DNA of 64,000 nt from Actinomycetota bacterium (GTDB lineage: Bacteria > Actinomycetota > AC-67): positions 2,031 through 66,030 of the forward strand of contig DATGHY010000358.1 of NCBI GenBank assembly GCA_035307625.1, in the 5' to 3' direction. The notes beneath the pieces are model-generated. The model was not told where the DNA came from. It searched no databases and saw nothing but the letters and a program-made list of their open reading frames with translations. A program made the position numbers and the translations under genes. Positions 1-64,000 of the stretch are shown piece after piece. Numbering within the stretch: the first letter of the stretch is position 1; the number at the start of each line of letters is the position of its first letter.

Positions 1-324
1 GAATCGGTGGATGTGCCGCTCGCTGAGGTAGCTGTACGACATCAGGGTCACGATCGTGACGGTGAACAGCAGGATCATCGTGGTGAATGTGCTCACGCCG
101 TCGACCGCGACCATCCCCTGCATGCCGACGATCTTCTTCCCCGCCAAGATGAACGTGAGGTACGACGCGGCACCGATCGTCGCCAGCGTCATCCCGGCGA
201 GTACGCCGCGGTTGATGCGGCGATAGATCGCCCCCGCCATCAACGTGACGACGGCACCGCCGCTCAACGCAAGCGCCGGGCCGATCGCGCGCCACGCGAT
301 CGCGGGAGCCTGCGTGATCGGCAC
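1..324 (-). CDS. nuoN: NADH-quinone oxidoreductase subunit N, N-terminal part only (gene runs off the window start)
   Basis: Reverse-strand frame directly downstream of the nuoM stop encodes a hydrophobic N-terminus (..PITQAPAIAWRAIGPALSGGAVVTLMAGAIY..). Position fits nuoA-N synteny. Possible GTG start overlapping the nuoM stop. Absent from the ORF track because no stop lies inside the window. Confidence 0.5.
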   Translation of the reverse strand, partial: MPITQAPAIAWRAIGPALALSGGAVVTLMAGAIYRRINRGVLAGMTLATIGAASYLTFILAGKKIVGMQGMVAVDGVSTFTTMILLFTVTIVTLMSYSYLSERHIHRF

Positions 325-1832
325 TACTTGCCTCCCAACGACAACGTGGACGTCGTGTTGGCCTGCTGCACGCGTTGCACGACGGTCGACAGCGAGGGTC
401 CCATCCGGTCGAGGAACGGCTTCGGATACACACCGATCAACACGATCATCGCCAGGATCGGCGCGATGACCAGCTTCTCGCGGCGGTCGAGGTCGAGGAT
501 GTGCTTGTTCTCTTCCTTCACGACCGGCCCGTGCCAGACGCGCTGGTACGCCCACAGCAGGTAGACGGCCGCAAGGATCACGCCGAGCGCGCCGATCACA
601 GACCACAACCGATGCGCGGTGAACGACCCGATCAACACCAGGAACTCACCGACGAACCCGTTCAGGCCCGGCAGCCCGAGCGACGAAAGCGTGACGATGA
701 GGAAGATGCCACCGAAGATCGGCATGATCGCGCCAAGGCCGCCGAAGTCTTCGATGAGCCTTGTGTGACGCCGCTCGTACAACATGCCGACCAATAAGAA
801 GAGCCCGCCGGTTGAGACCCCGTGGCTGATCATCTGCAAGCTGGCGCCCTGCAAGCTCGTCAAACTGAACGCGAAGATGCCGAGGACCACGAAACCGAGG
901 TGCGCGACGCTCGAGTATGCGACGAGACGTTTCAAGTCGCGTTGGACCGTCGCAACGAGCGCGCCATAGATGATCCCGATCAACGCCAACGTGACCACCC
1001 AGGGCGCGAACTCCTTCGCCGCGTGCGGGAACAGTGACACCGCGTAACGCAGGAACCCGTATGCACCGAGCTTCAGCAGCACGCCGGCCAGGATCACGCT
1101 GCCCGCCGTCGGCGCTTCGGTGTGCGCATCGGGTAACCACGTATGGACGGGGAACAGCGGCACCTTGATCGCGAACGCGGCGAAGAACGCCAAGAACAAC
1201 CACCGCTGCAGTGCCACGCTGAGGTGCACGCTTTGGATCTGTGCCAGGTCGAACGTGAAGTGGTGGAGCTGGCCCGAGGCGTGGAACGCCAGCACCAAGA
1301 TCCCGGCGAACATCAGCAAGCCGCCGAGCAGCGTGTAGATGAAGAACTTCACGGCGGCATAGATGCGACGCTCGTAGCCCCAGTACCCGATGAGGAAGTA
1401 CATCGGGACGAGCATCCCTTCCCAGAACACATAGAAGAGGAGCAGGTCCCCGGCGAGGAAGACGCCGACCACGGCGGTCTCGAGCGCGAGCAGCAAGCCC
1501 ATGAAGAGCTTGGGGCTCTTGTCGACCTTCCAGGACGCGAGGACGCAGATCGGGATCAAGAACGTTGTCAGGAGCACCAGGAACAAACTGATGCCATCGA
1601 CACCAAGCTTGTAAGTCGCACCGAATGCCGGGATCCAGCGATGCTGCTCGACCATCTGCATCCCGGCTTGGCCGGTGTGGAAGCTGGCGAGCATGCCGAG
1701 CGAGAACGCGAAGGCGACGATCGATGCGAACAGCGTCCACCCGCGGATCAGGGCCGGCCTGCTGTTCGGGAAGACGGCGAGGACAACGGCGCCGGCGAGC
1801 GGCGTCCAGAGAACCCAGCTGAGCCACGCCAT
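324..1832 (-). CDS. nuoM: NADH-quinone oxidoreductase subunit M
   Basis: 502 aa polytopic membrane protein with motif FYVFWEGMLVPMYFLIGYWG; follows nuoL in operon order. Confidence 0.93.
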   Translation of the reverse strand: MAWLSWVLWTPLAGAVVLAVFPNSRPALIRGWTLFASIVAFAFSLGMLASFHTGQAGMQMVEQHRWIPAFGATYKLGVDGISLFLVLLTTFLIPICVLASWKVDKSPKLFMGLLLALETAVVGVFLAGDLLLFYVFWEGMLVPMYFLIGYWGYERRIYAAVKFFIYTLLGGLLMFAGILVLAFHASGQLHHFTFDLAQIQSVHLSVALQRWLFLAFFAAFAIKVPLFPVHTWLPDAHTEAPTAGSVILAGVLLKLGAYGFLRYAVSLFPHAAKEFAPWVVTLALIGIIYGALVATVQRDLKRLVAYSSVAHLGFVVLGIFAFSLTSLQGASLQMISHGVSTGGLFLLVGMLYERRHTRLIEDFGGLGAIMPIFGGIFLIVTLSSLGLPGLNGFVGEFLVLIGSFTAHRLWSVIGALGVILAAVYLLWAYQRVWHGPVVKEENKHILDLDRREKLVIAPILAMIVLIGVYPKPFLDRMGPSLSTVVQRVQQANTTSTLSLGGK

Positions 1833-3796
1833 CAGCGAACCGCCCTCGCGACGAAGAAGGCGATCAGCAGCACGCCGCCGCCGAGGATCCCGAGCGCGTA
1901 CGAGCGCACGAATCCGGTCTGGAGCCGGCGGCCCGCGGCAGCGACCTTGGTCGTTACCGTGCCGAGCTCGTTGACGGCCCCGTCGATGACCTTCGCATCA
2001 ACGACGAAAGCGAGCGCCGTCGCGGCCAGCATGCCGACGCTCGTGAAGAGGAACTGGTACACGTCGTCGACGAAGAACTTGTTACGAAGCGCGCGCCATG
2101 CAAGCCCTGGGTTCTGCCGGCGGCGCTCCCAGTCCCACGCGCCGGTTGCGTACAAGCCGAACGCGACGGCGGCGCCCCCGAGGCCCGCGGCCGTCGCGAT
2201 GCCGGAGAGCGCGCCGGCCGACAAGCCGCCGTCGCGATGAGGCATCAGACTGAGGGCGTGAGCGGGCTCTATGTGGCCCGACACGGCGGCTGCCGAGACC
2301 GGCTGAACCGACGGGTCGAGGAAGTGCGCCAGACGGCCGCCCTCGCCGTTCCCGTTGATCAGGAAGCCGCCGATGATCGCCGCGATTGCGAGGAGCACCA
2401 TCGGGAAGATCATCGAGACCGGCGACTCGTGCGGGTGTTGATCTTCCGTGTCGCGGCTCTTGCCGAAGAACGCCAGCCACAGCAGGCGCGTCATGTAGAA
2501 CCCGGTGATCGCAGCGCCGATGACACCGATGATCCAGATCGTCGTGTGACCCGCGCCGTACGCGCCTTCGAGGACCTGGTCCTTCGAGAAGAACCCAGAT
2601 GTGCCGGGGAAAGCGATGATCGCAAGCCAGCCGAGCACAAAGACAAATGCCGTCCAGGGGATCTTCCGCCAGAGCCCGCCCATCTTCGTGATGTCCCCGC
2701 GGTCGTGGAGCGCGTGCAGAACGCTGCCTGCGGCGAGGAACAGCAACGCCTTGAAGAATGCGTGCGTGACGAGATGGAACATGCCGGCGACGTATGCGCC
2801 CGAACCGACGCCGATGAACATGTAACCGAGCTGCGAGATCGTCGAGTAGGCGAGCACGCGCTTGATGTCGTCCTGCGCGATCGCGATCAACCCTGCCATC
2901 AGCATCGTCGCCGCGCCGATGGACGCAACCACAACGGCGGCGCTGTGGCCGAGGTCGTAGATCACATGCGCGCGCGCAACCATGTACACGCCGGCGGTCA
3001 CCATCGTGGCAGCGTGGATCAGCGCGCTGACCGGCGTCGGACCCATCATCGCGTCGGGCAGCCAGACGTACAGCGGGATCTGCGCGCTCTTGCCTGCCGC
3101 GCCGCCGAACAGCAAGAGTCCGATCGCAGTCGCGGTTCCGGCAGTGATCAGGCCCGGCGCGCTCGAAAATACCGCGCCGAAATCCAACGTATGGAAGTGC
3201 ACGAAGATCAGGAACAAGCCGATGACGAATGAGAAATCGCCGACGCGGTTCGTGATAAAGGCCTTCTTCGCCGCGGAAGCTGCTTCCTCGCGATCGAACC
3301 AGAAGCCGATCAGCAGATAGGAGCAAAGCCCGACAAGCTCCCAGCCGACGAACATGATCAGGAAGTTGTTCGCCATAACGAGCAGCAGCATCGAGAACGC
3401 GAACAGGTTCAAGTACTGGAAGTAACGCCCCTCGCGCGGATCACCGCGCATGTATCCGATCGAGTAGAGATGGATCAGCGTGCCCACGCCGGTGACGACG
3501 AGCATCATCGTGATCGACAGCGGATCGATCCGATAGTCCACGTTCACGTTGAAACCACCGGCATGGAAGAACGTGTAAATCGTGTGCACGAACGAGCGGC
3601 TCTCCGCGGGCCTTCCCACGATGCGGAAGAACGTGATCCCCGACACGACGAACGACGCCGTCATCATCAACGTCGCGATCGGGCCGGCCGCGCGCTTCAT
3701 GCGCTGGCCCCAGAGCATCAGAACGATCGAGCCGGCCGCCGGGAACAGCAGCACCAGCCAATCGGTACGGACGATCGACGGCACGGCCGCTACCAC
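1832..3796 (-). CDS. nuoL: NADH-quinone oxidoreductase subunit L
   Basis: 654 aa antiporter-like subunit, typical NuoL length and TM pattern, adjacent to nuoK and nuoM. Confidence 0.93.
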
Positions 3797-4089
3797 TTAA
3801 AGAGCCTCGCGTCGTCGACCGAGGCCGACTGCTTGCGCCGGAATATCGCCACGATGATCGCAAGCCCCACGACCACTTCGGCCGCGGCGACGGCGATCAC
3901 GAAGAATGCCAGCACCTGACCGTCGAGCGTCCCGCTCATGCGCGCGAACGTGATGAACGTGAGGTTGACCGCGTTCAGCATCAACTCGATCGACATGAAG
4001 ATGATCAGTGCGTTTCGCCGCATAAGTACGCCGAGCGTGCCGATCGAGAACAGGATCGCGCCGACGATGAGGTACGCGCCCGGCGCCAT
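3790..4089 (-). CDS. nuoK: NADH-quinone oxidoreductase subunit K
   Basis: 99 aa, 3-TM protein ([34 protein letters not shown]), typical NuoK. Confidence 0.9.
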
Positions 4090-4625
4090 CAGGCGTCCTC
4101 GTCTTCCGGTTCCGTCTCGGCCGGCGCGCGTCGCTTGCCGATAACCATCGCCCCGATCGCTGCAACGATCAGCAGGAGGGATGTGACCTCGAATGGGAAG
4201 AGATAGTGGGTGAAGAGCAGACGGCCGAGCCCTTGGGTGTTGCCAGACGCGTTCGCCTGCGACAAACCGGCGAACGTCGTCTTATCGAAGGCTGCTCGGA
4301 TGGTGTAGATCAGAACGGCGAGAAGCCCGGAAACGAAGAGCACCGCAAGTGGGAGTTGGAACGGGATCGTCTCACGGTACCGATCCTTCCGATCGACGCC
4401 GAGCAGCATGATCACGAACAAGAAGAGCACCATGATCGCGCCCGCGTACACGATGATCTGGACGATGGCGAGAAAGTGCGCTTCAAGGAGAACGTAGAAC
4501 ACGGCCAGCATGAAGAAATTGGCGACGAGGGCGATCGCGCTGTGAACAGTGTTCTCGCCAAGGATCATCCAACCCGCGCTCCCGATCGCGCCGAGCGTGG
4601 CGATGAAGAACACGACCCGTTCCAC
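4089..4625 (-). CDS. nuoJ: NADH-quinone oxidoreductase subunit J
   Basis: 178 aa hydrophobic protein between nuoI and nuoK; NuoJ-like N-terminus and acidic C-terminal tail. Confidence 0.88.
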
Positions 4626-4647
4626 AGCCTCCCCCTCCTTTCCTTTC

Positions 4648-5223
4648 CTAGTGCGACCGGCGTGCTGCGCCGGGATGTTCCTCGTCCAGTCGAGCAGCCT
4701 CCGCCGACGATAGAACCGGCGTCGCCTGCGGTCCGCCGTAATAGTTGATTCCGCGCGCGCGCACTTCCTCGTCCGTGTGCGGCGCCGCCTTCGCTCCGGG
4801 CGGGAGTGAAGCGAGCAGCATCTCCTTGGTGAACACGAGCGCTTCGCGCGACGGCCGTGAGAGCTCGTACTCGGTCGTCATCGTGAGCGCGCGCGTCGGG
4901 CATGCCTCGATGCACAAGCCGCAGAAGATGCAGCGCGCGTAGCTGATCTGGTAGTCGACCGCGTAGCGCTCGCCGGGCGAGTAGCGCGCGCTCGGCGTGT
5001 TGTCGGCGCCTTGCACGAATATCGCGTCGGCCGGGCAGGCCCACGCGCACAGCTCGCAGCCGATGCACTTCTCGAGACCGTCCTCGTAGCGGTTCAACAG
5101 GTGCCGGCCGTGGTAGCGCGGCGACGTCGGCTTCTTCACTTCGGGGTACTGCGTCGTCACCGGGCGACGGAGCATGTTCCGCGCGGTAACGGAGAGCCCT
5201 CTCAGGATCTCAACGAGCGCCAC
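4648..5223 (-). CDS. nuoI: NADH-quinone oxidoreductase subunit I (2x[4Fe-4S] ferredoxin-type)
   Basis: Two CxxCxxCxxxCP motifs ([24 protein letters not shown]); operon position. Confidence 0.93.
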
Positions 5224-6385
5224 GGAACCTCCTCGGCATGGGCAGCAGCTTCGAGGGGTTCAGCGTGCCGCGCGCGCGGAACGTGAACCACGCGGCCCAC
5301 CAAAGGAACAGGACGGCGAAGATCAATCCCACCGAAGCGGCCAGGGTCGTGCGGCTCACGTACTGCGGCAGCACAACCATCACGGCGGTGACCATCACCC
5401 AGACGACCGAAACCGGGATCAGGATCTTCCAACCGAAGCGCATCAGCTTGTCGTAACGGAACCGGGGCAGCGTCGCGCGCACCCATATGAACAGGAACAC
5501 CATCACGCCGAGCTTGACCATGAACCAGATCACGGGCCAGATCGGGCGGACGAACGGGATGATCGGGCCGCGCCACCCGCCGAGGAACAGCGTCACCGCG
5601 ATGGCCGAGGTCGTGATGACGTGCAGGTACTCGGCGAGGAAGAACATCGCGAACTTGATCCCCGAGTACTCGGTGTGGAAACCGGCGACGAGCTCCGTCT
5701 CGGCTTCGGGAAGGTCGAACGGCGCGCGGTTGGTCTCCGCGAGCCCGGCGACCATGAACACAAGGAAGGCCGGTAACTGGGCGAAGATGAACCAGTGCGG
5801 GATGATGTGCCCCCACGTGCCCGCTTGCGCGTTCACGATGCCTCGCGGCGACAGCGTTCCCGCGTACATCACAACGGCGATCACTGACAGGCCCATCCCA
5901 ACCTCGTACGAGATCATCTGCGCGCTCGAGCGCACGCCGCCAAGCAGCGGGTACACGCTGCCGCTCGACCATCCAGCGAGCACGACGCCGTAAACCATCA
6001 AGCTTCCCATCGCGAGGAAGAACAGGATCCCGACGTTGAGGTCGCTGAGCTGCAGCGTGATCACGCGGTGGCCGATCCGGAAGTCCTGACCAACCGGAAC
6101 GATCGCGAACGACATGAACGCGGGGATCATCGCCGCCAGTGGCGCGAGCATGTACGTCATCCCGTCGACACCGGCCGGACGGATGTCTTCCTTGAAGAAC
6201 AGCTTGATACCGTCGGCGAGAGCCTGCAGCAATCCGAACGGTCCCACGCGGTTCGGGCCGATCCGCTGCTGCATGATGGCGACTACACGCCTCTCGGCCC
6301 AGATCGTGAACATCACGCTGACGAGCAGGAAGCCGAACGCAACGAGAACCTTGATCGCGTCGATGATGATGCCGAGCCCGTCCAT
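5210..6385 (-). CDS. nuoH: NADH-quinone oxidoreductase subunit H
   Basis: 391 aa; N-terminus ..[29 protein letters not shown].. is the NuoH/ND1 signature. Confidence 0.93.
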
Positions 6386-8805
6386 CAGCTCTCCGCCTTT
6401 TCGACCATCGCGGTCTCGCCGCTCCGTCCGCTGAATCCGGGATGAGCGGGAACGAACACCACGCCGCGCGCGACCGCATCGGTCAGGCGAACAGGGCCAC
6501 GCGCTTCACCCGCGGTGGTTCGAACGGAAACCTCGTCGCCGTCCGCCAAGCCGCGCGCGTCGTCGGGGTGGATCTCGATGCGGAGAGGAGCAGTGGTCTG
6601 AGCGAGCGCATCGGCGCCCAGCATCATCGTTCCGCCGTCGATGAGCGGCCTGCCCGTGGCGAGAGCCAGACCGCCGGGAGCAGGAGTCTCGATCTTCCCG
6701 ACTGTGACCGGGCGCGCCGCACTCGGCGTACCGAGTAAGGCTTTGATCTCTTTGTGGAGCGCTTCGAGCGTCTGAGGGAACTCGACACCGGCTTCGACCG
6801 CGATCTGCGCGATGATCTCGTAGTCGGACTGAGCGAGCCCGGCCGGAGGCACCGCCGCGCGCACGGGTTGCGGCCGCCCTTCCCAGTTGAGGATGGTGCC
6901 GTTGCGCTCGTAGACAGCCGCCGCCGGCAGAACGACGTCGGCGCGTTTCGATGACTCGGTAAGGAACAGATCCAGGGTCACGACGAACGGAGCGTCGTCG
7001 AGAGCGCGCGCGGCGAGCTCGCGGTCTTCGAAGTCCGTTGCGGGATCGACGCCCGCGAGGAGCAGCACACCGAGGCCCGACGCGCCCTGCAGGATGGCGT
7101 GCGCATCGCGGCCGCGCTTCGACGGCGGGTCGATCCCCCAGACCTCGCCGAATGCCGCGCGATCGTCGTCGTTCTCGACCGAGCGGCCGCCTGGAAGCAA
7201 GGCGGGGTGCAACCCGGCCCATGCCGCGCCACGCGCACCGGCTTTGCGCGGGATCCAGCCGAACTTGCCTCCGACCGCCGCGGTGATGTTCCACGCGAGC
7301 CCGAGGGCGCCGGGGATCGCGGCAAGCTGCTCGCCGGCGAGAACCACGACCGAGCCGTGCACGCCTTGCAACGCAGCGGCGATCTCCTGCGCCTCGGGCG
7401 TCGCCTCGACACCTTGCATCGCCGCGCGCGTGAACGGGTCTAAGCCGCTGTTCCCACGCGACTCCAGCGCGCGCGCAACGCCGGCAAGGAGCGCCGCCTC
7501 TGCACCCGGCCTGCATTGCGTCCACGTCGCGCCCTTCACCCGGCCCGCCGAACGGCGCGCGCCGATCTCCCGCACGGCGACGCCCTTACGTGCGGCCTTG
7601 CGCACGCGCAAGAAGACGATCGGCGATTCCTCGTGCAGGTCGACGCCGATCGTCACGACCAGCTTGGCCGAGTCGATGTCTTGATTCGTCGCCGTGATCG
7701 TCTTCGGGATCGCGGCGAGCACGCCGTCTTCATCTTCCCCGCCGATCGACCTGCGCGCATCGACGTCGTTCGTTGCCAGGACCGTCCGCGCGAACCGCGA
7801 CAGCGCGTACGCGTCTTCGTCGATCAGCTGCTGGCCGGCCAGTACCGCAGAGGCCTTGCCGGCTTCGCGCGCGGCCGTGATCTTCCCGGCGACGACCTCG
7901 ATGGCCTCTGCCCAGGACACTGCGACGAAGTCGCCGTTCTTCCGGACGAGCGGCTCTACGACGCGCTCAGGCCGCTGCGCGTACTGGTAACCGAACCGGC
8001 CCTTGTCGCACATCCACTCGTCGTTGACCTCGCGGTCGTCCTTCGCGAGCACCCGCACGAGCTCGCCGCGGCGCATCTGCGCCGTGATCCGGCAGCCGCT
8101 CGCACAGCGGTTGCACGTCGAATCGGCGCTCGTCATGTCGAACGGTCGCGCGCGGAACCGGAACGTCGACGACGTGAGAGCGCCGACCGGGCAGATCTGG
8201 ATCACGTTGCCGCTGAAGATGCTCTCGTACGGCTCGTCTTCGAAGATCGCCACCTGCTCCAGCGCACCGCGCTCGAACAGCTCGATGAACGGGTCACCGG
8301 CGATCTGGTCGCTGAATCGCGTGCAGCGCGCGCACAGCACGCATCGCTCCCGGTCGAGCTTCACCAACGGGCTGATGGGCACCGGCTTCGTGAAGCGCCG
8401 CTTCGGGTCGATGTAGCGCGAGCCGCCGGGGCCGTACGCTAGCGCCTGATCCTGGAGCGGGCACTCCCCGCCCTTGTCGCACATCGGGCAGTCGAGCGGG
8501 TGGTTGATCAACAGGAACTCGAGCACGCCTTCCTGGCCCTCGCGGGCGAGATCGCTCGCGAACTCCGTCTTCACGACCATGCCTTCAGCCACCGGCGTGG
8601 TGCACGCCGTCAGCGGCTTCCGCTGACCCTCGACCTCGACGAGACACTGGCGGCACGCTCCGAGCGGATCCAGGAGCGGGTGGTCGCAGAATCGCGGGAT
8701 GTACTTCCCGATCTCCTCCGCGGCACGGATGATGAGCGTCCCAGCGGGGACCGCGACGTCGACGCCGTCGATCGTCACGTTGACCGGCGCTTGCTCAGCG
8801 GTCAA
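6385..8805 (-). CDS. nuoG: NADH-quinone oxidoreductase subunit G (75 kDa Fe-S subunit)
   Basis: 806 aa; N-terminal 2Fe-2S/4Fe-4S cysteine clusters (CDHPLLDPLGACRQC.., CPMCDKGGEC) and molybdopterin-like C-terminal domain. Confidence 0.93.
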   Translation of the reverse strand: MTAEQAPVNVTIDGVDVAVPAGTLIIRAAEEIGKYIPRFCDHPLLDPLGACRQCLVEVEGQRKPLTACTTPVAEGMVVKTEFASDLAREGQEGVLEFLLINHPLDCPMCDKGGECPLQDQALAYGPGGSRYIDPKRRFTKPVPISPLVKLDRERCVLCARCTRFSDQIAGDPFIELFERGALEQVAIFEDEPYESIFSGNVIQICPVGALTSSTFRFRARPFDMTSADSTCNRCASGCRITAQMRRGELVRVLAKDDREVNDEWMCDKGRFGYQYAQRPERVVEPLVRKNGDFVAVSWAEAIEVVAGKITAAREAGKASAVLAGQQLIDEDAYALSRFARTVLATNDVDARRSIGGEDEDGVLAAIPKTITATNQDIDSAKLVVTIGVDLHEESPIVFLRVRKAARKGVAVREIGARRSAGRVKGATWTQCRPGAEAALLAGVARALESRGNSGLDPFTRAAMQGVEATPEAQEIAAALQGVHGSVVVLAGEQLAAIPGALGLAWNITAAVGGKFGWIPRKAGARGAAWAGLHPALLPGGRSVENDDDRAAFGEVWGIDPPSKRGRDAHAILQGASGLGVLLLAGVDPATDFEDRELAARALDDAPFVVTLDLFLTESSKRADVVLPAAAVYERNGTILNWEGRPQPVRAAVPPAGLAQSDYEIIAQIAVEAGVEFPQTLEALHKEIKALLGTPSAARPVTVGKIETPAPGGLALATGRPLIDGGTMMLGADALAQTTAPLRIEIHPDDARGLADGDEVSVRTTAGEARGPVRLTDAVARGVVFVPAHPGFSGRSGETAMVEKAES

Positions 8806-10078
8806 AGGGGCACCCGCCCTTCTCGATGTGATCCTTGTACTCGTTCGGGAAGAGCTTGATCGTCGACGTCACCGGCGCGATAGAGAAGTCGCCGAGCGCG
8901 CAGAAGGAGCGTCCCATGATGTTGCCTGCGACGTCGTCCATGATCGGCAGGTCTTCCATCCGGCCCCCGCCGTTCTCGAACCTCTCGAGCGTGTTCACCA
9001 TCCAGTACGTGCCCTCGCGGCATGGCGTGCACTTCCCGCACGACTCGTGCGCGTAGAAGCGCGTATAGCGAAGGGCTGCTCGGATCATGCACACGTCTTC
9101 GGCGAAGACGATGATCGCGCCCGTTCCGAGCAGCGAGCCCGCCGCCATCACGGACTCCCAGTCCATGTTCGTGTCGAGCTTGTCGGGACCGAAGAACTGG
9201 GTCGAGGATGCGCCGCCCGGCGTGAATGCCTTGAGCTTCTTCCCGCCCTTCACACCCCCGGCGAAACCTTCGATCAGCTCGCGGGCGGGCGTGCCGAAGG
9301 GGACCTCGTAGTTGCCGGGCCGCTCGACGTCGCCGGAGAGACAGAACACCTTCGTGCCGGGCGACTTCTCGGTGCCGAATCCCTTGAACCAGTCTGCGCC
9401 GTTGTTGATGATGTGAGGGACGCACGCGAACGTCTCGACGTTGTTCACGACGGTCGGCTTGGCGAACAGACCGTGCGTCGCGGGGAACGGCGGACGCAAG
9501 CGCGGCTGTCCACGGCGTCCTTCGATCGCTTCGAGGAGCGCGGTCTCTTCGCCGCAGATATACGCGCCGGCGCCCCGATGGATGATCAGGTCGAGGTCGT
9601 AGCCGGAGCCCATGATGTTCTTGCCGAGTATCCCGGCTTGGTACGCCTCGGCCGCAGCGCGCTCGAGCTGCCGCGCGGCATACGCGAATTCTCCGCGGCA
9701 GAAGATATACATCTCGTTGGAGCCGATGGAGTAGGCGCCGATCGCCATGCCTTCGATCAGCTGGTGTGGGTCGCGCTCTATCAGCTCGCGGTCCTTGAAC
9801 GTCCCCGGCTCGCCTTCGTCGGCGTTGCAGACGAGGTAGCTCGGCCGGATGTCCTTCGGGATGAAGCTCCACTTCGTGCCCGTCGGGAAGCCGGCACCGC
9901 CGCGGCCGCGCAGCCCCGAGGTCTTCACGATGTCGATGATCTGGTCGGGCGTCATCGACAGCGCCTTCTTCAATGCCTCGTACCCGCCGGTCTTGCGATA
10001 GCCGTCGAGGGTCGCGCCGTCGGGGGCGTCGAACCGCTGGGTGACGACCTTCGTTTGCTGCAGCGTCGAGGTGCTCAT
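8795..10078 (-). CDS. nuoF: NADH-quinone oxidoreductase subunit F (NADH/FMN-binding)
   Basis: Real start at internal ATG (MSTSTLQQT..), residue 111 of the 537-aa ORF, preceded by the nuoE stop. Contains the GLRGRGGAGFPTG FMN motif and C-terminal 4Fe-4S cysteines (CGKCTPCREG). Confidence 0.93.
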   Translation of the reverse strand: MSTSTLQQTKVVTQRFDAPDGATLDGYRKTGGYEALKKALSMTPDQIIDIVKTSGLRGRGGAGFPTGTKWSFIPKDIRPSYLVCNADEGEPGTFKDRELIERDPHQLIEGMAIGAYSIGSNEMYIFCRGEFAYAARQLERAAAEAYQAGILGKNIMGSGYDLDLIIHRGAGAYICGEETALLEAIEGRRGQPRLRPPFPATHGLFAKPTVVNNVETFACVPHIINNGADWFKGFGTEKSPGTKVFCLSGDVERPGNYEVPFGTPARELIEGFAGGVKGGKKLKAFTPGGASSTQFFGPDKLDTNMDWESVMAAGSLLGTGAIIVFAEDVCMIRAALRYTRFYAHESCGKCTPCREGTYWMVNTLERFENGGGRMEDLPIMDDVAGNIMGRSFCALGDFSIAPVTSTIKLFPNEYKDHIEKGGCPFDR

Positions 10079-10683
10079 CAGCGCGGCGCCTCCGCACCCG
10101 ACAGCCGGTGGTTGACGGGGCCGAACTCCTGCGGGACCTCGCCGCGCGCGCCCGGCGGAGGCTGCTCGCCCTGATGCAACTTCTTCACGAGGTCGACCGC
10201 GTCGTCGACGGTCATGCGTTCGTAGTTCTCGTAGTTGATGCTGAACACCGGAGCACCGTCGCACGCGCAGAGGCACTCGACCTCTTCGAGCGACACATCG
10301 CCGGCGGTTTCGCCGCACGCGATACCGAGCTCTTGCTCGAGTCGTTCCTGCAGCTGCTTCCCGCCGGCAAGCGCGCACGAAGGATGCGTGCACACGCTCA
10401 CGAGCCACTTCCCTTGCGGGTCTCGTTTGAACATCGTGTAGAAGGTCGCCACAGCGCCGACCTGCGCGCGCGTGAGACCGAGCAGATCGCCGATCTCGCG
10501 CATCGCCGCCGGTGACACGAAGCCCTGCTCTGCTTGTGCGAGGTACAGCATCGGCAGCAGCGCGCTCCGTGACTGGCCGGCCGGATAGCGCGCGATCAGC
10601 TTGCGCGCTTCCTCGTGGAACCGCTGCGAGAGCGGCGGCGCGTCGACGTGCTCGTGCGCCTTCCCCATGAGCGGCGTGTCCAT
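10078..10683 (-). CDS. nuoE: NADH-quinone oxidoreductase subunit E (24 kDa, 2Fe-2S)
   Basis: Thioredoxin-like 2Fe-2S motifs (CTHPSCALAGG, CLCACDGAP). Start taken at ATG 10681-10683 (MDTPLMGKAH..) just after the nuoD stop. An alternative ATG lies at 10668. Confidence 0.85.
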   Translation of the reverse strand: MDTPLMGKAHEHVDAPPLSQRFHEEARKLIARYPAGQSRSALLPMLYLAQAEQGFVSPAAMREIGDLLGLTRAQVGAVATFYTMFKRDPQGKWLVSVCTHPSCALAGGKQLQERLEQELGIACGETAGDVSLEEVECLCACDGAPVFSINYENYERMTVDDAVDLVKKLHQGEQPPPGARGEVPQEFGPVNHRLSGAEAPR

Positions 10684-10703
10684 CCAGCGCCCTTGGATGT
10701 CCG

Positions 10704-11978
10704 TCACCGATCGACCCCTCCCATGACCGGGTCGATGCTCGCCACGGAAGCGATCACGTCGGCGATCAAACCTCCGCGCACCATGTGCGGCATCGCTTGG
10801 AGGTTGATGAAGCTCGGGTCGCGGTCGTGCACGCGCCACGGCTTCGTCCCGCCGCTGGACACGATGTGGTACCCGAGCTCGCCGCGCGGGGACTCGATCG
10901 GCACGTAAGCCTCGCCGGCGGGAACCTTGAAACCCTCGGTCACGAGCTTGAAGTGATGGATCAACGCTTCCATCGACTCGCCCATGATCTTGCGGATGTA
11001 TTCGGGCGCGTTCCCGAGCCCGCCTTCGCCGAGCTGGAGCTGAGCAGGCCACGCGATCTTGCGGTCTTCAACCATGACCGGCCCATCGGGCAGCGATGCG
11101 GCGACCTGCTTGACGATCTTCGTCGACTCGCGCATCTCCTTGACGCGCACGAGATAGCGCGCCTCGCAATCCCCTGCTTCTTTCGTGGCAACCTCGAAGT
11201 CGTATTTCTCGTAGCCGCAGTACGGCGTCTGCTTGCGAAGATCGAGCGGAACACCGGCTGCTCGCAACAAAGGCCCCGTTACGCCGAGACCGAGCGCAAC
11301 GTCTGCTTCCAGGAGCCCCACGCCGCGGTTGCGGTCGATCCAGATCTGGTTCTCGGTCAGAAGCTCTTCGTATTCGTCGACCTTGGCGGGGAACGATTCG
11401 ACGAACGCGTTGACCTTTTCGAGCGTCCCCTCGGGCAGGTCGGTCGAGAGGCCACCGGGTCGGACGAACGCGTGGTTCATTCGCAGGCCCGTGACGTGCT
11501 CGAAGATGTCGAGGATCTGCTCGCGCTCGCGGAAGCCATACAGCATCATCGAGAGGGCACCGAGCTCCATCCCGCCGGTCGCGAGCCATACGAGGTGCGA
11601 CGCGATCCGATTCAGCTCCATCAGCATCACGCGGATCGCTTGCGCGCGCGCCGGCACCTCCGCGCCGAGCATCTTCTCGACGGCCATGCAGTACGCAGTC
11701 TCGTTGAAGAACGGTGCGAGGTAGTCGGCGCGGGTGACGAACGTCACGCCTTGCGTCCAGTTGCGCACCTCGGCGTTCTTCTCGATGCCCGTGTGCAAGT
11801 ACCCGACGACGGAGTGCGCGTTCACGACGGTTTCCCCGTCGAGCTCGAGCACCAGTCGCAGCACGCCGTGCGTCGAAGGATGCTGGGGGCCCATGTTGAC
11901 GATGAGGGTGTCCTCGCCCGTGCGCGCGACGAGCGTGTCCCAATCCTGGCCGCCGACAAAGACCTCGGGCTGGCTCAT
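10704..11978 (-). CDS. nuoD: NADH-quinone oxidoreductase subunit D (49 kDa)
   Basis: Start [10 protein letters not shown].. with GGAAGGA ribosome-binding site. NiFe-hydrogenase-large-subunit-like fold sequence. 4-nt ATGA overlap with the nuoC stop. Confidence 0.93.
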
Positions 11979-12529
11979 GACGTCCTTCCCGGGTAGCCGC
12001 TCGTCGTCGTCGGCTGCGTGCGGACATCGGGCGGCGGGATGAACGCGCCGTGAAACCGCACGTTCGTTCCGCCGAGCGGGTAATCCTTGCGCTGCGGATA
12101 GCCCTCCCACTCGTCCGGCATGAAGATGCGCCGAAGGTTCGGGTGGCCTTCGAACGTGATCCCGAAGAAGTCGTAGACCTCTCGCTCTTGGAAGTTGGCC
12201 CCCGGCCAGACGCTCGTGACCGTCGGGCAACGCTCGTCGCCGTCCGGGATCCACACGCGTAGGCGTATCCGATGCGGGTGGGAAGGCGACGACAGGTGGT
12301 ACGCGACCAGGAAACGGCGCTCGGGCGCGTTCAGGCCGAGATAGTCGACGGCGGAGAGGTCGGACAGCAGCTCGAAGGGCACGTCGTCACGCAGGATCTT
12401 GCCGAGGTCCGCGATACGGTCGCGCGCGACGTCGACGGACACCTCGCCGAAAGCCTCCGACGGCTCGGAAACGGCCATGGGAAACCGTTCACGAGCGTGG
12501 GTGACGATGGCCGCGAGACGATCGTCCAT
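11975..12529 (-). CDS. nuoC: NADH-quinone oxidoreductase subunit C (30 kDa)
   Basis: 184 aa; ..[40 protein letters not shown].. typical NuoC. Confidence 0.9.
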
Positions 12530-12531
12530 GC

Positions 12532-13011
12532 TCAGCTGCTCTTCGCGAAGTGGCTCGCGCGGATCTGCTCGTGCAGCTTCAAGATACCGTCCATCAGCAT
12601 CTCAGGACGCGGCGGACATCCCGGCACGTACATGTCGACCGGAACGATCTGATCGACGCCCTGCACGATCGCGTAGTTGTTGAACATGCCGCCTGAGGTC
12701 GCGCAGACACCCATCGATATGACCCACTTCGGCTCCGCCATCTGGTCGTAGATCTGGCGCAGCACCGGCGCCATCTTCTGCGACACGCGGCCGGCCACGA
12801 TCATCAAGTCGGCCTGGCGCGGCGACGCGCGGAAGACTTCCATCCCGAAGCGCGCGAGGTCGTAGTGCGCCGCACCGGTCGCCATCATCTCGATCGCACA
12901 GCACGCGAGACCGAACGTCGCCGGCCACAACGAGCCCGTGCGGGCCCAGTTGACGAACTTCTCGACGGTGGTGAGGAGAAGGCCGCTCGGAAGAGATTCC
13001 TCGAGCCCCAA
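12532..13011 (-). CDS. nuoB: NADH-quinone oxidoreductase subunit B (20 kDa, N2 cluster)
   Basis: 159 aa; ..[10 protein letters not shown].. and ..VPGCPPRPE.. motifs. Confidence 0.93.
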
Positions 13012-13443
13012 CTACGCTCCGATCTTTTCGGCCGGGCGCGCGCGCTCCATGATCATGCGGCTCACGGAATGGCGGATCGAACCTTCCTCTTCCCAATCGA
13101 GCCCGCCGGCGCGCCAGACGTAGAAGTACGCGACGAGCAGCAGCAAGACGAACGTACCCATCTCGGCGAGGCCGAACAGTCCGAGCTCGCGGAAGATAAC
13201 TGCGAACGGATAGAAGAAGATGACTTCGACGTCGAAGATGATGAACAGCATCGCGATCAGATAGAACTTCACCGGGAAGCGTTCGCGCGGGGCGCGCTCG
13301 GGCACGATGCCGCATTCGTAAGGCGCGAGCTTGGCCGGCGTCGGGTTCCTGGGGCCCACCTTAGAGGCGATGAAGATAGAGGCCACTGCGAACAGCGCCG
13401 CAAGGCCGAGCATCATCAGGATGGGCAGGTAATCAGAAAGCAC
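13012..13443 (-). CDS. nuoA: NADH-quinone oxidoreductase subunit A
   Basis: 143 aa, 3 TM, ..LAPYECGIVP..FDVEVIFFYP.. NuoA signature; first gene of the operon. Confidence 0.88.
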   Translation of the reverse strand: MLSDYLPILMMLGLAALFAVASIFIASKVGPRNPTPAKLAPYECGIVPERAPRERFPVKFYLIAMLFIIFDVEVIFFYPFAVIFRELGLFGLAEMGTFVLLLLVAYFYVWRAGGLDWEEEGSIRHSVSRMIMERARPAEKIGA

Positions 13444-13543
13444 CGTTCACCTCGCGAAACGGCCGCGACCAGGGCTCACGATAGGAACAGCCGGCGCGCG
13501 CGTGCAAACCCGAGCGACGTTCACGAACGCACGCCCTCTCGCT

Positions 13544-14791
13544 TCACGAATGCACCATCCGATCGATCGCAGGCGCGTTGCGGACCAAGGCGTTGATCAG
13601 ACGGTCCGACGCCGCCCCATCGCGCGGCTCGGTGAGGTTCGCGAGGATCTTGAAAGCGAAGCGCATCAGCCACTCGCGCTTCATCCCGTGCTTGGTGAGC
13701 GAGCCCATAATCCGCGCGTTCCCGATCAGTTTCACGAACGTCCGTCCGAGGATGAAGTAGCCCTCGTACGTGTCGCGGAGCCGGTCGGGGTACGCGCGGA
13801 GCGCGCGCGGATCGCCCGCCCTGAGCGCATCGTCGGCCACTTCGGCCGCGATCGCGGCCGTCTCCATCGCGTATGCGATCCCCTCGCCGTTGAAGGGGTT
13901 CACGGCGCCGGCGGCGTCGCCGACCAGCATCAGGCCCGGCCGCGCCAGCGGCGTGCGATTGAAGCCCATCGGAAGCGACCCGCCCCTGATCTTCCCAACC
14001 TGGTTCTCGCGAGTCAGACCCCACTCCTTCGGGAGCCCGGCGACCCAATCCCACAGCAGCTTCTTGTAATCGACGGCCTGGAAGTGCTTGGACGTGTTGA
14101 GCAGCCCGAGCCCGACGTTCACCGTCCCGTCCGGCACCGGGAAAATCCAACCGTACCCGGGAAGCAGATCGTCGCCCGCCCAAAGCTCCAGGTAGCTCTC
14201 GAGGTAGTTGTCGTTCCACCGTGGGCTCTTGAAGTACGTGCGCACCGCAACACCCATCGGCCGGTTGTCGATCCGGTGGATGCCCAGCGGGATGCCGAAT
14301 CGGTTCGCGACACCGTCGCCGACGATCACAACCGGCGCGCGCACCTCGCCCCGGTCACCGTTCTTGTAGGAGACGCCGGTCACCACGCCATCGCCGTCGA
14401 CGAGCGGGCCGGTGACCTCCGTCTCCTCCCAGACCTCGGCTCCCGCCTTTCGAGCGTGATCGAGGAGCAAAGAGTCGAAGTCCAATCGCGTCTGAACCAG
14501 TCCGACGTGCGGCCACTCGTTGAGCTCGGGCCAGGGCAGCTCGAGCGTGACGCCACCGCCGATGATGCGGAGCCCGTCGGCGCGCGCCCATCCCGGACCA
14601 TCGGTCTCGACACCCATCTGATGCAACGCTTTGACCGCGCGCGGCGTGAGCCCATCCCCGCAGACCTTCTCGCGTGGGAAATGGGCCTTGTCGATGACGA
14701 CCACGCGGCGCCCGCGCGCAGCGAGGTGATATGCCGCCGTCGATCCCGCGGGTCCGCCGCCCACGATGGCGACGTCGAATGTGTCGGTCAC
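13544..14791 (-). CDS. Geranylgeranyl reductase family FAD-dependent oxidoreductase (menaquinone/isoprenoid side-chain reductase-like)
   Basis: N-terminal FAD fold DVAIVGGGPAGSTAAYHLA, conserved ..KVCGDGLTPRA.. and ..GDAAG.. motifs; 415 aa. Lies upstream of nuoA, as in many actinobacteria. Confidence 0.85.
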   Translation of the reverse strand: MTDTFDVAIVGGGPAGSTAAYHLAARGRRVVVIDKAHFPREKVCGDGLTPRAVKALHQMGVETDGPGWARADGLRIIGGGVTLELPWPELNEWPHVGLVQTRLDFDSLLLDHARKAGAEVWEETEVTGPLVDGDGVVTGVSYKNGDRGEVRAPVVIVGDGVANRFGIPLGIHRIDNRPMGVAVRTYFKSPRWNDNYLESYLELWAGDDLLPGYGWIFPVPDGTVNVGLGLLNTSKHFQAVDYKKLLWDWVAGLPKEWGLTRENQVGKIRGGSLPMGFNRTPLARPGLMLVGDAAGAVNPFNGEGIAYAMETAAIAAEVADDALRAGDPRALRAYPDRLRDTYEGYFILGRTFVKLIGNARIMGSLTKHGMKREWLMRFAFKILANLTEPRDGAASDRLINALVRNAPAIDRMVHS

Positions 14792-14819
14792 GCGCGCCTC
14801 TCCGCCCCCGCTCCCGGGC

Positions 14820-14837
14820 TTGTGAATGACTTCACAA
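14820..14837. promoter_or_regulatory. Rex operator (perfect TTGTGAA-N4-TTCACAA) in the divergent region upstream of the GGR-nuo genes
   Basis: Sequence TTGTGAATGACTTCACAA matches the Rex (ROP) consensus exactly. A rex gene is present in the window. Rex control of nuoA-N is established in Streptomyces. Confidence 0.6.
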
Positions 14838-16397
14838 GAAGCCTACGACCGGCACGATGGGGAATCAAACGAACGATGGAGATCCCGAGCGGCTGCTCGT
14901 CATGGAGGGGCTCGGAACAACGGCGGGTCGGTTTCGTTACCCTTTGAGCCCATGCTTCGCGTAGCGGGGGTGCGCGTGCGCTCGGGCAGCCGAGTGCCTG
15001 CTCTTGCCTTGCTTCTCCTTTCTGCGGCCACCACAGCGGCGATCGTCATCGCCGGCAAGCACATCCCGCCGTGGTCGTTTGCTCTGATGCTCATCGTTGC
15101 AGCGGGCTCTTTCTTCTTGGTGCTCCGCAGGGAGACGAAGGCACCCTCGCTCGCGTGCTGGATGGTCTTCGCGGTTACCGCGGTCGTCATGGCGATCGCC
15201 GTCGCCGTACCACCTCGGACGTCGAACGATGTCTGGGCTTATGCGATCTACGGCCGCATCGTCACGGCGCACAACGCGAGCCCCTACGTCCATGCGCCGC
15301 AGGACTTCCCCAACGACCCCTACTACCTTCGCGCGCGTCGCGGCTACAAGAACATCAAGTCCGTCTACGGGCCGGTGTGGACCGGTCTCTCGGCAGGCGT
15401 TATGGAAGTAGCCGACGAGAACAAGTGGGCCGCGCGCCTGTTGTTCCAGGGGATCGCGGGCCTCTCCGTGCTCGGCGCCATGGTGCTGCTGTGGCGCCGG
15501 ACGAAGGATGCAGCGGTGCTCGCGTTCGCCGGGCTGAATCCGGTCATCGCCGCGAGCATCGTCAATGGTGGACACAACGATGCGCTCCTCGGCCTCGCAG
15601 TATTGGGCGGTGCGTTCGCCGCGCCGAGCTCCCCCATCCTCGCCGGTCTGATCCTCGGAGCCGGAGCGGCGATCAAGATCGTCGGCTTCCTCCCGCTGGG
15701 TGCGATCGCGTTGTGGGCCTTGTATAGGCGAGGCTGGCGCTACGGCGTGAAGCTGCTGTCGAGCGGCCTTGCGCTCGTCGCGATCGGCTACGCCGTCGTC
15801 GGCGGGATCACGGCGCTCCGTCCACTCGGCCGCGGATCGAAGCTGATCACGCACCATTCGATCTGGTACGACCCCCGGCAATGGATCAGAGCGATCGTGC
15901 GCGCAGGCGGCTCAACGGTGAAACACGCGACGAACGTAGCGGGCCAAGAGATCGCCATAATCGGAACCGTCTTCGTGCTGGTCGTGACCGCGATCGTCGT
16001 CCTCTCACGCTTCCGGAAGCAGCGACCGGAGCGTCTGGCGGCAGCCAGCCTCGTTCCTTATCTGTTCGGCGCGCAGTACATCCTTCCGTGGTATCCGGGG
16101 TGGGTGTTGCCGTCGATGGCGACGAGCCGCAAGACATTGCTTGCGAAGTTGGTGGTGGTGCAGTCGATCTTGCTCTTCGTTGTCGATCCGGATCGCTTCT
16201 ACACCGTCCACGGATTCTCGGGCGCCGTCGATCACGCGATCCAGCGATACATGATCCCACTCTTCGAGCTCGCGGTGATCATCGCCCTGGTGGTAACCGG
16301 TATCCGCCAGCTGAGGACGCGAACATCCAAGGGCGAGCGGCCGGATGCACCACTGCGGCGGCTGGAAGAAGAAGCTACGAGCGCAGCGCCGGGATAA
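14826..16397 (+). CDS. Polytopic integral membrane protein (possible GT-C-type glycosyl/mannosyltransferase, DUF2029-like)
   Basis: About 12 predicted TM helices and a long N-terminal soluble leader. Alternative start at ATG 14952 (MLRVAGVRV..). Family assignment from general architecture only. Confidence 0.5.
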   Translation: MTSQEAYDRHDGESNERWRSRAAARHGGARNNGGSVSLPFEPMLRVAGVRVRSGSRVPALALLLLSAATTAAIVIAGKHIPPWSFALMLIVAAGSFFLVLRRETKAPSLACWMVFAVTAVVMAIAVAVPPRTSNDVWAYAIYGRIVTAHNASPYVHAPQDFPNDPYYLRARRGYKNIKSVYGPVWTGLSAGVMEVADENKWAARLLFQGIAGLSVLGAMVLLWRRTKDAAVLAFAGLNPVIAASIVNGGHNDALLGLAVLGGAFAAPSSPILAGLILGAGAAIKIVGFLPLGAIALWALYRRGWRYGVKLLSSGLALVAIGYAVVGGITALRPLGRGSKLITHHSIWYDPRQWIRAIVRAGGSTVKHATNVAGQEIAIIGTVFVLVVTAIVVLSRFRKQRPERLAAASLVPYLFGAQYILPWYPGWVLPSMATSRKTLLAKLVVVQSILLFVVDPDRFYTVHGFSGAVDHAIQRYMIPLFELAVIIALVVTGIRQLRTRTSKGERPDAPLRRLEEEATSAAPG

Positions 16398-17409
16398 CGT
16401 CCCGCGCGAAGCGATCGATCGCTGCGCGCGCGCGATCCGCCGGTGTGCCGGGGGGCGCGAGGATCACCGAAGTGAACGTGTCGGCGAAGCCGAGCGCATC
16501 GATCTTCTCGACCGTCGGTCGCATCTTCGCGGCAACCTGTTCCGGCGAACCGACGATGCATGTCGAACGGATCTGCTCCTCGAAAGGCTCGGCCGCCTCG
16601 CGCGCGCCCGAAACGTCGCGCGCGCCCTGTCCCCAAAGCATGTACGAGCCGCGCACGTGCATGACCCCGTCGCGTATTGAGCGCCAGCCGTCGTCTTCGT
16701 CGTCGCCGAGGCCGACGTTCTGGAACGAACCGAAGCGGTAGGGCTGCTCGGGATTCAGCTCTTTCCGTTTCGCCAGCAGGTTCGCCGCGAGATCCGGCAG
16801 CGTGTCGAACGTCGCCGACGACGGTGGGAAGTAGCCATCCCCGAAGCGAGCCGAACGTCGCAGCGCCGCTTCCGCGTTCCCGCCGAGCCAGACCGGCGGA
16901 CCGCCGGCCCGTGCGGGCTTCGGCGCAACCTCGATGTCGTCGTACTGAAGGTATTCGCCCTCGAACGTGACGCGGTCCTTCGTCCACGCTGCTTTGAGGA
17001 CTTGCGCGAACTCACCGAGCCGTTTGCCGCGACCCTTCTGCTGCGCGCGGAACATCCTGTACTCCTCCGGCGCCCACCCGAGACCGAGGCCGAGGTTCAA
17101 CCGGCCATTCGAGATGTTGTCGACGACCGCTGCATCCTCCGCGATCCGAAGCGGATCGTGGAACGGCGCCAACAGCACCGCGGTGCCCAGCTCGATGGTT
17201 CGCGTGCGCGCTGCAACGGCGGCGAGGAATGGAAGCGTCGATGGGATGTAGCCGTCCGAAGCGGCGTGATGTTCCGCGAGCCAGAACGAGTCGAAGCCGG
17301 CATCTTCTGCCCAGCCGGCAAGCTCCAGCGTGTCCGCGTAAAGCTCGGCGTGCGTTCGCTTATCCCACGGGGGGATCTGCAGCGTGAACTGGCCGAGCCC
17401 GAACCGCAC
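16375..17409 (-). CDS. LLM-class (luciferase-like) F420-dependent oxidoreductase
   Basis: N-terminus MRFGLGQF..LAGWAEDAGFDSFWLAEHH is typical of luciferase-like monooxygenase/F420 reductases; 344 aa. Confidence 0.82.
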   Translation of the reverse strand: MRFGLGQFTLQIPPWDKRTHAELYADTLELAGWAEDAGFDSFWLAEHHAASDGYIPSTLPFLAAVAARTRTIELGTAVLLAPFHDPLRIAEDAAVVDNISNGRLNLGLGLGWAPEEYRMFRAQQKGRGKRLGEFAQVLKAAWTKDRVTFEGEYLQYDDIEVAPKPARAGGPPVWLGGNAEAALRRSARFGDGYFPPSSATFDTLPDLAANLLAKRKELNPEQPYRFGSFQNVGLGDDEDDGWRSIRDGVMHVRGSYMLWGQGARDVSGAREAAEPFEEQIRSTCIVGSPEQVAAKMRPTVEKIDALGFADTFTSVILAPPGTPADRARAAIDRFARDVIPALRS

Positions 17410-18375
17410 TTACTTGACGCCGGCGTACGAGTGAAGCCCGGCGATCCAAAGGTTCACGGCGTAATACGTGAACATCACGCTTGCGAAGCCGACCGACGCG
17501 ATGATCGCCGCGCGCCGCCCGCGCCAGCCAGCCGTTGCGCGCGCGTGCAGGTATCCCGCGTAGATCACCCACGTGATGAACGCCCAGGTTTCCTTCGGGT
17601 CCCAACCCCAATACCGGCCCCACGCTTGGTGCGCCCAGATCGCTCCGGCGATGACGGCGAACGTCCAGACCGGGAACGCGAACTGAATTGTGCGATACGC
17701 CAGTGTGTCGAAGGTCGCGGCGCTTGGGAAACGCGACATGAATCCCGTCGAGCTGCCCTCCTGCTGCGGCGCATCCTCTTCCGCGACGAGGTCCGATGGC
17801 GCGCCTTCCTGTGTCGTGGTGCTGCCGATGTACGCGGCCCCAACGGTGCTTCCTGTGTATGCCGCTGCTGCACGCCGCTCGGAACGATCCTTCACGAGAT
17901 ACAAAACGGTGAAGATGAACGACAGCGCGAACAGGTTGGAGCCCGTGATCGCCGCGATCACGTGGATCTTGATCCAGTACGAGCTGAGTGCGGGAACGAG
18001 CGGCCCGGCAGGCGCGTACACGAGCCGCGCCGACGCAAGCGCAAGGACGCCACCGCCGAGTGCGAACCCTCCGACCTGGCGCAGCCCGAGCCGCCGGTCG
18101 ATGACGAGCAGGTAGGTCATGACCATGAGGAAGCCCAACATGTTCGAGTACTCGAACATGTTCCCCCATGGAACGCGCTGGACGGACAGCCCACGCGTGG
18201 CGATGGACGCGGCGTGCGTCAGTGCGCCACCCCACGCGACGAAGGTAGCGATCGAGCCGACCCGCTTGCTCCGGTACGCCAACGCGCCGAAGAAGAGCAG
18301 CATCGCCCCCGCGTAGACGGCAAGCGCAACCCAGAAAAGTGTGTCGGACAGGCGAGCGAGTTCCGCATTAACCAT
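17410..18375 (-). CDS. ccsA: Cytochrome c biogenesis protein CcsA/ResC (haem-handling WWD protein)
   Basis: Polytopic membrane protein with WGRYWGWDPKETWAFITW (WWD domain) and conserved histidines. Confidence 0.88.
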   Translation of the reverse strand: MVNAELARLSDTLFWVALAVYAGAMLLFFGALAYRSKRVGSIATFVAWGGALTHAASIATRGLSVQRVPWGNMFEYSNMLGFLMVMTYLLVIDRRLGLRQVGGFALGGGVLALASARLVYAPAGPLVPALSSYWIKIHVIAAITGSNLFALSFIFTVLYLVKDRSERRAAAAYTGSTVGAAYIGSTTTQEGAPSDLVAEEDAPQQEGSSTGFMSRFPSAATFDTLAYRTIQFAFPVWTFAVIAGAIWAHQAWGRYWGWDPKETWAFITWVIYAGYLHARATAGWRGRRAAIIASVGFASVMFTYYAVNLWIAGLHSYAGVK

Positions 18376-19864
18376 CGGGAGCTCCGATCTGATGCAGATC
18401 CTTGTCGAGGTCGCGCACGAAGGTCTTGAACTCTTCCTCGAACGCTGCCTTCCGTTGCATGGCTTGACCTGCGATCTCCAGACGCGCGACGCCGTTGTGC
18501 GGTGCGGCGCGCACCCAGATCCGTCGCCGGGAACTATATAAGGCGGGTATCAAGCCGACCAAGATGAGAACGGCTGCGACGAGAAGGATCGGCGCGCCGG
18601 GGTTCGAGGCCAGCTCGAACACGCTGTATTGCTTCAAGCCGGTAAGCGATACGGTGATCCCGTCCGGAAGCGTCGAGGTGCCGCCCATCGGGATCGCATC
18701 GCTCTTCGCCGGAGACAGATGCGACGTGTCGAGCTCGTAAACGTTCTGTGCGTTTTCCAGCCCGAGATCTCCCAGGTATTGCTGGAAGAACAGGACCGGA
18801 TGCGTGGGCTGCGGCGTCCCGTTGAAGACGTTTCCGTTGGCGTCCCGCTCGAAGTCCGTGAAGAACACCATCTGCAGACCCATCTGCAGCGGCGTGGTCT
18901 CGGGCACCTTCGCAACGCCCTGCCACACACCTTGCTGCGGGAGGAAGATCGTCGGCCCTTCGTAGAGCACGTTCCCGCGCTGGGCGATCTTGATGATCGG
19001 GGCCCACCCCCACGAGATCTGATAGACGCGCACGCCCCGGTACGTAAGCGGATGGTTCACTTGGATCGTCGGGCTCTCGATCAGCCTGCCGTGGTCGAAC
19101 AAGCGCACCGAGGACTTGAAAGTCTTGGGCACTCCATCCGGGTACCACTGGACGTCGAAGTTATCGAGCAAGATCTGGAACCCACGGAAGTGCTCGTTGA
19201 AGTAGCGGCCTTCCGTGATCGAGTCGTAATCGATGTGCGTGTCGGTGAACCGCTCGCCTTCGATGACGGCGACCTGCCCTGTGTAGCCGAACAGCTTCCC
19301 GATCGACATGCCGAGCAGCAAGACGAGGAACGCGGTGTGGAAGAGCAAGCTGCCGCCTTCGCGCAGGTGACCTTTCTCCGCGGCAACCGTGCCGTCCGCG
19401 CGCACCAAGCGGAACCGCTTGCTCTTCAGGACGCGCTCGGCCCCAGTCAGGGCGACGTCGGGCGAAAGCGCGACGGTTCCGCTCCGGTACTGCGGCTGCA
19501 CCGATAGCGTGCCTTCCGTGCGAGGACGCGCGCGCAACGTACGGACGAAGGCGCGCCACCTCGGCAGGATGCAACCGACGAGGCTGACGAGCAGCAGCCC
19601 GTAGATCGCCATGAACCACCACGACCCGAAGACGTCGAACAGACCGAGGTGCTCCGCGATCGGCGCCCAGCCACGGTTATGGGTGATCCAGGCTGAGACC
19701 TTGTCGGGACTGATCGGCCGCTGCGGGAACAAGCTTCCCAGCGACGCTCCTGCGGCAAGCAACAGGAGCAGGATCAACGCGGTGCGCATCGTTCGCAGCT
19801 GACGCCACAGGGCGCGCGCGATCGACGTGACGGTGGCTGGGCGGCGGCTGGTCGTCGTCGTCAT
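18368..19864 (-). CDS. ccsB: Cytochrome c biogenesis protein CcsB/ResB
   Basis: 498 aa with N-terminal TM helices, large extracytoplasmic domain and C-terminal TM; adjacent to ccsA. Confidence 0.85.
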   Translation of the reverse strand: MTTTTSRRPATVTSIARALWRQLRTMRTALILLLLLAAGASLGSLFPQRPISPDKVSAWITHNRGWAPIAEHLGLFDVFGSWWFMAIYGLLLVSLVGCILPRWRAFVRTLRARPRTEGTLSVQPQYRSGTVALSPDVALTGAERVLKSKRFRLVRADGTVAAEKGHLREGGSLLFHTAFLVLLLGMSIGKLFGYTGQVAVIEGERFTDTHIDYDSITEGRYFNEHFRGFQILLDNFDVQWYPDGVPKTFKSSVRLFDHGRLIESPTIQVNHPLTYRGVRVYQISWGWAPIIKIAQRGNVLYEGPTIFLPQQGVWQGVAKVPETTPLQMGLQMVFFTDFERDANGNVFNGTPQPTHPVLFFQQYLGDLGLENAQNVYELDTSHLSPAKSDAIPMGGTSTLPDGITVSLTGLKQYSVFELASNPGAPILLVAAVLILVGLIPALYSSRRRIWVRAAPHNGVARLEIAGQAMQRKAAFEEEFKTFVRDLDKDLHQIGAPDG

Positions 19865-19925
19865 CTCGTTTCAGGGGGAAGGATGTTCGAAAGGGTACGC
19901 CGGGTGCGCGCGCGCGGCCACACGC

Positions 19926-21209
19926 TCAATGCTGATGGCGCGTCGCGGAGGCGTCGTCGGCCGGCATCAGATCCATCCCACACTTCGGGCAGCGACCAGG
20001 CCCCATCTGACGCACCTCCGGGTGCATCGGACAGACATGCTCTTGATCGGACTCGCCCGGCGGCGGCGGGTTCCCCATCATGCGCAACATCGCCGGCCCG
20101 CCGGTTCTCAGGAATCGCACAACGAGCACGCCGGCGATCACCAAGAAGATGACGTTAAGCACCGTCGTGTAGTTCAGCGTGATTCCGGCCTCGACCACTC
20201 TCGCGTTCCTGACCGATGGGATCAGATGCAGAGCGTCGAACAGCAGCTCTACGATCAAACCCGCGATAACCATCGTGGCGTAGAACGTTCCGAAGAGGAA
20301 CAGTCCCATCTTCGGCCCGTAGTACTTCCGATAGATGTTGAGGATCGGAAGGATGATCAGGTCCGCGAAGATGAATGCTACGACACCGCCGAAGCTGATC
20401 CCCCCGTTCCACAGCACCGCCGCCAGCGGAACGTTCCCGATCGAGCAGACGAACGACAGCATCGCAACGAGCGGCCCGATCAGCGGCCCCCACAGCTTCG
20501 CCAGCACTGGATGGTGCACGAGGAAGAACGACTGCCAGAAGGAATTCGGTACCCACGCTGCGAGCGCGCCGGCGATCAGCAACCCGATAGCGATGTCGCG
20601 GATGATCGACGCCCAATCCATCACGAAGTAGTGGCTGATCGCCGTGCGACCTTCGGGTGACCGGATGCGCTGCATCAGCGAACCTTCTCCGACCGACATG
20701 TCCATGCTCGCGTGCCCTTCCATCACGCCGAGCAGCCCTCGCTCGGCCTGCGCGCGCGCGGCTTCGACCATGCGCGGCTTGAGGAAGAAACGGAACAAGA
20801 CGGAAAGGATCACGACCATGATCACGCCGCCGACCACTTCCGCGAGCGCGAACTGCCATCCGATGAGAACGATGAGCAGTATCCCGAGCTCGATCACGAG
20901 ATTCGTCGACGCGAACTCGAACGCCATCGCTGCGGTGAAGTCCGCGCCTTTGCGGAAGATCGCGCGCGCAAGCGCGACCGCCGCGTACGAACAGGACGAC
21001 GACGCCGCGCCGAGTGCGGCTGCGATCGACAGGGAGCGCCGCGAATCGTCCGGCAGCAGCCGGCTCATCTCCGACTTCGAAACAACCGCCTGTACGACGG
21101 CAGACAAACCGAAGCCGAGGATCAGCGCCCACAGGACCTCCCACGTCATGGACGCGGACAGGTGAAGCGCGCGCACGATCGCGCCGCCGACGCTCGCGAA
21201 CGTGATCAT
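19926..21209 (-). CDS. COG0701-type permease with C-terminal heavy-metal-binding (CusB/P1B-ATPase N-terminus-like) domain
   Basis: Multi-TM permease body (..FASTNLVIELGILL.., ..SIGNVPLAAVLWNGGISFGGVVAFIFADLII..) plus C-terminal CPMHPEVRQMGPGRCPKCGMDL. Start ATG (MITFASVGG) overlaps the ccdA stop (TGATG). Confidence 0.75.
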   Translation of the reverse strand: MITFASVGGAIVRALHLSASMTWEVLWALILGFGLSAVVQAVVSKSEMSRLLPDDSRRSLSIAAALGAASSSCSYAAVALARAIFRKGADFTAAMAFEFASTNLVIELGILLIVLIGWQFALAEVVGGVIMVVILSVLFRFFLKPRMVEAARAQAERGLLGVMEGHASMDMSVGEGSLMQRIRSPEGRTAISHYFVMDWASIIRDIAIGLLIAGALAAWVPNSFWQSFFLVHHPVLAKLWGPLIGPLVAMLSFVCSIGNVPLAAVLWNGGISFGGVVAFIFADLIILPILNIYRKYYGPKMGLFLFGTFYATMVIAGLIVELLFDALHLIPSVRNARVVEAGITLNYTTVLNVIFLVIAGVLVVRFLRTGGPAMLRMMGNPPPPGESDQEHVCPMHPEVRQMGPGRCPKCGMDLMPADDASATRHQH

Positions 21210-21979
21210 CAGATCGGCGGGGCGAACTTGTTGATCAGGCGCTGAAGAGGAGCGATCACGTTGTTCCACTGATCCGTCACGAGCAAGATGCCGATGGCGA
21301 TCATGAAGACGCCGCCGATCGCTTGAACGATCCGCAGGCGCGCGCGCAACCAGGCAGAAGCGATGAAAGCGCGCCGTAACCCGAGACCGGCCAGCAGGAA
21401 CCACACCCCGAAGCCCATCGAGAAGAAGAAGAGGAGGAGTGATGCCCGCCACGCCGATCCCTGCGTCGCACCGAGTGTCAGCATCACGCCGAGACCCGGA
21501 CCCACGCACGGGGTCCATCCTGCCGCAAACGCAAGCCCGAGCGGATACGCGCCGGCGATCCCCGGTTTCACTCTGCTGAAGAACGGGCGGCGCTCCTTCT
21601 CCAAGAACGGGAAGATGCCCGGCACGAGGAACGCGAGACCCATGATGATGACCACAGCGCCGGCGATGCGATTGATGCTCGAGAGATGCTTCAGCAAGAA
21701 ATCGCCGACGGCACTTGCGGCGAGCCCGAGGCCGGTGAACATCGTCGCGAACCCGAGCACGAATAGTCCGACGCCGAGCAGCGTTCTCCTTCGCGCCGCT
21801 TTCGTCTGGTCCGACTCCTCTCCCGACAATCCCGAGACGAACGACAGATAGCCGGGCAAGAGCGGCAAGATACAGGGAGAGAAGAACGAAACGGTCCCGA
21901 CGAAGAACGCAACGACGAACCCAACGGGTCCGAGCAACGCGCCGTTCACGCCGCCCGAAGCAGCGAGGACGGGCGTCAC
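21209..21979 (-). CDS. ccdA: Cytochrome c-type biogenesis protein CcdA (DsbD-family thiol-disulfide transporter)
   Basis: GTG start overlapping the resA stop (GTGA). Conserved ..FFSPCILPLLPGYLSFVSG.. and ..GWTPCVGPGLG.. redox cysteines. Confidence 0.85.
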   Translation of the reverse strand: MTPVLAASGGVNGALLGPVGFVVAFFVGTVSFFSPCILPLLPGYLSFVSGLSGEESDQTKAARRRTLLGVGLFVLGFATMFTGLGLAASAVGDFLLKHLSSINRIAGAVVIIMGLAFLVPGIFPFLEKERRPFFSRVKPGIAGAYPLGLAFAAGWTPCVGPGLGVMLTLGATQGSAWRASLLLFFFSMGFGVWFLLAGLGLRRAFIASAWLRARLRIVQAIGGVFMIAIGILLVTDQWNNVIAPLQRLINKFAPPI

Positions 21980-22530
21980 GTCAGCTCCGAGTCGATGAGC
22001 GCGCGCAATTCGCTCATGCTCGCGATCGAACCGATGAACTCTGCCGCGATCTTTCCTTGACGGTCGATGACGAACGTCGCCGGCATGAACCGGACACGGA
22101 ACGCGAACGCGATCGAAGAATCCGGATTGAAGACCGACGGGTACGTGACGTTGAACTGCTCGATGAACGCGAGCGCTGCCGCCTTCTGGTCGCGCCGCGT
22201 GTTGACGCCGACGAACTGCACCGGCTTGGACGCGTACTCCTTCGCGAGCGCCTCGAGCTCGGGCTGCTCGCGGAGACACGGCCCGCACCACGAGCCCCAG
22301 AAGTTCACGACGCCGACCTTGCCCGAAAAGATCGCCGACGAGATCGGCTGGTCTCCGCGGAGCGTGGAACCGCTGAACGCAGGCGCGGCCTTGCGATCGG
22401 CGGCCGGGATCCTGACGACTTGGAAACCGGTGGTCACGCCGATCCCGCCCGCCGATCCAGAACAGCCTGCGAGCAGCCCTGCCAGCGCAAGAGCAGCGGC
22501 GAGCGGCCTGAGCACGGCCCGGCGGGTCAT
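21976..22530 (-). CDS. resA: Thiol-disulfide oxidoreductase ResA/TlpA/CcsX (thioredoxin-like lipoprotein)
   Basis: Start MTRRAVLRPLAAALALAGLLAGCSG (lipoprotein signal); active site WGSWCGPC. Confidence 0.85.
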   Translation of the reverse strand: MTRRAVLRPLAAALALAGLLAGCSGSAGGIGVTTGFQVVRIPAADRKAAPAFSGSTLRGDQPISSAIFSGKVGVVNFWGSWCGPCLREQPELEALAKEYASKPVQFVGVNTRRDQKAAALAFIEQFNVTYPSVFNPDSSIAFAFRVRFMPATFVIDRQGKIAAEFIGSIASMSELRALIDSELT

Positions 22531-22549
22531 CCCGCGGCGACTGTAGCAA

Positions 22550-22571
22550 CGGCGGAAACCGGTTGCCGCCG
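22550..22571. promoter_or_regulatory. 22-bp near-perfect palindrome (CGGCGGAAACCGGTTGCCGCCG, with inner AACCGGTT palindrome) in the divergent resA / tlpA-like intergenic region
   Basis: Seen directly in sequence; 20/22 symmetric positions; lies between two divergently transcribed thioredoxin-like genes. Confidence 0.3.
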
Positions 22572-22608
22572 TACGGCGGACCGCGCCCGATTGCGCCACA
22601 ATCTGTCC

Positions 22609-23160
22609 GTGCGCGCGCTCCGGCTCATCGCGATCCCGCTACTTGTCCTCTCTATCTCTTGCACGAGCACCACCGGCGCCTCCCCCTTCCCTGCGTGCAC
22701 GCCCCACAGCTTGACCTCGCAGGGGAAGGCCCTTCCCGATTGCACATTCGAGGGATTCAACGGGTCGCCGACGCTGAAGCTCTCGTCTCTTCGCGGAAAA
22801 CCGTCCGTCCTTAACTTCTGGGCGTCTTGGTGCATCCAATGCATCGGAGAGATGCCGGCCTTCCAGAAGGTCTATGCCTCGCTCGGCGGGAAGGTGGCGT
22901 TCGTTGGCATGAACGTCCTCAACCTGCAGGGCGAGACGATGGGCGCGGGTCGTTCCTTCGCGAAACGGACGGGCGTCCATTACCAGCTCGCGTTCGACCC
23001 GAACGGATTGCTCTACGGCCACTTCCAGAACCCCCTCCGCCCCGCGATGCCGATCACCGTCTTCGTGGACGCTCGCGGCATCGTGAAAGACTTGAACATC
23101 GGCGCGCTCGACGAAAGGAGCCTCCGCCAGAAGATCCAGGCCGACTTCGGCATCACGTAA
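22609..23160 (+). CDS. Second TlpA/ResA-family thiol-disulfide oxidoreductase (lipoprotein-like signal)
   Basis: GTG start (VRALRLIAIPLLVLSISCTS..); an alternative TTG lies at 22591. Thioredoxin motif FWASWCIQC; 183 aa. Confidence 0.78.
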   Translation: MRALRLIAIPLLVLSISCTSTTGASPFPACTPHSLTSQGKALPDCTFEGFNGSPTLKLSSLRGKPSVLNFWASWCIQCIGEMPAFQKVYASLGGKVAFVGMNVLNLQGETMGAGRSFAKRTGVHYQLAFDPNGLLYGHFQNPLRPAMPITVFVDARGIVKDLNIGALDERSLRQKIQADFGIT

Positions 23161-23238
23161 TCACATGCGCGCTGTTGCGTTCGCGCGCGCGAGAGGGAGA
23201 TAATCCGGCCTGCTCGACCGTATTTTTTTTGAGTGCTC

Positions 23239-23256
23239 TTGTGAACAATGTCACAA
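23239..23256. promoter_or_regulatory. Rex/CRP-type palindromic operator (TTGTGAACAATGTCACAA) upstream of the b6c-complex operon
   Basis: 17/18 match to Rex box TTGTGAA-N4-TTCACAA; also matches CRP/GlxR TGTGA-N6-TCACA. Centred about 71 bp upstream of a TATAAT at 23306-23311. Confidence 0.55.
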
Positions 23257-23305
23257 GCGCTGAGGAGGCATCACCGCTGCTTGGGAATGGGCTCGGACTC
23301 CCCCG

Positions 23306-23311
23306 TATAAT
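23306..23311 (+). promoter_or_regulatory. Candidate -10 hexamer (TATAAT) for the b6c-complex operon
   Basis: Perfect TATAAT about 35 nt upstream of the first gene's start; preceded by a TTGGGA-like -35; AT-richer patch in a GC-rich genome. Confidence 0.35.
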
Positions 23312-23344
23312 CCCCGTGCGGACTTCGTAGGAGGCTGTTGGTCG

Positions 23345-23764
23345 TTGATCGCAATCACCGATCTCACCTACCCCGACACGGCGAACCCCGTCCTTCTTCT
23401 CTATGAACTCCTGTACATCGGGATCGGGATCGCCCTCCTCATCGCTTCCTCGCGCGTGAAGAGCGAGTGGGTCAAAGCATCGCTCGCGGGATTCGGCCTC
23501 GCGATCCTTGCGCTGCGATTGCTTGCAGTTGTACCAAGCTGGTGGCTGTACTTCTCCGACTCGCACCTCCACTGGGGAGGCCAGGGCTGCACGGCGATCG
23601 ACGCGCAGTGCATCAAGCAGGCCGTTAAAGACACCGCGGTCGTGATCGAGAATGCGATCGTCCTCGGTGGTTTCGTGGTCGGGTTCTTGATCTGGCAGAA
23701 GAAGTTCCCGAAGCAGCTCGCGCCGGGTGAGTCCAAGCCCGAAGCGACGGGAGGCTACAAGTAA
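23345..23764 (+). CDS. Small integral membrane protein (3 TM), first gene of the b6c-complex operon
   Basis: TTG start preceded by AGGAGG ribosome-binding site; hydrophobic segments; stop overlaps the ferredoxin start (TAATG). Confidence 0.6.
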   Translation: MIAITDLTYPDTANPVLLLYELLYIGIGIALLIASSRVKSEWVKASLAGFGLAILALRLLAVVPSWWLYFSDSHLHWGGQGCTAIDAQCIKQAVKDTAVVIENAIVLGGFVVGFLIWQKKFPKQLAPGESKPEATGGYK

Positions 23765-24114
23765 TGTCGGCCCAGTCGAACAAGCCGCAGTTCTACGACG
23801 AGTACGACCTCAAGGTCGTCGACCCGAATTGGTTGCAGCAACGGGTCAAGCCGAAGCGGCACATCGGACTCGAGGCCGACCTCTGTATCTTGTGCCGCGC
23901 GTGCGAAGACGTCTGCCCGTGGGACTGCATCTATATGTTGTCCGGCGAGATCGTGGCGGACGCCGATCAAGCGGCGATCAAGGATGCTTCCGGCAACGCG
24001 GCCGCCGTGTTCGTCATCGACGACACGGAGTGCACGCGGTGCGGGATATGCGTGGACCGGTGCCCGTCGGACGCGCTGTTCTACATAACCGTCGGCGATC
24101 GGGCGAAGAAGTAG
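23764..24114 (+). CDS. 2x[4Fe-4S] ferredoxin
   Basis: Two canonical clusters: CILCRACEDVCP and CTRCGICVDRCP; 116 aa. Confidence 0.85.
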   Translation: MSAQSNKPQFYDEYDLKVVDPNWLQQRVKPKRHIGLEADLCILCRACEDVCPWDCIYMLSGEIVADADQAAIKDASGNAAAVFVIDDTECTRCGICVDRCPSDALFYITVGDRAKK

Positions 24115-24135
24115 CACGGTTCATCGGGGGGAAAC

Positions 24136-24921
24136 GTGGCAAAGGAAACGAAGCCGCTCCTGACGGAACAGATGGAGCTCCTGCGCGACAAGGTGCAGGA
24201 CTCGCAGGTATGGAAGTCGATCTTCCGTCCGGGTTCGTACCTTCGGAAGGGCTATCGCGACACGTCGCGCGACCGCGCGCTCGCGACGATGAACAATGTG
24301 CTCTACCACCTTCACCCCGTGAAGGTGAAGCGCCATGGCTTGAAGCTGACCTACACGTTCTGTCTCGGCGGTCTTTCGTTCTTCCTCTTCACGATCCTGA
24401 CGATCACCGGCATCTACCTGATGTTCTTCTACCGGCCGTCGGTCGACCTCCAGTCTGCGCAGGTTTACAAAGACATGCAGGACCTGTCGCAGGCGATCAC
24501 GTTCGGGCAGCTCGTCCGCAACATGCACCGCTGGGCGGCACACTTGATGGTGCTCACGGTGTTCTTGCACATGGCGCGCGTCTTCTACCACGGCGCGTAC
24601 AAGCCTCCCCGCGAGTTCAACTGGGTCGTCGGAGTCAACCTCCTGCAGATCACGCTGCTGCTTTCGTTCACCGGCTACCTGCTTCCCTGGGACCAGCTCG
24701 CGATCTGGGCGGTCACGGTGGGAACGAACATGATGGGCTACACACCCGTGTTCGGACGACAGGTGAAGTTCGTCCTTGTCGGCGGATTGGAGGTGGGGCC
24801 GCCGACGCTCATCCGTTGGTATGTCTTACACGTCTTAGCCTTACCCTTCGTCGCCGTGCTCCTTATGGCCGTGCACTTCTGGCGGATCCGTAAGGACGGC
24901 GGGATCAGCGGACCGCTCTAG
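24136..24921 (+). CDS. petB: Cytochrome b6-type (split cytochrome b, N-terminal 4-helix haem-binding half)
   Basis: 261 aa; haem-ligand histidines in ..[23 protein letters not shown]..; the cytochrome b N-terminal domain alone, as in b6f/Bacillus QcrB. Confidence 0.88.
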
Positions 24922-24932
24922 AGAGAGAGGCC

Positions 24933-25787
24933 ATGGCGGATCGCGAAGAAGTCGGGATCGATCAGGAAACCTTCGACAAGGCAATCGCCGAAGGGAAGCC
25001 TGAACGCGTCGCGCGCGCGCTGGCGAAGTCGGCGTACGTGCGGAAGACGCGCGGTCCTGCCGCGCCCGGAACTCCGAAGGCGGCACCCGCTGAGGGCGCG
25101 CCGGCGGAAGCGCCTGCCGCGGCTCCGGCCGCAGCGCCCGCTGCTGGCGCCGCGCCGGCTGCACCCGCGGCGTCGGCACCGACGACGGCAGTCGTCGAAC
25201 GCCTCAGCCCTGAAGAGCGGGCCGCGCGCGTCGCTGCAGCGACCGGCCGAAGCGCGACCGGGAACGGCGGCGGAGGCCGTGGGCTCGGCGGCGGCGAGGT
25301 CCACCGGCTGCTCGCCGTCGTTCCGCCCGAAGGCATCCAGCGAACGGTCAAACGTCAAGACGACAAGGTCAACGTATGGCCGCACTTGCTCGCGGCTGAG
25401 TTCCTCTCGCTCATCCTGATGACGGCGTTCCTCGTCGTCTTCTCGACGTTCAAGAACGCGCCGTTCCGAGAGCTGGCGAACCCAAGCCTCACGCCGAACC
25501 CGTCGAAGGCCCCGTGGTACTTCCTCGGACTCCAGGAGCTGCTGCGCTACTTCCACCCGCAGGTCGCCGGCGTGACGATCCCGGGTCTTGGTCTGTTCGG
25601 TCTGATGGCGGTGCCGTATGCGGACAAGAATCCAAGCATGCAACCGCACCGTCGCAAGCTGGCGATCATCCTCTTCACGATGTTCATGATGTTCTGGTCC
25701 GTCCTCGTCATCCTCGGCGTCCTCTTCCGCGGCCCCGGTTACAACTTCATCTGGCCCTGGAAGACCGGCGTCTTCTTCGATCTCTAG
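24933..25787 (+). CDS. petD: Cytochrome b6f-type subunit IV (cytochrome b C-terminal domain) with about 140-aa Ala/Pro-rich N-terminal extension
   Basis: C-terminal 3-TM domain with ..PSKAPWYFLGLQELLRYF.. (PEWY-type motif). N-terminal low-complexity AAPAEGAPAEAPAAAPAAAPAAGAAPAAPAA. Confidence 0.8.
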   Translation: MADREEVGIDQETFDKAIAEGKPERVARALAKSAYVRKTRGPAAPGTPKAAPAEGAPAEAPAAAPAAAPAAGAAPAAPAASAPTTAVVERLSPEERAARVAAATGRSATGNGGGGRGLGGGEVHRLLAVVPPEGIQRTVKRQDDKVNVWPHLLAAEFLSLILMTAFLVVFSTFKNAPFRELANPSLTPNPSKAPWYFLGLQELLRYFHPQVAGVTIPGLGLFGLMAVPYADKNPSMQPHRRKLAIILFTMFMMFWSVLVILGVLFRGPGYNFIWPWKTGVFFDL

Positions 25788-25805
25788 GCAGGGGGAACAA
25801 CAGCT

Positions 25806-26534
25806 TTGATCGCAAAGATCGGTGCCGGCACGTGGGTCATCATCGGGATCGCAGCAGCCATCGGAGGGCTCGGGTTCGGCCTGATGGCCATCAACGTGTT
25901 GGCGATCATCCGTCCGCGTCAGGCGGGTGAGCAGGGGCAGCCGCGGCCGCTCGTCGGCAAGCCGCGGCAGATGACTCGGCGCGCATTCTTCCGTCGGTTG
26001 CTCGGCGCAGCGTTCGGGCTCGCGATGCTCGACTTCGGCGCCGCCAGTCTCGCGTTCCTGTGGCCGAGCTTGGGAGGCGGCTTCGGCGGCAAGATCACAC
26101 TCGCGACGTCCGTCGACGACGTCAAGGCGCAGATCACCGCGACAAAGCAGCCCTTCTACTTCGCGCCCGGCCGCTTCTACCTCGTTCCCTACGACCCGAC
26201 CAACGACAAGCAAGGCATCTACAAGAACGCAGGTTTGCTCGCAGGCGGGTTGATGGCCCTGTACCAGCGCTGCGTGCACCTCGGCTGTCGCGTCCCGTTC
26301 TGCCAGGCATCTCAATGGTTCGAGTGTCCGTGCCACGGCTCGAAGTACAACCGCGCCGGTGAGTACAAGCTCGGCCCGGCGCCGCGCGGCCTCGATCGCA
26401 TGCCGCTCACGCTGAACGGCAGCATCCTCACGATCGATACCGGCAACATCCAGACGGGCCCGCCGCGCGGGACGAACACGACCGGACAGGACCCGGAGGG
26501 TCCGTTCTGCGTCGCACCGGTGGGCGGGCACTGA
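25806..26534 (+). CDS. petC: Rieske 2Fe-2S iron-sulfur protein (Tat signal)
   Basis: TTG start; twin-arginine leader TRRAFFRRLLGAAFGLA; Rieske boxes CVHLGC and CPCHGS. Confidence 0.9.
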   Translation: MIAKIGAGTWVIIGIAAAIGGLGFGLMAINVLAIIRPRQAGEQGQPRPLVGKPRQMTRRAFFRRLLGAAFGLAMLDFGAASLAFLWPSLGGGFGGKITLATSVDDVKAQITATKQPFYFAPGRFYLVPYDPTNDKQGIYKNAGLLAGGLMALYQRCVHLGCRVPFCQASQWFECPCHGSKYNRAGEYKLGPAPRGLDRMPLTLNGSILTIDTGNIQTGPPRGTNTTGQDPEGPFCVAPVGGH

Positions 26535-27412
26535 TGCTGGGTGCGATCCTCGCCATCAATTCGCGCGTCGGGACGGCGATCGCCGTCATCGGAGGCCTCG
26601 CGGTCTTCGGCTTGCTTCTCGTCCTCACCGCAGCAGGAGAGCTTCGCGGGCGCCGCAAGGCGCGCATCCCCGCCGCGTTCCGCCCGGGCCCGAGCGACGA
26701 AGAGCTGGAGAGCAAGGTCCTGGTCCGCTACATGCTTTGGGGTGGCGTCGCGCTGCTCGTCATCGCGCTGTGGCTGCCGGCGTACTGGTTCCACGAGCCG
26801 CGGCGCCTCGCGTCGGAGCAGAAGGCGATCGCCGCTGAGACGGTCGATCAAGGCAAGCAACAGTTCCTGACGCTGTGCGCACAATGCCACGGCACCGATG
26901 CGAGCGGCGGCGTCCGGACATACGTGATCGACGGGATCTCGCGGAACTACGCCGAGCCGCCATTGAAGTACATCTACGACCGGTACACGAAGGGCGGCCG
27001 AAACACCGACGACATCACGCAGATCATCTACGACGCGATCAACCGCGGCCGGCCGGGAACGCCGATGCCGACGTGGGGTCTTCCTTTCGGCGGCCCCCTC
27101 AACAGCCGGCAGGTCGACACGATCGTTGCGTTCCTACAGAGCATCCAACAGCCGTTCCCCGAAGCCGACACGATCGACGGCGCCGCACTTTTCCAAGCGA
27201 ACTGCGCGATCTGTCACGGCGCCAACGCGAAGGGCGGCGTCGGTCCGAACCTGACGGTCGAACTCCAGCGCAACACGCGGGATGAGGTCACGAAGACGAT
27301 CATGGATGGACGGCTGAACATCAACCGTCCATCGATGCCTGCGTGGGCGGGCCTCGGCCAGCCGGCGATCGAAGCGCTCGTTCAGTTCATCGAGAGCATC
27401 CAGGTGAGGTGA
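26534..27412 (+). CDS. Dihaem c-type cytochrome (membrane-anchored)
   Basis: Two CxxCH motifs (CAQCHG, CAICHG); N-terminal TM anchor; start overlaps the Rieske stop (TGATG). Confidence 0.88.
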   Translation: MLGAILAINSRVGTAIAVIGGLAVFGLLLVLTAAGELRGRRKARIPAAFRPGPSDEELESKVLVRYMLWGGVALLVIALWLPAYWFHEPRRLASEQKAIAAETVDQGKQQFLTLCAQCHGTDASGGVRTYVIDGISRNYAEPPLKYIYDRYTKGGRNTDDITQIIYDAINRGRPGTPMPTWGLPFGGPLNSRQVDTIVAFLQSIQQPFPEADTIDGAALFQANCAICHGANAKGGVGPNLTVELQRNTRDEVTKTIMDGRLNINRPSMPAWAGLGQPAIEALVQFIESIQVR

Positions 27413-27414
27413 CG

Positions 27415-28182
27415 ATGGCCTTCCTGCACCTCATCCCCCTCGCGTGCGACGGCTGCTGGTCGGGTTGGCAGGCGGTCCTCGGCCTCGTCATCGCCGTCAC
27501 CGTTCTGATCGGCAGCATCTACATGCTGCTCGCCTCGAACTTCGGCGCGCGCTTGGGCTACCTCGTCCTTATGGTTTCACTGATGGCGTGGATCATCCTG
27601 CTTTCCGCCATGTGGCTGTTCGGCCTTCCCGGCACGACGCCGGGCACCGGCCCGCGGGGTCAAGAAGCAGCCTGGATACCGTTCCTCCCGAGCAGCGATC
27701 AGGGGAAGGTCTTCGCCGACACGTTGAACACGTTCCCGAACGGCTCGACGTGGAAGCCGATCGGAACGTTGTTCTCGGGGAACGTCGACTCGAAGGGTGA
27801 GTTCGCCACCGTGCGGACCATCGTCCAGGAGTCTCTGGCCGCGCTGGCGGCCAAGCAGAAGCTACCGGCCACCGATCCGACCGACTGGAACTTCCGAGCA
27901 GCCGGCGTCCCGCCTTCCACGCCGGATGAACAGCCCTTCCCGCAAGCGCAGGTCGCCTTCTCGAAGACGGGCACGCCGTTGATCTTCGGCGTCGACATCC
28001 CGGCCACATCGAAGCACCCAGAGATCGTCGTGTTCGCGTACAAGAACAAAGGCAAGGTGTACCTGTATGCGCTCTACTTCTTGATCGTAGGGATCCTGGG
28101 CTTCGCCGCACACTTGTGGTTCCTCGCGCGCTACGAGCGACATCAGAAAGAACGCGACGAGGCGTTACAGCCCGCGGCTTAG
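27415..28182 (+). CDS. Membrane protein of unknown function, last gene of the b6c-complex operon
   Basis: ATG with GGTGAGGTGA ribosome-binding site; N-terminal TM helices, extracytoplasmic domain, C-terminal TM (..[21 protein letters not shown]..). Confidence 0.6.
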
Positions 28183-29465
28183 CCGGCTACAGCGTCCTTC
28201 ATCGTGTCACCGATCGCTTCGGTCGTCTTCTTCACATCCGCGTCCGTGTGGGCAGCCGATACGAACCACGCTTCGAATGCACCCGGCGCAAGGTTGATCC
28301 CACGATCGAGCATGCCGTGGAAGAAGCGCGCGTAGGCTCCGGCCGATTGCGTGCGCGCGCTCTCATAATCGGCAACGGGCTGATCGGTGAAGAACGCTGA
28401 GAACAGCGAGCCTTCGCGGTTGATCGTCAGCGGGGCACCGGCTGCGCGCGCGGCCATGGTCAGCGCTTCAACGAGCGAGCTTGCGAGCCGCTCGAGGCGC
28501 TCGTACGGCGGTTCCTCTTCGATCGCATCGAGAACCGCGAGGCCCGCGGCGACGGCGAGCGGGTTACCGCTCAATGTGCCCGCTTGGTAGACGGAGCCCG
28601 CCGGCGCGATGTTGTCCATCAGATCGGCGCGCCCGCCGAAGGCGCCGATCGGTAGGCCGCCGCCGATCACCTTGCCTAAGCACGTGAGGTCGGCGCGCAC
28701 GCCGGTCCTCGCCTGCGCGCCGCCACGGCCCAGTCGAAAGCCGGTGATCACCTCATCGAAGATCAGGACGGAGCCCTGCGTATCGCAGAGCGCGCGCAGG
28801 GCTTCCAGGAAGCCCGGCGACGGCGGGATGACACCCATGTTCGCGGCGACCGGTTCGACGATGATGCCCGCGATCTGGTCGCCGAGCTCGTCGAAGGCCT
28901 CGGAGATCGCACCGACGTCGTTGAACGGCAGGACGACGGTGTCGGCGGCGGTCGCTTCGGTAACGCCGGGGGTGTCGGGAAGGCCCAGCGTTGCAACGCC
29001 GGATCCGGCGCGCGCGAGCAGCCCGTCGCTGTGGCCGTGGTAACAGCCGGCGAACTTGACGATCTTCGGCCTGCCGGTTGCGCCGCGCGCAAGACGCACG
29101 GCGCTCATCGCCGCTTCCGTTCCAGACGAGACCAGGCGCAGCCGCTCGATCGAGGGCATCGCTTCTGCGATCCGTTCGGCTAGAAGGATCTCGCCTTCCG
29201 TCGGCGCGCCGTAGGACGAACCGCGTTCCGCTGCGCGCTGCACCGCCTCGACGACTCGCGCATCCGCGTGCCCAAGCAAGATAGCCCCGTACGACATCAC
29301 ATAGTCGATCAGCTCGTTGCCGTCGACGTCGGTGAGGCGCGCGCCTTTCGCGGACGCGATGAATCTCGGCGTTCCACCGACCGCGCGGAACGCGCGCACC
29401 GGCGAGTTGACCCCGCCGGGGATCGCTTCTTGCGCGCGCTTGAAGAGATCGTCGGACCTGCTCAT
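28179..29465 (-). CDS. hemL: Glutamate-1-semialdehyde 2,1-aminomutase
   Basis: Start [26 protein letters not shown].. (internal ATG of the 590-aa ORF); class-III aminotransferase PLP region ..DEVITGFR... Confidence 0.92.
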
Positions 29466-29579
29466 GCGGCAAAGGCTACCGGCCGGGCAGAGGACATGCC
29501 CCGGAATGGGCTCGGTGCACCATCGTCCGTAGCAAACCCGCCCCTTCCGGCCACGCGGGGCGTGCGCGAGCATCGCGCG

Positions 29580-29900
29580 ATGGAAGCCGGTGCGGTCGCT
29601 GTCCTGGGGGTGCTCGGCGGCGCGTTGCTGTACCGCAGCGCGCGCGAGAGGCTGAGCGTGCACTGGCTCATCGCGATCGTGGTCGTGGGCGCCCTGAGCG
29701 GCTTGCTGCTCGGGCGCTCGGCCGCGCTCGCACCCGGCGTGCACACAGATCTCATCCAGCGCGCATCGATCGCGACCGTGTTCGCGGCGTGGTGGCTCCT
29801 TATCCGTGAGGTCGTGCGCGACGGGCGTGCGGTTCGCGGGGCGAGCGCTACCTCGAGACGAGGTCGAAGTTCCGGTCGTAGAGATCGGCGACGAGCGTAA
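29580..29900 (+). CDS. Possible small 2-TM membrane protein (uncertain)
   Basis: High third-position GC and two hydrophobic helices (..[14 protein letters not shown].., ..[17 protein letters not shown]..). The 3' end overlaps the convergent aldo-keto reductase gene by about 50 nt. Confidence 0.3.
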
Positions 29901-30825
29901 GCTGCGCTTCCGTGAGACCCGGCTTGTCGGCGGCCGCAACGAACTCCTCAAGCTGATCGTCGCGATAGATGTTCGGGAGAACCGTCGTGATGAGCGGTTC
30001 CGCGAGCAGCCACTTGATCGCCGCCTGACCGATCGTCATCCCATCGGTTAGGAACTCGAGCTTGTCGAGTTTCGCCAAGCCCTCCATCAGCCACTCGCGC
30101 GTGCGGAACGAACGGTGATCCGACTCGTCGAAGGTCGTGTCTTTCGTGTATTGCCCTTCGAGCAGCCCGCTCGAATGGGGAACTCGGACCATCAAGCCCG
30201 TGTTCGTCCTACGAGCTGCGTCGATGAAATCGCGGCCGGGGTCTTGCTCGAGCAGGTTGTGGATCAGCATGAACGCATCCATGCGCCGCATTTCCAGCGC
30301 CTTCAGGCCCTCGTCGCGCCACCCGATCTTCGGACCGATCGAGACGCCGAACGCGCGCACCTTGCCTTCTGTCTTGAGAGACTCGAGCGTCGACCATAGG
30401 TCGTCCTGCTCGATGTGCGTCATCTTCGGGTTGTGCAGCTCAAGGATGTCGATGACGTCGGTCTGCAACCTTTGCAACGACGCGTCGACGCCGCGGCGCG
30501 TGAAGTCGGGGTCCGTGCGTTGCGGACGCTCACGGTGCCCTTCGTAGGACCAGTCGATCTCGGTGTCGTAGCCGAACTTCGTCGAATAGACGACGCGGTC
30601 GCGTACATCGCCGAGCGCGCGTGCGGTGATCTCTTCTGCATAGCCGACCGGCCCGTACGTCGGTGCCGTGTCGAAGACCGTGATGCCGAGCTCGAACGCC
30701 TTACGCATCAAGCGGACGGCCTCTTCTGCCGTGTAATTCCCCCACCAGCCGGCTGTCACGGTCCACACGCCGAATCCGACGACCGAGCATTCGATATCCG
30801 TGTTCCCGAGCTTCCGGTAGTGCAT
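29848..30825 (-). CDS. Aldo/keto reductase family oxidoreductase
   Basis: [23 protein letters not shown].. AKR N-terminus and ..[15 protein letters not shown].. motif. Confidence 0.88.
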
Positions 30826-31811
30826 CAGCCCTCCTGCAGGGTGCGCGCGGCGTCTTTCGCGAAGTAGGTCAGGATGAAATCGGCGCCGGCACGCTTGATC
30901 GCGATCAGCGTTTCAAGCATCGCGCGGCGCTCGTCGAGCCAGCCGTTCGCGCCGGCGGCTTTCAGCATCGAGTACTCACCGCTGACGTTGTATGCTGCCG
31001 TCGGCGCGCCGGTTGCGTCCGCGACGGCGCGCACGACGTCGAGATACGGCAGCGCCGGCTTCACCATCACGATGTCGGCGCCTTCGTCGATGTCGAACAA
31101 CGCCTCGCGCACCGCTTCGTCCGCGTTCGGCGGGTCCATCTGGTACGCGCTGCGGTCGCCGAACTGCGGCGCACACTCGGCCGCGTCTCGGAACGGGCCG
31201 TAGAACGCGCTTGCGAACTTCGCCGCGTACGCAAGGATCGCCGTGTCGGTGAAGCCGTCGCCGTCCAGGGCATCGCGGATCGCTCCGACCTGGCCGTCCA
31301 TCATGCCGCTCGGCGCAACGATGTCTGCGCCGGCGTTGGCTTGCGCCCGCGCGATCGAGCGGTAGCGCGCGAGCGTCGCGTCGTTGTCGACGCTGCCGTC
31401 CGCGGCGAGCACGCCACAGTGACCGTGGTCGGTGTATTCGTCCAAGCAGAGGTCGGCGATCAGCACAAGATCGGAGCCGACCTCCGCGCGCAGCTCGCGC
31501 AGCGCACGCTGGACGATCCCGTCTTCGCGGTCCGATTGCGTCCCGACGGCATCCTTCTCGATCGGGATGCCGAAGAGCACGATCGCAGGGATGCCGAGGC
31601 CGGCGATCTCGACGACTTCCTTCCGAAGCGACTCGAGCGTGTGCTGTACGTGACCGGGCATCGAGGCGATCGGCTGCGATTCGGTGATCCCTTCCTTGAC
31701 GAACAGCGGCGCCACGAGATCGCCGGTCGCGAGCGTCGTCTCGGCGACGAGGCGGCGCATCGAGTCCGTCCGGCGGAGACGCCGGAACCGGGAGGTCGGG
31801 AACCGAGGCAT
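30825..31811 (-). CDS. hemB: Porphobilinogen synthase (delta-aminolevulinic acid dehydratase)
   Basis: 328 aa; conserved ..VKPALPYLDVV.. active-site lysine region and metal-binding cysteines. Confidence 0.92.
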   Translation of the reverse strand: MPRFPTSRFRRLRRTDSMRRLVAETTLATGDLVAPLFVKEGITESQPIASMPGHVQHTLESLRKEVVEIAGLGIPAIVLFGIPIEKDAVGTQSDREDGIVQRALRELRAEVGSDLVLIADLCLDEYTDHGHCGVLAADGSVDNDATLARYRSIARAQANAGADIVAPSGMMDGQVGAIRDALDGDGFTDTAILAYAAKFASAFYGPFRDAAECAPQFGDRSAYQMDPPNADEAVREALFDIDEGADIVMVKPALPYLDVVRAVADATGAPTAAYNVSGEYSMLKAAGANGWLDERRAMLETLIAIKRAGADFILTYFAKDAARTLQEG

Positions 31812-31854
31812 GGTTGAAGGGTAACGCGCGCGCTGGGTGGCGGCGAACCGCTCT

Positions 31855-32673
31855 TTATCGTCGGGCGACGACGACGTGCGCCTGGATCTTTGCTTCGACC
31901 GGACCCGTGCCGAAACGCTCCGCGATCGCGGACGTCGCTCGCCTCGTCGCCTCTTCCACCTGGGACGGGTCGCGCGCTTCTATCTCGTTCAACAGGGGAG
32001 TTCCTTGAACGAAAGCGACTGCGGGAAGCCTCGCCTCCGCCGCTTTGCTCGATCGTGCGATCGTGGTGATCTCAACCGTCTCGAACCCAGCATGCGCCAG
32101 CTCGCTCTCGACGACCTCGCGGTCGTGGTACCCGTGTGGCGTCCTACTCAGGAACCGTGGCGGGTCGTCGGGGAACATCTCGCCGACGGCAGCTTCGACG
32201 ACGTGGGTGAACACGTTCTCCTCGATCCGGTCCCACACGTTGAAGACGAACATCCCACCCGGCGTGAGGACACGTCTCGCTTCTCGATATGCCGCGATGC
32301 GGTCCGGGAAGAACATCACGCCGAACTGACAAACAACAGCGTCGAAGCGCTCGTCCGGAAACGGGAGGTGCAGGGCGTCGGCCTGCCTCCACTCGACCGG
32401 ACGGGCCGTACCGATCAACGATGCACGATCGAGCATCGGCTGGTTGAGATCGGTTGCCACGATCTCGACGTTGTCCCCTAGACGCGATGCGAGCTGCCGG
32501 GTCACGACCCCCGTACCGGCTGCGACCTCCATCACTGTGTGTGGCCGTAGCCTCGTCACACGATCGGCGATCTCCTCGGCGTAAGCCTCGAAGATGAGCG
32601 GCACGAGGTACGTTTCATAAAACTCGGGCACCGATCCCGAAAAGACCGCGTCGCTCTTCCGCGTAGCCGTCAT
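31855..32673 (-). CDS. Class I SAM-dependent methyltransferase
   Basis: Internal ATG (MTATRKSDAV..); motif I VMEVAAGTGVVTRQLA and ..VVCQFGVMFFPD..; 272 aa. Confidence 0.8.
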   Translation of the reverse strand: MTATRKSDAVFSGSVPEFYETYLVPLIFEAYAEEIADRVTRLRPHTVMEVAAGTGVVTRQLASRLGDNVEIVATDLNQPMLDRASLIGTARPVEWRQADALHLPFPDERFDAVVCQFGVMFFPDRIAAYREARRVLTPGGMFVFNVWDRIEENVFTHVVEAAVGEMFPDDPPRFLSRTPHGYHDREVVESELAHAGFETVEITTIARSSKAAEARLPAVAFVQGTPLLNEIEARDPSQVEEATRRATSAIAERFGTGPVEAKIQAHVVVARR

Positions 32674-34205
32674 CGTGTCTTCTTCGAAGCGACATCCACG
32701 GTCGCGGCGACGAGGCCTGGGATCGTGTGCGTTCGCGCTACCGCAGCCACGCGAAGGCCGGCTGCGCGCGCAGCCTTCGCGGTGATGGGGCCGATGCATA
32801 CGACCTTCGTTCTCGCCGGCGGCTTCGCTTTGAGCAGCTTCATGAACGCCCGCACCGTGCCGCCGCTGGCGAACGTGAGGACGTCTACCCCGCCGCCGAG
32901 GATCGCTTTGCGCACCTCGCGCGGCATCGTCGTCTCGCCCTTCAACCGGTAGACGACGAGACGATCGACGGTCCAGCCCTTCGCCCCGATCGCGTCGTCG
33001 AGCCCGGGCTCGACCTTGTCCGCGCGCGCCAACAGAACCCGGCCTTTCCCTTTCGGGAACGCCCTGCCGATCGCTTCCGTCGTGAAGCTCGGCGGCACGA
33101 GGTCGGGAACGATCCCGATCGCGCCGAGCGCCTCGGCGGTCCCCGGTCCGACCGCGGCAACGTTCGAGGTTCCGAACGCGCGCGCATCGAGCCCGGCTGC
33201 TCGCAATCGAGAGACAAACGCGCGCACCCCGTTCGCCGACGTGAAGACAACCCACGCGTACGCAGAAGCGGCGAGACGAGAGACCGCATCGTCGACCGTC
33301 GAGTACGACGCGGGCGGCTCCACGCGGATCGCCGGCGCCTCGATCACCTCCGCTCCAAGCTCGGACAGGATCGCCGAGAGCTCTGACGCTTGCTCCCGGG
33401 TGCGCGTCACCAACACGCGCTTCCCCGACAGCGGGCGCGTGTCCCACCCACCGAGAGCCTCTCGGAGGGAAACCACCTCACCCACGACCGTGATCGCCGG
33501 GGCACGGATTCCGGCGCGCGCGGCCGCAGCAGCGATCTTCGACAGCGGCGCGGTCACAGTACGCATCGTGGGCAGCGTCGCGTCTTGGATAACCGCAGCC
33601 GGCGTCGACGCCGGCTTCCCCGCGTCGATCAGCGCGCGCGCGATGCCGGCAAGCCGCTCGACACCCATCAGAAGCACCGCGGTGTCCGCGCCGGCCAGCG
33701 CCCGCCAGTCGATGCGCGAGCCCGCTTTCCCCGGCGCTTCGTGCGCGGTCGCGATCGCAACCGATGCAGCGGCGTCGCGGTGCGTTACGGGTATCCCCGC
33801 AGCCGCCGGACCGGCGATCGCGGATGTGATGCCGGGCACGACCTCGAACGGGATACCTGCAGCCGCGAGCGCCTCGGCTTCTTCACCGCCACGGCCGAAC
33901 ACGAAGGGGTCGCCGCCCTTCAAACGAACGACCGAGCGGCCTGCGCGCGCCTCTTGTACCAAGATCCGCGTGATCTCCGCTTGCGTCTTCGTATGCTGCT
34001 TCGGTTGCTTGCCGACGTAGATCATCTTCGCGTCTGCGCGCGCGAACCCGATCAAGGCACCGGCGCCGAGGCGGTCGTACACGACGACATCGGCTCCTCG
34101 CAGCAGCGCAAGTCCGCGAACGGTGATGAGACCCGGATCGCCCGGACCGGCTCCCACCAAGGCGACCGATCCGAGAATGGTTCGGCGGCGACGCGCTTTC
34201 GTCAT
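32670..34205 (-). CDS. hemD: Bifunctional uroporphyrinogen-III C-methyltransferase / uroporphyrinogen-III synthase (CobA-HemD fusion)
   Basis: N-terminal SUMT domain (LVGAGPGDPGLITVRG.., ..GGDPFVFGRGGEE..) fused to a HemD-like C-terminal domain. 4-nt overlaps with neighbouring genes. Confidence 0.9.
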   Translation of the reverse strand: MTKARRRRTILGSVALVGAGPGDPGLITVRGLALLRGADVVVYDRLGAGALIGFARADAKMIYVGKQPKQHTKTQAEITRILVQEARAGRSVVRLKGGDPFVFGRGGEEAEALAAAGIPFEVVPGITSAIAGPAAAGIPVTHRDAAASVAIATAHEAPGKAGSRIDWRALAGADTAVLLMGVERLAGIARALIDAGKPASTPAAVIQDATLPTMRTVTAPLSKIAAAAARAGIRAPAITVVGEVVSLREALGGWDTRPLSGKRVLVTRTREQASELSAILSELGAEVIEAPAIRVEPPASYSTVDDAVSRLAASAYAWVVFTSANGVRAFVSRLRAAGLDARAFGTSNVAAVGPGTAEALGAIGIVPDLVPPSFTTEAIGRAFPKGKGRVLLARADKVEPGLDDAIGAKGWTVDRLVVYRLKGETTMPREVRKAILGGGVDVLTFASGGTVRAFMKLLKAKPPARTKVVCIGPITAKAARAAGLRVAAVARTHTIPGLVAATVDVASKKTR

Positions 34206-35119
34206 GCGCGCGCGGACGCGATGATCTCTTCGGCGCCCATCGCGCGGAGCCGGTCGGCGAGCTCGAGCCCCGTCTTCTCGGGGTCGTCGCCTTCGACCTG
34301 ATCCTGCACGACGCGCTTCCCATCGAGCGTGCCGACGAGACCGCGGATGCGTACGCGTTCGGAATCGGCCTCCGCGAGCGCGCCGAGCGGTAGGTTGCAG
34401 TCGCCGCCCAGCGAAAGCATGAACGATCGCTCGGCGTCGAACGCTGCGCGCGCGATCGGGTCGTCGAGCTGCGCGAGCGCGCCGCGCATCATCTTGTCGT
34501 TCGCACGGCACTCGACCGCGAGCGCGCCTTGGCCCGGTGCGGGGAGCATGATCGTGATCGGCAGGATCTCCGCCACGCGATCTGCGCGGCCCAAACGCTT
34601 CAAACCCGCGAGCGCGACCACGAGCGCCTGCACGTCGCCGTCCGACAGCTTGCGAAGCCGCGTATCGACGTTGCCGCGGATGGGTGTCGGGACCAACCCG
34701 CGTTGCAACGCGAGCAGCTGTGTGCGCCGGCGCATCGACGACGTCCCGATCGTCGTTCCCGGTTGCAACGAGTTCAGACCCGCGCCGGTGCGGGTCAAGA
34801 GCGCGTCGCGTGGGTCCTCCCGTTTCGGGATCGCCGCAAGGACGACGCCGTCCGTGCCCTTCGCGGGAAGGTCCTTGGCGCTGTGCACGGCCAGGTCGAT
34901 CTTGCCGCTGGCGAGCGCTTCTTGGATGTCGCTGACGAACAAGCCTTTACCGCCGAGCGGCGGCAGCTCGCCTTCGATGGTGTCGCCGGTCGTCGTGATC
35001 GGCACCAGCTCGAAGCTGCGATGGGTGATGACGTTGGAAATCGCCTTGCGGATCGTCTCCGCTTGCGCCAAGGCCAGCGCGCTCCCTCGGGTCCCGACCC
35101 GCAGAACGCTCCGCGGCAT
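34202..35119 (-). CDS. hemC: Hydroxymethylbilane synthase (porphobilinogen deaminase)
   Basis: MPRSVLRVGTRGSALALAQAE.. canonical HemC N-terminus. Confidence 0.92.
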   Translation of the reverse strand: MPRSVLRVGTRGSALALAQAETIRKAISNVITHRSFELVPITTTGDTIEGELPPLGGKGLFVSDIQEALASGKIDLAVHSAKDLPAKGTDGVVLAAIPKREDPRDALLTRTGAGLNSLQPGTTIGTSSMRRRTQLLALQRGLVPTPIRGNVDTRLRKLSDGDVQALVVALAGLKRLGRADRVAEILPITIMLPAPGQGALAVECRANDKMMRGALAQLDDPIARAAFDAERSFMLSLGGDCNLPLGALAEADSERVRIRGLVGTLDGKRVVQDQVEGDDPEKTGLELADRLRAMGAEEIIASARA

Positions 35120-35127
35120 TCGCCCTC

Positions 35128-36393
35128 CTAGCCCTCGTCGTCCGGCAGCGCGTAGAGCATACGCAAAGCCCGGGCGAGGGCCTCACCCCCGGCCGTTCCG
35201 GCCTGATCCTTCAACGCCCTCATCGGGTCGTGCAGCAACTTCGCGATCATCGAGCGCGTGAGCGTTTCCACGGCCTCGCGCTCCTTTTCGTCCAGATCTG
35301 CGAGCAGCCCGGCCGCTCGCTTCAGCTCCGCGGTGCGCACGTGCTCCGCACGCGCCGAGAGCGCATGAAGCAGCGGCGCAAGCGCGTGTGTGCGCTGCCA
35401 GGACACGAACTTGGGCACTTCTTCGGCGATGATCGCGCGCACGAGATCGACTTCGCGAAGCTGCTCGCCGTCCGGCGCGACCGCTTCGCGCAGATCGTCC
35501 ATGTCCTTCAGCGTCACGCCGTCGATCTCGGCGGCTGCCGCATCCACGTCGCGCGGCACCGCTAGGTCCAAGATGACGAGCGGCCGCGCGCGCTCTTCCA
35601 TCGCAGCAGCAACCATCTCCCGCGTGATCAGCGGCTCCGAGGCGCCGGTCGAAGTGAGCACGAGATCCGCCCGTGCCAGGGCGCCCGGCAGCTCGGCCAT
35701 CGCGACCGCCGTGCCGCCGGCACGCTCCGCAACCGAGTGTGCGCGCGCCGCCGTGCGATTCGCTATCAGCACGTGCGCGCCTTCTTGGGCGATCGCGACG
35801 GCGGCGAGGTCGCTCATCTTCCCCGCGCCCACGATGAGAACGGTCTTCTGGTCCAGCGCGCCGAGCTCTGCGCGCGCGAGCGTTGCTCCCGCCATCGCGA
35901 GCGTGGACGCGCTGCGCGCGATGTCCGTCTCGGCGCGCGCACGGCGTCCGACGCGGATCGCCTGGCGGAACAGCGCCGACAACGTCGATCCGACCGCACC
36001 TTCTTCATCGGCTGTGCGGAACGCGCGACGAACCTGCGTCAGGATCTGGGGCTCGCCGACGACCATCGAGTCGATCCCCGACGCGACCGCGAAGAGATGG
36101 TCCACCGCTTCGTCTTCGTACAGGCCGTACATCCGGTCGGTGAAGTCTTCCGGCGCGACGTGGTGGAACTCGGACAGGAATTGGCGTAGCGCGCCGACGC
36201 CGGAGTGGAACCCGTCGACCACCGCGTATACCTCGGTCCGGTTGCAGGTCGAGAGGATCAGGGCCTCGCGGACGTGCTCCGATGCGCGCGCAGCGAGCAA
36301 CGCTTTCGGCAGCTCGGTCGCATCGAACGCGAAACGTTCGAGCAGCTCGAGCGGCGTGCTCTTGTAGTTGAGGCCGGCGACGAGGACCGACAC
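35128..36393 (-). CDS. hemA: Glutamyl-tRNA reductase
   Basis: GTG start (VSVLVAGLNYKSTPLELLERF..); ..STCNRTEVY.. catalytic Cys motif; NADPH-binding GAGKM. Confidence 0.88.
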   Translation of the reverse strand: MSVLVAGLNYKSTPLELLERFAFDATELPKALLAARASEHVREALILSTCNRTEVYAVVDGFHSGVGALRQFLSEFHHVAPEDFTDRMYGLYEDEAVDHLFAVASGIDSMVVGEPQILTQVRRAFRTADEEGAVGSTLSALFRQAIRVGRRARAETDIARSASTLAMAGATLARAELGALDQKTVLIVGAGKMSDLAAVAIAQEGAHVLIANRTAARAHSVAERAGGTAVAMAELPGALARADLVLTSTGASEPLITREMVAAAMEERARPLVILDLAVPRDVDAAAAEIDGVTLKDMDDLREAVAPDGEQLREVDLVRAIIAEEVPKFVSWQRTHALAPLLHALSARAEHVRTAELKRAAGLLADLDEKEREAVETLTRSMIAKLLHDPMRALKDQAGTAGGEALARALRMLYALPDDEG

Positions 36394-37025
36394 TAGCGTG
36401 CCCCCAGCAGCTCGACCGCGCGCGCGAAGGCCTTGTCGATCTTGCCCGCGCGTACCAGGTCGAGGACGTTCGAATCGACGACGCGGTACCACGCGTCGGC
36501 ACGTTCCTGCTGGGTCGGCGCCTGGTCGACCTCCGCCTTCAGACGCTTGATGAGATCGAGGTAGGCCTCGTACTCGGGGCCGAACTCCTTCTCCAGCCGC
36601 TCACGGATCCGGACCGCGATCGCGGGGTTCGTTCCACCGGTCGAGATAGCGATCATGAGGTCGCCACGGCGCACGATCGACGGCGCGATGAATGTGCAGT
36701 GCGGCGGATCGTCGACGACGTTCACCGGAACGCCTTCGTCCAAGGCTTCTTCGTAGATCGCTTGGTTCACGTCGCGCTCGTCCGTCGAGGCGATCACGAC
36801 GGCGGCCCCTTTGAGGTCGCCGCGTTGATACGGCCGCTCGATCAATTCGATCGTGTCGGCGGCGGCGAGCTTCTTCAGCCGCGGGGTTGCTTCGGGCGTG
36901 ATCACCTTGACCTTCGCGCCGGCTTCGAGCAGCGTGCGAACCTTTCGCTCCCCGACCGCGCCTCCGCCGATAACGACGCCGAGGCGTCCGTCGAGCATGA
37001 GGATGGCCGGATAGCCGGTCGTCAT
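36393..37025 (-). CDS. Precorrin-2 dehydrogenase / sirohydrochlorin ferrochelatase family protein (SirC / CysG N-terminal-like)
   Basis: Rossmann motif VVIGGGAVGERKVRTLLEAGAKVKVI; 210 aa; between rex and hemA. Confidence 0.8.
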   Translation of the reverse strand: MTTGYPAILMLDGRLGVVIGGGAVGERKVRTLLEAGAKVKVITPEATPRLKKLAAADTIELIERPYQRGDLKGAAVVIASTDERDVNQAIYEEALDEGVPVNVVDDPPHCTFIAPSIVRRGDLMIAISTGGTNPAIAVRIRERLEKEFGPEYEAYLDLIKRLKAEVDQAPTQQERADAWYRVVDSNVLDLVRAGKIDKAFARAVELLGAR

Positions 37026-37029
37026 GGGT

Positions 37030-37722
37030 TTACGGCCGTGTGCTCTTGGAGGCGCTCGCCGTCAGCCGTTTGCCGCGACGCACGGTATCGAGCGCGCTTT
37101 TCCGCTGCTCGTAGAAGGAAAGGATCTGAAGCTCGATCGAGAGGTCGACCTTGCGCAGCGAGACGTCGTCGGGAACCTGCAGCACCGTTGGTGCGAAGTT
37201 AAGGATGCTCTTCACGCCCGCAGAGACGAGCCGGTCGGCTGCGTCCTGCGCCGCGCCAGCGGTCGTGGCGACGATCCCGATCGAGATCTCGCGCTCTTTC
37301 ACGATGCGCTCGAGGTCCGCGAAGTCCTCAACGACCATCGAGTCGACGGGCTTGCCGATCTTCGACTCGTCGATGTCGACCAGCGCGCTCACGCGGAACC
37401 CGCGCTCGCCGAAGCCGCGATAGTTCGCCAGCGCGCGCCCGAGGTTGCCGACGCCGACGATGACGCAGTTCCAATCCTGCGTGAGCCCGAGCTCACGGCT
37501 GATCTGATAGATGAGGTACTCGACGTCGTAACCGACGCCGCGGGTGCCGTACGAACCGAGGTACGAGAGGTCTTTCCGGACCTTCGCCGAGTTGACCCCG
37601 GCGGCTTCGGCAAGCCCTTCGCTCGAGATCGTCTGCATCCCGCGCTCGGTCATGTCCACGAGGCTTCGCAGGTACAAAGGGAGCCGCGCGACGGTCGCTT
37701 CCGGGATGGCGCGTTCTCTCAC
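37030..37722 (-). CDS. rex: Redox-sensing transcriptional repressor Rex
   Basis: N-terminal winged helix ..ATVARLPLYLRSL.. and Rossmann NADH-binding VIVGVGNLGRALANY. Confidence 0.9.
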   Translation of the reverse strand: MRERAIPEATVARLPLYLRSLVDMTERGMQTISSEGLAEAAGVNSAKVRKDLSYLGSYGTRGVGYDVEYLIYQISRELGLTQDWNCVIVGVGNLGRALANYRGFGERGFRVSALVDIDESKIGKPVDSMVVEDFADLERIVKEREISIGIVATTAGAAQDAADRLVSAGVKSILNFAPTVLQVPDDVSLRKVDLSIELQILSFYEQRKSALDTVRRGKRLTASASKSTRP

Positions 37723-37760
37723 GAACTCTCCCCAACTGGTTTCACAAAGATTCTAGGCGC

Positions 37761-37778
37761 TTGTGAGCGCAATCACAA
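37761..37778. promoter_or_regulatory. Rex operator (TTGTGAGCGCAATCACAA) upstream of the rex-hem operon (autoregulation site)
   Basis: 16/18 match to TTGTGAA-N4-TTCACAA. An extra TTCACAA half-site sits 15 nt upstream. Located 40-55 nt upstream of the rex start. Confidence 0.6.
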
Positions 37779-37804
37779 ACGGCACCAAGGCCGGGAAAGT
37801 GCTG

Positions 37805-38032
37805 CTAGGCGCGCCTGCGACGCCGCACACCGAGCGCGCGCGCCAAGGCTCTCTCGTCGACCGGCACCTCGGCGATCACGGCTCCATCGAGCTCGATCAC
37901 CGGCACGCGAATCACGTATCGCGGATCGGATTCGACCACCTCGTAGTCGATGCCCCACCCGTCGAGCAGCCCGCGCGCGTCCTCACACAGATGGCACCCG
38001 GGCTCCGTGTAGAACACGACGCGACGGGTCAT
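37805..38032 (-). CDS. Glutaredoxin-like small redox protein (CxxC)
   Basis: 75 aa; VVFYTEPGCHLCEDA thioredoxin-fold active-site arrangement. Confidence 0.7.
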   Translation of the reverse strand: MTRRVVFYTEPGCHLCEDARGLLDGWGIDYEVVESDPRYVIRVPVIELDGAVIAEVPVDERALARALGVRRRRRA

Positions 38033-38045
38033 CAGGCCGGCCTCA

Positions 38046-38816
38046 TCAGGTTGGAGAGTCGCCCGGCTCTTCGACCCGATGTCGCGGCGCGCGCGAGGCG
38101 AGCAAGAAGCCGACGAACATCACGCCGACCCCGATCGCAAGCGTGACGGAGAATGCCGCCCCCTTCGCGTACCGCACCAAGGCCGTGCTGCCGATCGCCA
38201 CGATCGTCACGCCGATCGCGATGAGAAGGTTCGCGCGCACACGCTCCTTCGGCGGCGCGACGCCCTTGCGCCGGCGCGAAGACAGCGCCGCGATCCCCAC
38301 GACGACCACGTACGCGATAGTCGAGTACCAGATCGCGAGCGATCGCACCGAGTGATCTTTGCGCCAGACATCCGAGCCGCTCGGGATGTCCTTACGCCCG
38401 AAGACGCGGTTCGTGAGATCGGTGCTTGCGGCGGCTACGCACGTTTGGTGCCCACTCGGCCCGACGATCGCTTCGCATGGGTGCGACGAGACCACTTTGA
38501 AGAATCCGAAGATCGACAGGACCCCTACGAGCACGAGCGCCGACATCGTCAGCTCGCGCTTGTTCAGCAGCGCGACACTGCCGAGCGCGAGCCAGGGCAC
38601 GTTCAGCATCGCGCCGAACAAGTAGAAGATCTTGTACGACGTCGGATCCCACCCTTGAGACGTGCCGTACATGACGACGAAGGACGCTAGTGCGAACATC
38701 GCCATCGACACGCCCCACGCGAGCTGCTGGATCTTTCGCTTCTTCGAGTACTGCAGCAGCAACAGGACCGCGAACACGGTGCTGACCGCAGCCGCGATCA
38801 GAGGGAAGATGATCAC
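38046..38816 (-). CDS. Integral membrane protein of unknown function
   Basis: 256 aa, about 7 hydrophobic helices, Cys pair in a loop (..HPCEAIVGPSGHQTC..). Start overlaps the fadD stop. Confidence 0.5.
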   Translation of the reverse strand: MIIFPLIAAAVSTVFAVLLLLQYSKKRKIQQLAWGVSMAMFALASFVVMYGTSQGWDPTSYKIFYLFGAMLNVPWLALGSVALLNKRELTMSALVLVGVLSIFGFFKVVSSHPCEAIVGPSGHQTCVAAASTDLTNRVFGRKDIPSGSDVWRKDHSVRSLAIWYSTIAYVVVVGIAALSSRRRKGVAPPKERVRANLLIAIGVTIVAIGSTALVRYAKGAAFSVTLAIGVGVMFVGFLLASRAPRHRVEEPGDSPT

Positions 38817-40348
38817 GCGGGTTCCTCGGCAGGCTGCTCGTCGTCTTCACGCAGACGCCGTCGCAGGATCTTGCCCGTGTCGGTATGCGGGAGCTTGTCG
38901 ACGAACTCGACGACTTGCGGGCACTTGAAGCGCGCGATCGAGCGCTTGCAGAACTCGATGATCTCTTCTTCCGTCGCCGTCGTTCCCGGCTTCAGCACAA
39001 CGACCGCTTTGACCGCCTCGCCCGTGTACGGGTGAGGGATGCCGACCACGGCCGCTTCCGCGACCTTCGGATGGCGGTAGAGGGCCTCTTCGACCTCACG
39101 CGGGTACACGTTGAAGCCCGACACGATGATGAGGTCCTTCTTCCGGTCGACGAGGAACAGGTAGCCGTCCTCGTCTTCGTACGCGACGTCACCGGTGTGG
39201 AACCAGCCGCCGCGCGTCGCTTCTTCCGTCGCAGGGTCGTCGTGCCAATACCCCTTGAACACGTTCGGCCCGCGCACCACGATCTCGCCGGGGTCGCCCT
39301 CTTCGACCTCATCACCCTGCTCGTCGAGCAGCCTGAGCTCGACGTCGGGGAGCGGCTTGCCGATCGACCCCGGTTTCGCGTCGGAACCCATCGCGTTGGA
39401 GGTCACGCCGGGCGCCGTTTCGGTCAGCCCGTACCCTTCCCAGATCGTGATGCCGAGCCGCCGTTTGAAGTCTTCGAGCACCGGCCCGGGCAGCGGCGCC
39501 GCGCCGGAGACGGCAAGCCGCACGCTCGAGAGGTTCCGCTTCTCGACGTTGGGTGTCGAAAGCCATGCGACGAACATCGGTGGCGCGCCGAACAATACGG
39601 TGATGCCGTGCCGTTCGATCGCATCGAGCGACGCGACGGGATCGAAGCGTTCTTGCAGCACCGCGGTCGCACCGACTCGGAACGTCAAGCCGAGGCTGAC
39701 GTTCAGCGCATAGATGTGGAACATCGGAAGCACCAACAGCACGACGTCCGTCTCGGCTTCGGTCAGCAGAGGCACCCGGTGCATCTGCTCGATGTTCGCC
39801 ATCAGGTTGCCGTGCGTAAGCATCGCGCCCTTGGGCTTTCCAGTTGTGCCGCTCGTGTACGGCAGGGCGGCGAGATCGCCGTCGTCGATCGTGACCGACG
39901 GCGCGCCTTGGCCGCGGCCGGTCATCTGATCCCATCCCATCGTTCCGATCGGCGAACCGCCGCCGACCACGACGACGTGCTCGAGCATCGGCAACGTTTC
40001 GCGCAAGCCGTCGACCGCGCGCAGGAACGGTTCTGCCACGACCACCGCGCGCGCCTCCGCATCGGCGAGGATGTACGAGACTTCGTCCGCCGTGTACATC
40101 GTGTTCAACGGGACCATGACCCCGCCGGCCCGCTCGATCCCGAGGTAGGCGTAGATGAAGTGGGGAACGTTCTGCACGAGCACCCCGACGCGGTCGCCCT
40201 TGCGGATACCGAGCGACGCGATGCCGGCGGCTGCTTGATCGATCTCGCGTTCGAGCTCGCCGTATGTGATCGGCTTGTCCTGGAAGATCAGCGCGGGCTT
40301 GTCGGGAAGCCGAGCAGCCGTTTGCTTGACGATGTCTGCGACGTTCAT
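38813..40348 (-). CDS. fadD: Long-chain-fatty-acid--CoA ligase (AMP-dependent synthetase/ligase)
   Basis: AMP-binding motif ..LPYTSGTTGKPKGAML..; internal ATG start (MNVADIVKQT..). Confidence 0.88.
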   Translation of the reverse strand: MNVADIVKQTAARLPDKPALIFQDKPITYGELEREIDQAAAGIASLGIRKGDRVGVLVQNVPHFIYAYLGIERAGGVMVPLNTMYTADEVSYILADAEARAVVVAEPFLRAVDGLRETLPMLEHVVVVGGGSPIGTMGWDQMTGRGQGAPSVTIDDGDLAALPYTSGTTGKPKGAMLTHGNLMANIEQMHRVPLLTEAETDVVLLVLPMFHIYALNVSLGLTFRVGATAVLQERFDPVASLDAIERHGITVLFGAPPMFVAWLSTPNVEKRNLSSVRLAVSGAAPLPGPVLEDFKRRLGITIWEGYGLTETAPGVTSNAMGSDAKPGSIGKPLPDVELRLLDEQGDEVEEGDPGEIVVRGPNVFKGYWHDDPATEEATRGGWFHTGDVAYEDEDGYLFLVDRKKDLIIVSGFNVYPREVEEALYRHPKVAEAAVVGIPHPYTGEAVKAVVVLKPGTTATEEEIIEFCKRSIARFKCPQVVEFVDKLPHTDTGKILRRRLREDDEQPAEEPA

Positions 40349-40358
40349 GCGTGTGCGC

Positions 40359-41681
40359 TCATTCTTCGATGAAGGCTCCGCGCGCGCGCAACGCGACCTG
40401 CACGGCACCGACGTCGAGCGCGCGCAACGCGGTCCCGGTTCGAGCAGCCAGCGCCGCCGCCACGCCCGCCGCCTCTCCCTGCGCCATCGAGGGCGCGATC
40501 ACGCGCGTCGACGCGAGCGCTTCATGGGTCGCGCTTATGCAACGGCCGGCGACGAGCAGGTTGTCCACCCCCTGGACGAGCAACGACCGATACGGTACCT
40601 GGTAGTAGGCGCCTTCATCGAGCCAGACGTACTGGGTTTCCGTTCCCTCGACGTGGAACTCTTGCGGCCACGCACCGGCAGCGATCGCGTCCTCGAAGCG
40701 GGCTGCGCCCAGCACGTCGTCGCCGGTCAGCTCGTAGTCCCCGCGCGCGCGCCTCGTCTCCCGGACGCCGAGCTGCGTCGGCGTGTCGGCGAAGTAGGCA
40801 TTCTCGAAGCCGGGCATGTTCTCGATCAGGAACCTGCCGGCCTTCTCGGCCTCCGCGCGTCCGGCGATCTCGGCGGCCGTCGCTTCGAACGGGTCCGTCA
40901 TGTCGGGCGAGTGTCCGTCGACCCCGATCCGCGTCATGGCCCCGTACATCTCCCCCGTGCGCGCGGTCGGGAGCACCGCGCCACCCGTCCGCGACAATCC
41001 CCATTCGCGCCCCGTCGTCTGCAGGAGCTCTTGCAGCTTGTCCAGGCCGGCCGCAAACGCGGCCCCGACGTCGACGTTCTGCATCAGGAACTGCATCGAG
41101 GGGAACTGGCGCTGCCCCGGCCCGCCCATGTCGGTTCCAAGACCGGCGTGGTACGCGACGTCGGCGTCGCCGCTCGCGTCGATGAATACCGGCGCGGTTA
41201 TGGCGAGCGGCCCTCGCTTCGAGCCGACGACCACCGCTTCGATAGATGAGCCGGCACGCGCAACCTCCGTCACCGAGCAATGAAGCAGCGGCGTTAGATT
41301 TTCTTGCTCGGTCACCAAACGATCGGCGAGGAACTTGTACGCCCACGGCACGTAGAGGAAGACTGCAGTTTCCTTGAACGGAACGGGACCGCCGCCCAAT
41401 CCCATCGATGCGATCGCGTCGGCCCATTCGCCGGCGAACCCGCGACACACGCGATCGAAGCCGTCGGCGGTCTTGCGGTAGAGGCCGCAGATCGTCCCCA
41501 CCCACGCCGCCGTCGCGTTCCCGCCGAAGAATCCGTAGCGCTCGACGAGCACCGTGCGCGCGCCCGCTCGCGCTGAAGAGATCGCCGCGGCAAGGCCCGC
41601 CGACCCGCCGCCGACCACGACGACGTCGGCCTCGGCCAGGACGGGGGCCTCGCGTTCGTTGAGCGTGATCGGCGTCGCCAT
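40359..41681 (-). CDS. FAD-dependent oxidoreductase
   Basis: Dinucleotide-binding motif VVVVGGGSAGLAAAISSARAGARTVLVER; 440 aa. Confidence 0.78.
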   Translation of the reverse strand: MATPITLNEREAPVLAEADVVVVGGGSAGLAAAISSARAGARTVLVERYGFFGGNATAAWVGTICGLYRKTADGFDRVCRGFAGEWADAIASMGLGGGPVPFKETAVFLYVPWAYKFLADRLVTEQENLTPLLHCSVTEVARAGSSIEAVVVGSKRGPLAITAPVFIDASGDADVAYHAGLGTDMGGPGQRQFPSMQFLMQNVDVGAAFAAGLDKLQELLQTTGREWGLSRTGGAVLPTARTGEMYGAMTRIGVDGHSPDMTDPFEATAAEIAGRAEAEKAGRFLIENMPGFENAYFADTPTQLGVRETRRARGDYELTGDDVLGAARFEDAIAAGAWPQEFHVEGTETQYVWLDEGAYYQVPYRSLLVQGVDNLLVAGRCISATHEALASTRVIAPSMAQGEAAGVAAALAARTGTALRALDVGAVQVALRARGAFIEE

Positions 41682-41849
41682 AGACGCGCGCAAGTCTACG
41701 AGCGGCCCGTGCCCGATTCATCCCGTGATGGGCAAAAAGACCTGAAAAATAGGCCGCCCTGCCCACCGATCGCGCTCAAGTCACTCCTCTCAGCGCCGAT
41801 AGAACGGCTAGAGGTTGCAGCACTAGGTAGCGAGCCTGGACTGCAAGCC

Positions 41850-41962
41850 TGTTTCCACGACAAAGGCAAACCCGCCGCAAGGCGGGGACGCAAAGCCACG
41901 GGACCTTCCGCAGGGGTCAGCCGGGTTGCCGAAGGAGACGACGGAACGCAGTTGCCCGTCGA
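41850..41962 (+). ncRNA. Candidate c-di-GMP-I (GEMM) riboswitch in the 5' leader of the CAP-domain protein gene
   Basis: CACGACAAAGGCAAACC + CCCGCC-GCAA-GGCGGG GNRA hairpin + GGGACGCAAAGCCACGGGACC. Position-by-position match to the conserved GEMM-I core (Vc2: CACGCACAGGGCAAACC..GAAA..GGGACGCAAAGCCUCCGGCC). Sits in a 346-nt gene-free leader. Confidence 0.65.
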
Positions 41963-42027
41963 TCCAAGGCGTCAACGCCGTGGAGAGGCGGGCTTGTTGA
42001 TTCAGGCCCTGAACCAAGGGGCCAGTC

Positions 42028-42771
42028 ATGGGAAAGCGTTTCGCATCTGGGGCGCTCGTTGTGTCGATGATCGTTGCGGGCATCGTGACGGTCGCGGCAG
42101 GTATCGCATCCGCATCGACCGCGAGCGATGAATCACACTTCGTTTCACTGATCAACTACGAGCGTACGACCGACACCAAGTCGTGGTCGTGCGGTCGCGC
42201 CGGCGGGCTCAACGCACTCTCGGTTGCAAGCGATCTCGTTGCAGTCGCGCGCAAGCACAGCGAGCAGATGGCTGCCAAGGGCACGATCTGGCACGACTCC
42301 AGCACGTGGAACTCGGTCAGCGGCTGGAGCGAGTACGGCGAGAACGTCGGGATGGGCCCGAGCGACATCTCCGACCCGGTGGGCAACCTGCACACCGCGT
42401 TCATGAACTCCTCCGAGCACTGCCAGAACATCCTCTTCTCGCACTCGAACCCGGTCTTCAACCAGGTCGGTGTCGGCGTGGTCATCTCGAACAACACGAT
42501 GTATGTCACCGAGATCTTCGTGCGCCGCTCTTCGGGCTCGAGCTCGACGACCTACCACCGCTCGACGACCACGCGCAGCACGACGACCCACCACACCACG
42601 ACCTACCACCCCGTCGCGTCCGTGACGCGCGCCGCCGCGGCGAAGCCAAAGCCGAAGCCGCTGGCCGCGCCGCCGGTCGCAACACCGCAGACGGTCGACC
42701 TGCTGGTCCGCATGATCGGCATGGACTCTGACAACGTCGATCCCGCAACAGGAGCAGCTGCAGGGTTTTAG
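42028..42771 (+). CDS. Secreted CAP-domain (SCP/PR-1-like) protein
   Basis: Signal peptide (MGKRFASGALVVSMIVAGIVTVAAGIASA); CAP motifs (..HSEQMAAKGTIWHDS.., ..HTAFMNSSEHCQNIL..); Ser/Thr/His-rich C-terminal linker. Confidence 0.8.
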   Translation: MGKRFASGALVVSMIVAGIVTVAAGIASASTASDESHFVSLINYERTTDTKSWSCGRAGGLNALSVASDLVAVARKHSEQMAAKGTIWHDSSTWNSVSGWSEYGENVGMGPSDISDPVGNLHTAFMNSSEHCQNILFSHSNPVFNQVGVGVVISNNTMYVTEIFVRRSSGSSSTTYHRSTTTRSTTTHHTTTYHPVASVTRAAAAKPKPKPLAAPPVATPQTVDLLVRMIGMDSDNVDPATGAAAGF

Positions 42772-42812
42772 GGGAGATCCGCCCGCGAGGGCGGAACGAG
42801 ACCCATCTCCGC

Positions 42813-42860
42813 GCCCCGGGGCTTCGGCCCCGGGGCCGGCCCCCTTTCTGGGGTTGTTTC
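42813..42860 (+). terminator. Intrinsic terminator-like hairpin (GCCCCGGGGC-TTCG-GCCCCGGGGC) plus T-rich tail
   Basis: Perfect 10-bp stem with UUCG loop 40 nt after the CAP gene stop, followed by CCCCCTTTCTGGGGTTGTTTCT. Confidence 0.5.
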
Positions 42861-42921
42861 TAACGTTGTGTTCGCGCGCGCTTCGTGTGTCCTCGGTACC
42901 ATCTGTCTTTGAGGGGACGCG

Positions 42922-43722
42922 ATGACGAAATATCCACAACTTCTGTGTTCGACCGGGCCGTTCTACATGATGCCGATCGGCCAAGTCTTCGAGTCGTTCT
43001 CGCGCTCGGGCTTCAACGGCGCCGAAGTCATGGTCACGAGCGAGAAGGCAACGCAGGATCCGAAGGCGCTCAATGCCCTCGCCGAGGACTTCGGCGTCCA
43101 CATCGGCGCGATCCACGCTCCCTTCCTGCTTCTAACCCGAACGGTCTTTACCACCGATCCCCTCGAGAAGATCAAGCGATCCACGGACGTGGCGCACGGG
43201 TGCGGTGCACCCATCGTCGTCGTCCACCCGGCTTACCGGTGGCAGTTCGGCTTCAACTCTTGGCTCGAGAAAGACATCACCGAGTTCAACAAGAGCGAAG
43301 GGCTCACCGTTGCCGTCGAGAACATGTTCCCCGTATGGGTCCGGGGCCGCGGCTTCACGTTCCACCGGTCGCTCGGCGTCGAGGACATGAAGAAGTTCCC
43401 CGCGATAACCCTGGACACGAGCCATCTCGCGGTCAGCGGTATCGACATCATCCGAGCCTTCGAAGAGCTTCAGGACCGGATCGTTCACATCCACTTGTCG
43501 AACAACCTCGGGACCGGCCGGGACACACACTCGCCGCTCACCCAGGGCGTCCTCCCCATCGGCTCGCTGCTCAAGCGGATCGCGGGCGCCGGCTATACGG
43601 GGACGATCACGCTCGAGCTTGACGTCCGGGAATGGGCGAGCAAGCCGGCCCAGCTGGCCTCCGTTCTTAGGGAACAGCGGGAATTCTGCCTGGACCGCCT
43701 CGGCGCGCCTGCCGGGGCCTAG
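42922..43722 (+). CDS. Sugar phosphate isomerase/epimerase (xylose-isomerase-like TIM barrel)
   Basis: 266 aa; ..AVENMFP.., ..IVHIHLSNN.. metal-site-like motifs. Confidence 0.78.
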   Translation: MTKYPQLLCSTGPFYMMPIGQVFESFSRSGFNGAEVMVTSEKATQDPKALNALAEDFGVHIGAIHAPFLLLTRTVFTTDPLEKIKRSTDVAHGCGAPIVVVHPAYRWQFGFNSWLEKDITEFNKSEGLTVAVENMFPVWVRGRGFTFHRSLGVEDMKKFPAITLDTSHLAVSGIDIIRAFEELQDRIVHIHLSNNLGTGRDTHSPLTQGVLPIGSLLKRIAGAGYTGTITLELDVREWASKPAQLASVLREQREFCLDRLGAPAGA

Positions 43723-43828
43723 CCCGCGGGGGCTAGAGGATCTCTCAAGTCCGGGGGTTTTGGTGCCGAACCCCTAAACGTCGCCTGTGTCCGTTACGGG
43801 CGGCCGGAAAGGGAGACCAAAGACGAAC

Positions 43829-44206
43829 GTGGCTATCCGGGTTCTGATCGTCGACGACACCGATCATGTGCGGAACATGCTTTCGCACATGCTGACCCTC
43901 GACGGCTTCGACGTGGTCGGTGCCGTGGGCGGAGCCGCTGAAGGGATCGGCGCGCTCTCCCTCTTCGAACCGGACATCGTGATCATGGATCTCAAGATGC
44001 CGATCATGGACGGCATCGCGGCGACGCGCGCGATGCGCGAGGATCATCCAACGCTTCCGATCGTCCTCTACACGGCCTACCTCGACGACGCGATCGCCGA
44101 GCGCGCGCGCGAAGCCGGCGTCACCGCGTGCATCGGCAAGGTGGAAGGCATCGCGTCGCTCGAGCGCGAGATCTCAGCGCTGTGCTTGGAGCTCGTCGAG
44201 CACTAA
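43829..44206 (+). CDS. Stand-alone response-regulator receiver domain (CheY-like)
   Basis: GTG start after AAGGGAGA ribosome-binding site; ..IRVLIVDDTDHVRNML.., phospho-acceptor ..IVIMDLKMPIMDG.., ..LYTAY.. Confidence 0.8.
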   Translation: MAIRVLIVDDTDHVRNMLSHMLTLDGFDVVGAVGGAAEGIGALSLFEPDIVIMDLKMPIMDGIAATRAMREDHPTLPIVLYTAYLDDAIAERAREAGVTACIGKVEGIASLEREISALCLELVEH

Positions 44207-44221
44207 CCTGCAAACAACCTC

Positions 44222-44250
44222 GAAGGGCGAGCACACCGTGCTCGCCCTTC
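44222..44250. terminator. Bidirectional terminator hairpin (GAAGGGCGAGCAC-ACC-GTGCTCGCCCTTC) between convergent genes
   Basis: Perfect 13-bp inverted repeat 16 nt after the receiver-domain gene stop. Confidence 0.55.
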
Positions 44251-44459
44251 AACATTGCAAAACCTATCGCCGCGCGTGAGTGGAAGTCGCGTCTGACGTC
44301 TTCGAACCGCTAGGTTCGCGCAGTTGCCAGGCTCGTCATCCCTCGCCCGTGTCCGGCGGGCTTCATACCTGGAGCCACAACACTTTCGTTCGCGAATCCT
44401 CGACTGCATAACTACCTCGAAGGCGGTTTGGTTACCTTCCGCAGGTCGGAGGACGTTTC

Positions 44460-45914
44460 CTAAGTTCCCCTTTGTCTTACGACGCCCGTCTCGTCACCCG
44501 TCTCGAGCACGTCGGGGATGAACACCGGCGGGATGTCGACCAACGCCGTCGAGGGGCTGCCGCCGATATCCGCGCGCGCCATCGCGAGCGCGTCCTCGAG
44601 ACTCGGGGCCCATGTGAACCCCATCCGTTCGACGGGCTCTGGGTCTTTGCCACCGCAGAAGATGATCCGGCCGAGGTGCCTGCGCGCGAATGCGGTCTGC
44701 CCCCACAAGAACAGGGGGTGCGCGCCGTGGAAAGAGAACTGGTACCGGTACGCGTAGACGTATTCCGGCCGGTGCGCGAAGTCTTCGGCGTGTTCGTCCC
44801 AGATCGCGAACGGATCCGTCGTGCGCGGCAGGATCTCGTTGAACAGCTCTGGATAGGAGCGGTGATGCCGCTCGAACCCTTGATCAACGGGATTCACGAA
44901 GATCGCGACGCCACCTTCGCGCACCAACGGCCGGCGTGTGTACAAGCCGAACGTGTACGAGCATGCAAGGTTGGCGACGAGGATCGGATTGATCTTCGAC
45001 AGCGCCGAATAGGGATCGCGGTTCGGCAGTCCCCAGATCGCGATATCACTCTGTCCATCGACCGGAAGGGATTGTTGGGTGCGCAGGATCTCAAGCGTGG
45101 CGCGGTGCACGTCCGCCGGGTGGCCGGCGTTGACGGCCGCGAGGCGACCCGGCATCTCGTTGGTAGCCACGGTTTCCACCGAAAACAGGCGTTTTCCGGT
45201 GCGCGCCAGCTCCGCGTCCACGACGGCGCCCATCTCTGCGAGCAGCTTCTGGAACGCGCTGCGATCCGGATCCATCGTCGAATGGCCGTGCGCGAACGGG
45301 AACGGGCGGTGGTGGTGACGGATCGATCGGAACGACGACAACCCGACGACGATCGACTTCCATCCACCGTTCATCGGCGACGGCGTGCAATTCACGTAGA
45401 TGAGCTGATCGGATTCGGTCACCGCTTTGTTCAGCTCGACCTCGAACCCTCGCTGCGTCTCGCCGAGATACACGAGCTGATCCGGATCGCACGCGTCGTG
45501 ATTCGTCAGCCGTTGCGGCGGCAGCAACGAGAGCACCTGGCCCAACGACGTGGACAGCTCCATGCGCGTCCACTTCCGATGGAGCGCGTTCGCGACCAAC
45601 AGCCGAACGTCTTCTGGACGCACGCCGGCCAGGGAAAGCTGCTCGAGAAGGATCGGGATGATCAAACCGCGGAAGTCCGGCGCCGCCATGGGAACGACGG
45701 GGATCGTCAAGTCGTCGAACGCGATCGTCACTTTGGAGCCAGGGCCGACGAGGGACCGGAGGGGTTTCTGGCCGATCGGTTCTTCGAGCGCGCGATAGAC
45801 CGCAGCAGCCGGGTCCTCGAGCGCCGAAAGGGACGGCGGCGCCTGCAAGACCCTTGTGTCATCAGGGAGAACGGCGGTGAGCGACCCGTCCCCGCACCAG
45901 ATACTCCGTTCCAT
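44460..45914 (-). CDS. LarA-like (lactate racemase family, DUF2088) protein
   Basis: 484 aa; N-terminal ..KVTIAFDDLTIPV.. resembles the LarA motif; His-rich segment ..RSIRHHHRPFPFAHGHS... Confidence 0.7.
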   Translation of the reverse strand: MERSIWCGDGSLTAVLPDDTRVLQAPPSLSALEDPAAAVYRALEEPIGQKPLRSLVGPGSKVTIAFDDLTIPVVPMAAPDFRGLIIPILLEQLSLAGVRPEDVRLLVANALHRKWTRMELSTSLGQVLSLLPPQRLTNHDACDPDQLVYLGETQRGFEVELNKAVTESDQLIYVNCTPSPMNGGWKSIVVGLSSFRSIRHHHRPFPFAHGHSTMDPDRSAFQKLLAEMGAVVDAELARTGKRLFSVETVATNEMPGRLAAVNAGHPADVHRATLEILRTQQSLPVDGQSDIAIWGLPNRDPYSALSKINPILVANLACSYTFGLYTRRPLVREGGVAIFVNPVDQGFERHHRSYPELFNEILPRTTDPFAIWDEHAEDFAHRPEYVYAYRYQFSFHGAHPLFLWGQTAFARRHLGRIIFCGGKDPEPVERMGFTWAPSLEDALAMARADIGGSPSTALVDIPPVFIPDVLETGDETGVVRQRGT

Positions 45915-46102
45915 CCGGGGAAGGATACGCGGCCTTCCGACCCTTTCGTTGGGACTTGCGTCCCTTTACCGCCCCATTCCAGCGGCCCTATCCTGACCCC
46001 CTACAACAGACGATGCGAAGAGGCACTGCACTTCTGCTGACGGGGCTCCTCTTGATCCTCGTTAGTGCTGTGGTTCTCCAGCTAGTCGTCAGACGGTAAA
46101 GA

Positions 46103-46777
46103 GTGACTATGGCTTTGAGGCACGAACGAGCTATCAAATACGCCGCGTCGCGGGTCGATACCGCGAGCGTAGCCATGGCAATGCGACCCGTACCTTCTGA
46201 GCTTCCGATCGCCGGCGCAGTCGGCGAAGACGACGTCATCGCGCTCGTCGACCGCGCGCGAGACGGCGAGCCCGACGCATTCGCATCTCTCTACGACCGG
46301 TACGTCGACCGGGTGTACCGGTTCGTGCTCTACCGCGTAAGCGGCGACACAGCGCTTGCTGAAGACATCACGAGCGAAGTGTTCGTGCGCGCGCTCCGCA
46401 AGATCAAAGGTTTCACGTGGCAAGGGCGTGACGTTGGCGCCTGGTTCGTCACCATCGCCCGGAACCTCGTGCTCGACCACTTCAAGTCGGGCCGGTTCCG
46501 CCTCGAAGTCATCGGCGCCGACCCAGGCGAATCGTCTCGCGAAGGCGTCGTGGACCCCGAAGACGCCGCGCTTTCCCGCGTTTCACAAGCGGACCTGTAT
46601 CGTGCGATCCAGCAGCTCGGGAACGAGCAGCAAGAAGTCATCTATTGGCGGTTCCTCCAGGGCTACTCAGTCGCCGAGGCCGCCGCAGCCATGGACAAGA
46701 GCGAAGGTGCGATCAAGGCACTTCAGTACAGAGCGGTAAAAGCCCTGTACAAGCTCGTTGTCGTGGATGATGACTAG
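46103..46777 (+). CDS. ECF-type RNA polymerase sigma factor
   Basis: Region 2 (..FASLYDRYVDRVYRFVLYRV..) and region 4 (..YWRFLQGYSVAEAAAAMDKSEGAIKALQYRAVKAL..). Start may be ATG 46109 or Met 46175. Confidence 0.85.
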   Translation: MTMALRHERAIKYAASRVDTASVAMAMRPVPSELPIAGAVGEDDVIALVDRARDGEPDAFASLYDRYVDRVYRFVLYRVSGDTALAEDITSEVFVRALRKIKGFTWQGRDVGAWFVTIARNLVLDHFKSGRFRLEVIGADPGESSREGVVDPEDAALSRVSQADLYRAIQQLGNEQQEVIYWRFLQGYSVAEAAAAMDKSEGAIKALQYRAVKALYKLVVVDDD

Positions 46778-46859
46778 TCCATTCGAATCACCCGAAAAAC
46801 CACCCCTTGGACTTCCATCACCAAACCGGGCGATGCGTCGTTGTCCCCAGTGAGAAACC

Positions 46860-48146
46860 ATGCCCAGCCGACGGCCCACGGACAAGGGATTTAGCGACCT
46901 CCTCGAGGGAAAGCTCGTGGAGGCTTCGCCCGAGCTGGAGCGACTCCGCAAGATCGCGAACGCGCTAGCGCCTACCGAGCGCCCCTCCCCCTCATCGCAG
47001 TTCCGCGCGCGCCTGCGTAACGAGCTCTTGGCCGCAGCATCGGTATCCGAAGAAGACACGTTCGCCGCGCTGCTCGAAGGACTTCCGATCGAAGCGCCGG
47101 CCGAAGTCGGTGCGCTCGTCGCGGTCGCCGCGGCTTTGCAGCCCGCGAGCCTGCCGCTCCCGGATCCCGCGTTCCGTTATCGCTTGCGCAACGAGCTGAT
47201 CGACATGGCGTCCGGACGCAGCACGCTCGGCGCGCGCGCTCGCAACCGCTTCGTTGCGATCAACGAGCGCATGCGCCGAAGCTTCCGAGTCGTCGTTGCG
47301 ACGGGACTCGCCGCAGCGATCCTGGCCGGCGGGGGCGCGACGTTGGCGGCGGCTTCGAGCGCGCTGCCGGGCGATGCGTTGTACCCGGTGAAGCTCTTCC
47401 GAGAGAACGTTCAGCTTGCCTTCGCCTCCGGCACGACCGAGGGACTGAAGCGACTGCAGTTCGCGCGCACACGATTGGATGAGATCAGAGGCCTCGAGGC
47501 GCGCGGCTCGCGCAACTCAGATCTCTACATCTCGACATTGGATCGCATGGATTCGCTGACGCAAACGGGTAGCACGATCCTCATCGATGCGGTCCGTGCC
47601 GGCGGCGCGAAGACATCGATCCTGAAGAGTGTGGGCGGCTTCACGTCTGTGCAGCAGCAGGATCTGCAGGCGCTGATCCCGAACATGCCGGTCGGTGCGC
47701 TCCCCGCCGCGCGCGACTCCCTTGTCTTGCTCGAAACCGTCACACACACCGTGAACGCCGTGCTAAGCGGATGCCCGTGCAACCCGCCATCGAACCCGTT
47801 GATCCCGCAGTCCGGGTCGGCGACGAGCTCCAGCCCATCGGTGCAGTGCACGTGCAACCAGACCAACAACGGATCCGATTCGCAAGCGTCGGGCGGCAAC
47901 AGCAACAGCGGCGCGTCGGGCGGCAACACGCGCAACCCGGCGCAGAAGCCGCAGACGCCGACGACGTCACCGAGCGGTCCGGTCGAACAGCTCGTCCCCG
48001 ATGTGCCCGGGACGAATGTGGACAATCAAGTCACGGGTCTCATCGATTCGCTGATCTCGAAAGTGCCGGTGCCGGTGCCGTCGATCACGCCGCCGCCGCT
48101 CGTTCCGAGTCATTTGCCCACTCCGTCGTTGCCCGGGCTTCCGTAA
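46860..48146 (+). CDS. Anti-sigma factor (single TM; actinobacterial DUF5667-type) with Ser/Pro/Asn-rich C-terminal tail
   Basis: Directly downstream of the ECF sigma; predicted TM ..VVVATGLAAAILAGGGATLAAA..; extracytoplasmic domain; low-complexity C-terminus. Confidence 0.7.
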   Translation: MPSRRPTDKGFSDLLEGKLVEASPELERLRKIANALAPTERPSPSSQFRARLRNELLAAASVSEEDTFAALLEGLPIEAPAEVGALVAVAAALQPASLPLPDPAFRYRLRNELIDMASGRSTLGARARNRFVAINERMRRSFRVVVATGLAAAILAGGGATLAAASSALPGDALYPVKLFRENVQLAFASGTTEGLKRLQFARTRLDEIRGLEARGSRNSDLYISTLDRMDSLTQTGSTILIDAVRAGGAKTSILKSVGGFTSVQQQDLQALIPNMPVGALPAARDSLVLLETVTHTVNAVLSGCPCNPPSNPLIPQSGSATSSSPSVQCTCNQTNNGSDSQASGGNSNSGASGGNTRNPAQKPQTPTTSPSGPVEQLVPDVPGTNVDNQVTGLIDSLISKVPVPVPSITPPPLVPSHLPTPSLPGLP

Positions 48147-48383
48147 GAAAAACAAGCCTCGCGCGCGCGGTCCGTATCACCAGAAATCAGGCACGAACAG
48201 CGTTTCTTTCTGCGCAGATCAATCGTTACAAGAACGAGCAACGCTGCCTTGCAACGGCGGGACGAAGAACCGTTCGAATTGTCCCAGAGCGTCCGCGAGG
48301 AATCTGAAGGAAGTGCTTGTGCGCAACCGAATAGGCACAGACACGTGGTGAAACCGACGGCTTTGGGGCCAAGGGGGCAAGTC

Positions 48384-49991
48384 ATGAAGGTTCGTAACAC
48401 GATTCGCCGGTCGGCGGCAGTACTTGTCGTCGCCGTTGCTACGTTCGTAGCGGCGGGCTCCGGCGCCCAGGCAACGCCGACGATCCCGAACATCTTGAAC
48501 GGGGTCGCGGATGCCCAAGCGCTGCACCTCAAGCTTCAACTTCCCACGCTCGCCGGCTTCCAGAACACGCTGGCCGGCGTGCTTGGCGTTCCCGCTGCTT
48601 CGTTGCCTGCGCTTCCCGCGCAAGTCACGCAACTGCTGAGCAGCGTCAGCAACCTCGACGAAGTCATCTCGCTGAACCACGGCGAGGTCATGCACGGCGT
48701 CACGAAGGCCGTCAACCACGCGCTCGGTTTCGCGAACCCGCTGACCGGCACGCTCGACCCGCTTCTGAAGACGCTCGGCGTCAACTCGACGGCGGTCACC
48801 TCGAACTGCACCCAGGGTGCGGGCTGCGCAAGCTCGAACCCCCTCCCGAGCCAGCTGCAGAAGGGTCTCGACATCCAGCTGCCGGCCGGCCTCGGTGAGA
48901 TCAAGATCGCCGGTGCGCAGTCGGTTACGTCGAGCATGCTGAACACGCAGAACCTGACCGGACTCGTGAACGTGAAGCTCGGCCTGTCGGGTCTGTTCGG
49001 ACAGGTTCCTCAGCTCGCGCAAGTGAAGACCGCGATCCAGCAGCTGACCGACCAGCTCAACACGCAGGTCATCGGTCAGATCAACGGCGTCCTCGGCCCG
49101 GTCATCACGAAGCTGCAGGATGCGATCTCCACGACCCCGCTCGCGCCGGTTCAGGACGAGCTGAACAAGCTGATCAGTCTCAAGGGCATCATCAACGCGA
49201 TCCCCGACCTCACCCAAGCGGACCTCGTCGACCTGTCGGTTCTTACCGCCGGCGCGAACGTGGTCAACCAGATCGGCGCCAGCGGCAAGATGGGCGTCCT
49301 TTCCACGAGCAACTCCCAGATCGCGAACCTCGACATCCTCAAGCTCGGCAACGCCAAGGGCTGGGCGCATGTCGACGCGATCTCGTTGCTGACGAAGGCG
49401 TTCGCCGATGGCGTCAAGAGCGACTCGATCGCAGAAGCGACGAGCAACGCGACCGGTGGCAACATCGGCGGCCTGCTCGGCCTCCACATCTCCAACGCCG
49501 ACCTCGCCGACCTGCTGAACGGCACGGCGCTGTCGAAGACACTGACCGGCGTGCTTCAGAAGGCCGGCGTTCCGACGGACCAGGTTGCTCAGCTGACGGG
49601 TGCCGTCAACATGCTCTACAAGATCGCCGGCATCTCGGTTGAGAACGTTGCTCCGACCATCTTCAAGTCGGCAACTTTGGCATCGGCCAAGGCCGGCACC
49701 ATGAAGATCACCGTTGCTCCGCAGATCCCGGTCCTGAGCGACCTCTTGGGCTCGCTCACCTCCGGTACGGCGGCCGCCTCGGCGCTCAACCTGAACGCGG
49801 TGAAGTACCTGCCCTCCGGCATCGTGCTCTCGCTGGAGCTCCCGAACTCGTCGGCGCTGTCGTCGATGGGCACGGTCTCGGGTCATCTCCTGACGCCGCA
49901 CGCCCGCACGGGTGTCGGCACGCCGTTCGCGATCGCCTTCGTGCTCATCGGCGCGGCGGTCCTAGTGAAGCGCTTCGCACTGGCCAAGTAA
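48384..49991 (+). CDS. Large secreted Leu/Ala/Asn/Thr-rich protein with C-terminal membrane anchor (possible sorting signal)
   Basis: ATG with AAGGGGG ribosome-binding site; signal peptide MKVRNTIRRSAAVLVVAVATFVAAGSGAQA. C-terminus ..LTPHARTG-VGTPFAIAFVLIGAAVLV-KRFALAK (motif + TM + basic tail). Confidence 0.7.
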   Translation: MKVRNTIRRSAAVLVVAVATFVAAGSGAQATPTIPNILNGVADAQALHLKLQLPTLAGFQNTLAGVLGVPAASLPALPAQVTQLLSSVSNLDEVISLNHGEVMHGVTKAVNHALGFANPLTGTLDPLLKTLGVNSTAVTSNCTQGAGCASSNPLPSQLQKGLDIQLPAGLGEIKIAGAQSVTSSMLNTQNLTGLVNVKLGLSGLFGQVPQLAQVKTAIQQLTDQLNTQVIGQINGVLGPVITKLQDAISTTPLAPVQDELNKLISLKGIINAIPDLTQADLVDLSVLTAGANVVNQIGASGKMGVLSTSNSQIANLDILKLGNAKGWAHVDAISLLTKAFADGVKSDSIAEATSNATGGNIGGLLGLHISNADLADLLNGTALSKTLTGVLQKAGVPTDQVAQLTGAVNMLYKIAGISVENVAPTIFKSATLASAKAGTMKITVAPQIPVLSDLLGSLTSGTAAASALNLNAVKYLPSGIVLSLELPNSSALSSMGTVSGHLLTPHARTGVGTPFAIAFVLIGAAVLVKRFALAK

Positions 49992-50006
49992 CGCACGCAA
50001 ACTCGA

Positions 50007-50033
50007 AAGGGCGGCTCTAGGGGCCGCCCTTTC
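50007..50033. terminator. Bidirectional terminator hairpin (AAAGGGCGGC-TCTAGGG-GCCGCCCTTT)
   Basis: Perfect 10-bp stem between convergent genes; T-rich flank. Confidence 0.55.
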
Positions 50034-50048
50034 GCTTTGCTTGGATCG

Positions 50049-51047
50049 CTAGAAGAAGACGCTGCGGCGCGACATCAGGTTCTTGTACAGCGTCTGCTGG
50101 ATCGCTTCGCGCACTTGGTCGGTGAGGTTGAACACGAACATCGGGTCGAGTGCGGCGTCGGGCGTGAACGACTTCGTCTCGATCGGAGCGCCGTATTCGA
50201 TGATCCACTTCGACGGTAGCGGGACCGCACCGAGCAAGCCGAGCGCCGGGAACGTCGGCGTCACGGGGAAGTACGGGAATCCGAGCAGCCTCGCGAGCGG
50301 CTTCACGTTGTAGATCATCGGAAAGATCTCTTCGGCGCCGACGATCGACACCGGGATCATCGGCGCACCGGTGCGCAGCGCGACCTCTACGAATCCGCCG
50401 CGCCCGAAACGCTGAAGCTTGTACCGCTCGCGGAAGGGCTTGCCGATCCCTTTGTAGCCTTCGGGGAACACGCCGACGACCTCATCCGCGTCCAGAAGCC
50501 TTGTGGAGTCCTCCGCGCACGCAAGCGTGTTGCCGCTCTTGCGCGCGATCTCACCGACGAACGGAAGTCGGAACGGAAGATCCGCTGCGAGCAGCCGGCA
50601 GTGCCGGCCCGTCCCTTCGTAGACGGCGAGCTTCATCATCAGAGCGTCCAGCGGCAGTGTCCCCGAATGGTTCGAAACGAGGAGGGCAGGGCCCTTCGCC
50701 GGGATGTTCTCGAGGCCTCGTTGCTCGACGCGCCACCACTTGTCGAATAGCGGACGGAGGATCGGCAGGAGCACGTTCTCCGTCAAGTCTTTGTCGAAGC
50801 CGAAATCGTCGACGTCGTACCCTCCCGTCACTCGACGACGTAGGAACGCGAGGGTGCGCTCGAGGTCGGCTTCGAAGCGAGAGGGAACCGTGCTCGTCGC
50901 GCGCGTAGCGGCCGGCTCATGCCGCTTGCAGTAACCGGATGCACCTGCCCGGTTCCGGCACGGTCGTCCGTCCGCCGTGCGGCCGCGGCACAGCTGCGGG
51001 TCCGCGCGCTTCCCGTCTTGTATCCGAATGACTTCGGCTTCTGCCAT
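50049..51047 (-). CDS. 1-acyl-sn-glycerol-3-phosphate acyltransferase family (PlsC-like) with N-terminal Cys/His cluster
   Basis: HxxxxD motif (VSNHSGTLPLD), ..FPEGYKG.. motif; N-terminal CRGRTADGRPCRNRAGASGYCKRH. Confidence 0.8.
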   Translation of the reverse strand: MAEAEVIRIQDGKRADPQLCRGRTADGRPCRNRAGASGYCKRHEPAATRATSTVPSRFEADLERTLAFLRRRVTGGYDVDDFGFDKDLTENVLLPILRPLFDKWWRVEQRGLENIPAKGPALLVSNHSGTLPLDALMMKLAVYEGTGRHCRLLAADLPFRLPFVGEIARKSGNTLACAEDSTRLLDADEVVGVFPEGYKGIGKPFRERYKLQRFGRGGFVEVALRTGAPMIPVSIVGAEEIFPMIYNVKPLARLLGFPYFPVTPTFPALGLLGAVPLPSKWIIEYGAPIETKSFTPDAALDPMFVFNLTDQVREAIQQTLYKNLMSRRSVFF

Positions 51048-51050
51048 CGC

Positions 51051-52109
51051 TTACACCTTCGCTGTGTCGGGTGCGTTCCGACGGCGGCTGAGCCGTGCGA
51101 GGAAGTCGTACAGATCCTTCTCCCACTGCTCTGCTTGCTCTTCGGAGAACACCTTGGCGAGCTTGCTGCGCGTGATGAAGTCTTTAAGCGCTTCTGCGGT
51201 CGAGTAGCGTGGTGTGTACCCGAACTGCGTCTTCAAGCGGTTGACGTCGCCGACGCGGCCCCACTGCAGGAACTGAAGCTGCTCGGGCGAGAAATCGACC
51301 AGACCCGTCTGGCGGACCGCACTGCCGATCAGGTTCATGAATGGTGTCGCGATCGGGATCGCGACCTTCCCGGACATGCGCAGTGCTTGCGACAGGTAGA
51401 CGACGCCGTCGCCCGATGCGTTGAACGTGCCCGGATGGTGCTCGCGTGTCGAGCGCAACAAGATCTCGATGGCGTCGTCTTCGTGCAGCAGCTGGATGCG
51501 CGGGTCGAAGCCGAGCGCCGTCGGCACGATCGGCAGCGAGAAGTACCGCGTCAGCGGCGTGTCGATCTGCGGGCCGATGAAGTTCGCGAATCGCAGGATC
51601 GTCAGGTCGACGTCCGGACGCCGGCGACCGAAGCTGCGCGCGTAGTTCTCGACTTCCCACGCGTCTTTCGCGTACCCCGTCCGAGGGTGCGACGCGGGGC
51701 CGACATCTTCCGGGAAGATCGACGGATCTGTTGGATCGCTACCGTACACCGCGGTCGTCGACTTCATCACAACCTTGCGCAGCTTCTCCGCCTTCTGGCA
51801 CGCGGCGAACAGCTGCATCGTCCCGATGACGTTGATCTCTTTCATCTGCGCGCGCCCTCCGGCCCGGCCGGGCGTCGCGATCACGGCCGCGTGCACGACG
51901 GTATCGACCTCGGTCGCTTGCAGGACCTTGACGATCAGCGGGTTGCGGATGTCCGCGCGCACGAACTCGGTGCGCGCAAGCTCGACGCTCGGCGGCTCGA
52001 GATCGACGCCGAAGATCTCGCCCACGTCTGGGTCTTGCTCGAGACGGCGGGCGAGATGCCCGCCGAGGAACCGCGAGATACCTGTGATGAGAACGCGCTG
52101 CTTCGCCAC
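51051..52109 (-). CDS. NAD-dependent epimerase/dehydratase (SDR family)
   Basis: VLITGISRFLGGHLARRL Rossmann motif; 352 aa. Confidence 0.85.
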   Translation of the reverse strand: MAKQRVLITGISRFLGGHLARRLEQDPDVGEIFGVDLEPPSVELARTEFVRADIRNPLIVKVLQATEVDTVVHAAVIATPGRAGGRAQMKEINVIGTMQLFAACQKAEKLRKVVMKSTTAVYGSDPTDPSIFPEDVGPASHPRTGYAKDAWEVENYARSFGRRRPDVDLTILRFANFIGPQIDTPLTRYFSLPIVPTALGFDPRIQLLHEDDAIEILLRSTREHHPGTFNASGDGVVYLSQALRMSGKVAIPIATPFMNLIGSAVRQTGLVDFSPEQLQFLQWGRVGDVNRLKTQFGYTPRYSTAEALKDFITRSKLAKVFSEEQAEQWEKDLYDFLARLSRRRNAPDTAKV

Positions 52110-52174
52110 CGTCTCCCTCCGAAATCCTCGGCGCCAGGATAGTCGGCGGGGGCCATCGACACATATCGCGTGTG

Positions 52175-53017
52175 TTAATTCCCCGTGACTTGAACGCGCG
52201 CGACGATAACCGGATCGCCGCGGCGTGCTTCCAGCGCGTCACGTGCGTTGCCCATGTTCACGGCGATCGTCAAGTGACGATGTGAATCTTCGAGCAAGAT
52301 CAGGCCGCCCTTCTTCACTTCGCTGAAGGCTTGTGAATACGGCGCCTTGAACGAGCGGCCTCCAACGCGCACTTCCGTTTGGTCGCCCAGGATCACGCCG
52401 ATCCCCTCAAGCTCAGAGCGGCCGAAGTTGAGCTGCAGGTTGCCGAAGTGATCGACCTGCACGACGCGCGCGTGGATGTGATCGTCGTCGACCTTCGCGG
52501 GGGGCATCTCGATGCGGATCAGGCCGTCCACCATGCACTCGGATCCGACCTCTTCCAGATCCATGCCGAGCGCGATCCGCGCGGCCACCGGGGCGAAGAT
52601 GTCACGCCCGTGGAACGTCCGGCTGGGGGCGTCCAGGAACAACGACTCGTTCGTGATCGAGAACGCGCGCGTGGCGCCGCCGAGCGCTTCGGCCGCCAGC
52701 GAGAGGACGCCGTTATCCGGTCCCACGAGCGGCGATCCCGAGGCCGTCTGTATGGCCACCGCGCGACGAGGCGTCCCCACGCCGGGGTCCACGATCGCCA
52801 GGTGGACGGCTGCCGGCATGTAGCGCACGGCCTGGGCCAGCACGGTCGCCCCCGCCGCAACGTCCTGCGGTGGGATGCCGTGGGCGATGTCGAGGATCTC
52901 GACCTCGGGCGCGAACCGCTTGACGACGCCACGGCAAACGCCGACGAACTCGTCCTCGAGCCCGTAGTCGGAGAGGAACGTGATGAACCGGAACGTCGCT
53001 GCCACGCCTGCCCTCAC
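52175..53017 (-). CDS. SAM hydroxide adenosyltransferase family protein (DUF62, fluorinase/chlorinase-like fold)
   Basis: ..ITFLSDYGLEDEFVGVCRGV.. N-terminus and ..VDHFGNLQLN.. motif typical of the family. Confidence 0.78.
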   Translation of the reverse strand: MRAGVAATFRFITFLSDYGLEDEFVGVCRGVVKRFAPEVEILDIAHGIPPQDVAAGATVLAQAVRYMPAAVHLAIVDPGVGTPRRAVAIQTASGSPLVGPDNGVLSLAAEALGGATRAFSITNESLFLDAPSRTFHGRDIFAPVAARIALGMDLEEVGSECMVDGLIRIEMPPAKVDDDHIHARVVQVDHFGNLQLNFGRSELEGIGVILGDQTEVRVGGRSFKAPYSQAFSEVKKGGLILLEDSHRHLTIAVNMGNARDALEARRGDPVIVARVQVTGN

Positions 53018-53040
53018 CCCGGCGCGCGGCCGAATGCCGC

Positions 53041-53139
53041 CTAGGTCTTCTGTCGACGCTGCCAGCGAGTCTTCTTGAGCAGCTTCTTATGCTTGTGCTT
53101 GCGCATCTTCTTGCGGCGCTTCTTGACGATCGAACCCAT
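53041..53139 (-). CDS. 30S ribosomal protein bS22 (32 aa, Lys/Arg-rich)
   Basis: MGSIVKKRRKKMRKHKHKKLLKKTRWQRRQKT with AGGAGA ribosome-binding site 5 nt upstream. Closely resembles actinobacterial bS22 (MGSVIKKRRKRM..KHRKLLKKTR..). Below the ORF-track size cutoff. Confidence 0.8.
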   Translation of the reverse strand: MGSIVKKRRKKMRKHKHKKLLKKTRWQRRQKT

Positions 53140-53212
53140 CGATTCTCCTGTTCGCGAGCCTGCGCAGTGTAGCGGCTGGCCTGCGGCCACGGAAACAGGC
53201 TGCTCGAGATGC

Positions 53213-54097
53213 TTAATCAGAGATGAAGATGTCGCGCAGGTCGACCCCGGTCGTCCCGAAGTCCTCCGTCACCCGCACCGAGCCGAGACGCAGGGCCTTT
53301 GCGCCCTCGCCCTCGGTCGACATCATGTGCAATCCGTCCTCGCGGAGCTCGAGGATCCCCAGCCCGATGCAGTTGCCCTTGCCGTCCTCCAGACCGACCA
53401 GAAGCCGGTCGAGCGACGCCGGGTCGAGCTCGGGGGGTATCGACGGGACGAGGACGCTCGTCTTGACCTTCCAGTGGTTCAAGGGAGGCTCGAAGAACCG
53501 CCGCAGACCCTCTTGGCGCTGGGAGGCCCGCTCCTCAACGCTGGTGGCATCCACCGCGGGGTCCACGCTGAGGGCGTCGACCTCGGGCGGCAGGAGCCGG
53601 CGGACGCTGCCCAGGATGGGCTCGAGCTCGCCGCCGCGCTGGAACCCGACCACAGCTTCCGGCCGCAGCGCCTCAACTTTGTGGATCTTGAGGACCTGGC
53701 CTTGGGTGCCGTGGATGAAGCCGGTCGTGTCGACCATGACCAGGTCGGCGCCGGCTGCGCGCGCCTGCTCGACGAGCTTCATCGCGCCGATGACCATGGG
53801 AAGCATGTGGCCTTTGGGCGATGTGGAACCGACGAAGTAGATCGCGTCGGCGCGCGCCAGCCGCTCGGGCTCCAGGTCTTCCGCGCTGGATATGAATTTG
53901 AGCCCGATCGTGGTCGGGGGGCCGACCGTGCTCTGGCCGACGTCGCTGTCTACGTAGGCGACCGTCCGGCCAAGCCGCACGGCGACTGCTGCGCACATGC
54001 GGCAGAACGAGGTTTTTCCCGAGTCGAGGCCACCGAGGGCAAGGGTCGTCCCGCCGCGCTCAACGGTGCGCGCGACGACGCTGTCGTAAAGATCCAT
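53213..54097 (-). CDS. Clp1-like P-loop NTPase (polynucleotide kinase family)
   Basis: Walker A GGLDSGKTSF and downstream YVDSDVGQS (Clp1 DxDxGQ-type motif); 294 aa. Confidence 0.55.
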   Translation of the reverse strand: MDLYDSVVARTVERGGTTLALGGLDSGKTSFCRMCAAVAVRLGRTVAYVDSDVGQSTVGPPTTIGLKFISSAEDLEPERLARADAIYFVGSTSPKGHMLPMVIGAMKLVEQARAAGADLVMVDTTGFIHGTQGQVLKIHKVEALRPEAVVGFQRGGELEPILGSVRRLLPPEVDALSVDPAVDATSVEERASQRQEGLRRFFEPPLNHWKVKTSVLVPSIPPELDPASLDRLLVGLEDGKGNCIGLGILELREDGLHMMSTEGEGAKALRLGSVRVTEDFGTTGVDLRDIFISD

Positions 54098-54159
54098 GTG
54101 AACCGCCTCACGTCTATATCAACCTCCGGCACAGAGGCGGCGGCGAGCGTCGATGATCG

Positions 54160-54360
54160 CTATCCGGCGTCGACGTAGCTCGAGTTCAGGTATTCCTCGA
54201 GGTCGTTCTCACGGACACGGTAAGCCTTGCCGATCTGGACGGCCCGGATCTTCCCGGACCGGATCAGCCGATAGACGGTCATCTTCGAAACGCGCATACG
54301 CTCGGCAGCCTCTGATGCAGTCAGGAACCGGGGGCCGCCGGGCGAGTTATCTCTCGCCAC
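54160..54360 (-). CDS. Excisionase-family helix-turn-helix DNA-binding protein (MerR-superfamily, BldC-like small regulator)
   Basis: GTG start with GGAAGGAGA ribosome-binding site; ..RFLTASEAAERMRVSKMTVYRLIRSGKIRAVQIGKAYRVRENDLEEYL... Confidence 0.7.
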   Translation of the reverse strand: MARDNSPGGPRFLTASEAAERMRVSKMTVYRLIRSGKIRAVQIGKAYRVRENDLEEYLNSSYVDAG

Positions 54361-54455
54361 CGATCTCCTTCCGCTGAGGGGCACAGGATACACCTGGTAA
54401 CTGGGGTTAATAAATGGTGCATCCGATACTCCGCGTTGTACCGGTCTGACCGTTT

Positions 54456-55220
54456 TTAGCCGAGCCGGCCGGCGAGGTAGTCCCGAAGGGGCTCGTAGGC
54501 GACCGGCGGCAGGTTGTCGTCGCATGGCACCACGATCCGGACCAGCCCGTCGGCCTTGGCGACGGCGATCGCCGGGTCGTTCACGTCGGTGAAGCACACG
54601 GTCTCGACGCCTCGAACGATCGCAGCGCCGGCCCAGCCGTGATCGGCCAGGACGAGGTCCGGCGGTTCGATCACGTCGAGCAGCCGGTCCATCGGCCAGG
54701 ACTCGTGGGTATGGAGCAGGTCGGCGCCCCCCATGAGGACGGCCACGCCGTCGAGGTAGCGGATCCTCCGGCGGTGGTTGTCCGGCGATTCCATCCGCAC
54801 GTCGTCCATGGGAGTCTCGAGCTTCACCCCGCGAGTCACGAGGACGCGGGCCAGCGCCATATACATCGGGAGGAGACCGGTGGGGTGCCCGGTAGCGATC
54901 AGCATCCGCTCCCCCGTCTCGGCTGCGCGCGCGAGGCGGTCCTCCAGGGCGTCGAGGGCTTCCAGGATCAGATCCGGATCGATCACGCCGCCCCCGGTGC
55001 GCTCTTCCAAGGACGGCGAGCAGCCGCACAATGCGGCAACGGCGTCCATGACGCCCTGGGCATCGCGGCCCCGCGCGCCGATGCCGAGGGACTTGTCGGG
55101 GTCTCCCGCGGCCAGCTTCTCGGCGTTCGAGACGGTGTTCTCCCTGGTCGTCGCAGTCTCGCCGCCGATCACGCTCGACAGGAGATGCGCGCGCAGGAAG
55201 CGGCGCTGCTCGGGGGTCAT
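54456..55220 (-). CDS. Hypothetical protein (conserved His/Asp-containing soluble protein, family not recognised)
   Basis: 254 aa ORF with high third-position GC; ..IATGHPTG.., ..LLHTHESWP... No confident family assignment from sequence alone. Confidence 0.5.
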   Translation of the reverse strand: MTPEQRRFLRAHLLSSVIGGETATTRENTVSNAEKLAAGDPDKSLGIGARGRDAQGVMDAVAALCGCSPSLEERTGGGVIDPDLILEALDALEDRLARAAETGERMLIATGHPTGLLPMYMALARVLVTRGVKLETPMDDVRMESPDNHRRRIRYLDGVAVLMGGADLLHTHESWPMDRLLDVIEPPDLVLADHGWAGAAIVRGVETVCFTDVNDPAIAVAKADGLVRIVVPCDDNLPPVAYEPLRDYLAGRLG

Positions 55221-55266
55221 GCGAAAAGTCTAGCGGGTGCCCCGTTCGCGGGACGGTCGTAGAATC

Positions 55267-55683
55267 GTGAGCGTGAACGTCTTCAAGAGCGCGGCGGAAC
55301 GCCGCATCGAAGCGCTGACGTGGGGCGCCCTGCTCGTGTGGGTCGGGATCTCGTTGATCGTGGATCTGCACCGTGGCGTGCCGAGCCTCGTTGCCGGATC
55401 GATCCTCCTTCTGTCCGCGCTGTATCAGCGCGTTCGGGGTTGGGAAGCAGGCATCATCCTGTGGGCCGGCGGCTTGGCGCTCACGATCTCAGGGCTGAAC
55501 GACCTGCGAGCAGGCCACCATCATCTGTCGGTGCTCGCCATCGTCCTTATCCTGATCGGCGGGTCGATCGTGCTCCGTGCCGTCTCGGGCCCGGGGCCGC
55601 GCGCGCGGCGACGCCGTCAGATCCTCGAGTCGGTCAAAGAGCAACGCGGACCGTTCGACGCCGGTCCGTATCGCGACGTCTAG
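55267..55683 (+). CDS. Small membrane protein (3-4 TM), possibly leaderless
   Basis: GTG directly downstream of a TAGAAT -10-like hexamer; hydrophobic helices (..LTWGALLVWVGISLIV.., ..LVAGSILLLSALY.., ..LSVLAIVLILIGGSIVL..). Confidence 0.4.
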   Translation: MSVNVFKSAAERRIEALTWGALLVWVGISLIVDLHRGVPSLVAGSILLLSALYQRVRGWEAGIILWAGGLALTISGLNDLRAGHHHLSVLAIVLILIGGSIVLRAVSGPGPRARRRRQILESVKEQRGPFDAGPYRDV

Positions 55684-56903
55684 CGCCGCCCGAAGTACGG
55701 AGCGACGCGCTCGAGCGTTTCCGTGGTCGCAAGCGCGACTCGCTCTTCCACTTCGCCACGCTTCCCCGCAGGCAAGATCACGCCGTGGTCGTCGAACGAT
55801 TCCGGTAGCTCGCGCGCTCCTTCACTTCGCGCGCGCTCGACCCACTCGGGAGGCAGCTGCGCCGGGACCTCGCCGCCGGCAAGCTCGGCGAAGTAGATCG
55901 TCCACGCGCGCGGGACGACGGCGTAGATCTGATAGCCGCCTCCGCCGGTGGCCACCCAGCGGCCGCCGGCCGTCGAGTGCGCGAGGTCGTGGAACGCGCG
56001 CGCCAGGTACCGATACGTCTTCGTCGTCAGCGCGAGATGCGCGAGCGGGTCGGTCGCGTGCGTGTCACAGCCCAGCTGCGTCACGAGCACGTCCGGCTTG
56101 AACCCTTCGACGAGGCCGGGCACGACGCGTTCGAACGCCTCGCAGTAGGCCTCGTCGTAGGTGTAGGGCGGAAGCGAGACGTTGACCTTGGTCCCGGCGG
56201 CGTCGCCGCTCCCCACCTCGTCGGGGAAGCCGGTTCCCGGGAACAGGAAGTGACCCGATTCGTGCAGCGAGATCGTTAGCACGCGCGGGTCGTCGTAGAA
56301 CGCAGCTTGGACGCCGTCGCCGTGGTGGACGTCCACGTCGATGTAGGCAACCCGCGACGCCCCATGATCGAGCAGCCATCGGATCGCGATCGCAGGATCG
56401 TTATAGATGCAGAAGCCCGACGCGTGGTCACGCATCGCGTGGTGCAGACCGCCGGCCGGGTTGAAGGCGTGCTCGACCGTTCCGGACCAAACGGCGTCGG
56501 CAGCGGTGATCGACGCGCCGGCAACGCGCGCGCTCGCGTCGTGCATGCCGGCGAAAGCCGGATCGTCACCCGTTCCGATGCCCCAGCCGTAGTTCCCGTA
56601 CGGGTCGCCGACGTTCTGCGAGATGCGTTCGACGGCGTCGATGTACTCCGGCGCGTGGATCGTCTCGAGCTCCGGACGCGTCGCGATACGGGGGATAACA
56701 GAGGAAACATTCGGCAGCGTGTCGAGCCCGCACGCGCGCACAAGCGCAACGGTCAGAACGACCCGGATCGGTTTGAGGGGATGCTCCGGTCCGAAGTCGT
56801 ACGCTTCGAACGCGTCGTCCCAAACAAGCGCGACGCGGTCGCTCAATCGATCCCTTGCGACTTCTGGAGCTTGCCGCTGTAGTCGACGCTCACAGCTTTC
56901 CAT
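55680..56903 (-). CDS. acuC: Histone deacetylase-family amidohydrolase (AcuC/acetoin-utilisation-type deacetylase)
   Basis: HDAC motifs ..DVDVHHGDGVQ.. and ..SLHESGHFLFPGTG... The ATG at 56903 would overlap ALDH by 61 nt; an alternative TTG at 56846 overlaps the ALDH stop by 4 nt. Confidence 0.8.
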   Translation of the reverse strand: MESCERRLQRQAPEVARDRLSDRVALVWDDAFEAYDFGPEHPLKPIRVVLTVALVRACGLDTLPNVSSVIPRIATRPELETIHAPEYIDAVERISQNVGDPYGNYGWGIGTGDDPAFAGMHDASARVAGASITAADAVWSGTVEHAFNPAGGLHHAMRDHASGFCIYNDPAIAIRWLLDHGASRVAYIDVDVHHGDGVQAAFYDDPRVLTISLHESGHFLFPGTGFPDEVGSGDAAGTKVNVSLPPYTYDEAYCEAFERVVPGLVEGFKPDVLVTQLGCDTHATDPLAHLALTTKTYRYLARAFHDLAHSTAGGRWVATGGGGYQIYAVVPRAWTIYFAELAGGEVPAQLPPEWVERARSEGARELPESFDDHGVILPAGKRGEVEERVALATTETLERVAPYFGRR

Positions 56904-58330
56904 TCGGTGAATTCGTCGAGCGCCGTCGGCCCCGCTTCACGGTGGCCGTTACCGGTCGACTTCATCCCGCCGAACGGCAACTGCACCTCGGCGCCGATGG
57001 TCGGCGCGTTGATGTAGACGACGCCGAATTCGAGCTGCTCGATCGCCTTGAACGTATTCGTGATGTCGTGCGTGTAGATCGAAGCCGACAAGCCGTACTG
57101 GGTGGCGTTGGCGATCTCGATCGCTTCGTCCAAGGAACCGACCTCCGTGATGCCCGTAACCGGGCCGAAGATCTCCTCTTGGAAGATGCGCATCTTCGGC
57201 GTGACGTCGCGGAAGACCGTGGGAGCGACGAAGTTGCCCTTCGCGTACGGTCCGTCCTTCAGCTCATGGCCGCCGGTCAACAGCTTCGCCCCCTCCGACT
57301 GTCCGATGCCGATGTACTCGAGGATCCGCTGCTTCTGCTTGTCGTTTATGACCGGCGCGAGCTCCGTCGACGGGTCCGTTCCGGCTCCGACCTTCATGGT
57401 GTTGACGCGCGCGAGCAGCCGGTCCTGGAACTCCTCGAGGATGGCGCCATGCACGGCCATGCGACTGGTCGCGGTGCAGCGCTGACCGCTGGTCGCAAAC
57501 GCACCCCACGCACCCGCTTCGACCGCAACGTCGAGATCCGCGTCGGGCATCACGATCAGACAGTTCTTCGAGCCGAGCTCCAGCGACACGCGCTTCATCA
57601 TTCGACCGCCGGTCTCGTTGATCTTGCGGCCGACCTCCAGCGAGCCGGTGAACGAGATGCATCGAACGTCGGGGTGCTCGACCAACGGCTGGCCGGACTC
57701 TTCGCCGAGGCCGGTGACGAAGTTGAGCACGCCGGGCGGCAAACCGGCTTCTTCGAACATCTGCACGAGCTTCAGGGCGAGCAGCGGCGTGTCTTCGGCC
57801 GGCTTGAACACCACGGTGCAGCCGCTCACGAGCGCGGGGAACAGCTTCCATGTCGGGATCGCGATCGGGAAGTTCCATGGCGTGATCAAGCCTGCGACGC
57901 CGATCGGGTGACGGATCGTCATCGAGAACTTGTTCGGGAGCTCCGATTTCGTCGTCACGCCGTACATGCGCCGACCCTCGCCCGCCATGAACACTGCGAA
58001 GTCGATCCCCTCTTGGATGTCGGCGCGCGACTCCTTGAGGGTCTTTCCCATCTCGCGCGACATGAGGTGCGCGAGGTCTTCCTTCTGTGCCTCGAGCATC
58101 AGGCCGACCTTGCGCACGTACTCCGCGCGCGCGGGCGCCGGTGTTTTCATCCACTCGGGATACGCACGTTTCGCGGCTTCGACCGCTTCGTTGATGTCCA
58201 CCGCGTCACCGCGCGCGAACACCGCGATCAGATCGTCGCGGTCCGCGGGGTTGCGGTCTTCGAAGATCTCACCGGAGTGGCCGGTGATCCACTCGCCGCC
58301 CGCAAGGATGTCCAGATATTCGTCGACCAT
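56843..58330 (-). CDS. NAD(P)-dependent aldehyde dehydrogenase
   Basis: Catalytic Cys/Glu region ..LELGSKNCLIVMPDADLD.. and ..FTGSLEVGRKI..; 495 aa. Confidence 0.9.
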   Translation of the reverse strand: MVDEYLDILAGGEWITGHSGEIFEDRNPADRDDLIAVFARGDAVDINEAVEAAKRAYPEWMKTPAPARAEYVRKVGLMLEAQKEDLAHLMSREMGKTLKESRADIQEGIDFAVFMAGEGRRMYGVTTKSELPNKFSMTIRHPIGVAGLITPWNFPIAIPTWKLFPALVSGCTVVFKPAEDTPLLALKLVQMFEEAGLPPGVLNFVTGLGEESGQPLVEHPDVRCISFTGSLEVGRKINETGGRMMKRVSLELGSKNCLIVMPDADLDVAVEAGAWGAFATSGQRCTATSRMAVHGAILEEFQDRLLARVNTMKVGAGTDPSTELAPVINDKQKQRILEYIGIGQSEGAKLLTGGHELKDGPYAKGNFVAPTVFRDVTPKMRIFQEEIFGPVTGITEVGSLDEAIEIANATQYGLSASIYTHDITNTFKAIEQLEFGVVYINAPTIGAEVQLPFGGMKSTGNGHREAGPTALDEFTEWKAVSVDYSGKLQKSQGID

Positions 58331-58332
58331 CG

Positions 58333-58902
58333 TTATCCTCCGCCGTCTCGTGAACGGTCGTTCCCATCGTAGCGGCGCGTTCGAGCAGCCTGCGCGGGCG
58401 CCTCCGGCGACACCGCGCTGATCCGCTTCGACATCCGGATCACGTCTTGATCGCCCTCGGGGAACACCATCCCGGCGCGCTCGATCCCTTCGTCCTCATA
58501 TCCCAAGGATCGGTACAAACCATGCGCGCGCGCGTTGCCGGGGAAGACCCCGAGCGCCATCCGCGTCACTCCGAATTCGCGCGCCCACGTTTCCAGGGTG
58601 GTGATCAGCGCGCGGCCGACGCCCATGTCGCGCGCGCCCGCGGAGACGGTGATCCCGAACTCAGCGCTGTGACGCGTCACCATGCGGCGTCCACGTTCGG
58701 CGTTGAGATGTCCGACCACTGTGCCGCCGACCTCCGCAACGAGGGACACACCGTGCGGCCCCCACGGGATCCGGTGCTTGCGCCAGTCGCGCGGCTTCCA
58801 CAGCTCTTTCTCGAGGACGGCGAGCGTGCGCGGTCGTTCGCGCGCGGCTTCGGCGACGATCTCCAGACAGGCGCGCGCATCGCCACCGCGAGCTTCGCGC
58901 AC
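58333..58902 (-). CDS. GNAT-family N-acetyltransferase
   Basis: Acetyl-CoA motif ..RDMGVGRALITTLETWAREFGVTRMALGV... Start chosen at GTG 58902 (GGAAGGGGG ribosome-binding site); an alternative GTG lies at 58929. Confidence 0.7.
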   Translation of the reverse strand: MREARGGDARACLEIVAEAARERPRTLAVLEKELWKPRDWRKHRIPWGPHGVSLVAEVGGTVVGHLNAERGRRMVTRHSAEFGITVSAGARDMGVGRALITTLETWAREFGVTRMALGVFPGNARAHGLYRSLGYEDEGIERAGMVFPEGDQDVIRMSKRISAVSPEAPAQAARTRRYDGNDRSRDGGG

Positions 58903-58954
58903 GACCCCCTTCCGCCCGTCGCGGGTCACGAAGGGGAACGCGCGCGCCACGAGG

Positions 58955-59767
58955 TTAGTTATGCCCTTCGGCGAGCTCGCGCGAACGCTCGGTCGCCGCT
59001 CGCACCGCGTCCAGGAACGCCGACCTGACGCCCGCACGCTCGAGCACGCGCATCGCCGCAACGGTCGTCCCGCCCGGCGATGTGACTTCCTCACGCAGCT
59101 CGACGGGATGCTTCCCGGTCTCTCGCAACATGCGAGCTGCCCCGAGCAGCGTTTGCACGGAGAGCTCGGTCGCAACGTCCCGCGGCAGCCCGACGCCGAC
59201 CGCTGCTTCGATCAACGCCTCGGCCAAGAAGAAAACGTACGCCGGCCCTGTGCCGGAGACGCCGGTCACTGCGTCGAGGTACTTCTCAGGCAGGTGCACG
59301 ATGCGGCACGTCGCCGAGAGGATCTCGTCTGCGCGAGCCATGTGCTCGGCCGTCGCATGCGCGCCGGCGGCGATCGCAGCGGCGCCTTCACGAAGCAGCG
59401 CCGCAGTGTTCGGCATAGCGCGCACTATGGGAACACCCGGACCGAGGTGTTTCTGGATCAGCGAGATCGGGATGCCGGCCGCGATCGAGATGACGAGATG
59501 CTCGGGCGTGATCGCCGCCGCCATCGCACCCAGCACGTCATCGATGTCTTGTGGTTTCACTGCGACGAGAACGTTCTTTGCCTGTCGCACAGCCTCTGCG
59601 GCATCGGCGGTCGTGCCTACCCCGTACTCCTTCCCGAGGAACTCGCGGCGCTCTTCGTGGATCTCGCACACGAGGATCTCGTCGGGTTCGGCCCAGCCGG
59701 CGTGAACGAGGCCGCCGATGAGTGCCTCCCCCATCTTGCCGCCGCCGATGATCGCAAGCTTCGCCAT
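58955..59767 (-). CDS. proC: Pyrroline-5-carboxylate reductase
   Basis: MAKLAIIGGGKMGEAL Rossmann start; ..GGTTVAAMRVLE.. C-terminal motif. Confidence 0.9.
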   Translation of the reverse strand: MAKLAIIGGGKMGEALIGGLVHAGWAEPDEILVCEIHEERREFLGKEYGVGTTADAAEAVRQAKNVLVAVKPQDIDDVLGAMAAAITPEHLVISIAAGIPISLIQKHLGPGVPIVRAMPNTAALLREGAAAIAAGAHATAEHMARADEILSATCRIVHLPEKYLDAVTGVSGTGPAYVFFLAEALIEAAVGVGLPRDVATELSVQTLLGAARMLRETGKHPVELREEVTSPGGTTVAAMRVLERAGVRSAFLDAVRAATERSRELAEGHN

Positions 59768-59917
59768 GGTCACCTGGGCGAATGCTAACCGACGGCATCG
59801 CGCGGACGGCACCCTTATCGGGAAAGAGAACTTGAGATCTTGTTGCCTCGAGGGCTTGACTGGGGCTGAGGCGCGGCGTACTTTATCTATCATCCTAGAT
59901 AGATAGGGGATTAGCAC

Positions 59918-60310
59918 ATGATCGAGTTTCGGCTCGAGAGCCGTTCCGGGATCGCTCCCTACCTCCAGATCGTCCAGCAGGTGAAGCACGCGCTCCGCCT
60001 CGGGATGCTCCGGACGGGCGACCAGCTTCCCACGGTGAAAGAGGTCGTCGGGTCGATCGCGATCAACCCCAACACGGTGCTGAAGGCCTACCGCGAGCTG
60101 GAGCATGAGGGCCTCGTCGAGGGCAGGCCGGGCGTGGGTACGTTCGTTCTGAAAGGCCTCGACGGTCCCCCGCCCCAAGCGCACGCGGCCCTTCGTCGCA
60201 GCCTGTTGCGTTGGATCCGCACTGCCATCGATGCGGGTTTGGACTACGACAGCGTCGAGGCGCTGTTCGACTCTACCTTTCGCGAATCCGCTGAGGAGGA
60301 AATAGCGTGA
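59918..60310 (+). CDS. GntR-family transcriptional regulator (small YtrA-like)
   Basis: Winged-HTH ..LPTVKEVVGSIAINPNTVLKAYRELEHEGLVEGRPGVGTFV..; overlaps the downstream ABC ATPase start. Confidence 0.85.
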   Translation: MIEFRLESRSGIAPYLQIVQQVKHALRLGMLRTGDQLPTVKEVVGSIAINPNTVLKAYRELEHEGLVEGRPGVGTFVLKGLDGPPPQAHAALRRSLLRWIRTAIDAGLDYDSVEALFDSTFRESAEEEIA

Positions 60311-61206
60311 ACGCTCTGGAAGCCTCAGGCCTATCCAAGCGCTACGGGAAACACTGGGCTCTCGAGAACTGCGCGTTCGAGCTGCCTTCCGGAAGCATCG
60401 CGGGTCTCGTCGGCCCGAACGGTGCCGGCAAGACGACGCTGCTGCATATAGCGGTCGGGCTGCTCGAACCCACGCGCGGATCGCTCCGCATCTTGGGCGA
60501 AAGGCCCGGGGCCGCCCAGGTACTCCCCCGTGTTGGATTCGTGGCGCAAGACACCCCGCTTTACAAGGGATTCAAGGTCTCCGAAATGATCTCGTTCGGC
60601 GCCCATATGAACGTCGGGTTCGACATGGAGTTCGCGCGCTCTCGGATCGCCCGCCTCGAGATTCCGCCCGACCAGAAGGCAGGATCGCTCTCAGGCGGCC
60701 AGCGCGCGCAAGTTGGGCTCGCACTCGCACTCGCGAAGCGTCCCGAGATCCTTCTGCTCGATGAGCCACTCGCAAGCCTCGACCCACTCGCACGCCGCGA
60801 GTTCCTTCAGACCCTCATGGAGGGAGTCGCCGACACAGGCGTAACGGTCGTTCTGTCGTCGCATCTGCTCACCGATCTCGAGCGTGTATGCGACCACATG
60901 ATGGTCCTCGCGCGCGGGCGCTTCCGGTTGATCGGGGATACAGCCGACATCATCAAGACGCACAAAGTGTTGATCGGTCCGAAGGAACGCGTGGGATCCA
61001 TCTCCGGCGTCTCCAATGTCTTGCACCAAAGCACGACGGACCGCCAGGCGACGCTGCTCGTCCGCACGGATGGTCCGATCATCGATCCTTCCTGGATGGT
61101 GAATCAGGTTTCATTAGAGGACGTGGTCTTGGCCTATCTCGACTCTCGATCGACGAGCGCCGACGCTGTGCCTGATCTCCACGCCGTTGAGGAGGTAGCT
61201 CGATGA
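60307..61206 (+). CDS. ABC transporter ATP-binding protein
   Basis: Walker A GPNGAGKTTL, signature LSGGQRAQ, Walker B LLLDEP. Confidence 0.88.
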   Translation: MNALEASGLSKRYGKHWALENCAFELPSGSIAGLVGPNGAGKTTLLHIAVGLLEPTRGSLRILGERPGAAQVLPRVGFVAQDTPLYKGFKVSEMISFGAHMNVGFDMEFARSRIARLEIPPDQKAGSLSGGQRAQVGLALALAKRPEILLLDEPLASLDPLARREFLQTLMEGVADTGVTVVLSSHLLTDLERVCDHMMVLARGRFRLIGDTADIIKTHKVLIGPKERVGSISGVSNVLHQSTTDRQATLLVRTDGPIIDPSWMVNQVSLEDVVLAYLDSRSTSADAVPDLHAVEEVAR

Positions 61207-62216
61207 TCTGGGTCGCATGGCGCCAACATCGCACGCTGATGCTTTGGGGAGCAGTAGCCGTCGCCGCGATGACGCTCTTTCTGATTCCCACCGGCATCGG
61301 CATGTCGCACTTTTTCACATCGAGCGGCCTGGCTCGATGTCTCTCAACGGTCGGCGCCGATTGTGGTGACCTCGGCCAGCAGTTCGACAGTCGTTACAGC
61401 GGGTATGCGTTCCTCGTTCCGCTCTTCTTGATGGCGCCGGTCCTGTTCGGCATGTTCTTCGGCGCACCGTTGATCGCGCGGGAGATGGACGGCGGCACCT
61501 ATCGGCTCGCGTGGACGCAAGGTGTGAGCCGGCCACGCTGGTTGTCGACGAAGCTCGCGGTCGTCATCGGGTCCGCGCTCGTCGGCGCCATAGCGTTGGC
61601 GCTTCTAGTCACCTGGTGGAGCCGGCCACTCATCACGAACGGCGCATCTCGATTCCGGCCGGGCATCTTCGACCTTCGCGGCGTCGTCCCCATCGCTTAC
61701 ACGATCTTCGCTGTGATGCTGGGCGTAGCGATCGGTACGTTGATAAAGAAGACCCTCCCCGCAGTCGGCGTGACGCTGGTTGCTTTCGCGGGCGTCCGCG
61801 TCGGCATCGAGCTCTTCCTACGGCAGCACTACATGACCGCGAAGACGCTCACGCAGTCGCTCATCTCGTCGAAGGGCCCTCCCGGTGCGGGGGCGGCTGA
61901 CTGGATCATCCGAGAGAACACGATCGATCGGCTCGGTCACATCGTCTCTAGCGGACGAGGGCCGGACTTCGGCTACCTCGCGGCGCGCTGCCCCGCCCTC
62001 GCCGCGGCAGGTCCATTTCCGAAATTTGCTACAGCGGTACCGGGCCAGGCAGACCCCTTCGCGGCCTGCGTTCAGCACCTCGGCCTGCGCGACATGATCG
62101 TTTATCAACCCGCGTCACGTTTCTGGACCTTCCAGTGGATCGAGTTCGGCATCTTCATCGCGCTCGCGATCGGACTAGCCGTGTTTACGGTGTGGAGAAC
62201 GAAGCGGCTCAGCTAG
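61203..62216 (+). CDS. ABC-2 family transporter permease
   Basis: 6 predicted TM helices; translationally coupled to the ATPase (ATGA overlap). Confidence 0.78.
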   Translation: MIWVAWRQHRTLMLWGAVAVAAMTLFLIPTGIGMSHFFTSSGLARCLSTVGADCGDLGQQFDSRYSGYAFLVPLFLMAPVLFGMFFGAPLIAREMDGGTYRLAWTQGVSRPRWLSTKLAVVIGSALVGAIALALLVTWWSRPLITNGASRFRPGIFDLRGVVPIAYTIFAVMLGVAIGTLIKKTLPAVGVTLVAFAGVRVGIELFLRQHYMTAKTLTQSLISSKGPPGAGAADWIIRENTIDRLGHIVSSGRGPDFGYLAARCPALAAAGPFPKFATAVPGQADPFAACVQHLGLRDMIVYQPASRFWTFQWIEFGIFIALAIGLAVFTVWRTKRLS

Positions 62217-63124
62217 CCGCGAGCGAGCGATTCGAGGAAGAACCGGACGTTTGCGGGCCGCTCGGCGATGCGACGCATCAGGTACGGGTACCACTCACTG
62301 CCGAACGGCACGTACACGCGCAGGCGATACCCCTCGGCGTCGAGTCGGCGCTGGAGCTCGCGCCGCACGCCGTAGAGCATCTGGAACTCGTATGTCCCCG
62401 GCGTCTTACCAACGCGATCTATCTGTCGCAGGACGTGCTGGATCAGCCGCTCGTCGTGAGTCGCGATCATCGCGTAGGACGGTGAGGTGAGCAGCCGGTT
62501 GGCCAGGCGCGCGAATGCCGCGTCGACCTCCGGGTGCTTCCGGTAGGCGATCTCCCCCGGCTCGCTGTACGCGCCTTTGCAAAGCCGGATGCCCACCTTG
62601 GCTTCGATCAGCCGCTCGAGATCGGCGGCCGAACGGTGCAAGTACGCCTGGATCGCGATGCCGACGGCCCCAGGATGCGCGTGTCCCAAACGAACGGCTG
62701 CCTCGACCGTGCGCTCGGTGTAGCGGTGGTCTTCCATGTCGAGCGTGACCGAGCTCTTGATCTCGGCGGCGCGCGCAACGATCCCCTCGATCAGGTCGAA
62801 CGCATGGCCGCCGTCGACGTCCAGCCCGAGCTGCGTGAGCTTGACGCTGATGTTCGCCGAGAGGCCCTCGCCGGCGATCCGGTCGAGCGTCGCGAGGTAC
62901 ACGCCGGCGGCCGCTTTGGCTTGCTCGAGGTCGGAGACGTTCTCACCGAGGTAGTCGGCGCTCGCAGACGCACCCTCGGCGTTGATCGCTCGGATCGCTT
63001 CGACCGCGTGGTCGATGTCCTCTCCGGCGACGAAACGAAGCGCAACTTTCCGTCCGAGCCCCCCGGTCGCCAGTCGCCGCACGAACGGGCGGTTGATCAC
63101 GCCGAGGATCAGGTTGCGCAGCAC
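62213..63124 (-). CDS. Proline dehydrogenase (monofunctional PutA-like)
   Basis: 303 aa; PRODH TIM-barrel motifs ..LRFVAGE.., ..VKLTQLG.., ..IQAYLHRS.., ..MLYGVR.. Confidence 0.85.
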   Translation of the reverse strand: MLRNLILGVINRPFVRRLATGGLGRKVALRFVAGEDIDHAVEAIRAINAEGASASADYLGENVSDLEQAKAAAGVYLATLDRIAGEGLSANISVKLTQLGLDVDGGHAFDLIEGIVARAAEIKSSVTLDMEDHRYTERTVEAAVRLGHAHPGAVGIAIQAYLHRSAADLERLIEAKVGIRLCKGAYSEPGEIAYRKHPEVDAAFARLANRLLTSPSYAMIATHDERLIQHVLRQIDRVGKTPGTYEFQMLYGVRRELQRRLDAEGYRLRVYVPFGSEWYPYLMRRIAERPANVRFFLESLARG

Positions 63125-63266
63125 GCTTCAGATTGTAGGTGCGCGCGTAGCGTGGAAAAGACAAGGAGCGAAGACGAAATACATAGGGCCCGAGGTGTCC
63201 TACCGGTGGTCCGCGTCACACCTTGCGGCGTTTCGCGATCCGCCCTCAGACTCCCCGGGCCCTAAG

Positions 63267-63493
63267 TGCCCCGAGCAACCCCCACGAACCGTCTTGGTTT
63301 CCTTGTGGTAAACCCCACAGACGTTCGACTTTGGGTTACTTACCCTTCTGGTAGTTTACCCGCCAGACCAGCAAGTTAGCTGTCCCTACCGGCCTGACAG
63401 TGCACCCCCACTCGGTTGGGCTCCTTACGGCCAGCCCGCCCGCAGCGTTCCCATTCGGTTCCCTGATTCGGCCGTTCCGGCCGCTCGGGGCAC
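63267..63493 (-). ncRNA. Unclassified highly structured RNA element (about 227 nt) closed by a perfect 11-bp helix; probably a cis-regulatory leader (riboswitch-like) of the proline dehydrogenase gene, or an independent sRNA
   Basis: GTGCCCCGAGC ... GCTCGGGGCAC terminal inverted repeat enclosing at least 6 local hairpins. A sigma-70-like promoter (TTGAAA-N16-TATCTT) sits 7 nt before the 5' end on the minus strand. A GC-rich long stem plus U-rich tract follows, between the element and the gene start. Confidence 0.4.
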
Positions 63494-63497
63494 GCGA

Positions 63498-63525
63498 AAG
63501 ATACCACGCGATTCTCTCGTTTCAA
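63498..63525 (-). promoter_or_regulatory. Candidate sigma-70-type promoter (-35 TTGAAA, 16-nt spacer, -10 TATCTT) driving the structured RNA
   Basis: Minus-strand TTGAAAC-N16-TATCTT-TCGCG-TG with the predicted TSS at the first base of the closing helix; AT-rich patch in GC-rich DNA. Confidence 0.35.
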
Positions 63526-63646
63526 GAATGGGAAAAGACCTGGTCGTTTTGCAAAACCGCAGGTGATTGAAAAAACGAGAAGAAGAGCGTGAAAAAAATC
63601 TTCGCGCAAACCTTTGCAAGCATGTCGAACGTGTCGCTGCGCGCGA

Positions 63647-63964
63647 TCACGACCCTGCGTTGCGCGCGCGCCACGCCATGTCGGCTTCGAGATACGACTT
63701 GAAGCCCACCTCGATCGCCGCGTTGAACAAGCCGTCCGCTTCGATGAGCAGCGAGCCGATGATGCGGTCGAGCTCGTCGGTGTCGAGGCCTTGCGCGGCG
63801 CGCGCGCCCACGAGGAACACGTCTCCTTGCGCATCCAGAGCGAAGTGCACGCCGTACGCGCGCGCGTTCCTCCTAAGCAGCATCTCGTAGAACTCGGCGA
63901 GATTCTCTTGCGGCCGGCGCATGAAGAAGGACTCGAAGATCACTCGATCGCCCGAGAGCGCCAC
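63647..63964 (-). CDS. Hypothetical protein (possible YbjN-like domain protein)
   Basis: 105 aa ORF with high third-position GC; ..GVHFALDAQGDVFLVGARAAQGLDTDELDRIIGSLLIEADGLF.. resembles the YbjN-family C-terminal half. Confidence 0.4.
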   Translation of the reverse strand: MALSGDRVIFESFFMRRPQENLAEFYEMLLRRNARAYGVHFALDAQGDVFLVGARAAQGLDTDELDRIIGSLLIEADGLFNAAIEVGFKSYLEADMAWRARNAGS

Positions 63965-64000
63965 GCCGAGCGGGATCGTGTGCTTGCGGTCACCGCGAAG

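Follow-up and report, generated by a model that had tools for sequence, protein, structure and literature searches.

A seven-gene Rieske/cytochrome b operon

The stretch of actinobacterial DNA analysed here (64,000 nt, hereafter the window) carries seven tightly packed genes (Table 1), which encode, in this order, a small membrane protein, a NuoI-like 2x[4Fe-4S] protein (referred to below as the ferredoxin), cytochrome b6, subunit IV (SUIV), a Tat-type Rieske protein, a dihaem cytochrome c and a protein with three transmembrane (TM) helices. The open reading frames agree with the genes called independently on an identical metagenome contig, which confirms the seven-gene Rieske/cytochrome b operon first proposed in a sequence-only reading of this DNA. 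From g1 to g7, the intergenic distances are -1, 21, 11, 18, -1 and 2 nt. A consensus promoter scan detected no promoter-like site within the cluster, and the terminator-like matches inside it are at background level (5 found versus 3.7 expected). The cluster is delimited by a 184-nt intergenic region upstream and by a convergent hemL gene downstream. The cofactor motifs are all present, namely the four b-haem His residues, the CxGG Cys for haem ci, the CxH and CxxH boxes of the Rieske protein, two CxxCH motifs and two 4Fe-4S motifs.

Table 1. Positions in the window of the operon genes and of associated features
Feature	Position	Strand	Description
Operon g1-g7	23345-28182	+	Seven genes
g1	23345-23764	+	139 aa, 3 TM, no Pfam match
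g2	23764-24114	+	116 aa, two CxxCxxCxxxCP motifs
g3	24136-24921	+	261 aa, PF00033 (E 4e-41)
g4	24933-25787	+	284 aa, PF00032 (E 1e-9)
g5	25806-26534	+	242 aa, PF00355, RR motif
g6	26534-27412	+	292 aa, two CxxCH motifs, PF13442 and PF00034
g7	27415-28182	+	255 aa, 3 TM, no Pfam match
TlpA/ResA-like gene	22591-23160	+	Thiol-disulfide oxidoreductase of 189 aa with lipobox LSISC; matches to AhpC-TSA and Redoxin (E 1e-14)
Rex-operator-like palindrome	23239-23256		TTGTGAACAATGTCACAA, in the 184-nt region upstream of g1
TATAAT hexamer and GGAGG Shine-Dalgarno	23306-23334	+	TATAAT at 23306-23311, GGAGG at 23330-23334; read from the sequence
rex	37030-37722		

The start codon of g1 is a TTG located 10 nt after the Shine-Dalgarno sequence. 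The TATAAT hexamer was not called in the promoter scan because its spacing to a TTGGGA hexamer is 19 nt. Upstream of both lies the palindrome TTGTGAACAATGTCACAA, which has one mismatch to TTGTGAA-N4-TTCACAA. Three such Rex-like sites occur in the window, versus 0.01 expected, and the remaining two precede the nuo operon and the rex gene itself. Of 73 related loci, 45 have a similar site ahead of the operon; among the loci scanned, it is absent from those of the Nitriliruptoria type, including that of Salsipaludibacter albus. The operon adjoins cytochrome c maturation and haem biosynthesis genes. The TlpA/ResA-like gene, on the same strand and 184 nt upstream, is probably accessory; it adjoins the operon in only some relatives. 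CoxI and CuA motifs are encoded divergently 2-5 kb upstream in 18 of 45 large related loci. Together, the putative Rex operator and the adjacent cytochrome oxidase genes in these relatives point to mainstream respiration.

The cytochrome b, Rieske and cytochrome c proteins

Cytochrome b6 possesses the four haem-ligand His residues, the CxGG cysteine for haem ci (C76, in TFCLGG) and, on the cytoplasmic side, an N-terminal extension of ~40 residues that is highly conserved. Its best PDB matches are the cyanobacterial and chloroplast b6 proteins (E 2e-42), over all four helices and with the haem-ci Cys aligned, and [LFY]CLGG is present in all 78 homologues. SUIV aligns to residues 31-138 of PetD, corresponding to helices E-G. 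It harbours the Qo motif APWY (68/68 homologues) and a conserved FRGPGxNFxxPW tail at its C-terminus, and its long N-terminal extension contains an Ala/Pro-rich segment. The region of SUIV around haem ci is fully conserved, as is the CxGG cysteine. The Rieske protein has an extra N-terminal TM helix, an internal twin-arginine motif (MTRRAFFRR) and the boxes CVHLGC and CPCHGSKY; CPCHGSxY, typical of high-potential-type Rieske proteins, was found in 65 of 65 homologues. The cytochrome c is anchored in the membrane by two N-terminal TM helices and has its haem-binding motifs at positions 115 (CAQCH) and 224 (CAICH). It most resembles CcoP-type dihaem cytochromes in the PDB (E 2e-11), mycobacterial QcrC scoring just E 3e-4. 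Two CxxCH motifs are found in 40 of its 63 relatives and one in the other 23.

Classification

By its motifs, the complex is assigned to the APWY clade of Kao and Hunte (2014), with which it shares the split b6 and SUIV, the CxGG haem-ci motif and the Qo motif APWY; nevertheless, the CxGG context is [LFY]CLGG here, whereas WCMGG is said to be typical of the clade. This clade already included deep-branching Actinobacteria with a split cytochrome b, so that the split form, which the sequence-only reading had taken as non-canonical, was published in 2014 (PMC4122944). The paper does not name which of its four actinobacterial strains carries APWY; it is probably Ilumatobacter. Subfamily G of Dibrova et al. 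and groups A1/A2 of Baymann et al. probably denote the same clade. Its complexes are biochemically uncharacterised (PMC4122944), and we found no published description of the conserved ferredoxin gene, the g1 and g7 membrane proteins or the high-potential-type Rieske protein of such complexes.

The designation 'b6c-type', also used in the sequence-only reading, fits the architecture but not the lineage, as g3 scores better with the ExtP model (298 bits) than with the b6 model (200 bits). Like the Bacillus and heliobacterial b6c complexes (QcrABC and PetCBDX), which are b6-type menaquinol oxidases of Gram-positive bacteria, the complex has a haem-ci cysteine and c-type haem acceptors. In contrast, its genes are arranged in another order, SUIV and cytochrome c are separate proteins, and APWY and a high-potential-type Rieske protein replace the PDWY/PEWY motif and low-potential Rieske protein of those complexes. 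The complex is not a Bacillus b6c; the score with the b6 model PRK03735 (200 bits) is below the cut-off of 325. Similarity to the cyanobacterial and chloroplast b6f complexes extends to an alignment of b6 that includes Cys35 and the C-terminal GISGPL, to the PetD-like SUIV and to the Rieske protein, which resembles PetC. Unlike b6f, the complex has no cytochrome f, PetG, PetL, PetM or PetN. APWY replaces PEWY as the Qo motif, long extensions are present at the N-termini of both b6 and SUIV, and the operon includes an additional ferredoxin gene.

With the actinobacterial bcc complex (QcrCAB), it shares the phylum, a dihaem cytochrome c, a Rieske protein with an extra N-terminal TM helix and an internal Tat motif, and, in some relatives, cta genes nearby. 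However, the cytochrome b of QcrCAB is an unsplit eight-helix protein without haem ci. The proteins of the window score 117, 30 and 45 bits with the NCBIfam QcrB, QcrA and QcrC models, whose cut-offs are 500, 275 and 200, in line with the earlier proposal of a split complex distinct from QcrCAB. The g3 product passes the NCBIfam ExtP model (297.6 bits, cut-off 290) and is therefore regarded as an APWY-type core. The Geobacter ExtHIJKLMNOPQS complex itself was rejected as a counterpart: ExtQ scores 44 versus a cut-off of 150, ExtO has no match, and the multihaem ExtKL, M, N and S proteins, the porin and the rhodanese are missing here. Furthermore, ExtM is no ferredoxin but a 12-haem cytochrome (PMC5877670). 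The Geobacter cluster is the source of the PGAP label 'ExtP' on relatives, and the 'selenite/tellurite' name over-annotates them.

Distribution among Actinomycetota

The order ferredoxin-b6-SUIV-Rieske-cytochrome c was found in all 80 of the closest species genomes, which belong to Acidimicrobiia, Nitriliruptoria and unclassified Actinomycetota, with median intergenic gaps of -4 to 22 nt across related loci. Such an identical order in the best 80 related loci is far beyond chance. The cultured species Salsipaludibacter albus has the same seven genes in the same order, flanked by hemB/hemL and resA/ccdA/resB/resC. The arrangement is thus standard in Acidimicrobiia, Nitriliruptoria and related Actinomycetota, a large and little-studied group, and a survey of Acidimicrobiia genomes already treats this type of cytochrome b as complex III (PMC12008989). 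The idea that the complex is odd for its genome and out of its actinobacterial context must therefore be abandoned. The sequence-only reading had named as decisive against it that the arrangement be the standard, already characterised complex III of the lineage; the arrangement is standard, but the complex is biochemically uncharacterised. The shared order in the related loci and in S. albus also indicates that conserved membership of the operon extends to the ferredoxin gene and to g1 and g7, as had been suggested.

The ferredoxin and the flanking membrane proteins

The ferredoxin has no signal peptide. It has a conserved N-terminal extension of 35 residues and an insert of 25 residues between its cluster motifs; the two 4Fe-4S motifs themselves are present in 79 of 79 homologues. 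It matches Fer4 families (E 8e-14) and, below the cut-off, NuoI (E 1e-11). In 40 homologues, all eight Cys residues, Y14, V19, D20, W23, L24 and H33 are invariant. In both the ferredoxin and b6, the N-terminal extension ranks among the best-conserved segments. The ferredoxin gene lies directly upstream of that of b6 in 79 of 80 genome loci, i.e. in every locus holding DNA upstream of b6, and this adjacency is kept even where ferredoxin identity falls to 36-40%. Three apparent ferredoxin-b6 fusions turned out to be frameshift artefacts. The monomer model of the ferredoxin is poor (pLDDT 50).

Neither g1 nor g7 has a Pfam or NCBIfam match, and both are poorly conserved in sequence. The g1 product has three hydrophobic helices and belongs to an unknown family. 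In nearly all related loci, an open reading frame for 2-3 TM helices immediately precedes the ferredoxin gene. The conserved motif at its C-terminus reads GGY[KR] in one group, to which the protein of the window belongs, and YGRPL[VI][KR] in Acidimicrobiia. The g7 product combines its 3 TM helices with a periplasmic alpha/beta domain of ~140 residues. Its 135 homologues are all annotated as 'hypothetical' and all from Actinomycetota, and its gene occupies the same position in 52 related loci. Its AF2 model has a pLDDT of 88.5, and a fold search of the PDB with it returned no match (best E 0.18, TM-score <=0.2).

Are these three proteins subunits of the complex? It is possible, though in our view unlikely, that they are not, and that an ordinary Q-cycle b6c-type complex is accompanied by a co-transcribed ferredoxin, serving as a soluble carrier or as a maturation or assembly factor (e.g. 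for haem ci or the FeS cluster), and by g1 and g7 as assembly factors. The position of the operon among the maturation genes resA, ccdA, resB and resC and hem genes would fit such roles, as would the poor conservation of g1 and g7, the lack of any genuine ferredoxin-b6 fusion and the absence of a protein of this kind from all solved Rieske/b complexes. Nevertheless, the ferredoxin is not of the 55-aa clostridial type but NuoI-like, being 29% identical to, and colinear with, the NuoI encoded in the window. The invariant positions in its N-terminal extension, the strongly conserved cytoplasmic extension of b6, which the cyanobacterial b6 lacks, and an adjacency maintained in every locus examined, across classes, also argue for a bound subunit.

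Proposed role

We consider, with a probability of roughly 70%, that the locus encodes a respiratory menaquinol:cytochrome c oxidoreductase, the equivalent of complex III, typical of the Actinomycetota outside Actinomycetia, and that it works as follows. Together, b6 and SUIV (APWY) would form the Qo site for menaquinol oxidation. One electron would pass to the Rieske cluster, from there to the membrane-anchored dihaem cytochrome c and on to a haem-copper oxidase; the other would cross the membrane through haems bL and bH and then haem ci to reduce menaquinone, in a Q cycle. The NuoI-like protein would be a subunit bound at the cytoplasmic face, anchored there through the conserved extensions at the N-termini of b6 and of the ferredoxin itself. 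We infer that it serves as an n-side electron port, linking the bH/ci end of the low-potential chain with a cytoplasmic redox partner. The g1 and g7 proteins may be lineage-specific structural or assembly subunits.

A Rieske protein with Ser and Tyr, i.e. of the high-potential type, is unusual for a menaquinol oxidase with an ordinary Q cycle, which counts against this best explanation. So do the reverse operation suggested for APWY complexes, the lack of any genuine ferredoxin-b6 fusion and the absence of the Rex site from the Nitriliruptoria-type loci.

Electrons might also enter through the ferredoxin, as the sequence-only reading had proposed. Reduced cytoplasmic donors would then feed haem ci/bH and menaquinone through it, and the complex would have, in bound form, the ferredoxin:quinone reductase activity long debated for b6f. 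Alternatively, the complex would run in reverse. For b6f, ferredoxin has been put forward as an electron donor to haem ci (PMC5600118), and Kao and Hunte suggested that APWY complexes may run in reverse (PMC4122944). However, neither the operon nor its conserved neighbourhood encodes a ferredoxin-reducing enzyme, and aerobic heterotrophs would have little obvious need for such an input; we regard this reading as improbable.

The Rieske protein brings in another possibility, as its closest solved relative is Kuste4569 of the anammox bacterium Kuenenia stuttgartiensis (9rk4, E 1.9e-14), whose Em is +303 mV in a menaquinone-using organism. The core of the Kuste4569-4574 and Kustd1480-1485 complexes of Kuenenia is likewise of the b6 type, with haem cN; their Rieske protein is of the high-potential type, and they are predicted to carry an iron-sulfur protein at the cytoplasmic face. 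By analogy with the bifurcation proposed for anammox Rieske/b complexes, one electron from quinol would go through the high-potential Rieske protein and cytochrome c to O2, and the other, at very low potential, would exit bL/bH via the 2x[4Fe-4S] subunit towards a cytoplasmic ferredoxin or another low-potential acceptor, replacing or accompanying menaquinone reduction at Qi. The presence of the high-potential Ser and Tyr in all 65 Rieske homologues and the cytoplasmic location of the ferredoxin agree with this scheme; symmetry around menaquinone would set haem bP near -475 mV, although the potentials are predicted from just two residues and menaquinone use is inferred. Also in favour of the scheme, the parent complex of Kuste4569 carries an n-side FeS/NAD(P) reductase; the n-side protein here, however, has 116 residues and no FAD/NAD(P) domain. 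In addition, SUIV has three helices rather than five, the c-type partner is dihaem rather than hexa- or octahaem with HAO-like proteins, and the host is an aerobic-type actinobacterium. We regard bifurcation as quite improbable: the putative Rex control and the adjacency to cta genes fit plain respiration, and the conservation of the CxGG cysteine and of the haem-ci region of SUIV suggests a functional Qi site.

An operon for a split Rieske/cytochrome b complex

We read the locus as encoding a Q-cycle menaquinol:cytochrome c reductase that would carry a bound cytoplasmic iron-sulfur port, and we give this explanation as a whole a probability of about 0.7. In the sequence-only reading, 23160-28182 had been described as a seven-gene operon. 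That description was right in every particular, as the ORFs, domain matches, spacing and boundaries of the seven genes (g1 to g7, listed in the table) all agree. The ORF listing of the window agrees with the genes called independently on a metagenome contig of 14.5 kb from ENA (locus L001), which encodes identical proteins. Spacing between neighbouring genes ranges from -1 to 21 nt, and g2 and g3 share the same reading frame. A sequence scan found no promoter-like site inside the cluster, and terminator-like matches within it are at background level. The 184-nt intergenic region 5' of g1 contains a TATAAT hexamer, and GGAGG is found 10 nt ahead of the TTG start of g1. At the other end, hemL is convergent with the operon and overlaps the end of g7.

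Features of the window discussed in the text
Feature	Position	Strand	Size	Assignment or remark
nuoA-N	324-13443	-
nuoI	4648-5223			genuine NuoI, in the nuo operon
Geranylgeranyl-reductase-like gene	13544-14791	-		heads the nuoA-N block
Putative Rex operator	14820-14837			perfect, TTGTGAATGACTTCACAA; between geranylgeranyl-reductase-like gene and divergent GT87 gene
ArsP_1-family permease gene	19926-21209	-		between ccdA and resB
Putative Rex operator	23239-23256			one mismatch; 89 nt 5' of g1
g1, small membrane protein	23345-23764	+	139 aa	no Pfam/NCBIfam match
g2, ferredoxin	23764-24114	+	116 aa	two-cluster 4Fe-4S protein (Pfam, NCBIfam)
g3, cytochrome b6	24136-24921	+	261 aa	cytochrome b N-terminal/b6 (Pfam, NCBIfam)
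g4, subunit IV (SUIV)	24933-25787	+	284 aa	cytochrome b C-terminal/PetD (Pfam, NCBIfam)
SUIV N-terminal extension	24933-25370
g5, Rieske protein	25806-26534	+	242 aa	Rieske (Pfam, NCBIfam)
Rieske N-terminal region	25806-26050			additional TM helix
g6, cytochrome c	26534-27412	+	292 aa	two-domain class I cytochrome c (Pfam, NCBIfam)
Cytochrome c N-terminal region	26534-26780			additional TM helix
g7, 3-TM membrane protein	27415-28182	+	255 aa	no Pfam/NCBIfam match
rex	37030-37722	-		PF06971 and PF02629
Putative Rex operator	37761-37778			two mismatches; 39 nt upstream of rex
Riboswitch aptamer	41856-41934	+		c-di-GMP-I-GGC (RF03167)
CAP/cysteine-rich secretory family protein gene	42028-42771
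PF16575 and PF15698 genes	53213-55220	-

Cofactor sites of the core subunits

The g3 product aligns with solved cyanobacterial and chloroplast b6 over all four helices (E 2e-42). Its H130, H144, H232 and H247, conserved among homologues, correspond in the alignment to H86, H100, H187 and H202 of b6. As in Rieske/cytochrome b complexes in general, a four-His cytochrome b is encoded beside a Rieske protein with the CxH...CxxH signature. The haem-ci cysteine is in register (TFC76LGG vs FYC35LGG of solved b6), with [LFY]CLGG present in all 78 b6 homologues from related loci, and the C-terminus GISGPL is identical in solved b6. SUIV aligns with helices E-G of PetD, three helices in all, and carries the Qo motif APWY, as do 68/68 of its homologues. 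The split of cytochrome b after helix D, the separate genes for four and three helices and the CxGG cysteine are traits of the b6f type ('green branch'); haem ci itself is predicted. In SUIV, a Glu156-Phe157 pair is conserved as well; in the alignment it falls on PetD Phe40, close to haem ci.

Ahead of its helices, SUIV has a long cytoplasmic extension of ~145 residues, absent from canonical PetD, with an Ala/Pro-rich low-complexity stretch at residues ~40-85. While this extension differs from relative to relative, the FRGPGxNFxxPW tail at the C-terminus is conserved.

The Rieske protein contains CVHLGC and CPCHGSKY, and CPCHGSxY is found in 65/65 homologues. In cytochrome c, two N-terminal helices precede the motifs CAQCH and CAICH; among its relatives, 40 of 63 have two CxxCH motifs and 23 have one. 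On the start codons as predicted, both proteins possess an additional N-terminal TM helix before the anchor helix. Owing to this extra helix, the twin-arginine motif of the Rieske protein is internal (residues 57-58). Actinobacterial QcrA is a multi-helix protein that requires both Sec and Tat, a layout that the Rieske protein described here recalls.

Class of the complex

Among NCBIfam profiles, g3 scores highest with ExtP (297.6 bits), ahead of the b6 (200) and QcrB (117) models. As for cytochrome b6f sensu stricto, we rejected it because a class I dihaem cytochrome c takes the place of cytochrome f, and the Qo motif is APWY, not PEWY. QcrCAB was discarded as well, with 117, 30 and 45 bits for NF050120, NF050121 and NF050122 (QcrB, QcrA and QcrC) against cut-offs of 500, 275 and 200; moreover, its QcrB is unsplit and its gene order is qcrCAB, unlike that of the operon. 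The Bacillus-type b6c complex (QcrABC) has the order Rieske-b6-SUIV and a cytochrome c fused to SUIV. Neither feature is present here: SUIV has no CxxCH, and cytochrome c has a gene of its own, which follows that for the Rieske protein.

The Geobacter Ext operon was also rejected, as only ExtP is above its cut-off, with ExtQ at 44 bits vs 150 and no match for ExtO. Besides ExtP, the Ext system comprises ExtQ, ExtO, multihaem proteins (ExtKL/M/N/S) and a porin (ExtI), whereas only an ExtP-type b6 is found here; domain searches and gene calls revealed no multihaem Ext proteins or porin in the operon and its flanks. Nor is ExtM a ferredoxin, being a cytochrome with 12 haems (PMC5877670). Of note, PGAP names actinobacterial g3 relatives in NCBI records, such as P0037, P0049, P0099 and P0110, 'selenite/tellurite reduction operon b-type cytochrome ExtP'. 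The name arises from scores just above the NF040969 cut-off (290 bits, vs 297.6 for g3 of the window) and, with the remaining Ext system absent, it is a misleading over-annotation. The window contains no second cytochrome b and no haem-copper oxidase that we could find.

The APWY clade is characterised by a split cytochrome b, the CxGG motif and APWY at Qo, and extends over delta-Proteobacteria, Chloroflexi, Nitrospirales, Planctomycetes, Symbiobacterium and Actinobacteria, and as of 2014 none of its members had been characterised, be it in vitro or in vivo (Kao & Hunte 2014, PMC4122944). The same authors recorded split cytochromes b in Rubrobacter, Patulibacter, Conexibacter and Ilumatobacter (PMC4122944). 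The locus has the motifs that define this clade, and the top score of ExtP, a Geobacter profile of APWY type, indirectly points to membership too. There is probably overlap between the clade and both groups A1/A2 of Baymann et al. and subfamily G of Dibrova et al.

Distribution

With each GTDB species represented by one genome, a scan found at least 595 stretches with b6 relatives, the best 80 at 67-93% identity. Nearly all of these 80 loci are labelled Actinomycetota or orders and families within, including Nitriliruptorales, Egibacteraceae, Euzebya, Acidimicrobiales and Microthrix, and one is labelled only 'uncultured bacterium'. The ferredoxin-b6-SUIV-Rieske-cytochrome c order is kept in every one of them with enough sequence. 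The g7 gene is next in line in most related loci, and neighbouring genes are separated by medians of -4 to 22 nt. In Acidimicrobiia, ferredoxin identity drops to 36-40%, yet gene adjacency is kept. Salsipaludibacter albus (GCA_019798055.1), a cultured species, carries all seven genes too, with hemB/hemL to one side of them and resA/ccdA/resB/resC to the other.

Such conservation across related loci and S. albus makes the arrangement lineage-typical rather than an oddity of the source genome. The proposal of a non-canonical complex is partly supported. Relative to QcrCAB the complex is non-canonical, and it is biochemically unexplored, yet it is standard in a large actinobacterial group and would fall in a clade known since 2014. 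Two key 2013 papers apart, the literature searched appears to contain no description of the invariant ferredoxin gene of NuoI-like type, of the two membrane proteins specific to the lineage or of the putative Rex control. Acidimicrobiia and Nitriliruptoria, like their relatives, abound in soils and activated sludge as well as in saline and marine habitats. Their enzyme is recorded simply as 'complex III' in genome surveys, and a survey of an Acidimicrobiia order books such a cytochrome b type in this manner (PMC12008989).

The ferredoxin and the other extra proteins

The ferredoxin has two CxxCxxCxxxCP motifs, both present in 79/79 homologues. With neither signal peptide nor Tat motif upon inspection of its sequence, it should be cytoplasmic. 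It is NuoI-like, being 29% identical to the window's own NuoI and colinear with it across both the N-terminal flank and the insert between the clusters, and its best matches in databases and in the PDB are NuoI and polyferredoxin units. It was nevertheless rejected as the NuoI of complex I, given a TIGR01971 score of 44 bits vs a cut-off of 113 and the genuine NuoI in the nuo operon. In a PDB search, no similar chain was found in solved Rieske/b complexes. The family is small and narrow: its 589 close homologues measure 113-133 aa, and when 1.84 billion representatives were searched with a profile, only 10 matched at E 1e-30 or below. That search also returned three apparent natural ferredoxin-b6 fusions (P0368, P0397 and P0492), which we dismissed as frameshift artefacts because Arg/Pro-rich out-of-frame segments separate their two recognisable parts.

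The N-terminal extension of the ferredoxin is 35 residues long, with invariant Y14, V19, D20, W23, L24 and H33. The AF2 monomer model (pLDDT 49.9) was too poor for a fold search. The cytoplasmic N-terminal extension of b6 is conserved above much of the membrane core, as would be expected for a docking surface. We lean, by a small margin, towards the ferredoxin being a bound subunit of the complex.

As for g7, a confident AF2 model (pLDDT 88.5) starts with two helices, continues with a periplasmic alpha/beta domain and ends in a further helix. A fold search with this model gave no PDB match, and the homologues are all annotated as hypothetical. The g1 protein is matched by tblastn in only about half of the related loci; a 2-3 TM ORF is located directly 5' of the ferredoxin gene in almost all of them, and it ends in GGY[KR] or YGRPL[VI][KR].

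Rieske potential and comparison with anammox complexes

The Ser and Tyr residues beside cluster box II of the Rieske protein are kept in 65/65 homologues. They raise the cluster potential, and the signature is used to predict at least +300 mV, whereas the Rieske partners of low-potential quinones are normally below +200 mV. The closest solved relative is the Kuenenia Kuste4569 Rieske protein (9rk4, E 1.9e-14, identical FECPCHGSKY), which titrates at +303 mV and belongs to an organism that uses menaquinone-7. For its parent complex, which includes an FeS/NAD(P) reductase on the cytoplasmic side, electron bifurcation to NAD(P)+ has been proposed. The n-side FeS protein of the anammox-type complexes is a flavoprotein with an NAD(P)-binding domain, unlike the ferredoxin of the operon, which has only Fer4 domains in 116 aa. 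With this two-cluster protein, a three-helix SUIV and a dihaem c, the locus looks like a pared-down relative. Short cytochromes b of subfamily G are reportedly accompanied, in Planctomycetes, by FeS/NAD(P) oxidoreductases of the cytoplasm.

With a docked 2x[4Fe-4S] protein as the fourth redox subunit and a high-potential Rieske protein, the complex might bifurcate the two electrons of menaquinol, one going to cytochrome c/O2 and the other to a cytoplasmic acceptor of low potential, yielding reduced ferredoxin. The high-potential-type signature, the predicted menaquinone host and the origin of the nearest solved Rieske protein in a proposed bifurcating complex argue for this; however, the conserved haem-ci cysteine and the Glu156-Phe157 pair near haem ci suggest that the quinone-reduction site is working, and we regard bifurcation as improbable. 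If it does occur, it would represent a minimal, culturable counterpart of the proposed but unproven anammox mechanism, in widespread aerobic Actinomycetota.

We favour the Q-cycle menaquinol:cytochrome c reductase. Should the ferredoxin be a true subunit, the central respiratory enzyme of these lineages would have a cytoplasmic-side iron-sulfur port beside haem ci. This would bear on the purpose of haem ci, on electron exchange between b6-type complexes and ferredoxin, and on whether Rieske/b complexes can bifurcate electrons to acceptors of low potential, which is the anammox proposal. Since cultured organisms such as S. albus carry this operon, the question can be approached by experiment in an aerobe, which anammox bacteria do not allow.

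Rex sites and genomic context

The Rex operator consensus TTGTGAA-N4-TTCACAA has three sites in the window vs 0.01 expected. A predicted operator in the promoter region of the operon and a rex gene in the same genome are the sequence hallmarks of a Rex regulon, and the three sites outline a small, putative one. A similar site is present 5' of the operon in 45 of 73 relatives and is missing from Nitriliruptoria-type loci; none was found in S. albus.

By gene content, the window forms an island of respiratory and haem genes. After the nuo block come resC, resB, ccdA and resA, the Rieske/b operon, hemL, hemB and a UbiE-like methyltransferase gene, downstream of which are hemD/cobA, hemC, hemA and then rex. 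In 18 of 45 large related loci, genes with the motifs of CoxI (GHPEVY) and CuA (CxEFCGxxHxxM) lie 2-5 kb upstream on the opposite strand (L008, L016, L018, L025, L030-L033, L036, L042, L043, L045, L051, L055, L059, L061, L071 and L082). Rieske/b and haem-copper oxidase genes are thus neighbours in that subgroup, not in the window. The Rex sites, the respiratory and haem neighbours and the oxidase adjacency fit a mainstream quinol-to-oxidase role.

Other genes of the window deserve mention. The ArsP_1-family permease, whose gene interrupts the cytochrome c maturation cluster, has a C-terminal heavy-metal-binding domain (HMBD, CPxCGM-type), and such a gene is found beside the operon in none of the 45 large related loci. 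The c-di-GMP-I-GGC riboswitch aptamer (78 bits vs a gathering score of 59, E 7.5e-17) is located ~90 nt upstream of the gene for a CAP/cysteine-rich secretory family protein. Finally, a protein with a Clp1-type P-loop kinase domain (PF16575) adjoins a PF15698 'Phosphatase' protein, a pair reminiscent of polynucleotide kinase/phosphatase RNA-repair modules.

Follow-up and report, generated by a model that had tools for sequence, protein, structure and literature searches.

The 346-nt leader described here carries, at positions 41856-41934, a genuine and strongly conserved class-I c-di-GMP riboswitch aptamer directly upstream of a gene for a secreted CAP/PR-1 protein, and the best explanation of the leader as a whole is probably a sigma-28-type promoter followed by this aptamer and by an OFF platform made up of a terminator and a hairpin hiding the Shine-Dalgarno (SD) sequence, all serving the CAP gene. 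The RNA class is already well known and is found by standard Rfam annotation; what is new here is the conserved sigma-28/WhiG-type motif preceding the riboswitch, and a literature search found no report of a c-di-GMP-I riboswitch linked to a CAP/PR-1 gene. A preliminary description had proposed a GEMM-I aptamer upstream of a secreted CAP gene with the SD held in alternative hairpins, and this central reading is supported by what the sequence and its relatives suggest; all of the strings that it quoted were located in the window, by which I mean the whole 64-kb stretch of DNA that was analyzed (Table 1).

Table 1. Features of the CAP gene and its leader, in window coordinates.
Feature	Position	Strand	Details and basis
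Gene-free leader	41682-42027		346 nt; interval agrees with the gene annotation of the source contig
Candidate sigma-28-family (WhiG/FliA-type) promoter	41775-41801	+	Published search rules
c-di-GMP-I aptamer with extended P1	41850-41940	+	cmscan, covariance model, covariation
P1	41850-41859 with 41930-41940	+	Extended
P2	41866-41891	+	GNRA loop GCAA at 41877-41880
P3	41894-41927	+	Recovered by RNAalifold
Putative anti-terminator strand GGAGACGACGG	41934-41944	+	Pairs with 41956-41965, the terminator 5' arm
Intrinsic-terminator-like hairpin GCCCGTCGATCCAAGGCGTCAACGCCGTGGAGAGGCGGGC and U-rich tail TTGTTGATT	41954-41993, tail 41994-42002	+	Folding
Predicted SD-hiding hairpin	41998-42030	+	TGATT (41998-42002) with AGTCA (42024-42028); GGCCCT (42005-42010) with GGGGCC (42018-42023)
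CAP/PR-1 gene (PF00188, YkwD-like)	42028-42771	+	247 aa, secreted; Pfam match
Two GC-rich hairpins after the CAP stop codon	42813-42861	+	42813-42836 (UUCG loop) and 42837-42856, then TTTCT

The target gene is well defined, its product matching the CAP domain with 40.3 bits against a Pfam cutoff of 21.1 and beginning with an N-terminus that by inspection is of the Sec type (MGKRF, a hydrophobic stretch, then ASA/ST). After the signal peptide come the CAP domain (residues 40-161), a linker rich in Ser and Thr, and a C-terminal tail that is conserved and contains invariant alignment columns. The protein has 213 homologues, some of them labelled 'CAP domain-containing protein [Actinomycetota bacterium]'. 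The gene upstream of the leader starts at 41681 on the minus strand and is divergent to the CAP gene. Beyond the CAP stop codon, the two GC-rich hairpins fold with a z-score of -3.3 (0 of 200 shuffles fold as well) and probably mark the end of a single-gene transcription unit; the synteny of the CAP gene with the downstream TIM-barrel and receiver genes is deep, and an operon comprising all of them was considered and set aside, with the CAP gene treated as monocistronic because strong hairpins and a U-rich stretch follow its stop codon. A search of the 64-kb window by regular expressions and by Pfam (46 proteins) found no c-di-GMP enzymes or receptors, in agreement with the earlier statement that no GGDEF or EAL gene lies there: the Pfam scan found none and the expression GG[DE]EF had no match, while the EAL-like and PilZ-like regex matches were discarded since they are located in wrong-frame ORFs. 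Among named HemB sequences, the closest relatives without exception come from MAGs labelled 'Actinomycetota bacterium', leaving the host without class-level placement.

When the whole window was compared with 4227 Rfam families using cmscan, a single riboswitch match was reported, spanning 41856-41934 on the plus strand and the full model (1-80) with 78.1 bits (E = 7.5e-17). The best model is RF03167 (c-di-GMP-I-GGC, gathering score 59), two further matches from the same clan (CL00126) score lower at the same site, and my own covariance model, R1, gives the aptamer 95 bits; the preliminary description, which had expected RF01051, was right as to a significant match in the c-di-GMP-I clan but not as to the top model. 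Two other signals in this region were rejected, an Rfam sR40 match at 41976-42013 that is due to chance (18.3 bits versus a gathering score of 50, E 0.3) and a minus-strand terminator-like site at 41886-41871 that is the reverse complement of P2 plus the complement of AAAGGCAAA, with no minus-strand gene ending there. The segments from which the aptamer core was first recognized are CACGACAAAGGCAAACC (41856-41872), the CCCGCC-GCAA-GGCGGG hairpin (41871-41886) and GGGACGCAAAGCCACGGGACC (41884-41904). Within them and beyond, the ligand contacts G20, A47 and C92 and the interhelical Watson-Crick pair C44-G83 (Vc2 numbering), the roles of which have been described (PMC4744006), all have canonical equivalents: 41865, 41892 and 41929 for the contacts, 41889 (in GAC-GC) for C44 and 41920 (in the AG bulge of P3) for G83. 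The three contacts are invariant in the window and in every aligned CAP-linked aptamer, the C44 and G83 equivalents, which are predicted to pair, are kept in all aligned relatives, and the P2 loop is of the GNRA type in 34 of 34 aligned relatives, where it occurs as GCGA, GUGA, GAAA, GAGA, GGAA, GUAA or GGGA.

Covariation points the same way. RNAalifold recovers P2 and P3 independently, with compensatory change in 10 of 19 pairs, and a count over the pairs of the structure finds 91.8% of cells paired and 11 pairs changing on both sides, values that 0 of 500 shuffles reach and that compare with 20-42% paired in slid controls. The covariation that the preliminary description asked for is present in P2 and P3, whereas P1, with 66-78% of cells paired, is poorly quantified, the length of J1/2 varying among sequences. 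The duplex z-scores of the P1 extension are weak (mean -0.7), and because G-rich and C/U-rich 9-mers pair promiscuously, it is compensatory examples that support the extension.

The aptamer is also linked to CAP genes. Of 80 related CAP loci (33-88% protein identity), about 49 have it in the same place, immediately upstream of the gene and on the gene's own strand, as the preliminary description would have it; together with the significant clan match, the canonical ligand contacts and the covariation of P2 and P3, this recurrence bears out the assignment to the GEMM-I class. In nine loci the 81-nt aptamer is 100% identical to that of the window, although their CAP proteins share no more than 62-88% identity with that of the window, compared with 87-98% for the neighboring genes. 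A tblastn search with the window CAP protein, covering 1.5 kb of downstream sequence at each of 123 genomic aptamers, gave no match at 1e-5; at two of the loci compared (L095 and L132), CAP domains were recognized downstream of the aptamer by Pfam and are too diverged for tblastn. The suggestion that GEMM riboswitches are uncommon in high-GC Gram-positives is not supported, since 27 of the first 80 aptamer-core loci listed are from Actinomycetota, and these include Cellulomonas, Rubrobacter, Solirubrobacteraceae, Acidimicrobiaceae, Frankiales and Micrococcales.

Upstream of the aptamer, the leader contains more than had been described, namely a conserved sigma-28/WhiG-type motif with -35 CTCAAG (TCAA at 41776-41779), a 15-nt spacer and -10 GCCGATAG (41794-41801), from which transcription is predicted to start near 41808-41810. 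The published rules are TAAA-N15-GCCGATAA (PMC8325347) and CTCA-N16/17-GCCGA or T(A/C)AA-N16-GCCGA (PMC12871210), and the window fits as CTCA-N16-GCCGA and as TCAA-N15-GCCGATAG, with a distance from motif to ATG of 227 nt that includes the riboswitch, as against the published limit of ≤200 bp from the start codon. Of 39 CAP loci, 29 have a match to the published rule within 130 nt on the 5' side of the aptamer, versus a background of 0.045 per 130 nt, and the strict form of the motif is found twice in the 64-kb window, versus 0.12 expected. Elsewhere, the Rubrobacter marinus genome has a perfect TAAA-N16-GCCGATAA just 5' of a c-di-GMP-I aptamer, and in other Actinomycetota motif and aptamer together also precede other CAP-domain genes. 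The motif is probably used by a sigma-28-family factor, for which WhiG or FliA would be candidates.

In the window the strict motif recurs just once, at 46134-46160, where it sits at the 5' end of an ECF sigma ORF (46103-46777) with a DUF5667 protein gene next in line, and autoregulation is common among ECF sigma genes. This would suit a somewhat unlikely alternative in which TCAAG-N-GCCGATA is the target of this neighboring ECF sigma, or of some other regulator, and not of WhiG/FliA. No whiG gene is visible in the 64-kb window. However, a -10 of GCCGATA(A/G), a spacer of 15-16 nt and a T(A/C)AA -35 are the hallmark of the sigma-28 family (PMC8325347; PMC12871210), and the motif also lies before c-di-GMP-I aptamers that, elsewhere in the Actinomycetota, stand in front of genes for type IV pilins and GGDEF proteins, both of which are reported target classes of Rubrobacter WhiG (PMC8325347). 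Transcription factors are, moreover, frequent predicted WhiG targets (PMC12871210), which makes the ECF gene a possible WhiG target in its own right.

The leader probably comprises the entire control region of a transcription unit with one gene, that of the secreted CAP protein, and transcription probably starts at the sigma-28-family (WhiG/FliA-type) promoter. Without ligand, two pairings would occupy the terminator, its 5' arm being bound by the anti-terminator strand and its 3' arm by the P1 5' strand, so that RNA polymerase would read through; with c-di-GMP bound, P1 would close, the terminator and its U-rich tail would form, and the tail may also close the second hairpin, burying the SD and the start codon, such that high c-di-GMP would turn CAP production off at the level of transcription and probably also of translation. 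This OFF polarity, the termination and the SD masking are suggested by structure and comparison. The stretch 41934-41940 (GGAGACG) is shared by the extended P1, where it lies in the 3' strand, and by the anti-terminator strand, where it forms the 5' part. The anti-terminator strand mimics the 3' arm of the terminator, and both vary jointly with the 5' arm across relatives. The anti-terminator hairpin is seen in nascent-transcript folds and has -12.6 kcal/mol in isolation, and the duplex of anti-terminator strand and terminator 5' arm reaches -13 to -21 kcal/mol in 22 relatives (mean z -2.5 versus shuffled anti-terminator strands); these comparisons were made by per-sequence folding, column-wise covariation (alignment A5) having been dropped because the internal-loop geometry shifts register between relatives. 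For the transcript up to the U-rich tail, the minimum-free-energy structure is the anti-terminated fold at -70.8 kcal/mol, as compared with -67.7 kcal/mol for P1 plus terminator, and the two states, nearly isoenergetic in the window, are ≤3 kcal/mol apart in 14 of 18 relatives. In thermodynamic folding of the whole leader through the start codon, the terminator is kept with or without P1, so the switch would need to act kinetically during transcription.

The hairpin that would terminate transcription has a folding energy of -27.8 kcal/mol, and the relatives that were measured typically combine a GC-rich stem with a tail holding 5-7 U in 9 nt; the window's tail, UUGUUGAUU, has 6 U in 9 in a tract whose interruption kept a simple consensus terminator scan from making a call. 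Further downstream, both the SD AAGGGG (42016-42021, six bases 5' of the ATG at 42028) and the start codon (42028-42030) fall within the SD-hiding hairpin, which is present in minimum-free-energy and centroid folds with an SD pairing probability of 0.8 in the window and shows compensatory changes, the TGATT/AGTCA of the window being TGTTT/GAACA in L006, CTGTTCGGACC/GGCCGGACAG in L016 and CTCGAGC/GCTCGAG in L041. The alternative hairpins around AAGGGG in the preliminary description are thereby recovered, but its platform was incomplete, as a putative terminator/anti-terminator pair is present as well. Among the relatives, the SD directly adjoins or overlaps the 3' extension of P1 in L048, L049 and L039, and a GGGGC strand after P1 competes with the SD-hiding hairpin in L051, L053, L060, L063 and L077.

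It is unlikely, given this arrangement, that a genuine c-di-GMP-I aptamer here acts as an ON switch or through translation only, with the SD becoming exposed on ligand binding and the GC-rich hairpin being structural and not a terminator. Control at the level of translation is common among the riboswitches of high-GC Actinomycetota, class-I switches of both the ON and the OFF type are known, the U tract is imperfect in a hairpin that the terminator scan missed, and the U-rich tail is also the 5' strand of the conserved SD-hiding hairpin and may be conserved for that. Yet the overlap of the P1 3' strand with the strand competing with the terminator is an OFF geometry, the terminator-less relatives, in which the SD itself adjoins or overlaps the P1 3' extension, again point to OFF, and the GC-rich stem with its U-rich tail is what the measured relatives typically have. 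A translational-only OFF switch, with the same polarity, is quite possible.

The OFF platform that I favor, with its predicted terminator, can be set beside several known systems. Like the RF01051 switches, such as Vc2 of Vibrio cholerae and that of the flgB operon of Clostridioides difficile, the window element has a three-helix junction and a GNRA-capped P2, and it shares with Vc2-type aptamers the G20/A47/C92 contacts and the C44-G83 interhelical pair. In C. difficile, class-I riboswitches work as OFF switches at the level of transcription (PMC11477304), and the predicted terminator-based OFF geometry and a secreted or surface-related target are further likenesses; unlike in the RF01051 examples, the host here belongs to a soil lineage of Actinomycetota that is uncultured, a CAP/PR-1 protein is the target, the terminator tail would double as a strand of the SD-hiding hairpin and a sigma-28/WhiG-type promoter motif lies upstream. 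Bc1 of Bacillus thuringiensis also combines a class-I aptamer with a long platform containing termination and translation-level elements, but it has two terminators and 'incoherent' dual regulation, whereas the window has one putative terminator and an SD hairpin predicted to work in the same direction (coherent); the lack of an in vivo response of Bc1 to c-di-GMP shows that good aptamer structure does not guarantee regulation in this class (PMC11218506). The third comparison is with the RsiG-(c-di-GMP)-WhiG system of Streptomyces and Rubrobacter (PMC7005675; PMC8325347; PMC12871210), which has the second messenger and the phylum in common with the window and the same direction, in that high c-di-GMP lowers the expression of WhiG targets and would do so here, and whose published WhiG/flagellar consensus is fitted by the promoter motif before the window riboswitch. 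It differs in being protein-based and acting on transcription initiation, while the window element is RNA and would act after initiation. The word riboswitch is absent from the WhiG regulon papers (PMC8325347; PMC12871210), and GEMM riboswitches are cited in PMC7005675 only as a known effector type.

The ligand itself leaves less room for other readings. That the aptamer senses 3',3'-cGAMP (GEMM-Ib type) instead of c-di-GMP is very improbable: the fold is common to both, G20A lets the Vc2 scaffold bind cGAMP (PMC7288161) and selectivity in this scaffold switches with few changes (PMC7266159), but cGAMP selectivity goes with an A at the G20 position, and 41865 is a G in the window as it is in all aligned relatives. 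The RF03167 label, which this model wins with 78.1 bits, could be taken to mean an orphan c-di-GMP-I-GGC variant sensing a ligand other than c-di-GMP. Such variants, candidates for altered specificity, were reportedly defined by Weinberg et al. in PNAS in 2017, and, judging by the Rfam consensus line, 'GGC' would mean that a G replaces A47. At the equivalent of A47, model position 37, the RF03167 consensus (GACGCGAA) carries a conserved G, and the A at 41892 is a mismatch in the cmscan alignment; a G at this position occurs in none of the CAP-linked aptamers, and all 123 genomic core-pattern matches have an A there (the pattern having allowed A or G). RF03167 also outscores RF01051 on A47 aptamers from Desulforamulus, Chloroflexia, Myxococcota and Rubrobacter. 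Three sister CAP leaders (L051, L042 and L033), on the other hand, go to RF01051 with 50-78 bits versus a gathering score of 35. With an A at the defining position and RF03167 winning on A47 aptamers of other phyla, the orphan-variant reading is hardly credible and was rejected. For this aptamer, which shares with the variant a short P3 and GC-rich helices and not its defining G, the label is a labelling effect and is not diagnostic; the RF03167 model seems to favor short-P3, GC-rich aptamers whatever base is at the defining position, and canonical aptamers given a variant label through clan competition in Rfam would mislead automated counts of variant riboswitches.

In part of the phylum, WhiG is held back by c-di-GMP-bound RsiG (PMC7005675; PMC8325347; PMC12871210). 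Because the motif and the riboswitch also precede type IV pilin and GGDEF genes, the comparison suggests that the same Actinomycetota genes are under two layers of c-di-GMP control, one RNA-based and one sigma/anti-sigma-based, and I tentatively propose, as a possibility, that c-di-GMP in soil Actinomycetota controls a set of surface and secreted functions, among them the CAP protein, type IV pilins and diguanylate cyclases, twice in series, at initiation by way of a sigma-28/WhiG-type promoter and afterwards by way of a class-I riboswitch of the same leader. If true, this would be a coherent double lock allowing expression only at low c-di-GMP, and an uncharacterized bacterial CAP/YkwD-like protein would join a pilus/motility (dispersal) program; alternatively, where the sigma is of the RsiG-independent WhiG1 clade, the c-di-GMP input missing at the sigma would come from the riboswitch. 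The bacterial CAP/PR-1 family has no known function, and the link of c-di-GMP to a fast-evolving secreted CAP/PR-1 protein across a broad uncultured actinobacterial lineage provides a first regulatory clue for that family.

Upstream of the gene for a CAP-domain protein (Pfam PF00188, 40.3 bits; N-terminus Sec-type by inspection), the gap at 41682-42027 almost certainly holds a real class-I c-di-GMP (GEMM-I) aptamer. A scan of the window at the gathering threshold against all 4227 Rfam families gave one match, to the full model of RF03167, the "c-di-GMP-I-GGC" variant (gathering score 59), with 78.1 bits and E = 7.5e-17, two lower-scoring matches of the same clan having been suppressed by clan competition, and a permissive scan of 41600-42100 returned nothing further except an insignificant snoRNA match. 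The preliminary description had proposed such an aptamer controlling a secreted CAP gene, and this is supported by the Rfam match, the contact nucleotides, covariation and linkage to CAP homologues; the strings it quoted are all in place, and the check it suggested against RF01051, the ordinary c-di-GMP-I family, yielded a significant match within the clan but under the RF03167 label. On every feature that sequence can test, the element qualifies as a class-I c-di-GMP riboswitch.

The label itself deserves comment. RF03167 is one of the variant models made around changed ligand-contact nucleotides: the consensus line printed by cmscan has G at position 10 (G20 in Vc2 numbering), G at 37 (the A47 site, GACGCGAA) and C at 75 (C92), which spells "GGC". 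In Vc2 the ligand is contacted by G20, A47 and C92, and one C-G interhelical pair is described as universal (PMC4744006); the window has G 41865, A 41892 (cmscan marks model position 37 as a mismatch) and C 41929, and both interhelical equivalents, C41889 and G41920, are there. A cGAMP-type identity was rejected on the G at the G20 position, and a GGC-variant identity on 41892, which is A where the variant has G. The A47 position is A in every aligned CAP-linked aptamer and, among the matches listed, in 123 of 123 hits to the core pattern GGCAAAC-N12-20-GGACGC[A/G]AAGCCACGG scanned over 185,579 species genomes. The earlier statement that GEMM elements are uncommon in high-GC Gram-positives was not supported, 27 of 80 core-pattern loci among the matches listed being from Actinomycetota. 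When both models were compared on a set of loci (L016, L017, L024, L049, L076, L084, L086, L089, L095, L129, L136 and L162), RF03167 beat RF01051 on A47 aptamers of Desulforamulus, Chloroflexia, Myxococcota, Rubrobacter and Solirubrobacteraceae, and its wins in clan competition on ordinary A47 aptamers span at least five phyla; three sister leaders within this CAP family (L051, L042, L033) went to RF01051 with 50-78 bits. Most simply, RF03167, being a small model, would seem to favour short-P3, GC-rich aptamers regardless of base 47. Automated annotation will report the variant too often. The binding-site nucleotides mark the window element as a canonical c-di-GMP-I aptamer.

The window comes from the MAG of an uncultured soil member of the Actinomycetota; for one housekeeping protein, every one of the closest named relatives belongs to unclassified Actinomycetota. 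Among 80 metagenomic loci retrieved with an alignment of 32 CAP homologues, our own covariance model (24 distinct aptamers) found about 49 to carry the aptamer directly upstream of CAP and in the same orientation, with CAP identities to the window protein from 33% to 88%; several others have no upstream sequence. The 81-nt aptamer is base-for-base the same in the window and in L004, L006-L012 and L014, where CAP identity is 62-88% and that of the neighbouring TIM-barrel and FAD-oxidoreductase proteins 87-98%; a fast-evolving coding sequence therefore follows a frozen RNA. CAP diverges faster than these flanking genes among L004-L014, as expected of an exposed secreted protein, and its last ~30 residues (TVDLLVRMxGMDxDxVDPATGAAAGF) are near-invariant down to ~45% overall identity. 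P2 and P3 were recovered by RNAalifold from a MAFFT alignment alone, where 10 of the 19 pairs had changed in a compensatory way. With 34 distinct sequences fitted to the covariance model, 91.8% of cells were paired, versus 79.3% in shuffles and 20-42% with partners slid; 11 pairs changed on both sides, and none of 500 shuffles matched any of the observed measures. The covariation that had been sought in orthologous leaders is present for P2 and P3; P1 is under-counted because J1/2 varies in length by one base in one sequence out of three. All aligned sequences have a GNRA loop on P2. A second subtype, GGCACAC...GGGCCGCAAAGG, at ten loci (L033, L034, L042, L045-L047, L055, L058, L079, L081) keeps the contact nucleotides and has the paired changes GGCAAAC to GGCACAC, GGGACGC to GGGCCGC and AAAGCC/GGGUU to AAAGGC/GCCC; since the first two lie in unpaired bulges flanking P2, a tertiary contact may be changing together. 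Its CAP genes are more distant and have GTG starts.

Features of the leader, its arms in relatives, and associated genes (pilin loci are from Actinomycetota and Solirubrobacterales MAGs)
Feature	Position	Strand	Details
FAD-dependent oxidoreductase gene	40359-41681	-	divergent; called start 41681
Candidate promoter motif	41775-41801		CTCAAG, 14-15 nt, GCCGATAG
Extended P1	41850-41856 with 41934-41940	+	UGUUUCC with GGAGACG; six or seven pairs past the Rfam model
Aptamer (Rfam match)	41856-41934	+
Anti-terminator strand	41934-41944	+	GGAGACGACGG; continues P1 3' strand; pairs with CCGUCGAUCC (41956-41965)
Terminator hairpin (predicted)	41954-41993	+	-27.8 kcal/mol, then tail UUGUUGAUU
Shine-Dalgarno hairpin	41998-42028	+	outer helix from terminator tail; pairs AAGGGG (42016-42021) and A of AUG
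CAP gene	42028-42771	+
Two strong hairpins and U-rich stretch	42813-42861		after CAP stop codon
Xylose-isomerase-like TIM-barrel gene	42922-43722	+
Stand-alone CheY-like receiver gene	43787-44206	+
ECF sigma ORF	46103-46777	+	Sigma70_r2 and r4_2
Second strict motif copy	46134-46160	+	5' end of ECF sigma ORF
DUF5667 protein gene	46854-48146	+
Window arms			post-P1 GGAGACGACGG; 5' arm GCCCGUCGAUCC; 3' arm GGAGAGGCGGGC
L016 arms			post-P1 GGGGUUGGCGGG; 5' arm GCCCGUCUUCCC; 3' arm GGGGAUGGACGGGC
L017 arms			post-P1 GGAGGGGAUGGG; 5' arm GCCCGUUUCCUC; 3' arm GAGGAGAACGGGC
L112 pilin gene	357-752
L127 pilin gene	1319-1765		second leader copy at 2028
L150 pilin gene	5506-5970	-
L151 pilin gene	6670-7080	-
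L172 pilin gene	1773-2210

Behind the aptamer, the extended P1, anti-terminator strand, putative terminator and Shine-Dalgarno hairpin are all conserved, and folding bore out the earlier suggestion of alternative hairpins taking in the AAGGGG. Compensatory substitutions occur in the P1 extension (many relatives have the GUCUCC/GGAGAC type, L076 has GUCUUC/GAAGAC and the second subtype CGACC/GGUCG), and across relatives the post-P1 strand resembles the terminator 3' arm, both altering in parallel with the 5' arm. When a transcript that stops at the U-rich tail was folded without constraints, the minimum-free-energy structure was the anti-terminated state (-70.8 kcal/mol), in which the 5' arm is held by the anti-terminator strand and the 3' arm by the P1 5' strand, versus -67.7 kcal/mol for P1, P2 and P3 with the terminator. 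In 14 of 18 relatives these states differ by no more than 3 kcal/mol, and as modelled the layout is that of a bistable switch. Ligand-stabilised P1 would release both terminator arms, so the gene would be OFF at high c-di-GMP, and this polarity, whether reached through transcription or translation, is likely. Relatives with other platforms agree on sequence grounds: in L048, L049 and L039 the P1 3' extension overlaps the Shine-Dalgarno or runs straight into it, and in L051, L053, L060, L063, L069 and L077 a post-P1 GGGGC strand competes with a 10-bp hairpin hiding it. The window element would work like a class-I c-di-GMP OFF riboswitch, with the polarity of the class-I switches of C. difficile, which are transcriptional OFF switches (PMC11477304). 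The U tract is interrupted, a simple terminator scan made no call there, and when the full leader was folded thermodynamically the terminator persisted under either condition, which would require kinetic control. Bc1 illustrates that a good class-I aptamer may fail to regulate in vivo (PMC11218506).

The hairpins behind the CAP stop codon suggest, as folded, a single-gene unit. The order CAP, TIM barrel, receiver is kept down to ~40% CAP identity (L024, L025, L040, L060, L069, L076, L077), with the receiver directly after CAP in some loci, and may reflect a functional link despite those hairpins. Elsewhere the window carries nuo, bc1, haem-biosynthesis and other genes of a housekeeping kind; regex and Pfam searches of it turned up no gene for a c-di-GMP enzyme or receptor, in agreement with the reported absence of GGDEF/EAL genes.

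Alignment of upstream sequences revealed two conserved blocks 20-60 nt before the riboswitch in the window, L004-L041, L051-L077 and L033. They fit the published flagellar/WhiG consensus, with -35 TAAA and -10 GCCGATAA (PMC8325347), for which a WhiG rule of T(A/C)AA-N16-GCCGA or CTCA-N16/17-GCCGA is also given (PMC12871210). A strict regex matches twice in the window versus 0.12 expected, and the published rule widened to N15 matches within 130 nt upstream of the aptamer at 29 of 39 CAP loci and 25 of 30 loci of the window's subtype (background 0.045 per 130 nt). Among the genome matches listed, the same rule matches 21 of 120 aptamers, mostly 46-73 nt upstream, several perfectly, as in Rubrobacter marinus (TAAAGGTTTCTCATCGACGTGCCGATAA). 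That locus (L162; SCSIO 52915, NZ_CP045121.1), which ends within the downstream gene, has a perfect TAAA-N16-GCCGATAA ~50 nt upstream of an aptamer with its core at 196-232 (-), in an organism that is cultured and completely sequenced and whose genus has a characterised RsiG-WhiG c-di-GMP switch. The window motif is a candidate WhiG-type promoter with, in my estimate, an even chance of being one. The 64-kb window shows no whiG gene, and the true reader could instead be the ECF sigma factor, whose ORF carries at its 5' end the window's sole other strict copy of the motif. Behind that ORF comes the gene for a DUF5667 protein that may be an anti-sigma factor; alternatively, the ECF gene may be a sigma-28-type target.

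Motif and aptamer together also precede genes for type IV pilins (N_methyl motif, GFTLIELLVV) at five loci, CAP-domain genes in two Solirubrobacteraceae MAGs (L095, L132) and a GGDEF diguanylate cyclase in Acidimicrobiaceae (L134). Rubrobacter WhiG is reported to have type IV pili and c-di-GMP-turnover enzymes among its target classes (PMC8325347), and WhiG is sequestered by c-di-GMP-loaded RsiG in Streptomyces and Rubrobacter (PMC7005675, PMC8325347). The word riboswitch is absent from the WhiG regulon papers PMC8325347 and PMC12871210, and PMC7005675 names GEMM riboswitches only as a known c-di-GMP effector class. The RNA class itself is known; what is new is the CAP-protein target, unreported in the literature searched, and the arrangement of a candidate sigma-28-type promoter with a riboswitch, through which, if the WhiG-type reading is right, c-di-GMP would control these genes in two tiers, at the promoter and in the leader, in the same direction.

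Follow-up and report, generated by a model that had tools for sequence, protein, structure and literature searches.

The locus is probably an independent gene whose product, a structured non-coding RNA of about 320 nt, belongs to a new family found in one clade of uncultured soil Actinomycetota. The RNA is encoded on the minus strand of the DNA stretch analysed here (64,000 nt, hereafter the window), in which it occurs as one copy. Both ends of the RNA are predicted. The RNA consists of a 228-nt core and a self-contained hairpin, which begins 3 nt downstream of the helix closing the core and is followed by a U-rich tail (Table 1).

The structured element was recovered in about 45 related loci. 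The homologues came from 10 GTDB genomes, 32 metagenome contigs and 8 more contigs that were reached via the neighbouring ybjN gene, and within the genomes and contigs searched they are confined to the one clade. Their cores are 79-91% identical to that of the window; for the neighbouring proline dehydrogenase (PRODH) the identity is 53-66%. In the outgroups and in the related L121 and L122, the syntenic site lacks the RNA. Four short chimeric contigs carry fragments of it, and a two-box pattern scan of IMG/VR gave zero matches.

The secondary structure is kept by compensatory change. Among the 106 predicted pairs, 32 showed changes on both sides, compared with 10-16 when the partners were slid, and none of 500 shuffles reached 32. 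Likewise, 94.9% of the cells in the alignment were paired, versus 34-46% with slid partners. G·U combinations far outnumbered A·C combinations (565 vs 34), and therefore the RNA is read from the minus strand. On this strand the core folds with -111.8 kcal/mol (z = -5.8 relative to shuffles), and the core together with the 3' hairpin with -169.3 kcal/mol (z = -7.6); the plus strand reached z = -4.35. A coding function is ruled out by loop indels of 1-2 nt and by the compensatory substitutions. Thus the sequence-only reading, which had described a multi-helix RNA of no known class on the minus strand, is borne out by fold and conservation as well as by the Rfam searches described below.

Table 1. 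Features of the RNA locus and its neighbouring genes (positions in the window).
Feature	Position	Strand	Basis
Structured core of the RNA, 228 nt	63266..63493	-	fold z = -5.8; kept in ~45 loci; covariation; G·U vs A·C
P1 closing helix, 5' strand GUGCCCCGAGC	63483..63493	-	inverted repeat; covariation
P1 closing helix, 3' strand GCUCGGGGCAC	63266..63276	-	inverted repeat; covariation
P2 hairpin GGCC-GGAAC-GGCC	63470..63482	-	96% of cells paired, slight covariation
Stalk, 5' strand GCCGAAUCAGGGAACCGAAUGGGAACGCUGCGGGC	63438..63472	-	pairs with 63288-63322
Stalk, 3' strand GUCUGUGGGGUUUACCACAAGGAAACCAAGACGGU	63288..63322	-	consensus fold, covariation
P4 hairpin GGGC-UGG-CC-GUAA-GG-A-GCCC, GNRA-type loop	63418..63437	-	nearly invariant (helices 6 and 7)
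27-nt stretch CCGUAAGGAGCCCAACCGAGUGGGGGU	63404..63430	-	identical in 27/27 sequences of alignment A2, partly by construction, as these were largely recovered with a 20-mer from the same stretch
P5 long hairpin, ~19 bp	63357..63404	-	99.2% of cells paired; 5 both-side pair changes (helix 9)
P6 hairpin GGGU-AAGUA-ACCC inside conserved CCAGAAGGGUAAG	63333..63345	-	invariant, hence no covariation
3' hairpin, 81 nt, sequence-conserved base, variable tip	63184..63264	-	covariation (helices 11-14): 19 both-side pair changes
U-rich tail, putative intrinsic termination site	63156..63183	-	T content after stem
Sigma-70/sigma-A type promoter: -35 TTGAAA (63525-63520), TG extension (63506-63505), -10 TATCTT (63503-63498)	63498..63525	-	promoter scan; predicted +1 63491-63493
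Conserved upstream box ACCTGCGG...GACCAGG-TC-TTTTCCC, adjoins -35	63531..63564	-	kept in homologous loci
TACAAT, -10 box of the putative PRODH promoter	63132..63137	-	7 nt before GTG start, leaderless geometry
PRODH gene, neighbour outside the RNA	62213..63124	-	PF01619 Pro_dh, E = 9e-35
ybjN-family gene, 3' part, cut by window end	63647..64000	-	ORF list; full-length orthologue matches PF10722 YbjN, E = 1e-14

The core is closed by the inverted repeat GTGCCCCGAGC/GCTCGGGGCAC (63266-63276 and 63483-63493), the arms of which are 100% complementary and lie 206 nt apart. The element had been given as 227 nt with a perfect 11-bp closing helix; the helix stands, whereas the coordinates of the repeat yield 228 nt. 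Conservation of this helix in relatives had been set as a test, and P1 is indeed kept: it is GC-rich, measures 11-13 bp across the homologues and shows a change from C-G to U-A on both sides in three lineages. Instead of a series of local hairpins, the conserved fold is a long-range stalk carrying a branched apical domain made up of P4, P5 and P6, with nearly invariant junction nucleotides. In the consensus fold the internal loops of the stalk do not exceed about 3x3 nt, the centre is the branched domain and there is no large central bubble. Within the stalk, both partners have changed in five pairs (helix 5), and in L088, L124 and L131 Watson-Crick pairs stand in place of the A·A and G·A mismatches.

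Of the five local stems that were originally proposed, GGCC/GGCC, GGGCU/AGCCC and GGGU/ACCC fit the alignment (as P2, P4 and P6), but the remaining two do not. The CUGUC/GACAG stem is paired in only 76% of cells, with one of its pairs broken in 18 of 26 sequences. CUGGU/ACCAG has zero covariation and breaks precisely where the competing P5 shows compensatory changes. The place of both is taken by P5, in which one pair appears as G-C, A-U or C-G and another as A-U, G-C or U-A. P2 is exchanged for GGCUG/CAGCC in L108, L110 and L111; the RNAalifold consensus, however, gives its bases long-range partners instead, and P2 rivals both an extended P1 and the base of the stalk. As P2 and the stalk base share bases, alternative conformations are possible. 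The apical elements vary in a few members: P6 is weaker in L127, where the 27-nt stretch is also altered, and L123 is a natural short form that has neither P4 nor the 27-mer and folds as a rod.

Directly 5' of the structured domain the RNA has its own conserved promoter, the feature looked for in an independently transcribed sRNA gene. The scan of the region found two promoter sites where 0.1 were expected. In all homologues a -35 element TTGAMN is followed by a 16-nt spacer of constant length and variable sequence and then by TGg-TAnnnT. The TTGAAA-N16-TATCTT promoter noticed earlier, with its start at the closing helix, was thus found again by the scan, and the predicted +1 coincides with the beginning of P1. 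The box upstream of the -35 element may be a factor site, a UP-like T tract or the terminator of ybjN. Its GACCAGG..TTTTSCC half is doubled in L002 and L115, and the GC content of this region is 48%, compared with 65% for the window. Since the pattern of the box has only one occurrence in the window, no regulon can be inferred from it.

The presence of a GC stem and a U-rich tract downstream of the core had also been pointed out before, and both are conserved. The U-rich tail is present in every homologue; in 34 homologues T makes up 45% of the 14 nt 3' of the stem, against a background of 17.7%. The tip loops of the hairpin alternate between GNRA and UNCG types, and in L126 about 75 nt are inserted, which extends the hairpin to about 150 nt. 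A simple consensus terminator scan made no call at the hairpin. With 81 nt (about 150 nt in L126) the hairpin is atypical for an intrinsic terminator. By eye, neither a K-turn in the hairpin nor a sponge of CsrA-type GGA motifs was supported.

The RNA is kept independently of the identity of the adjacent genes. Depending on the genome, the gene immediately 3' of it encodes PRODH, a surface protein of 550-620 aa without Pfam domain, an isochorismatase or a NUDIX hydrolase, and in some relatives the RNA is separated from PRODH by other genes. On the 5' side ybjN, an inserted amidohydrolase gene on the opposite strand or a lipoprotein-like gene is found. Overall, the neighbours across the loci include GT4, GNAT, YbjN, PRODH and ProC. 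The variety of contexts is limited because the homologues all belong to one lineage with conserved synteny.

PRODH itself looks, from its upstream sequence, as if it had a promoter of its own and a leaderless mRNA. In the ORF list its reading frame cannot be extended upstream of the GTG at 63124, and in about 17 homologous loci TACAAT or TAGGAT lies 6-7 nt 5' of the start codon. The RNA probably does not control PRODH. Pairing of the 3' strand of P1 with the first PRODH codons was considered as well; the complementarity of 71% is not kept in L001 and others and was treated as chance.

For comparison with known RNA families, Rfam 15 was scanned with the whole window at the gathering threshold and, at E<=10, with 63050-63750 of the window and with the divergent members L123 and L110. 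No family was matched in the window, nor at E<=10 in the three divergent members, including ydaO, cobalamin, 6S, SRP, RNase P, tmRNA and raiA. Chance matches at E<=10 were to EBV sisRNA, miRNAs and lncRNA fragments, and none was repeated between members. ARAGORN detected neither a tmRNA nor a tRNA in 62000-64000. The earlier failure to see signatures of RNase P, tmRNA, SRP or 6S RNA was therefore repeated with dedicated models, and the suggested covariance-model scan returned neither RF00379 nor RF00174 nor any housekeeping RNA. In the literature searched, six conserved strings of the RNA were not found apart from one irrelevant match.

The ydaO aptamer is pseudo-two-fold with conserved ACGR/GGGGA cores, and the cobalamin riboswitch has a four-way junction core with a B12 box. 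Like these riboswitches, the RNA has a large 5' domain closed by a helix at +1, followed by a GC hairpin and a U-rich tract before a metabolic gene, and it shares short words with them (GGGAA, GCACUGU). Its conserved fold is different, and the GGGAA-like segment pairs long-range with the 3' strand of the stalk. The ydaO (c-di-AMP) riboswitch RF00379 had no covariance-model match at the gathering score or at E<=10, and the cobalamin riboswitch RF00174 had none at E<=10. The link to c-di-AMP and osmolytes drawn in the sequence-only reading was built solely on echoes of short motifs, and these were not confirmed by the covariance models.

Raised there too was a riboswitch in the PRODH leader that gates proline catabolism. 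In a more general form, the RNA would act in cis as a leader: the core would respond to a ligand or factor, as a riboswitch of a new kind or as an attenuator that binds a protein, and the 3' hairpin and U tract would form a regulated terminator controlling read-through into the following gene, here PRODH. We regard this as unlikely, even though the layout from promoter through helix-closed domain and hairpin with U-rich tail to a gene on the same strand is what it calls for. In all loci the next gene runs in the same direction and PRODH is never more than three genes away, so that cis effects by read-through are possible; near-invariant junction nucleotides might make a binding pocket, and the competition between P2 and the stalk base would permit a conformational switch. 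However, the -10 box of PRODH has leaderless spacing, and a read-through transcript would bury the PRODH start codon without a Shine-Dalgarno sequence. By its sequence context the core does not appear to be an aptamer within the 5' leader of a controlled mRNA, and the four unrelated families found immediately 3' of the RNA do not follow the logic of one pathway or ligand. Where the surface-protein gene follows, this gene comes with a conserved palindrome and promoter-like region of its own. A typical switching P1 is far less stable than 11-13 GC-rich bp, and typical expression platforms are not sequence-conserved, unlike the base of the 3' hairpin; by inspection, no conserved alternative pairing of the terminator/antiterminator kind was found. 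Because PRODH has its own -10 box, the downstream gene varies and P1 is far longer than is typical for switching, the riboswitch reading is not supported. A variant that assigns the core to a new riboswitch-like class as its sensor, with the 3' hairpin as a regulated terminator that gates whichever gene follows in response to a ligand or protein signal, seems to us quite unlikely. An orphan structured RNA of a new family that acts in trans is less exotic than such a portable gate and is our main explanation.

6S RNA is rod-shaped, and its large central bubble mimics an open promoter. In actinobacteria classical 6S RNA long went undetected, and Ms1, an RNA of about 300 nt, binds the RNA polymerase core instead (PMC9130861); Ms1 and 6S are both RNA polymerase-binding sRNAs (PMC9130861, PMC4191392). 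The RNA described here could be their functional analogue, abundant and sequestering RNA polymerase in stationary phase. Consistent with this are the actinobacterial host, the similar total length, the strong-looking promoter with its predicted separate transcription, the largely helical fold with an extended stalk, the rod formed by the short form L123 and the small extra hairpins close to the 5' and 3' ends, which recall the published description of Ms1. Yet the centre is branched instead of forming a large bubble, and 6S RNA RF00013 and its relatives as well as Ms1 gave no covariance-model match at E<=10. The HAD-IB hydrolase and oxidoreductase genes that flank Ms1 (PMC9130861) are absent, and string searches of the PMC9130861 supplement were negative. 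The Streptomyces coelicolor Ms1 had no nhmmer match to the profile of the RNA family even at E<=100, which is weak evidence as Ms1 RNAs are very divergent. Indeed, Ms1 sequences diverge fast, with no BLAST-detectable similarity between genera, and the RNA studied here is far more strongly conserved. Taken together, a role as 6S/Ms1 analogue appears very unlikely. It is extremely improbable that the RNA is a very divergent SRP RNA, RNase P RNA or tmRNA missed by the standard models. Its very high sequence conservation, strong promoter and single copy would suit a housekeeping RNA, and some of its strings recall what we take to be the SRP helix 8 region and the GGUAAAC segment of RNase P, which are leads and not tests. 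Against this, the SRP, RNase P and tmRNA models and ARAGORN found nothing in the scans given above, the P4 signature of RNase P is absent, as is a tRNA-like domain, the RNA is missing at the syntenic sites mentioned, and a natural form exists without its most conserved 27-mer.

The closest parallels to the preferred reading, a stand-alone gene for a structured RNA, are other orphan large structured non-coding RNAs of bacteria, namely the raiA motif RNA (about 200 nt, in Firmicutes and Actinobacteria), OLE, ROOL and GOLLD. Like these it exceeds 200 nt, has multiple helices, near-invariant junctions and many covarying pairs, comes with its own promoter and a (here putative) terminator and has a habitual gene neighbour that is not obviously regulated. 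In contrast to raiA-type RNAs it has a long stalk with P4-P6 and a second domain, the 3' hairpin, and it occurs in one soil Actinomycetota clade; the raiA motif RF03072 was not matched at E<=10.

A possible mechanism is as follows. The sigma-A-type promoter, which with its near-consensus -35 element, extended -10 element and AT-rich upstream region appears strong and suggests high expression, would start the RNA where the closing helix begins. The core would then form the long irregular stalk with its branched apical domain. The 3' hairpin and U-rich tail presumably end the transcript, and the hairpin probably shields the 3' end, while a separate promoter would drive PRODH or whichever gene follows. 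The RNA most likely acts in trans, possibly as a stable fold that binds a protein or another partner, as is thought for other orphan structured RNAs.

Few large bacterial RNAs combine dozens of covarying pairs with near-invariant junctions, and OLE, raiA, ROOL and GOLLD have hinted at unexpected RNA biochemistry. In practice, work on the present RNA is limited by its narrow host range and by hosts that are uncultured. The analysis corrects the appealing notion that the RNA is a riboswitch for proline or c-di-AMP; PRODH looks leaderless with its own promoter. Instead, the clade offers a new, well-defined RNA family: its promoter is clear, it has two domains, and modular variants occur naturally, one without P4 and the 27-mer and one with an expanded 3' hairpin.

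The RNA lies on the minus strand of the window between a YbjN-family gene and PRODH, the proline dehydrogenase gene. It consists of a structured core and a separate 3' hairpin, and the AT-rich part of the intergenic stretch has 48% GC compared with 65% in the window. The element occurs once in the window. A perfect 11-bp closing helix had been recognized in the sequence-only reading and was confirmed; the length of 227 nt proposed there has to be corrected, since the coordinates of the arms give 228 nt.

Coordinates of the RNA, its signals and related features (L numbers denote homologous or related loci compared with the window)
Feature	Location	Strand	Remarks
Intergenic stretch	63647 (YbjN-family stop) to 63124 (PRODH GTG)	minus	order: AT-rich region, promoter, core, 3' hairpin, U-rich tail, TACAAT box
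Upstream box	63531-63564	minus	conserved ACCTGCGG...GACCAGG-N2-3-TTTTCCC, abutting the -35 of the RNA promoter
RNA promoter	63525-63498	minus	promoter scan; sigma-70 type, TTGAAA-N16-TATCTT with TG extension
Core	63266-63493	minus	228 nt, GC-rich, bounded by perfect 11-nt inverted repeat GUGCCCCGAGC...GCUCGGGGCAC
Inverted-repeat arms	63483-63493 and 63266-63276	minus
3' hairpin	63184-63264	minus	81 nt, begins 1 nt past the core
PRODH TACAAT box	63132-63137	minus	7 nt ahead of the start codon (63122-63124)
c-di-GMP-I-GGC riboswitch aptamer (RF03167)	41856-41934	plus	78.1 bits, E = 7.5e-17
CAP/SCP-family gene (PF00188, E = 6e-10)	42028-42771	plus	about 90 nt downstream of the aptamer
Short-form RNA	L123:4638-4916		lacks P4, the 27-mer and half of P5
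Enlarged 3' hairpin	L126:5830-5960		about 75 nt of additional GNRA-capped hairpins
Syntenic sites without the RNA	L121:5448-5705, L122:3927-4091
550-620 aa protein between RNA and PRODH	L002:2093-3820, L004:2200-3948, L006:2055-3848, L007:2096-3946, L087:7819-9561, L091:2801-4441, L115:6169-7836, L116:6001-7683
Amidohydrolase (PF01979, ~350 aa)	L003:1-783, L005:1445-2545, L101:5929-6972	opposite to RNA

The search for homologues started from loci with PRODH relatives, one genome per GTDB species. Ten of these contain the element (nhmmer E = 1e-36 to 1e-65), all in unclassified Actinomycetota MAGs, one mislabelled Acidobacteria. With a 20-mer that did not vary in the first alignment, 34 metagenome contigs were found, 32 of them true homologues and 2 chance matches (about the expected number), and a walk via the YbjN neighbour added 8 homologues, divergent ones among them. 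The cores are 79-91% identical to that of the window, whereas the PRODH protein in the same genomes reaches only 53-66%. In an alignment of 27 sequences, standard pairs fill 94.9% of the cells of the 106 predicted pairs, compared with 34-46% when the partners are slid by 1-3 columns. Two-sided changes occur at 32 of the 106 pairs (10-16 when slid), a number reached by 0 of 500 shuffles. Because G·U (565 cells) outnumbers A·C (34 cells), the folded strand is the minus strand of the window. When folded against shuffles, this strand gave -111.8 kcal/mol (z = -5.8) for the core and -169.3 kcal/mol (z = -7.6) for core plus 3' hairpin; z was -4.35 for the plus strand. A coding explanation is ruled out by indels of 1-2 nt in the loops. 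The pairing, the two-sided changes and the high core identity of the homologues thus place the element beyond chance, and the structured minus-strand RNA of the sequence-only reading is real.

With nt 1 at window position 63493, nt 1-11 pair with nt 218-228 to form P1, which can be extended to 13 bp; three lineages have U-A there in place of C-G, with both sides changed. A small hairpin, GGCC-GGAAC-GGCC (GGCUG/CAGCC in L108, L110 and L111), is compatible with the data as P2; this candidate needs bases that the P1 extension and the stalk base would also use. The stalk is long and irregular (nt 22-56 paired with nt 172-206); five of its pairs covary, and its A·A and G·A mismatches are replaced by Watson-Crick pairs in L088, L124 and L131. 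It bears P4 (GUAA loop), P5 (19 bp, covariation at 5 pairs) and P6. The segments joining the helices are almost invariant. All 27 aligned sequences share one 27-nt run, CCGUAAGGAGCCCAACCGAGUGGGGGU, without change. To some extent this identity is built in by the search, since the 20-mer used to find the metagenome members is part of this run; in L127 the run is altered and in L123 it is deleted. The 3' hairpin has a sequence-conserved base and a variable, covarying tip in which GNRA and UNCG loops are swapped. Two of five local stems proposed earlier did not hold: for CUGUC/GACAG just 76% of cells are paired, one particular pair being disrupted in 18 of the 26 sequences, and CUGGU/ACCAG shows zero covariation and breaks exactly at the compensatory changes of P5.

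The short form in L123 retains the promoter, the stalk (with compensatory changes), the P6 segment CCAGAAGGGUAAG and the 3' hairpin. The fold predicted for it is a rod (z = -5.9); its nearest relatives, L127 and L129, have the long form. Together with the enlarged hairpin of L126, this variant shows that the RNA is modular. As the 20-mer search is blind to short-form members, the family probably extends beyond the sample. Four short JGI contigs (L093, L096, L107, L112) are chimeric assemblies in which RNA fragments are fused to unrelated coding sequence. The fragments begin at about nt 12-56. Three of them end at about nt 215-226; that of L093 continues into the 3' hairpin up to the contig end. 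If these samples are metatranscriptomes, the fragments would hint at a high abundance of the RNA.

The promoter scan found two promoter-like sites in 800 nt, where 0.1 were expected. It recovered the promoter that had been proposed to start transcription at the closing helix, and this promoter is conserved throughout the homologues: none lacks the -35 TTGAMN or the TGg-TAnnnT box, the spacer has a constant length of 16 nt and a variable sequence, and the centre of the -10 hexamer varies (TCT, CAT, GTT, GGT). Such a pattern would be expected for a working sigma-A promoter. From its position, +1 is predicted at 63491-63493, the start of P1. The upstream box, found once in the window, may serve as a binding site for a factor, as an UP-like element or as terminator of ybjN; in L002 and L115 a second copy of its half-box GACCAGG..TTTTSCC lies about 30 nt upstream. 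In the 14 nt that follow the 3' hairpin, the T content is 45% over 34 homologues (background 17.7%). No consensus terminator was called by the scan around the RNA; we infer that the 3' hairpin is a putative intrinsic terminator. The expanded hairpin of L126 is hard to reconcile with a simple one.

Every homologue is embedded in the synteny block GT4(mshA-like)-(PIG-L)-GNAT-YbjN-[RNA]-(X)-PRODH-ProC, and all hosts are uncultured Actinomycetota of soil or groundwater. At the syntenic site the RNA is absent from L121 and L122 (YbjN 55% identical, same upstream synteny), where a gene for a 1661-aa S8 peptidase follows 259 nt after ybjN in its place, and from outgroups with YbjN 37-43% identical. 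The RNA had been called unclassified, and this was borne out in Rfam 15, which gave no match at the gathering score and only scattered chance matches at E<=10 with three divergent members. ARAGORN found no tmRNA, IMG/VR did not contain the RNA, and its conserved strings were absent from the searchable literature. The sole Rfam match in the 64-kb window is the RF03167 aptamer; the CAP/SCP-family protein encoded after it is secreted; its N-terminus resembles a signal peptide and its C-terminal part is rich in Ser and Thr. The best lead was Ms1, a roughly 300-nt RNA of actinobacteria that binds the RNA polymerase core and is defined by synteny with a HAD-IB hydrolase and an oxidoreductase. This synteny is missing at the RNA loci, the Ms1 of S. 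coelicolor does not resemble the family profile and a central bubble is lacking in the fold. A role like that of 6S or Ms1 is a very slight prospect. The RNA is a new family confined to one lineage.

The sequence-only reading had raised, as a hypothesis, a riboswitch gating proline catabolism. A cis-acting attenuator or riboswitch would agree with the co-directional orientation of every downstream gene, with PRODH always being at most three genes away and with a possible alternation of P2 and the stalk base. However, wherever PRODH directly follows the RNA (about 17 loci: the window, L103, L106, L003, L114, L082, L005, L097, L102, L001, L090, L088, L124, L126, L127, L129 and L131), a -10-like box of its own, TACAAT/TAGGAT, stands at leaderless spacing 6-7 nt before its start. 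No Shine-Dalgarno sequence precedes the GTG or ATG in these loci, and the ORF cannot be extended upstream beyond the GTG at 63124. PRODH appears to be a leaderless gene with its own promoter; leaderless mRNAs are common in Actinobacteria. Moreover, the gene directly downstream differs between genomes, P1 with its 11-13 GC-rich pairs fits a switching P1 poorly, the hairpin base is sequence-conserved, unlike a freely evolving expression platform, and no riboswitch model is matched. Hence the RNA is probably not a PRODH riboswitch, and a cis-acting role of either kind seems unlikely. Between the first PRODH codons (63112-63128) and the 3' strand of P1 (63264-63280) there is 71% complementarity, which is missing from L001 and others and is probably due to chance.

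The gene directly after the RNA is PRODH, an isochorismatase gene (L015), a NUDIX hydrolase gene (L116) or one for a 550-620 aa protein without a Pfam domain. This protein begins with a signal peptide, contains repeats rich in Ser, Thr and Ala, and carries at its C-terminus an LPxTG-like motif with a hydrophobic tail behind it. A palindrome, GGACTA-N6-7-TAGTCC, lies upstream of its gene in L004, L087 and L115. Upstream of the RNA, ybjN, an opposite-strand amidohydrolase gene or a lipoprotein-like gene is found. The amidohydrolase loci are very closely related to the window (PRODH identity 90-97%), and the insertion between ybjN and the upstream region of the RNA breaks exactly at the ybjN stop codon. 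As the neighbours vary on both sides, the unit of promoter, RNA and hairpin behaves as an autonomous module.

Judged from these comparisons, the element is a genuine gene for a structured RNA of about 320 nt; it is under strong constraint and carries a conserved promoter of its own. In their manner of working, orphan structured RNAs such as raiA come closest, the RNA itself standing outside every described family. The interpretation that we favour, with some reserve, is that it would be transcribed independently and may act in trans as a folded RNA or as a ribonucleoprotein.
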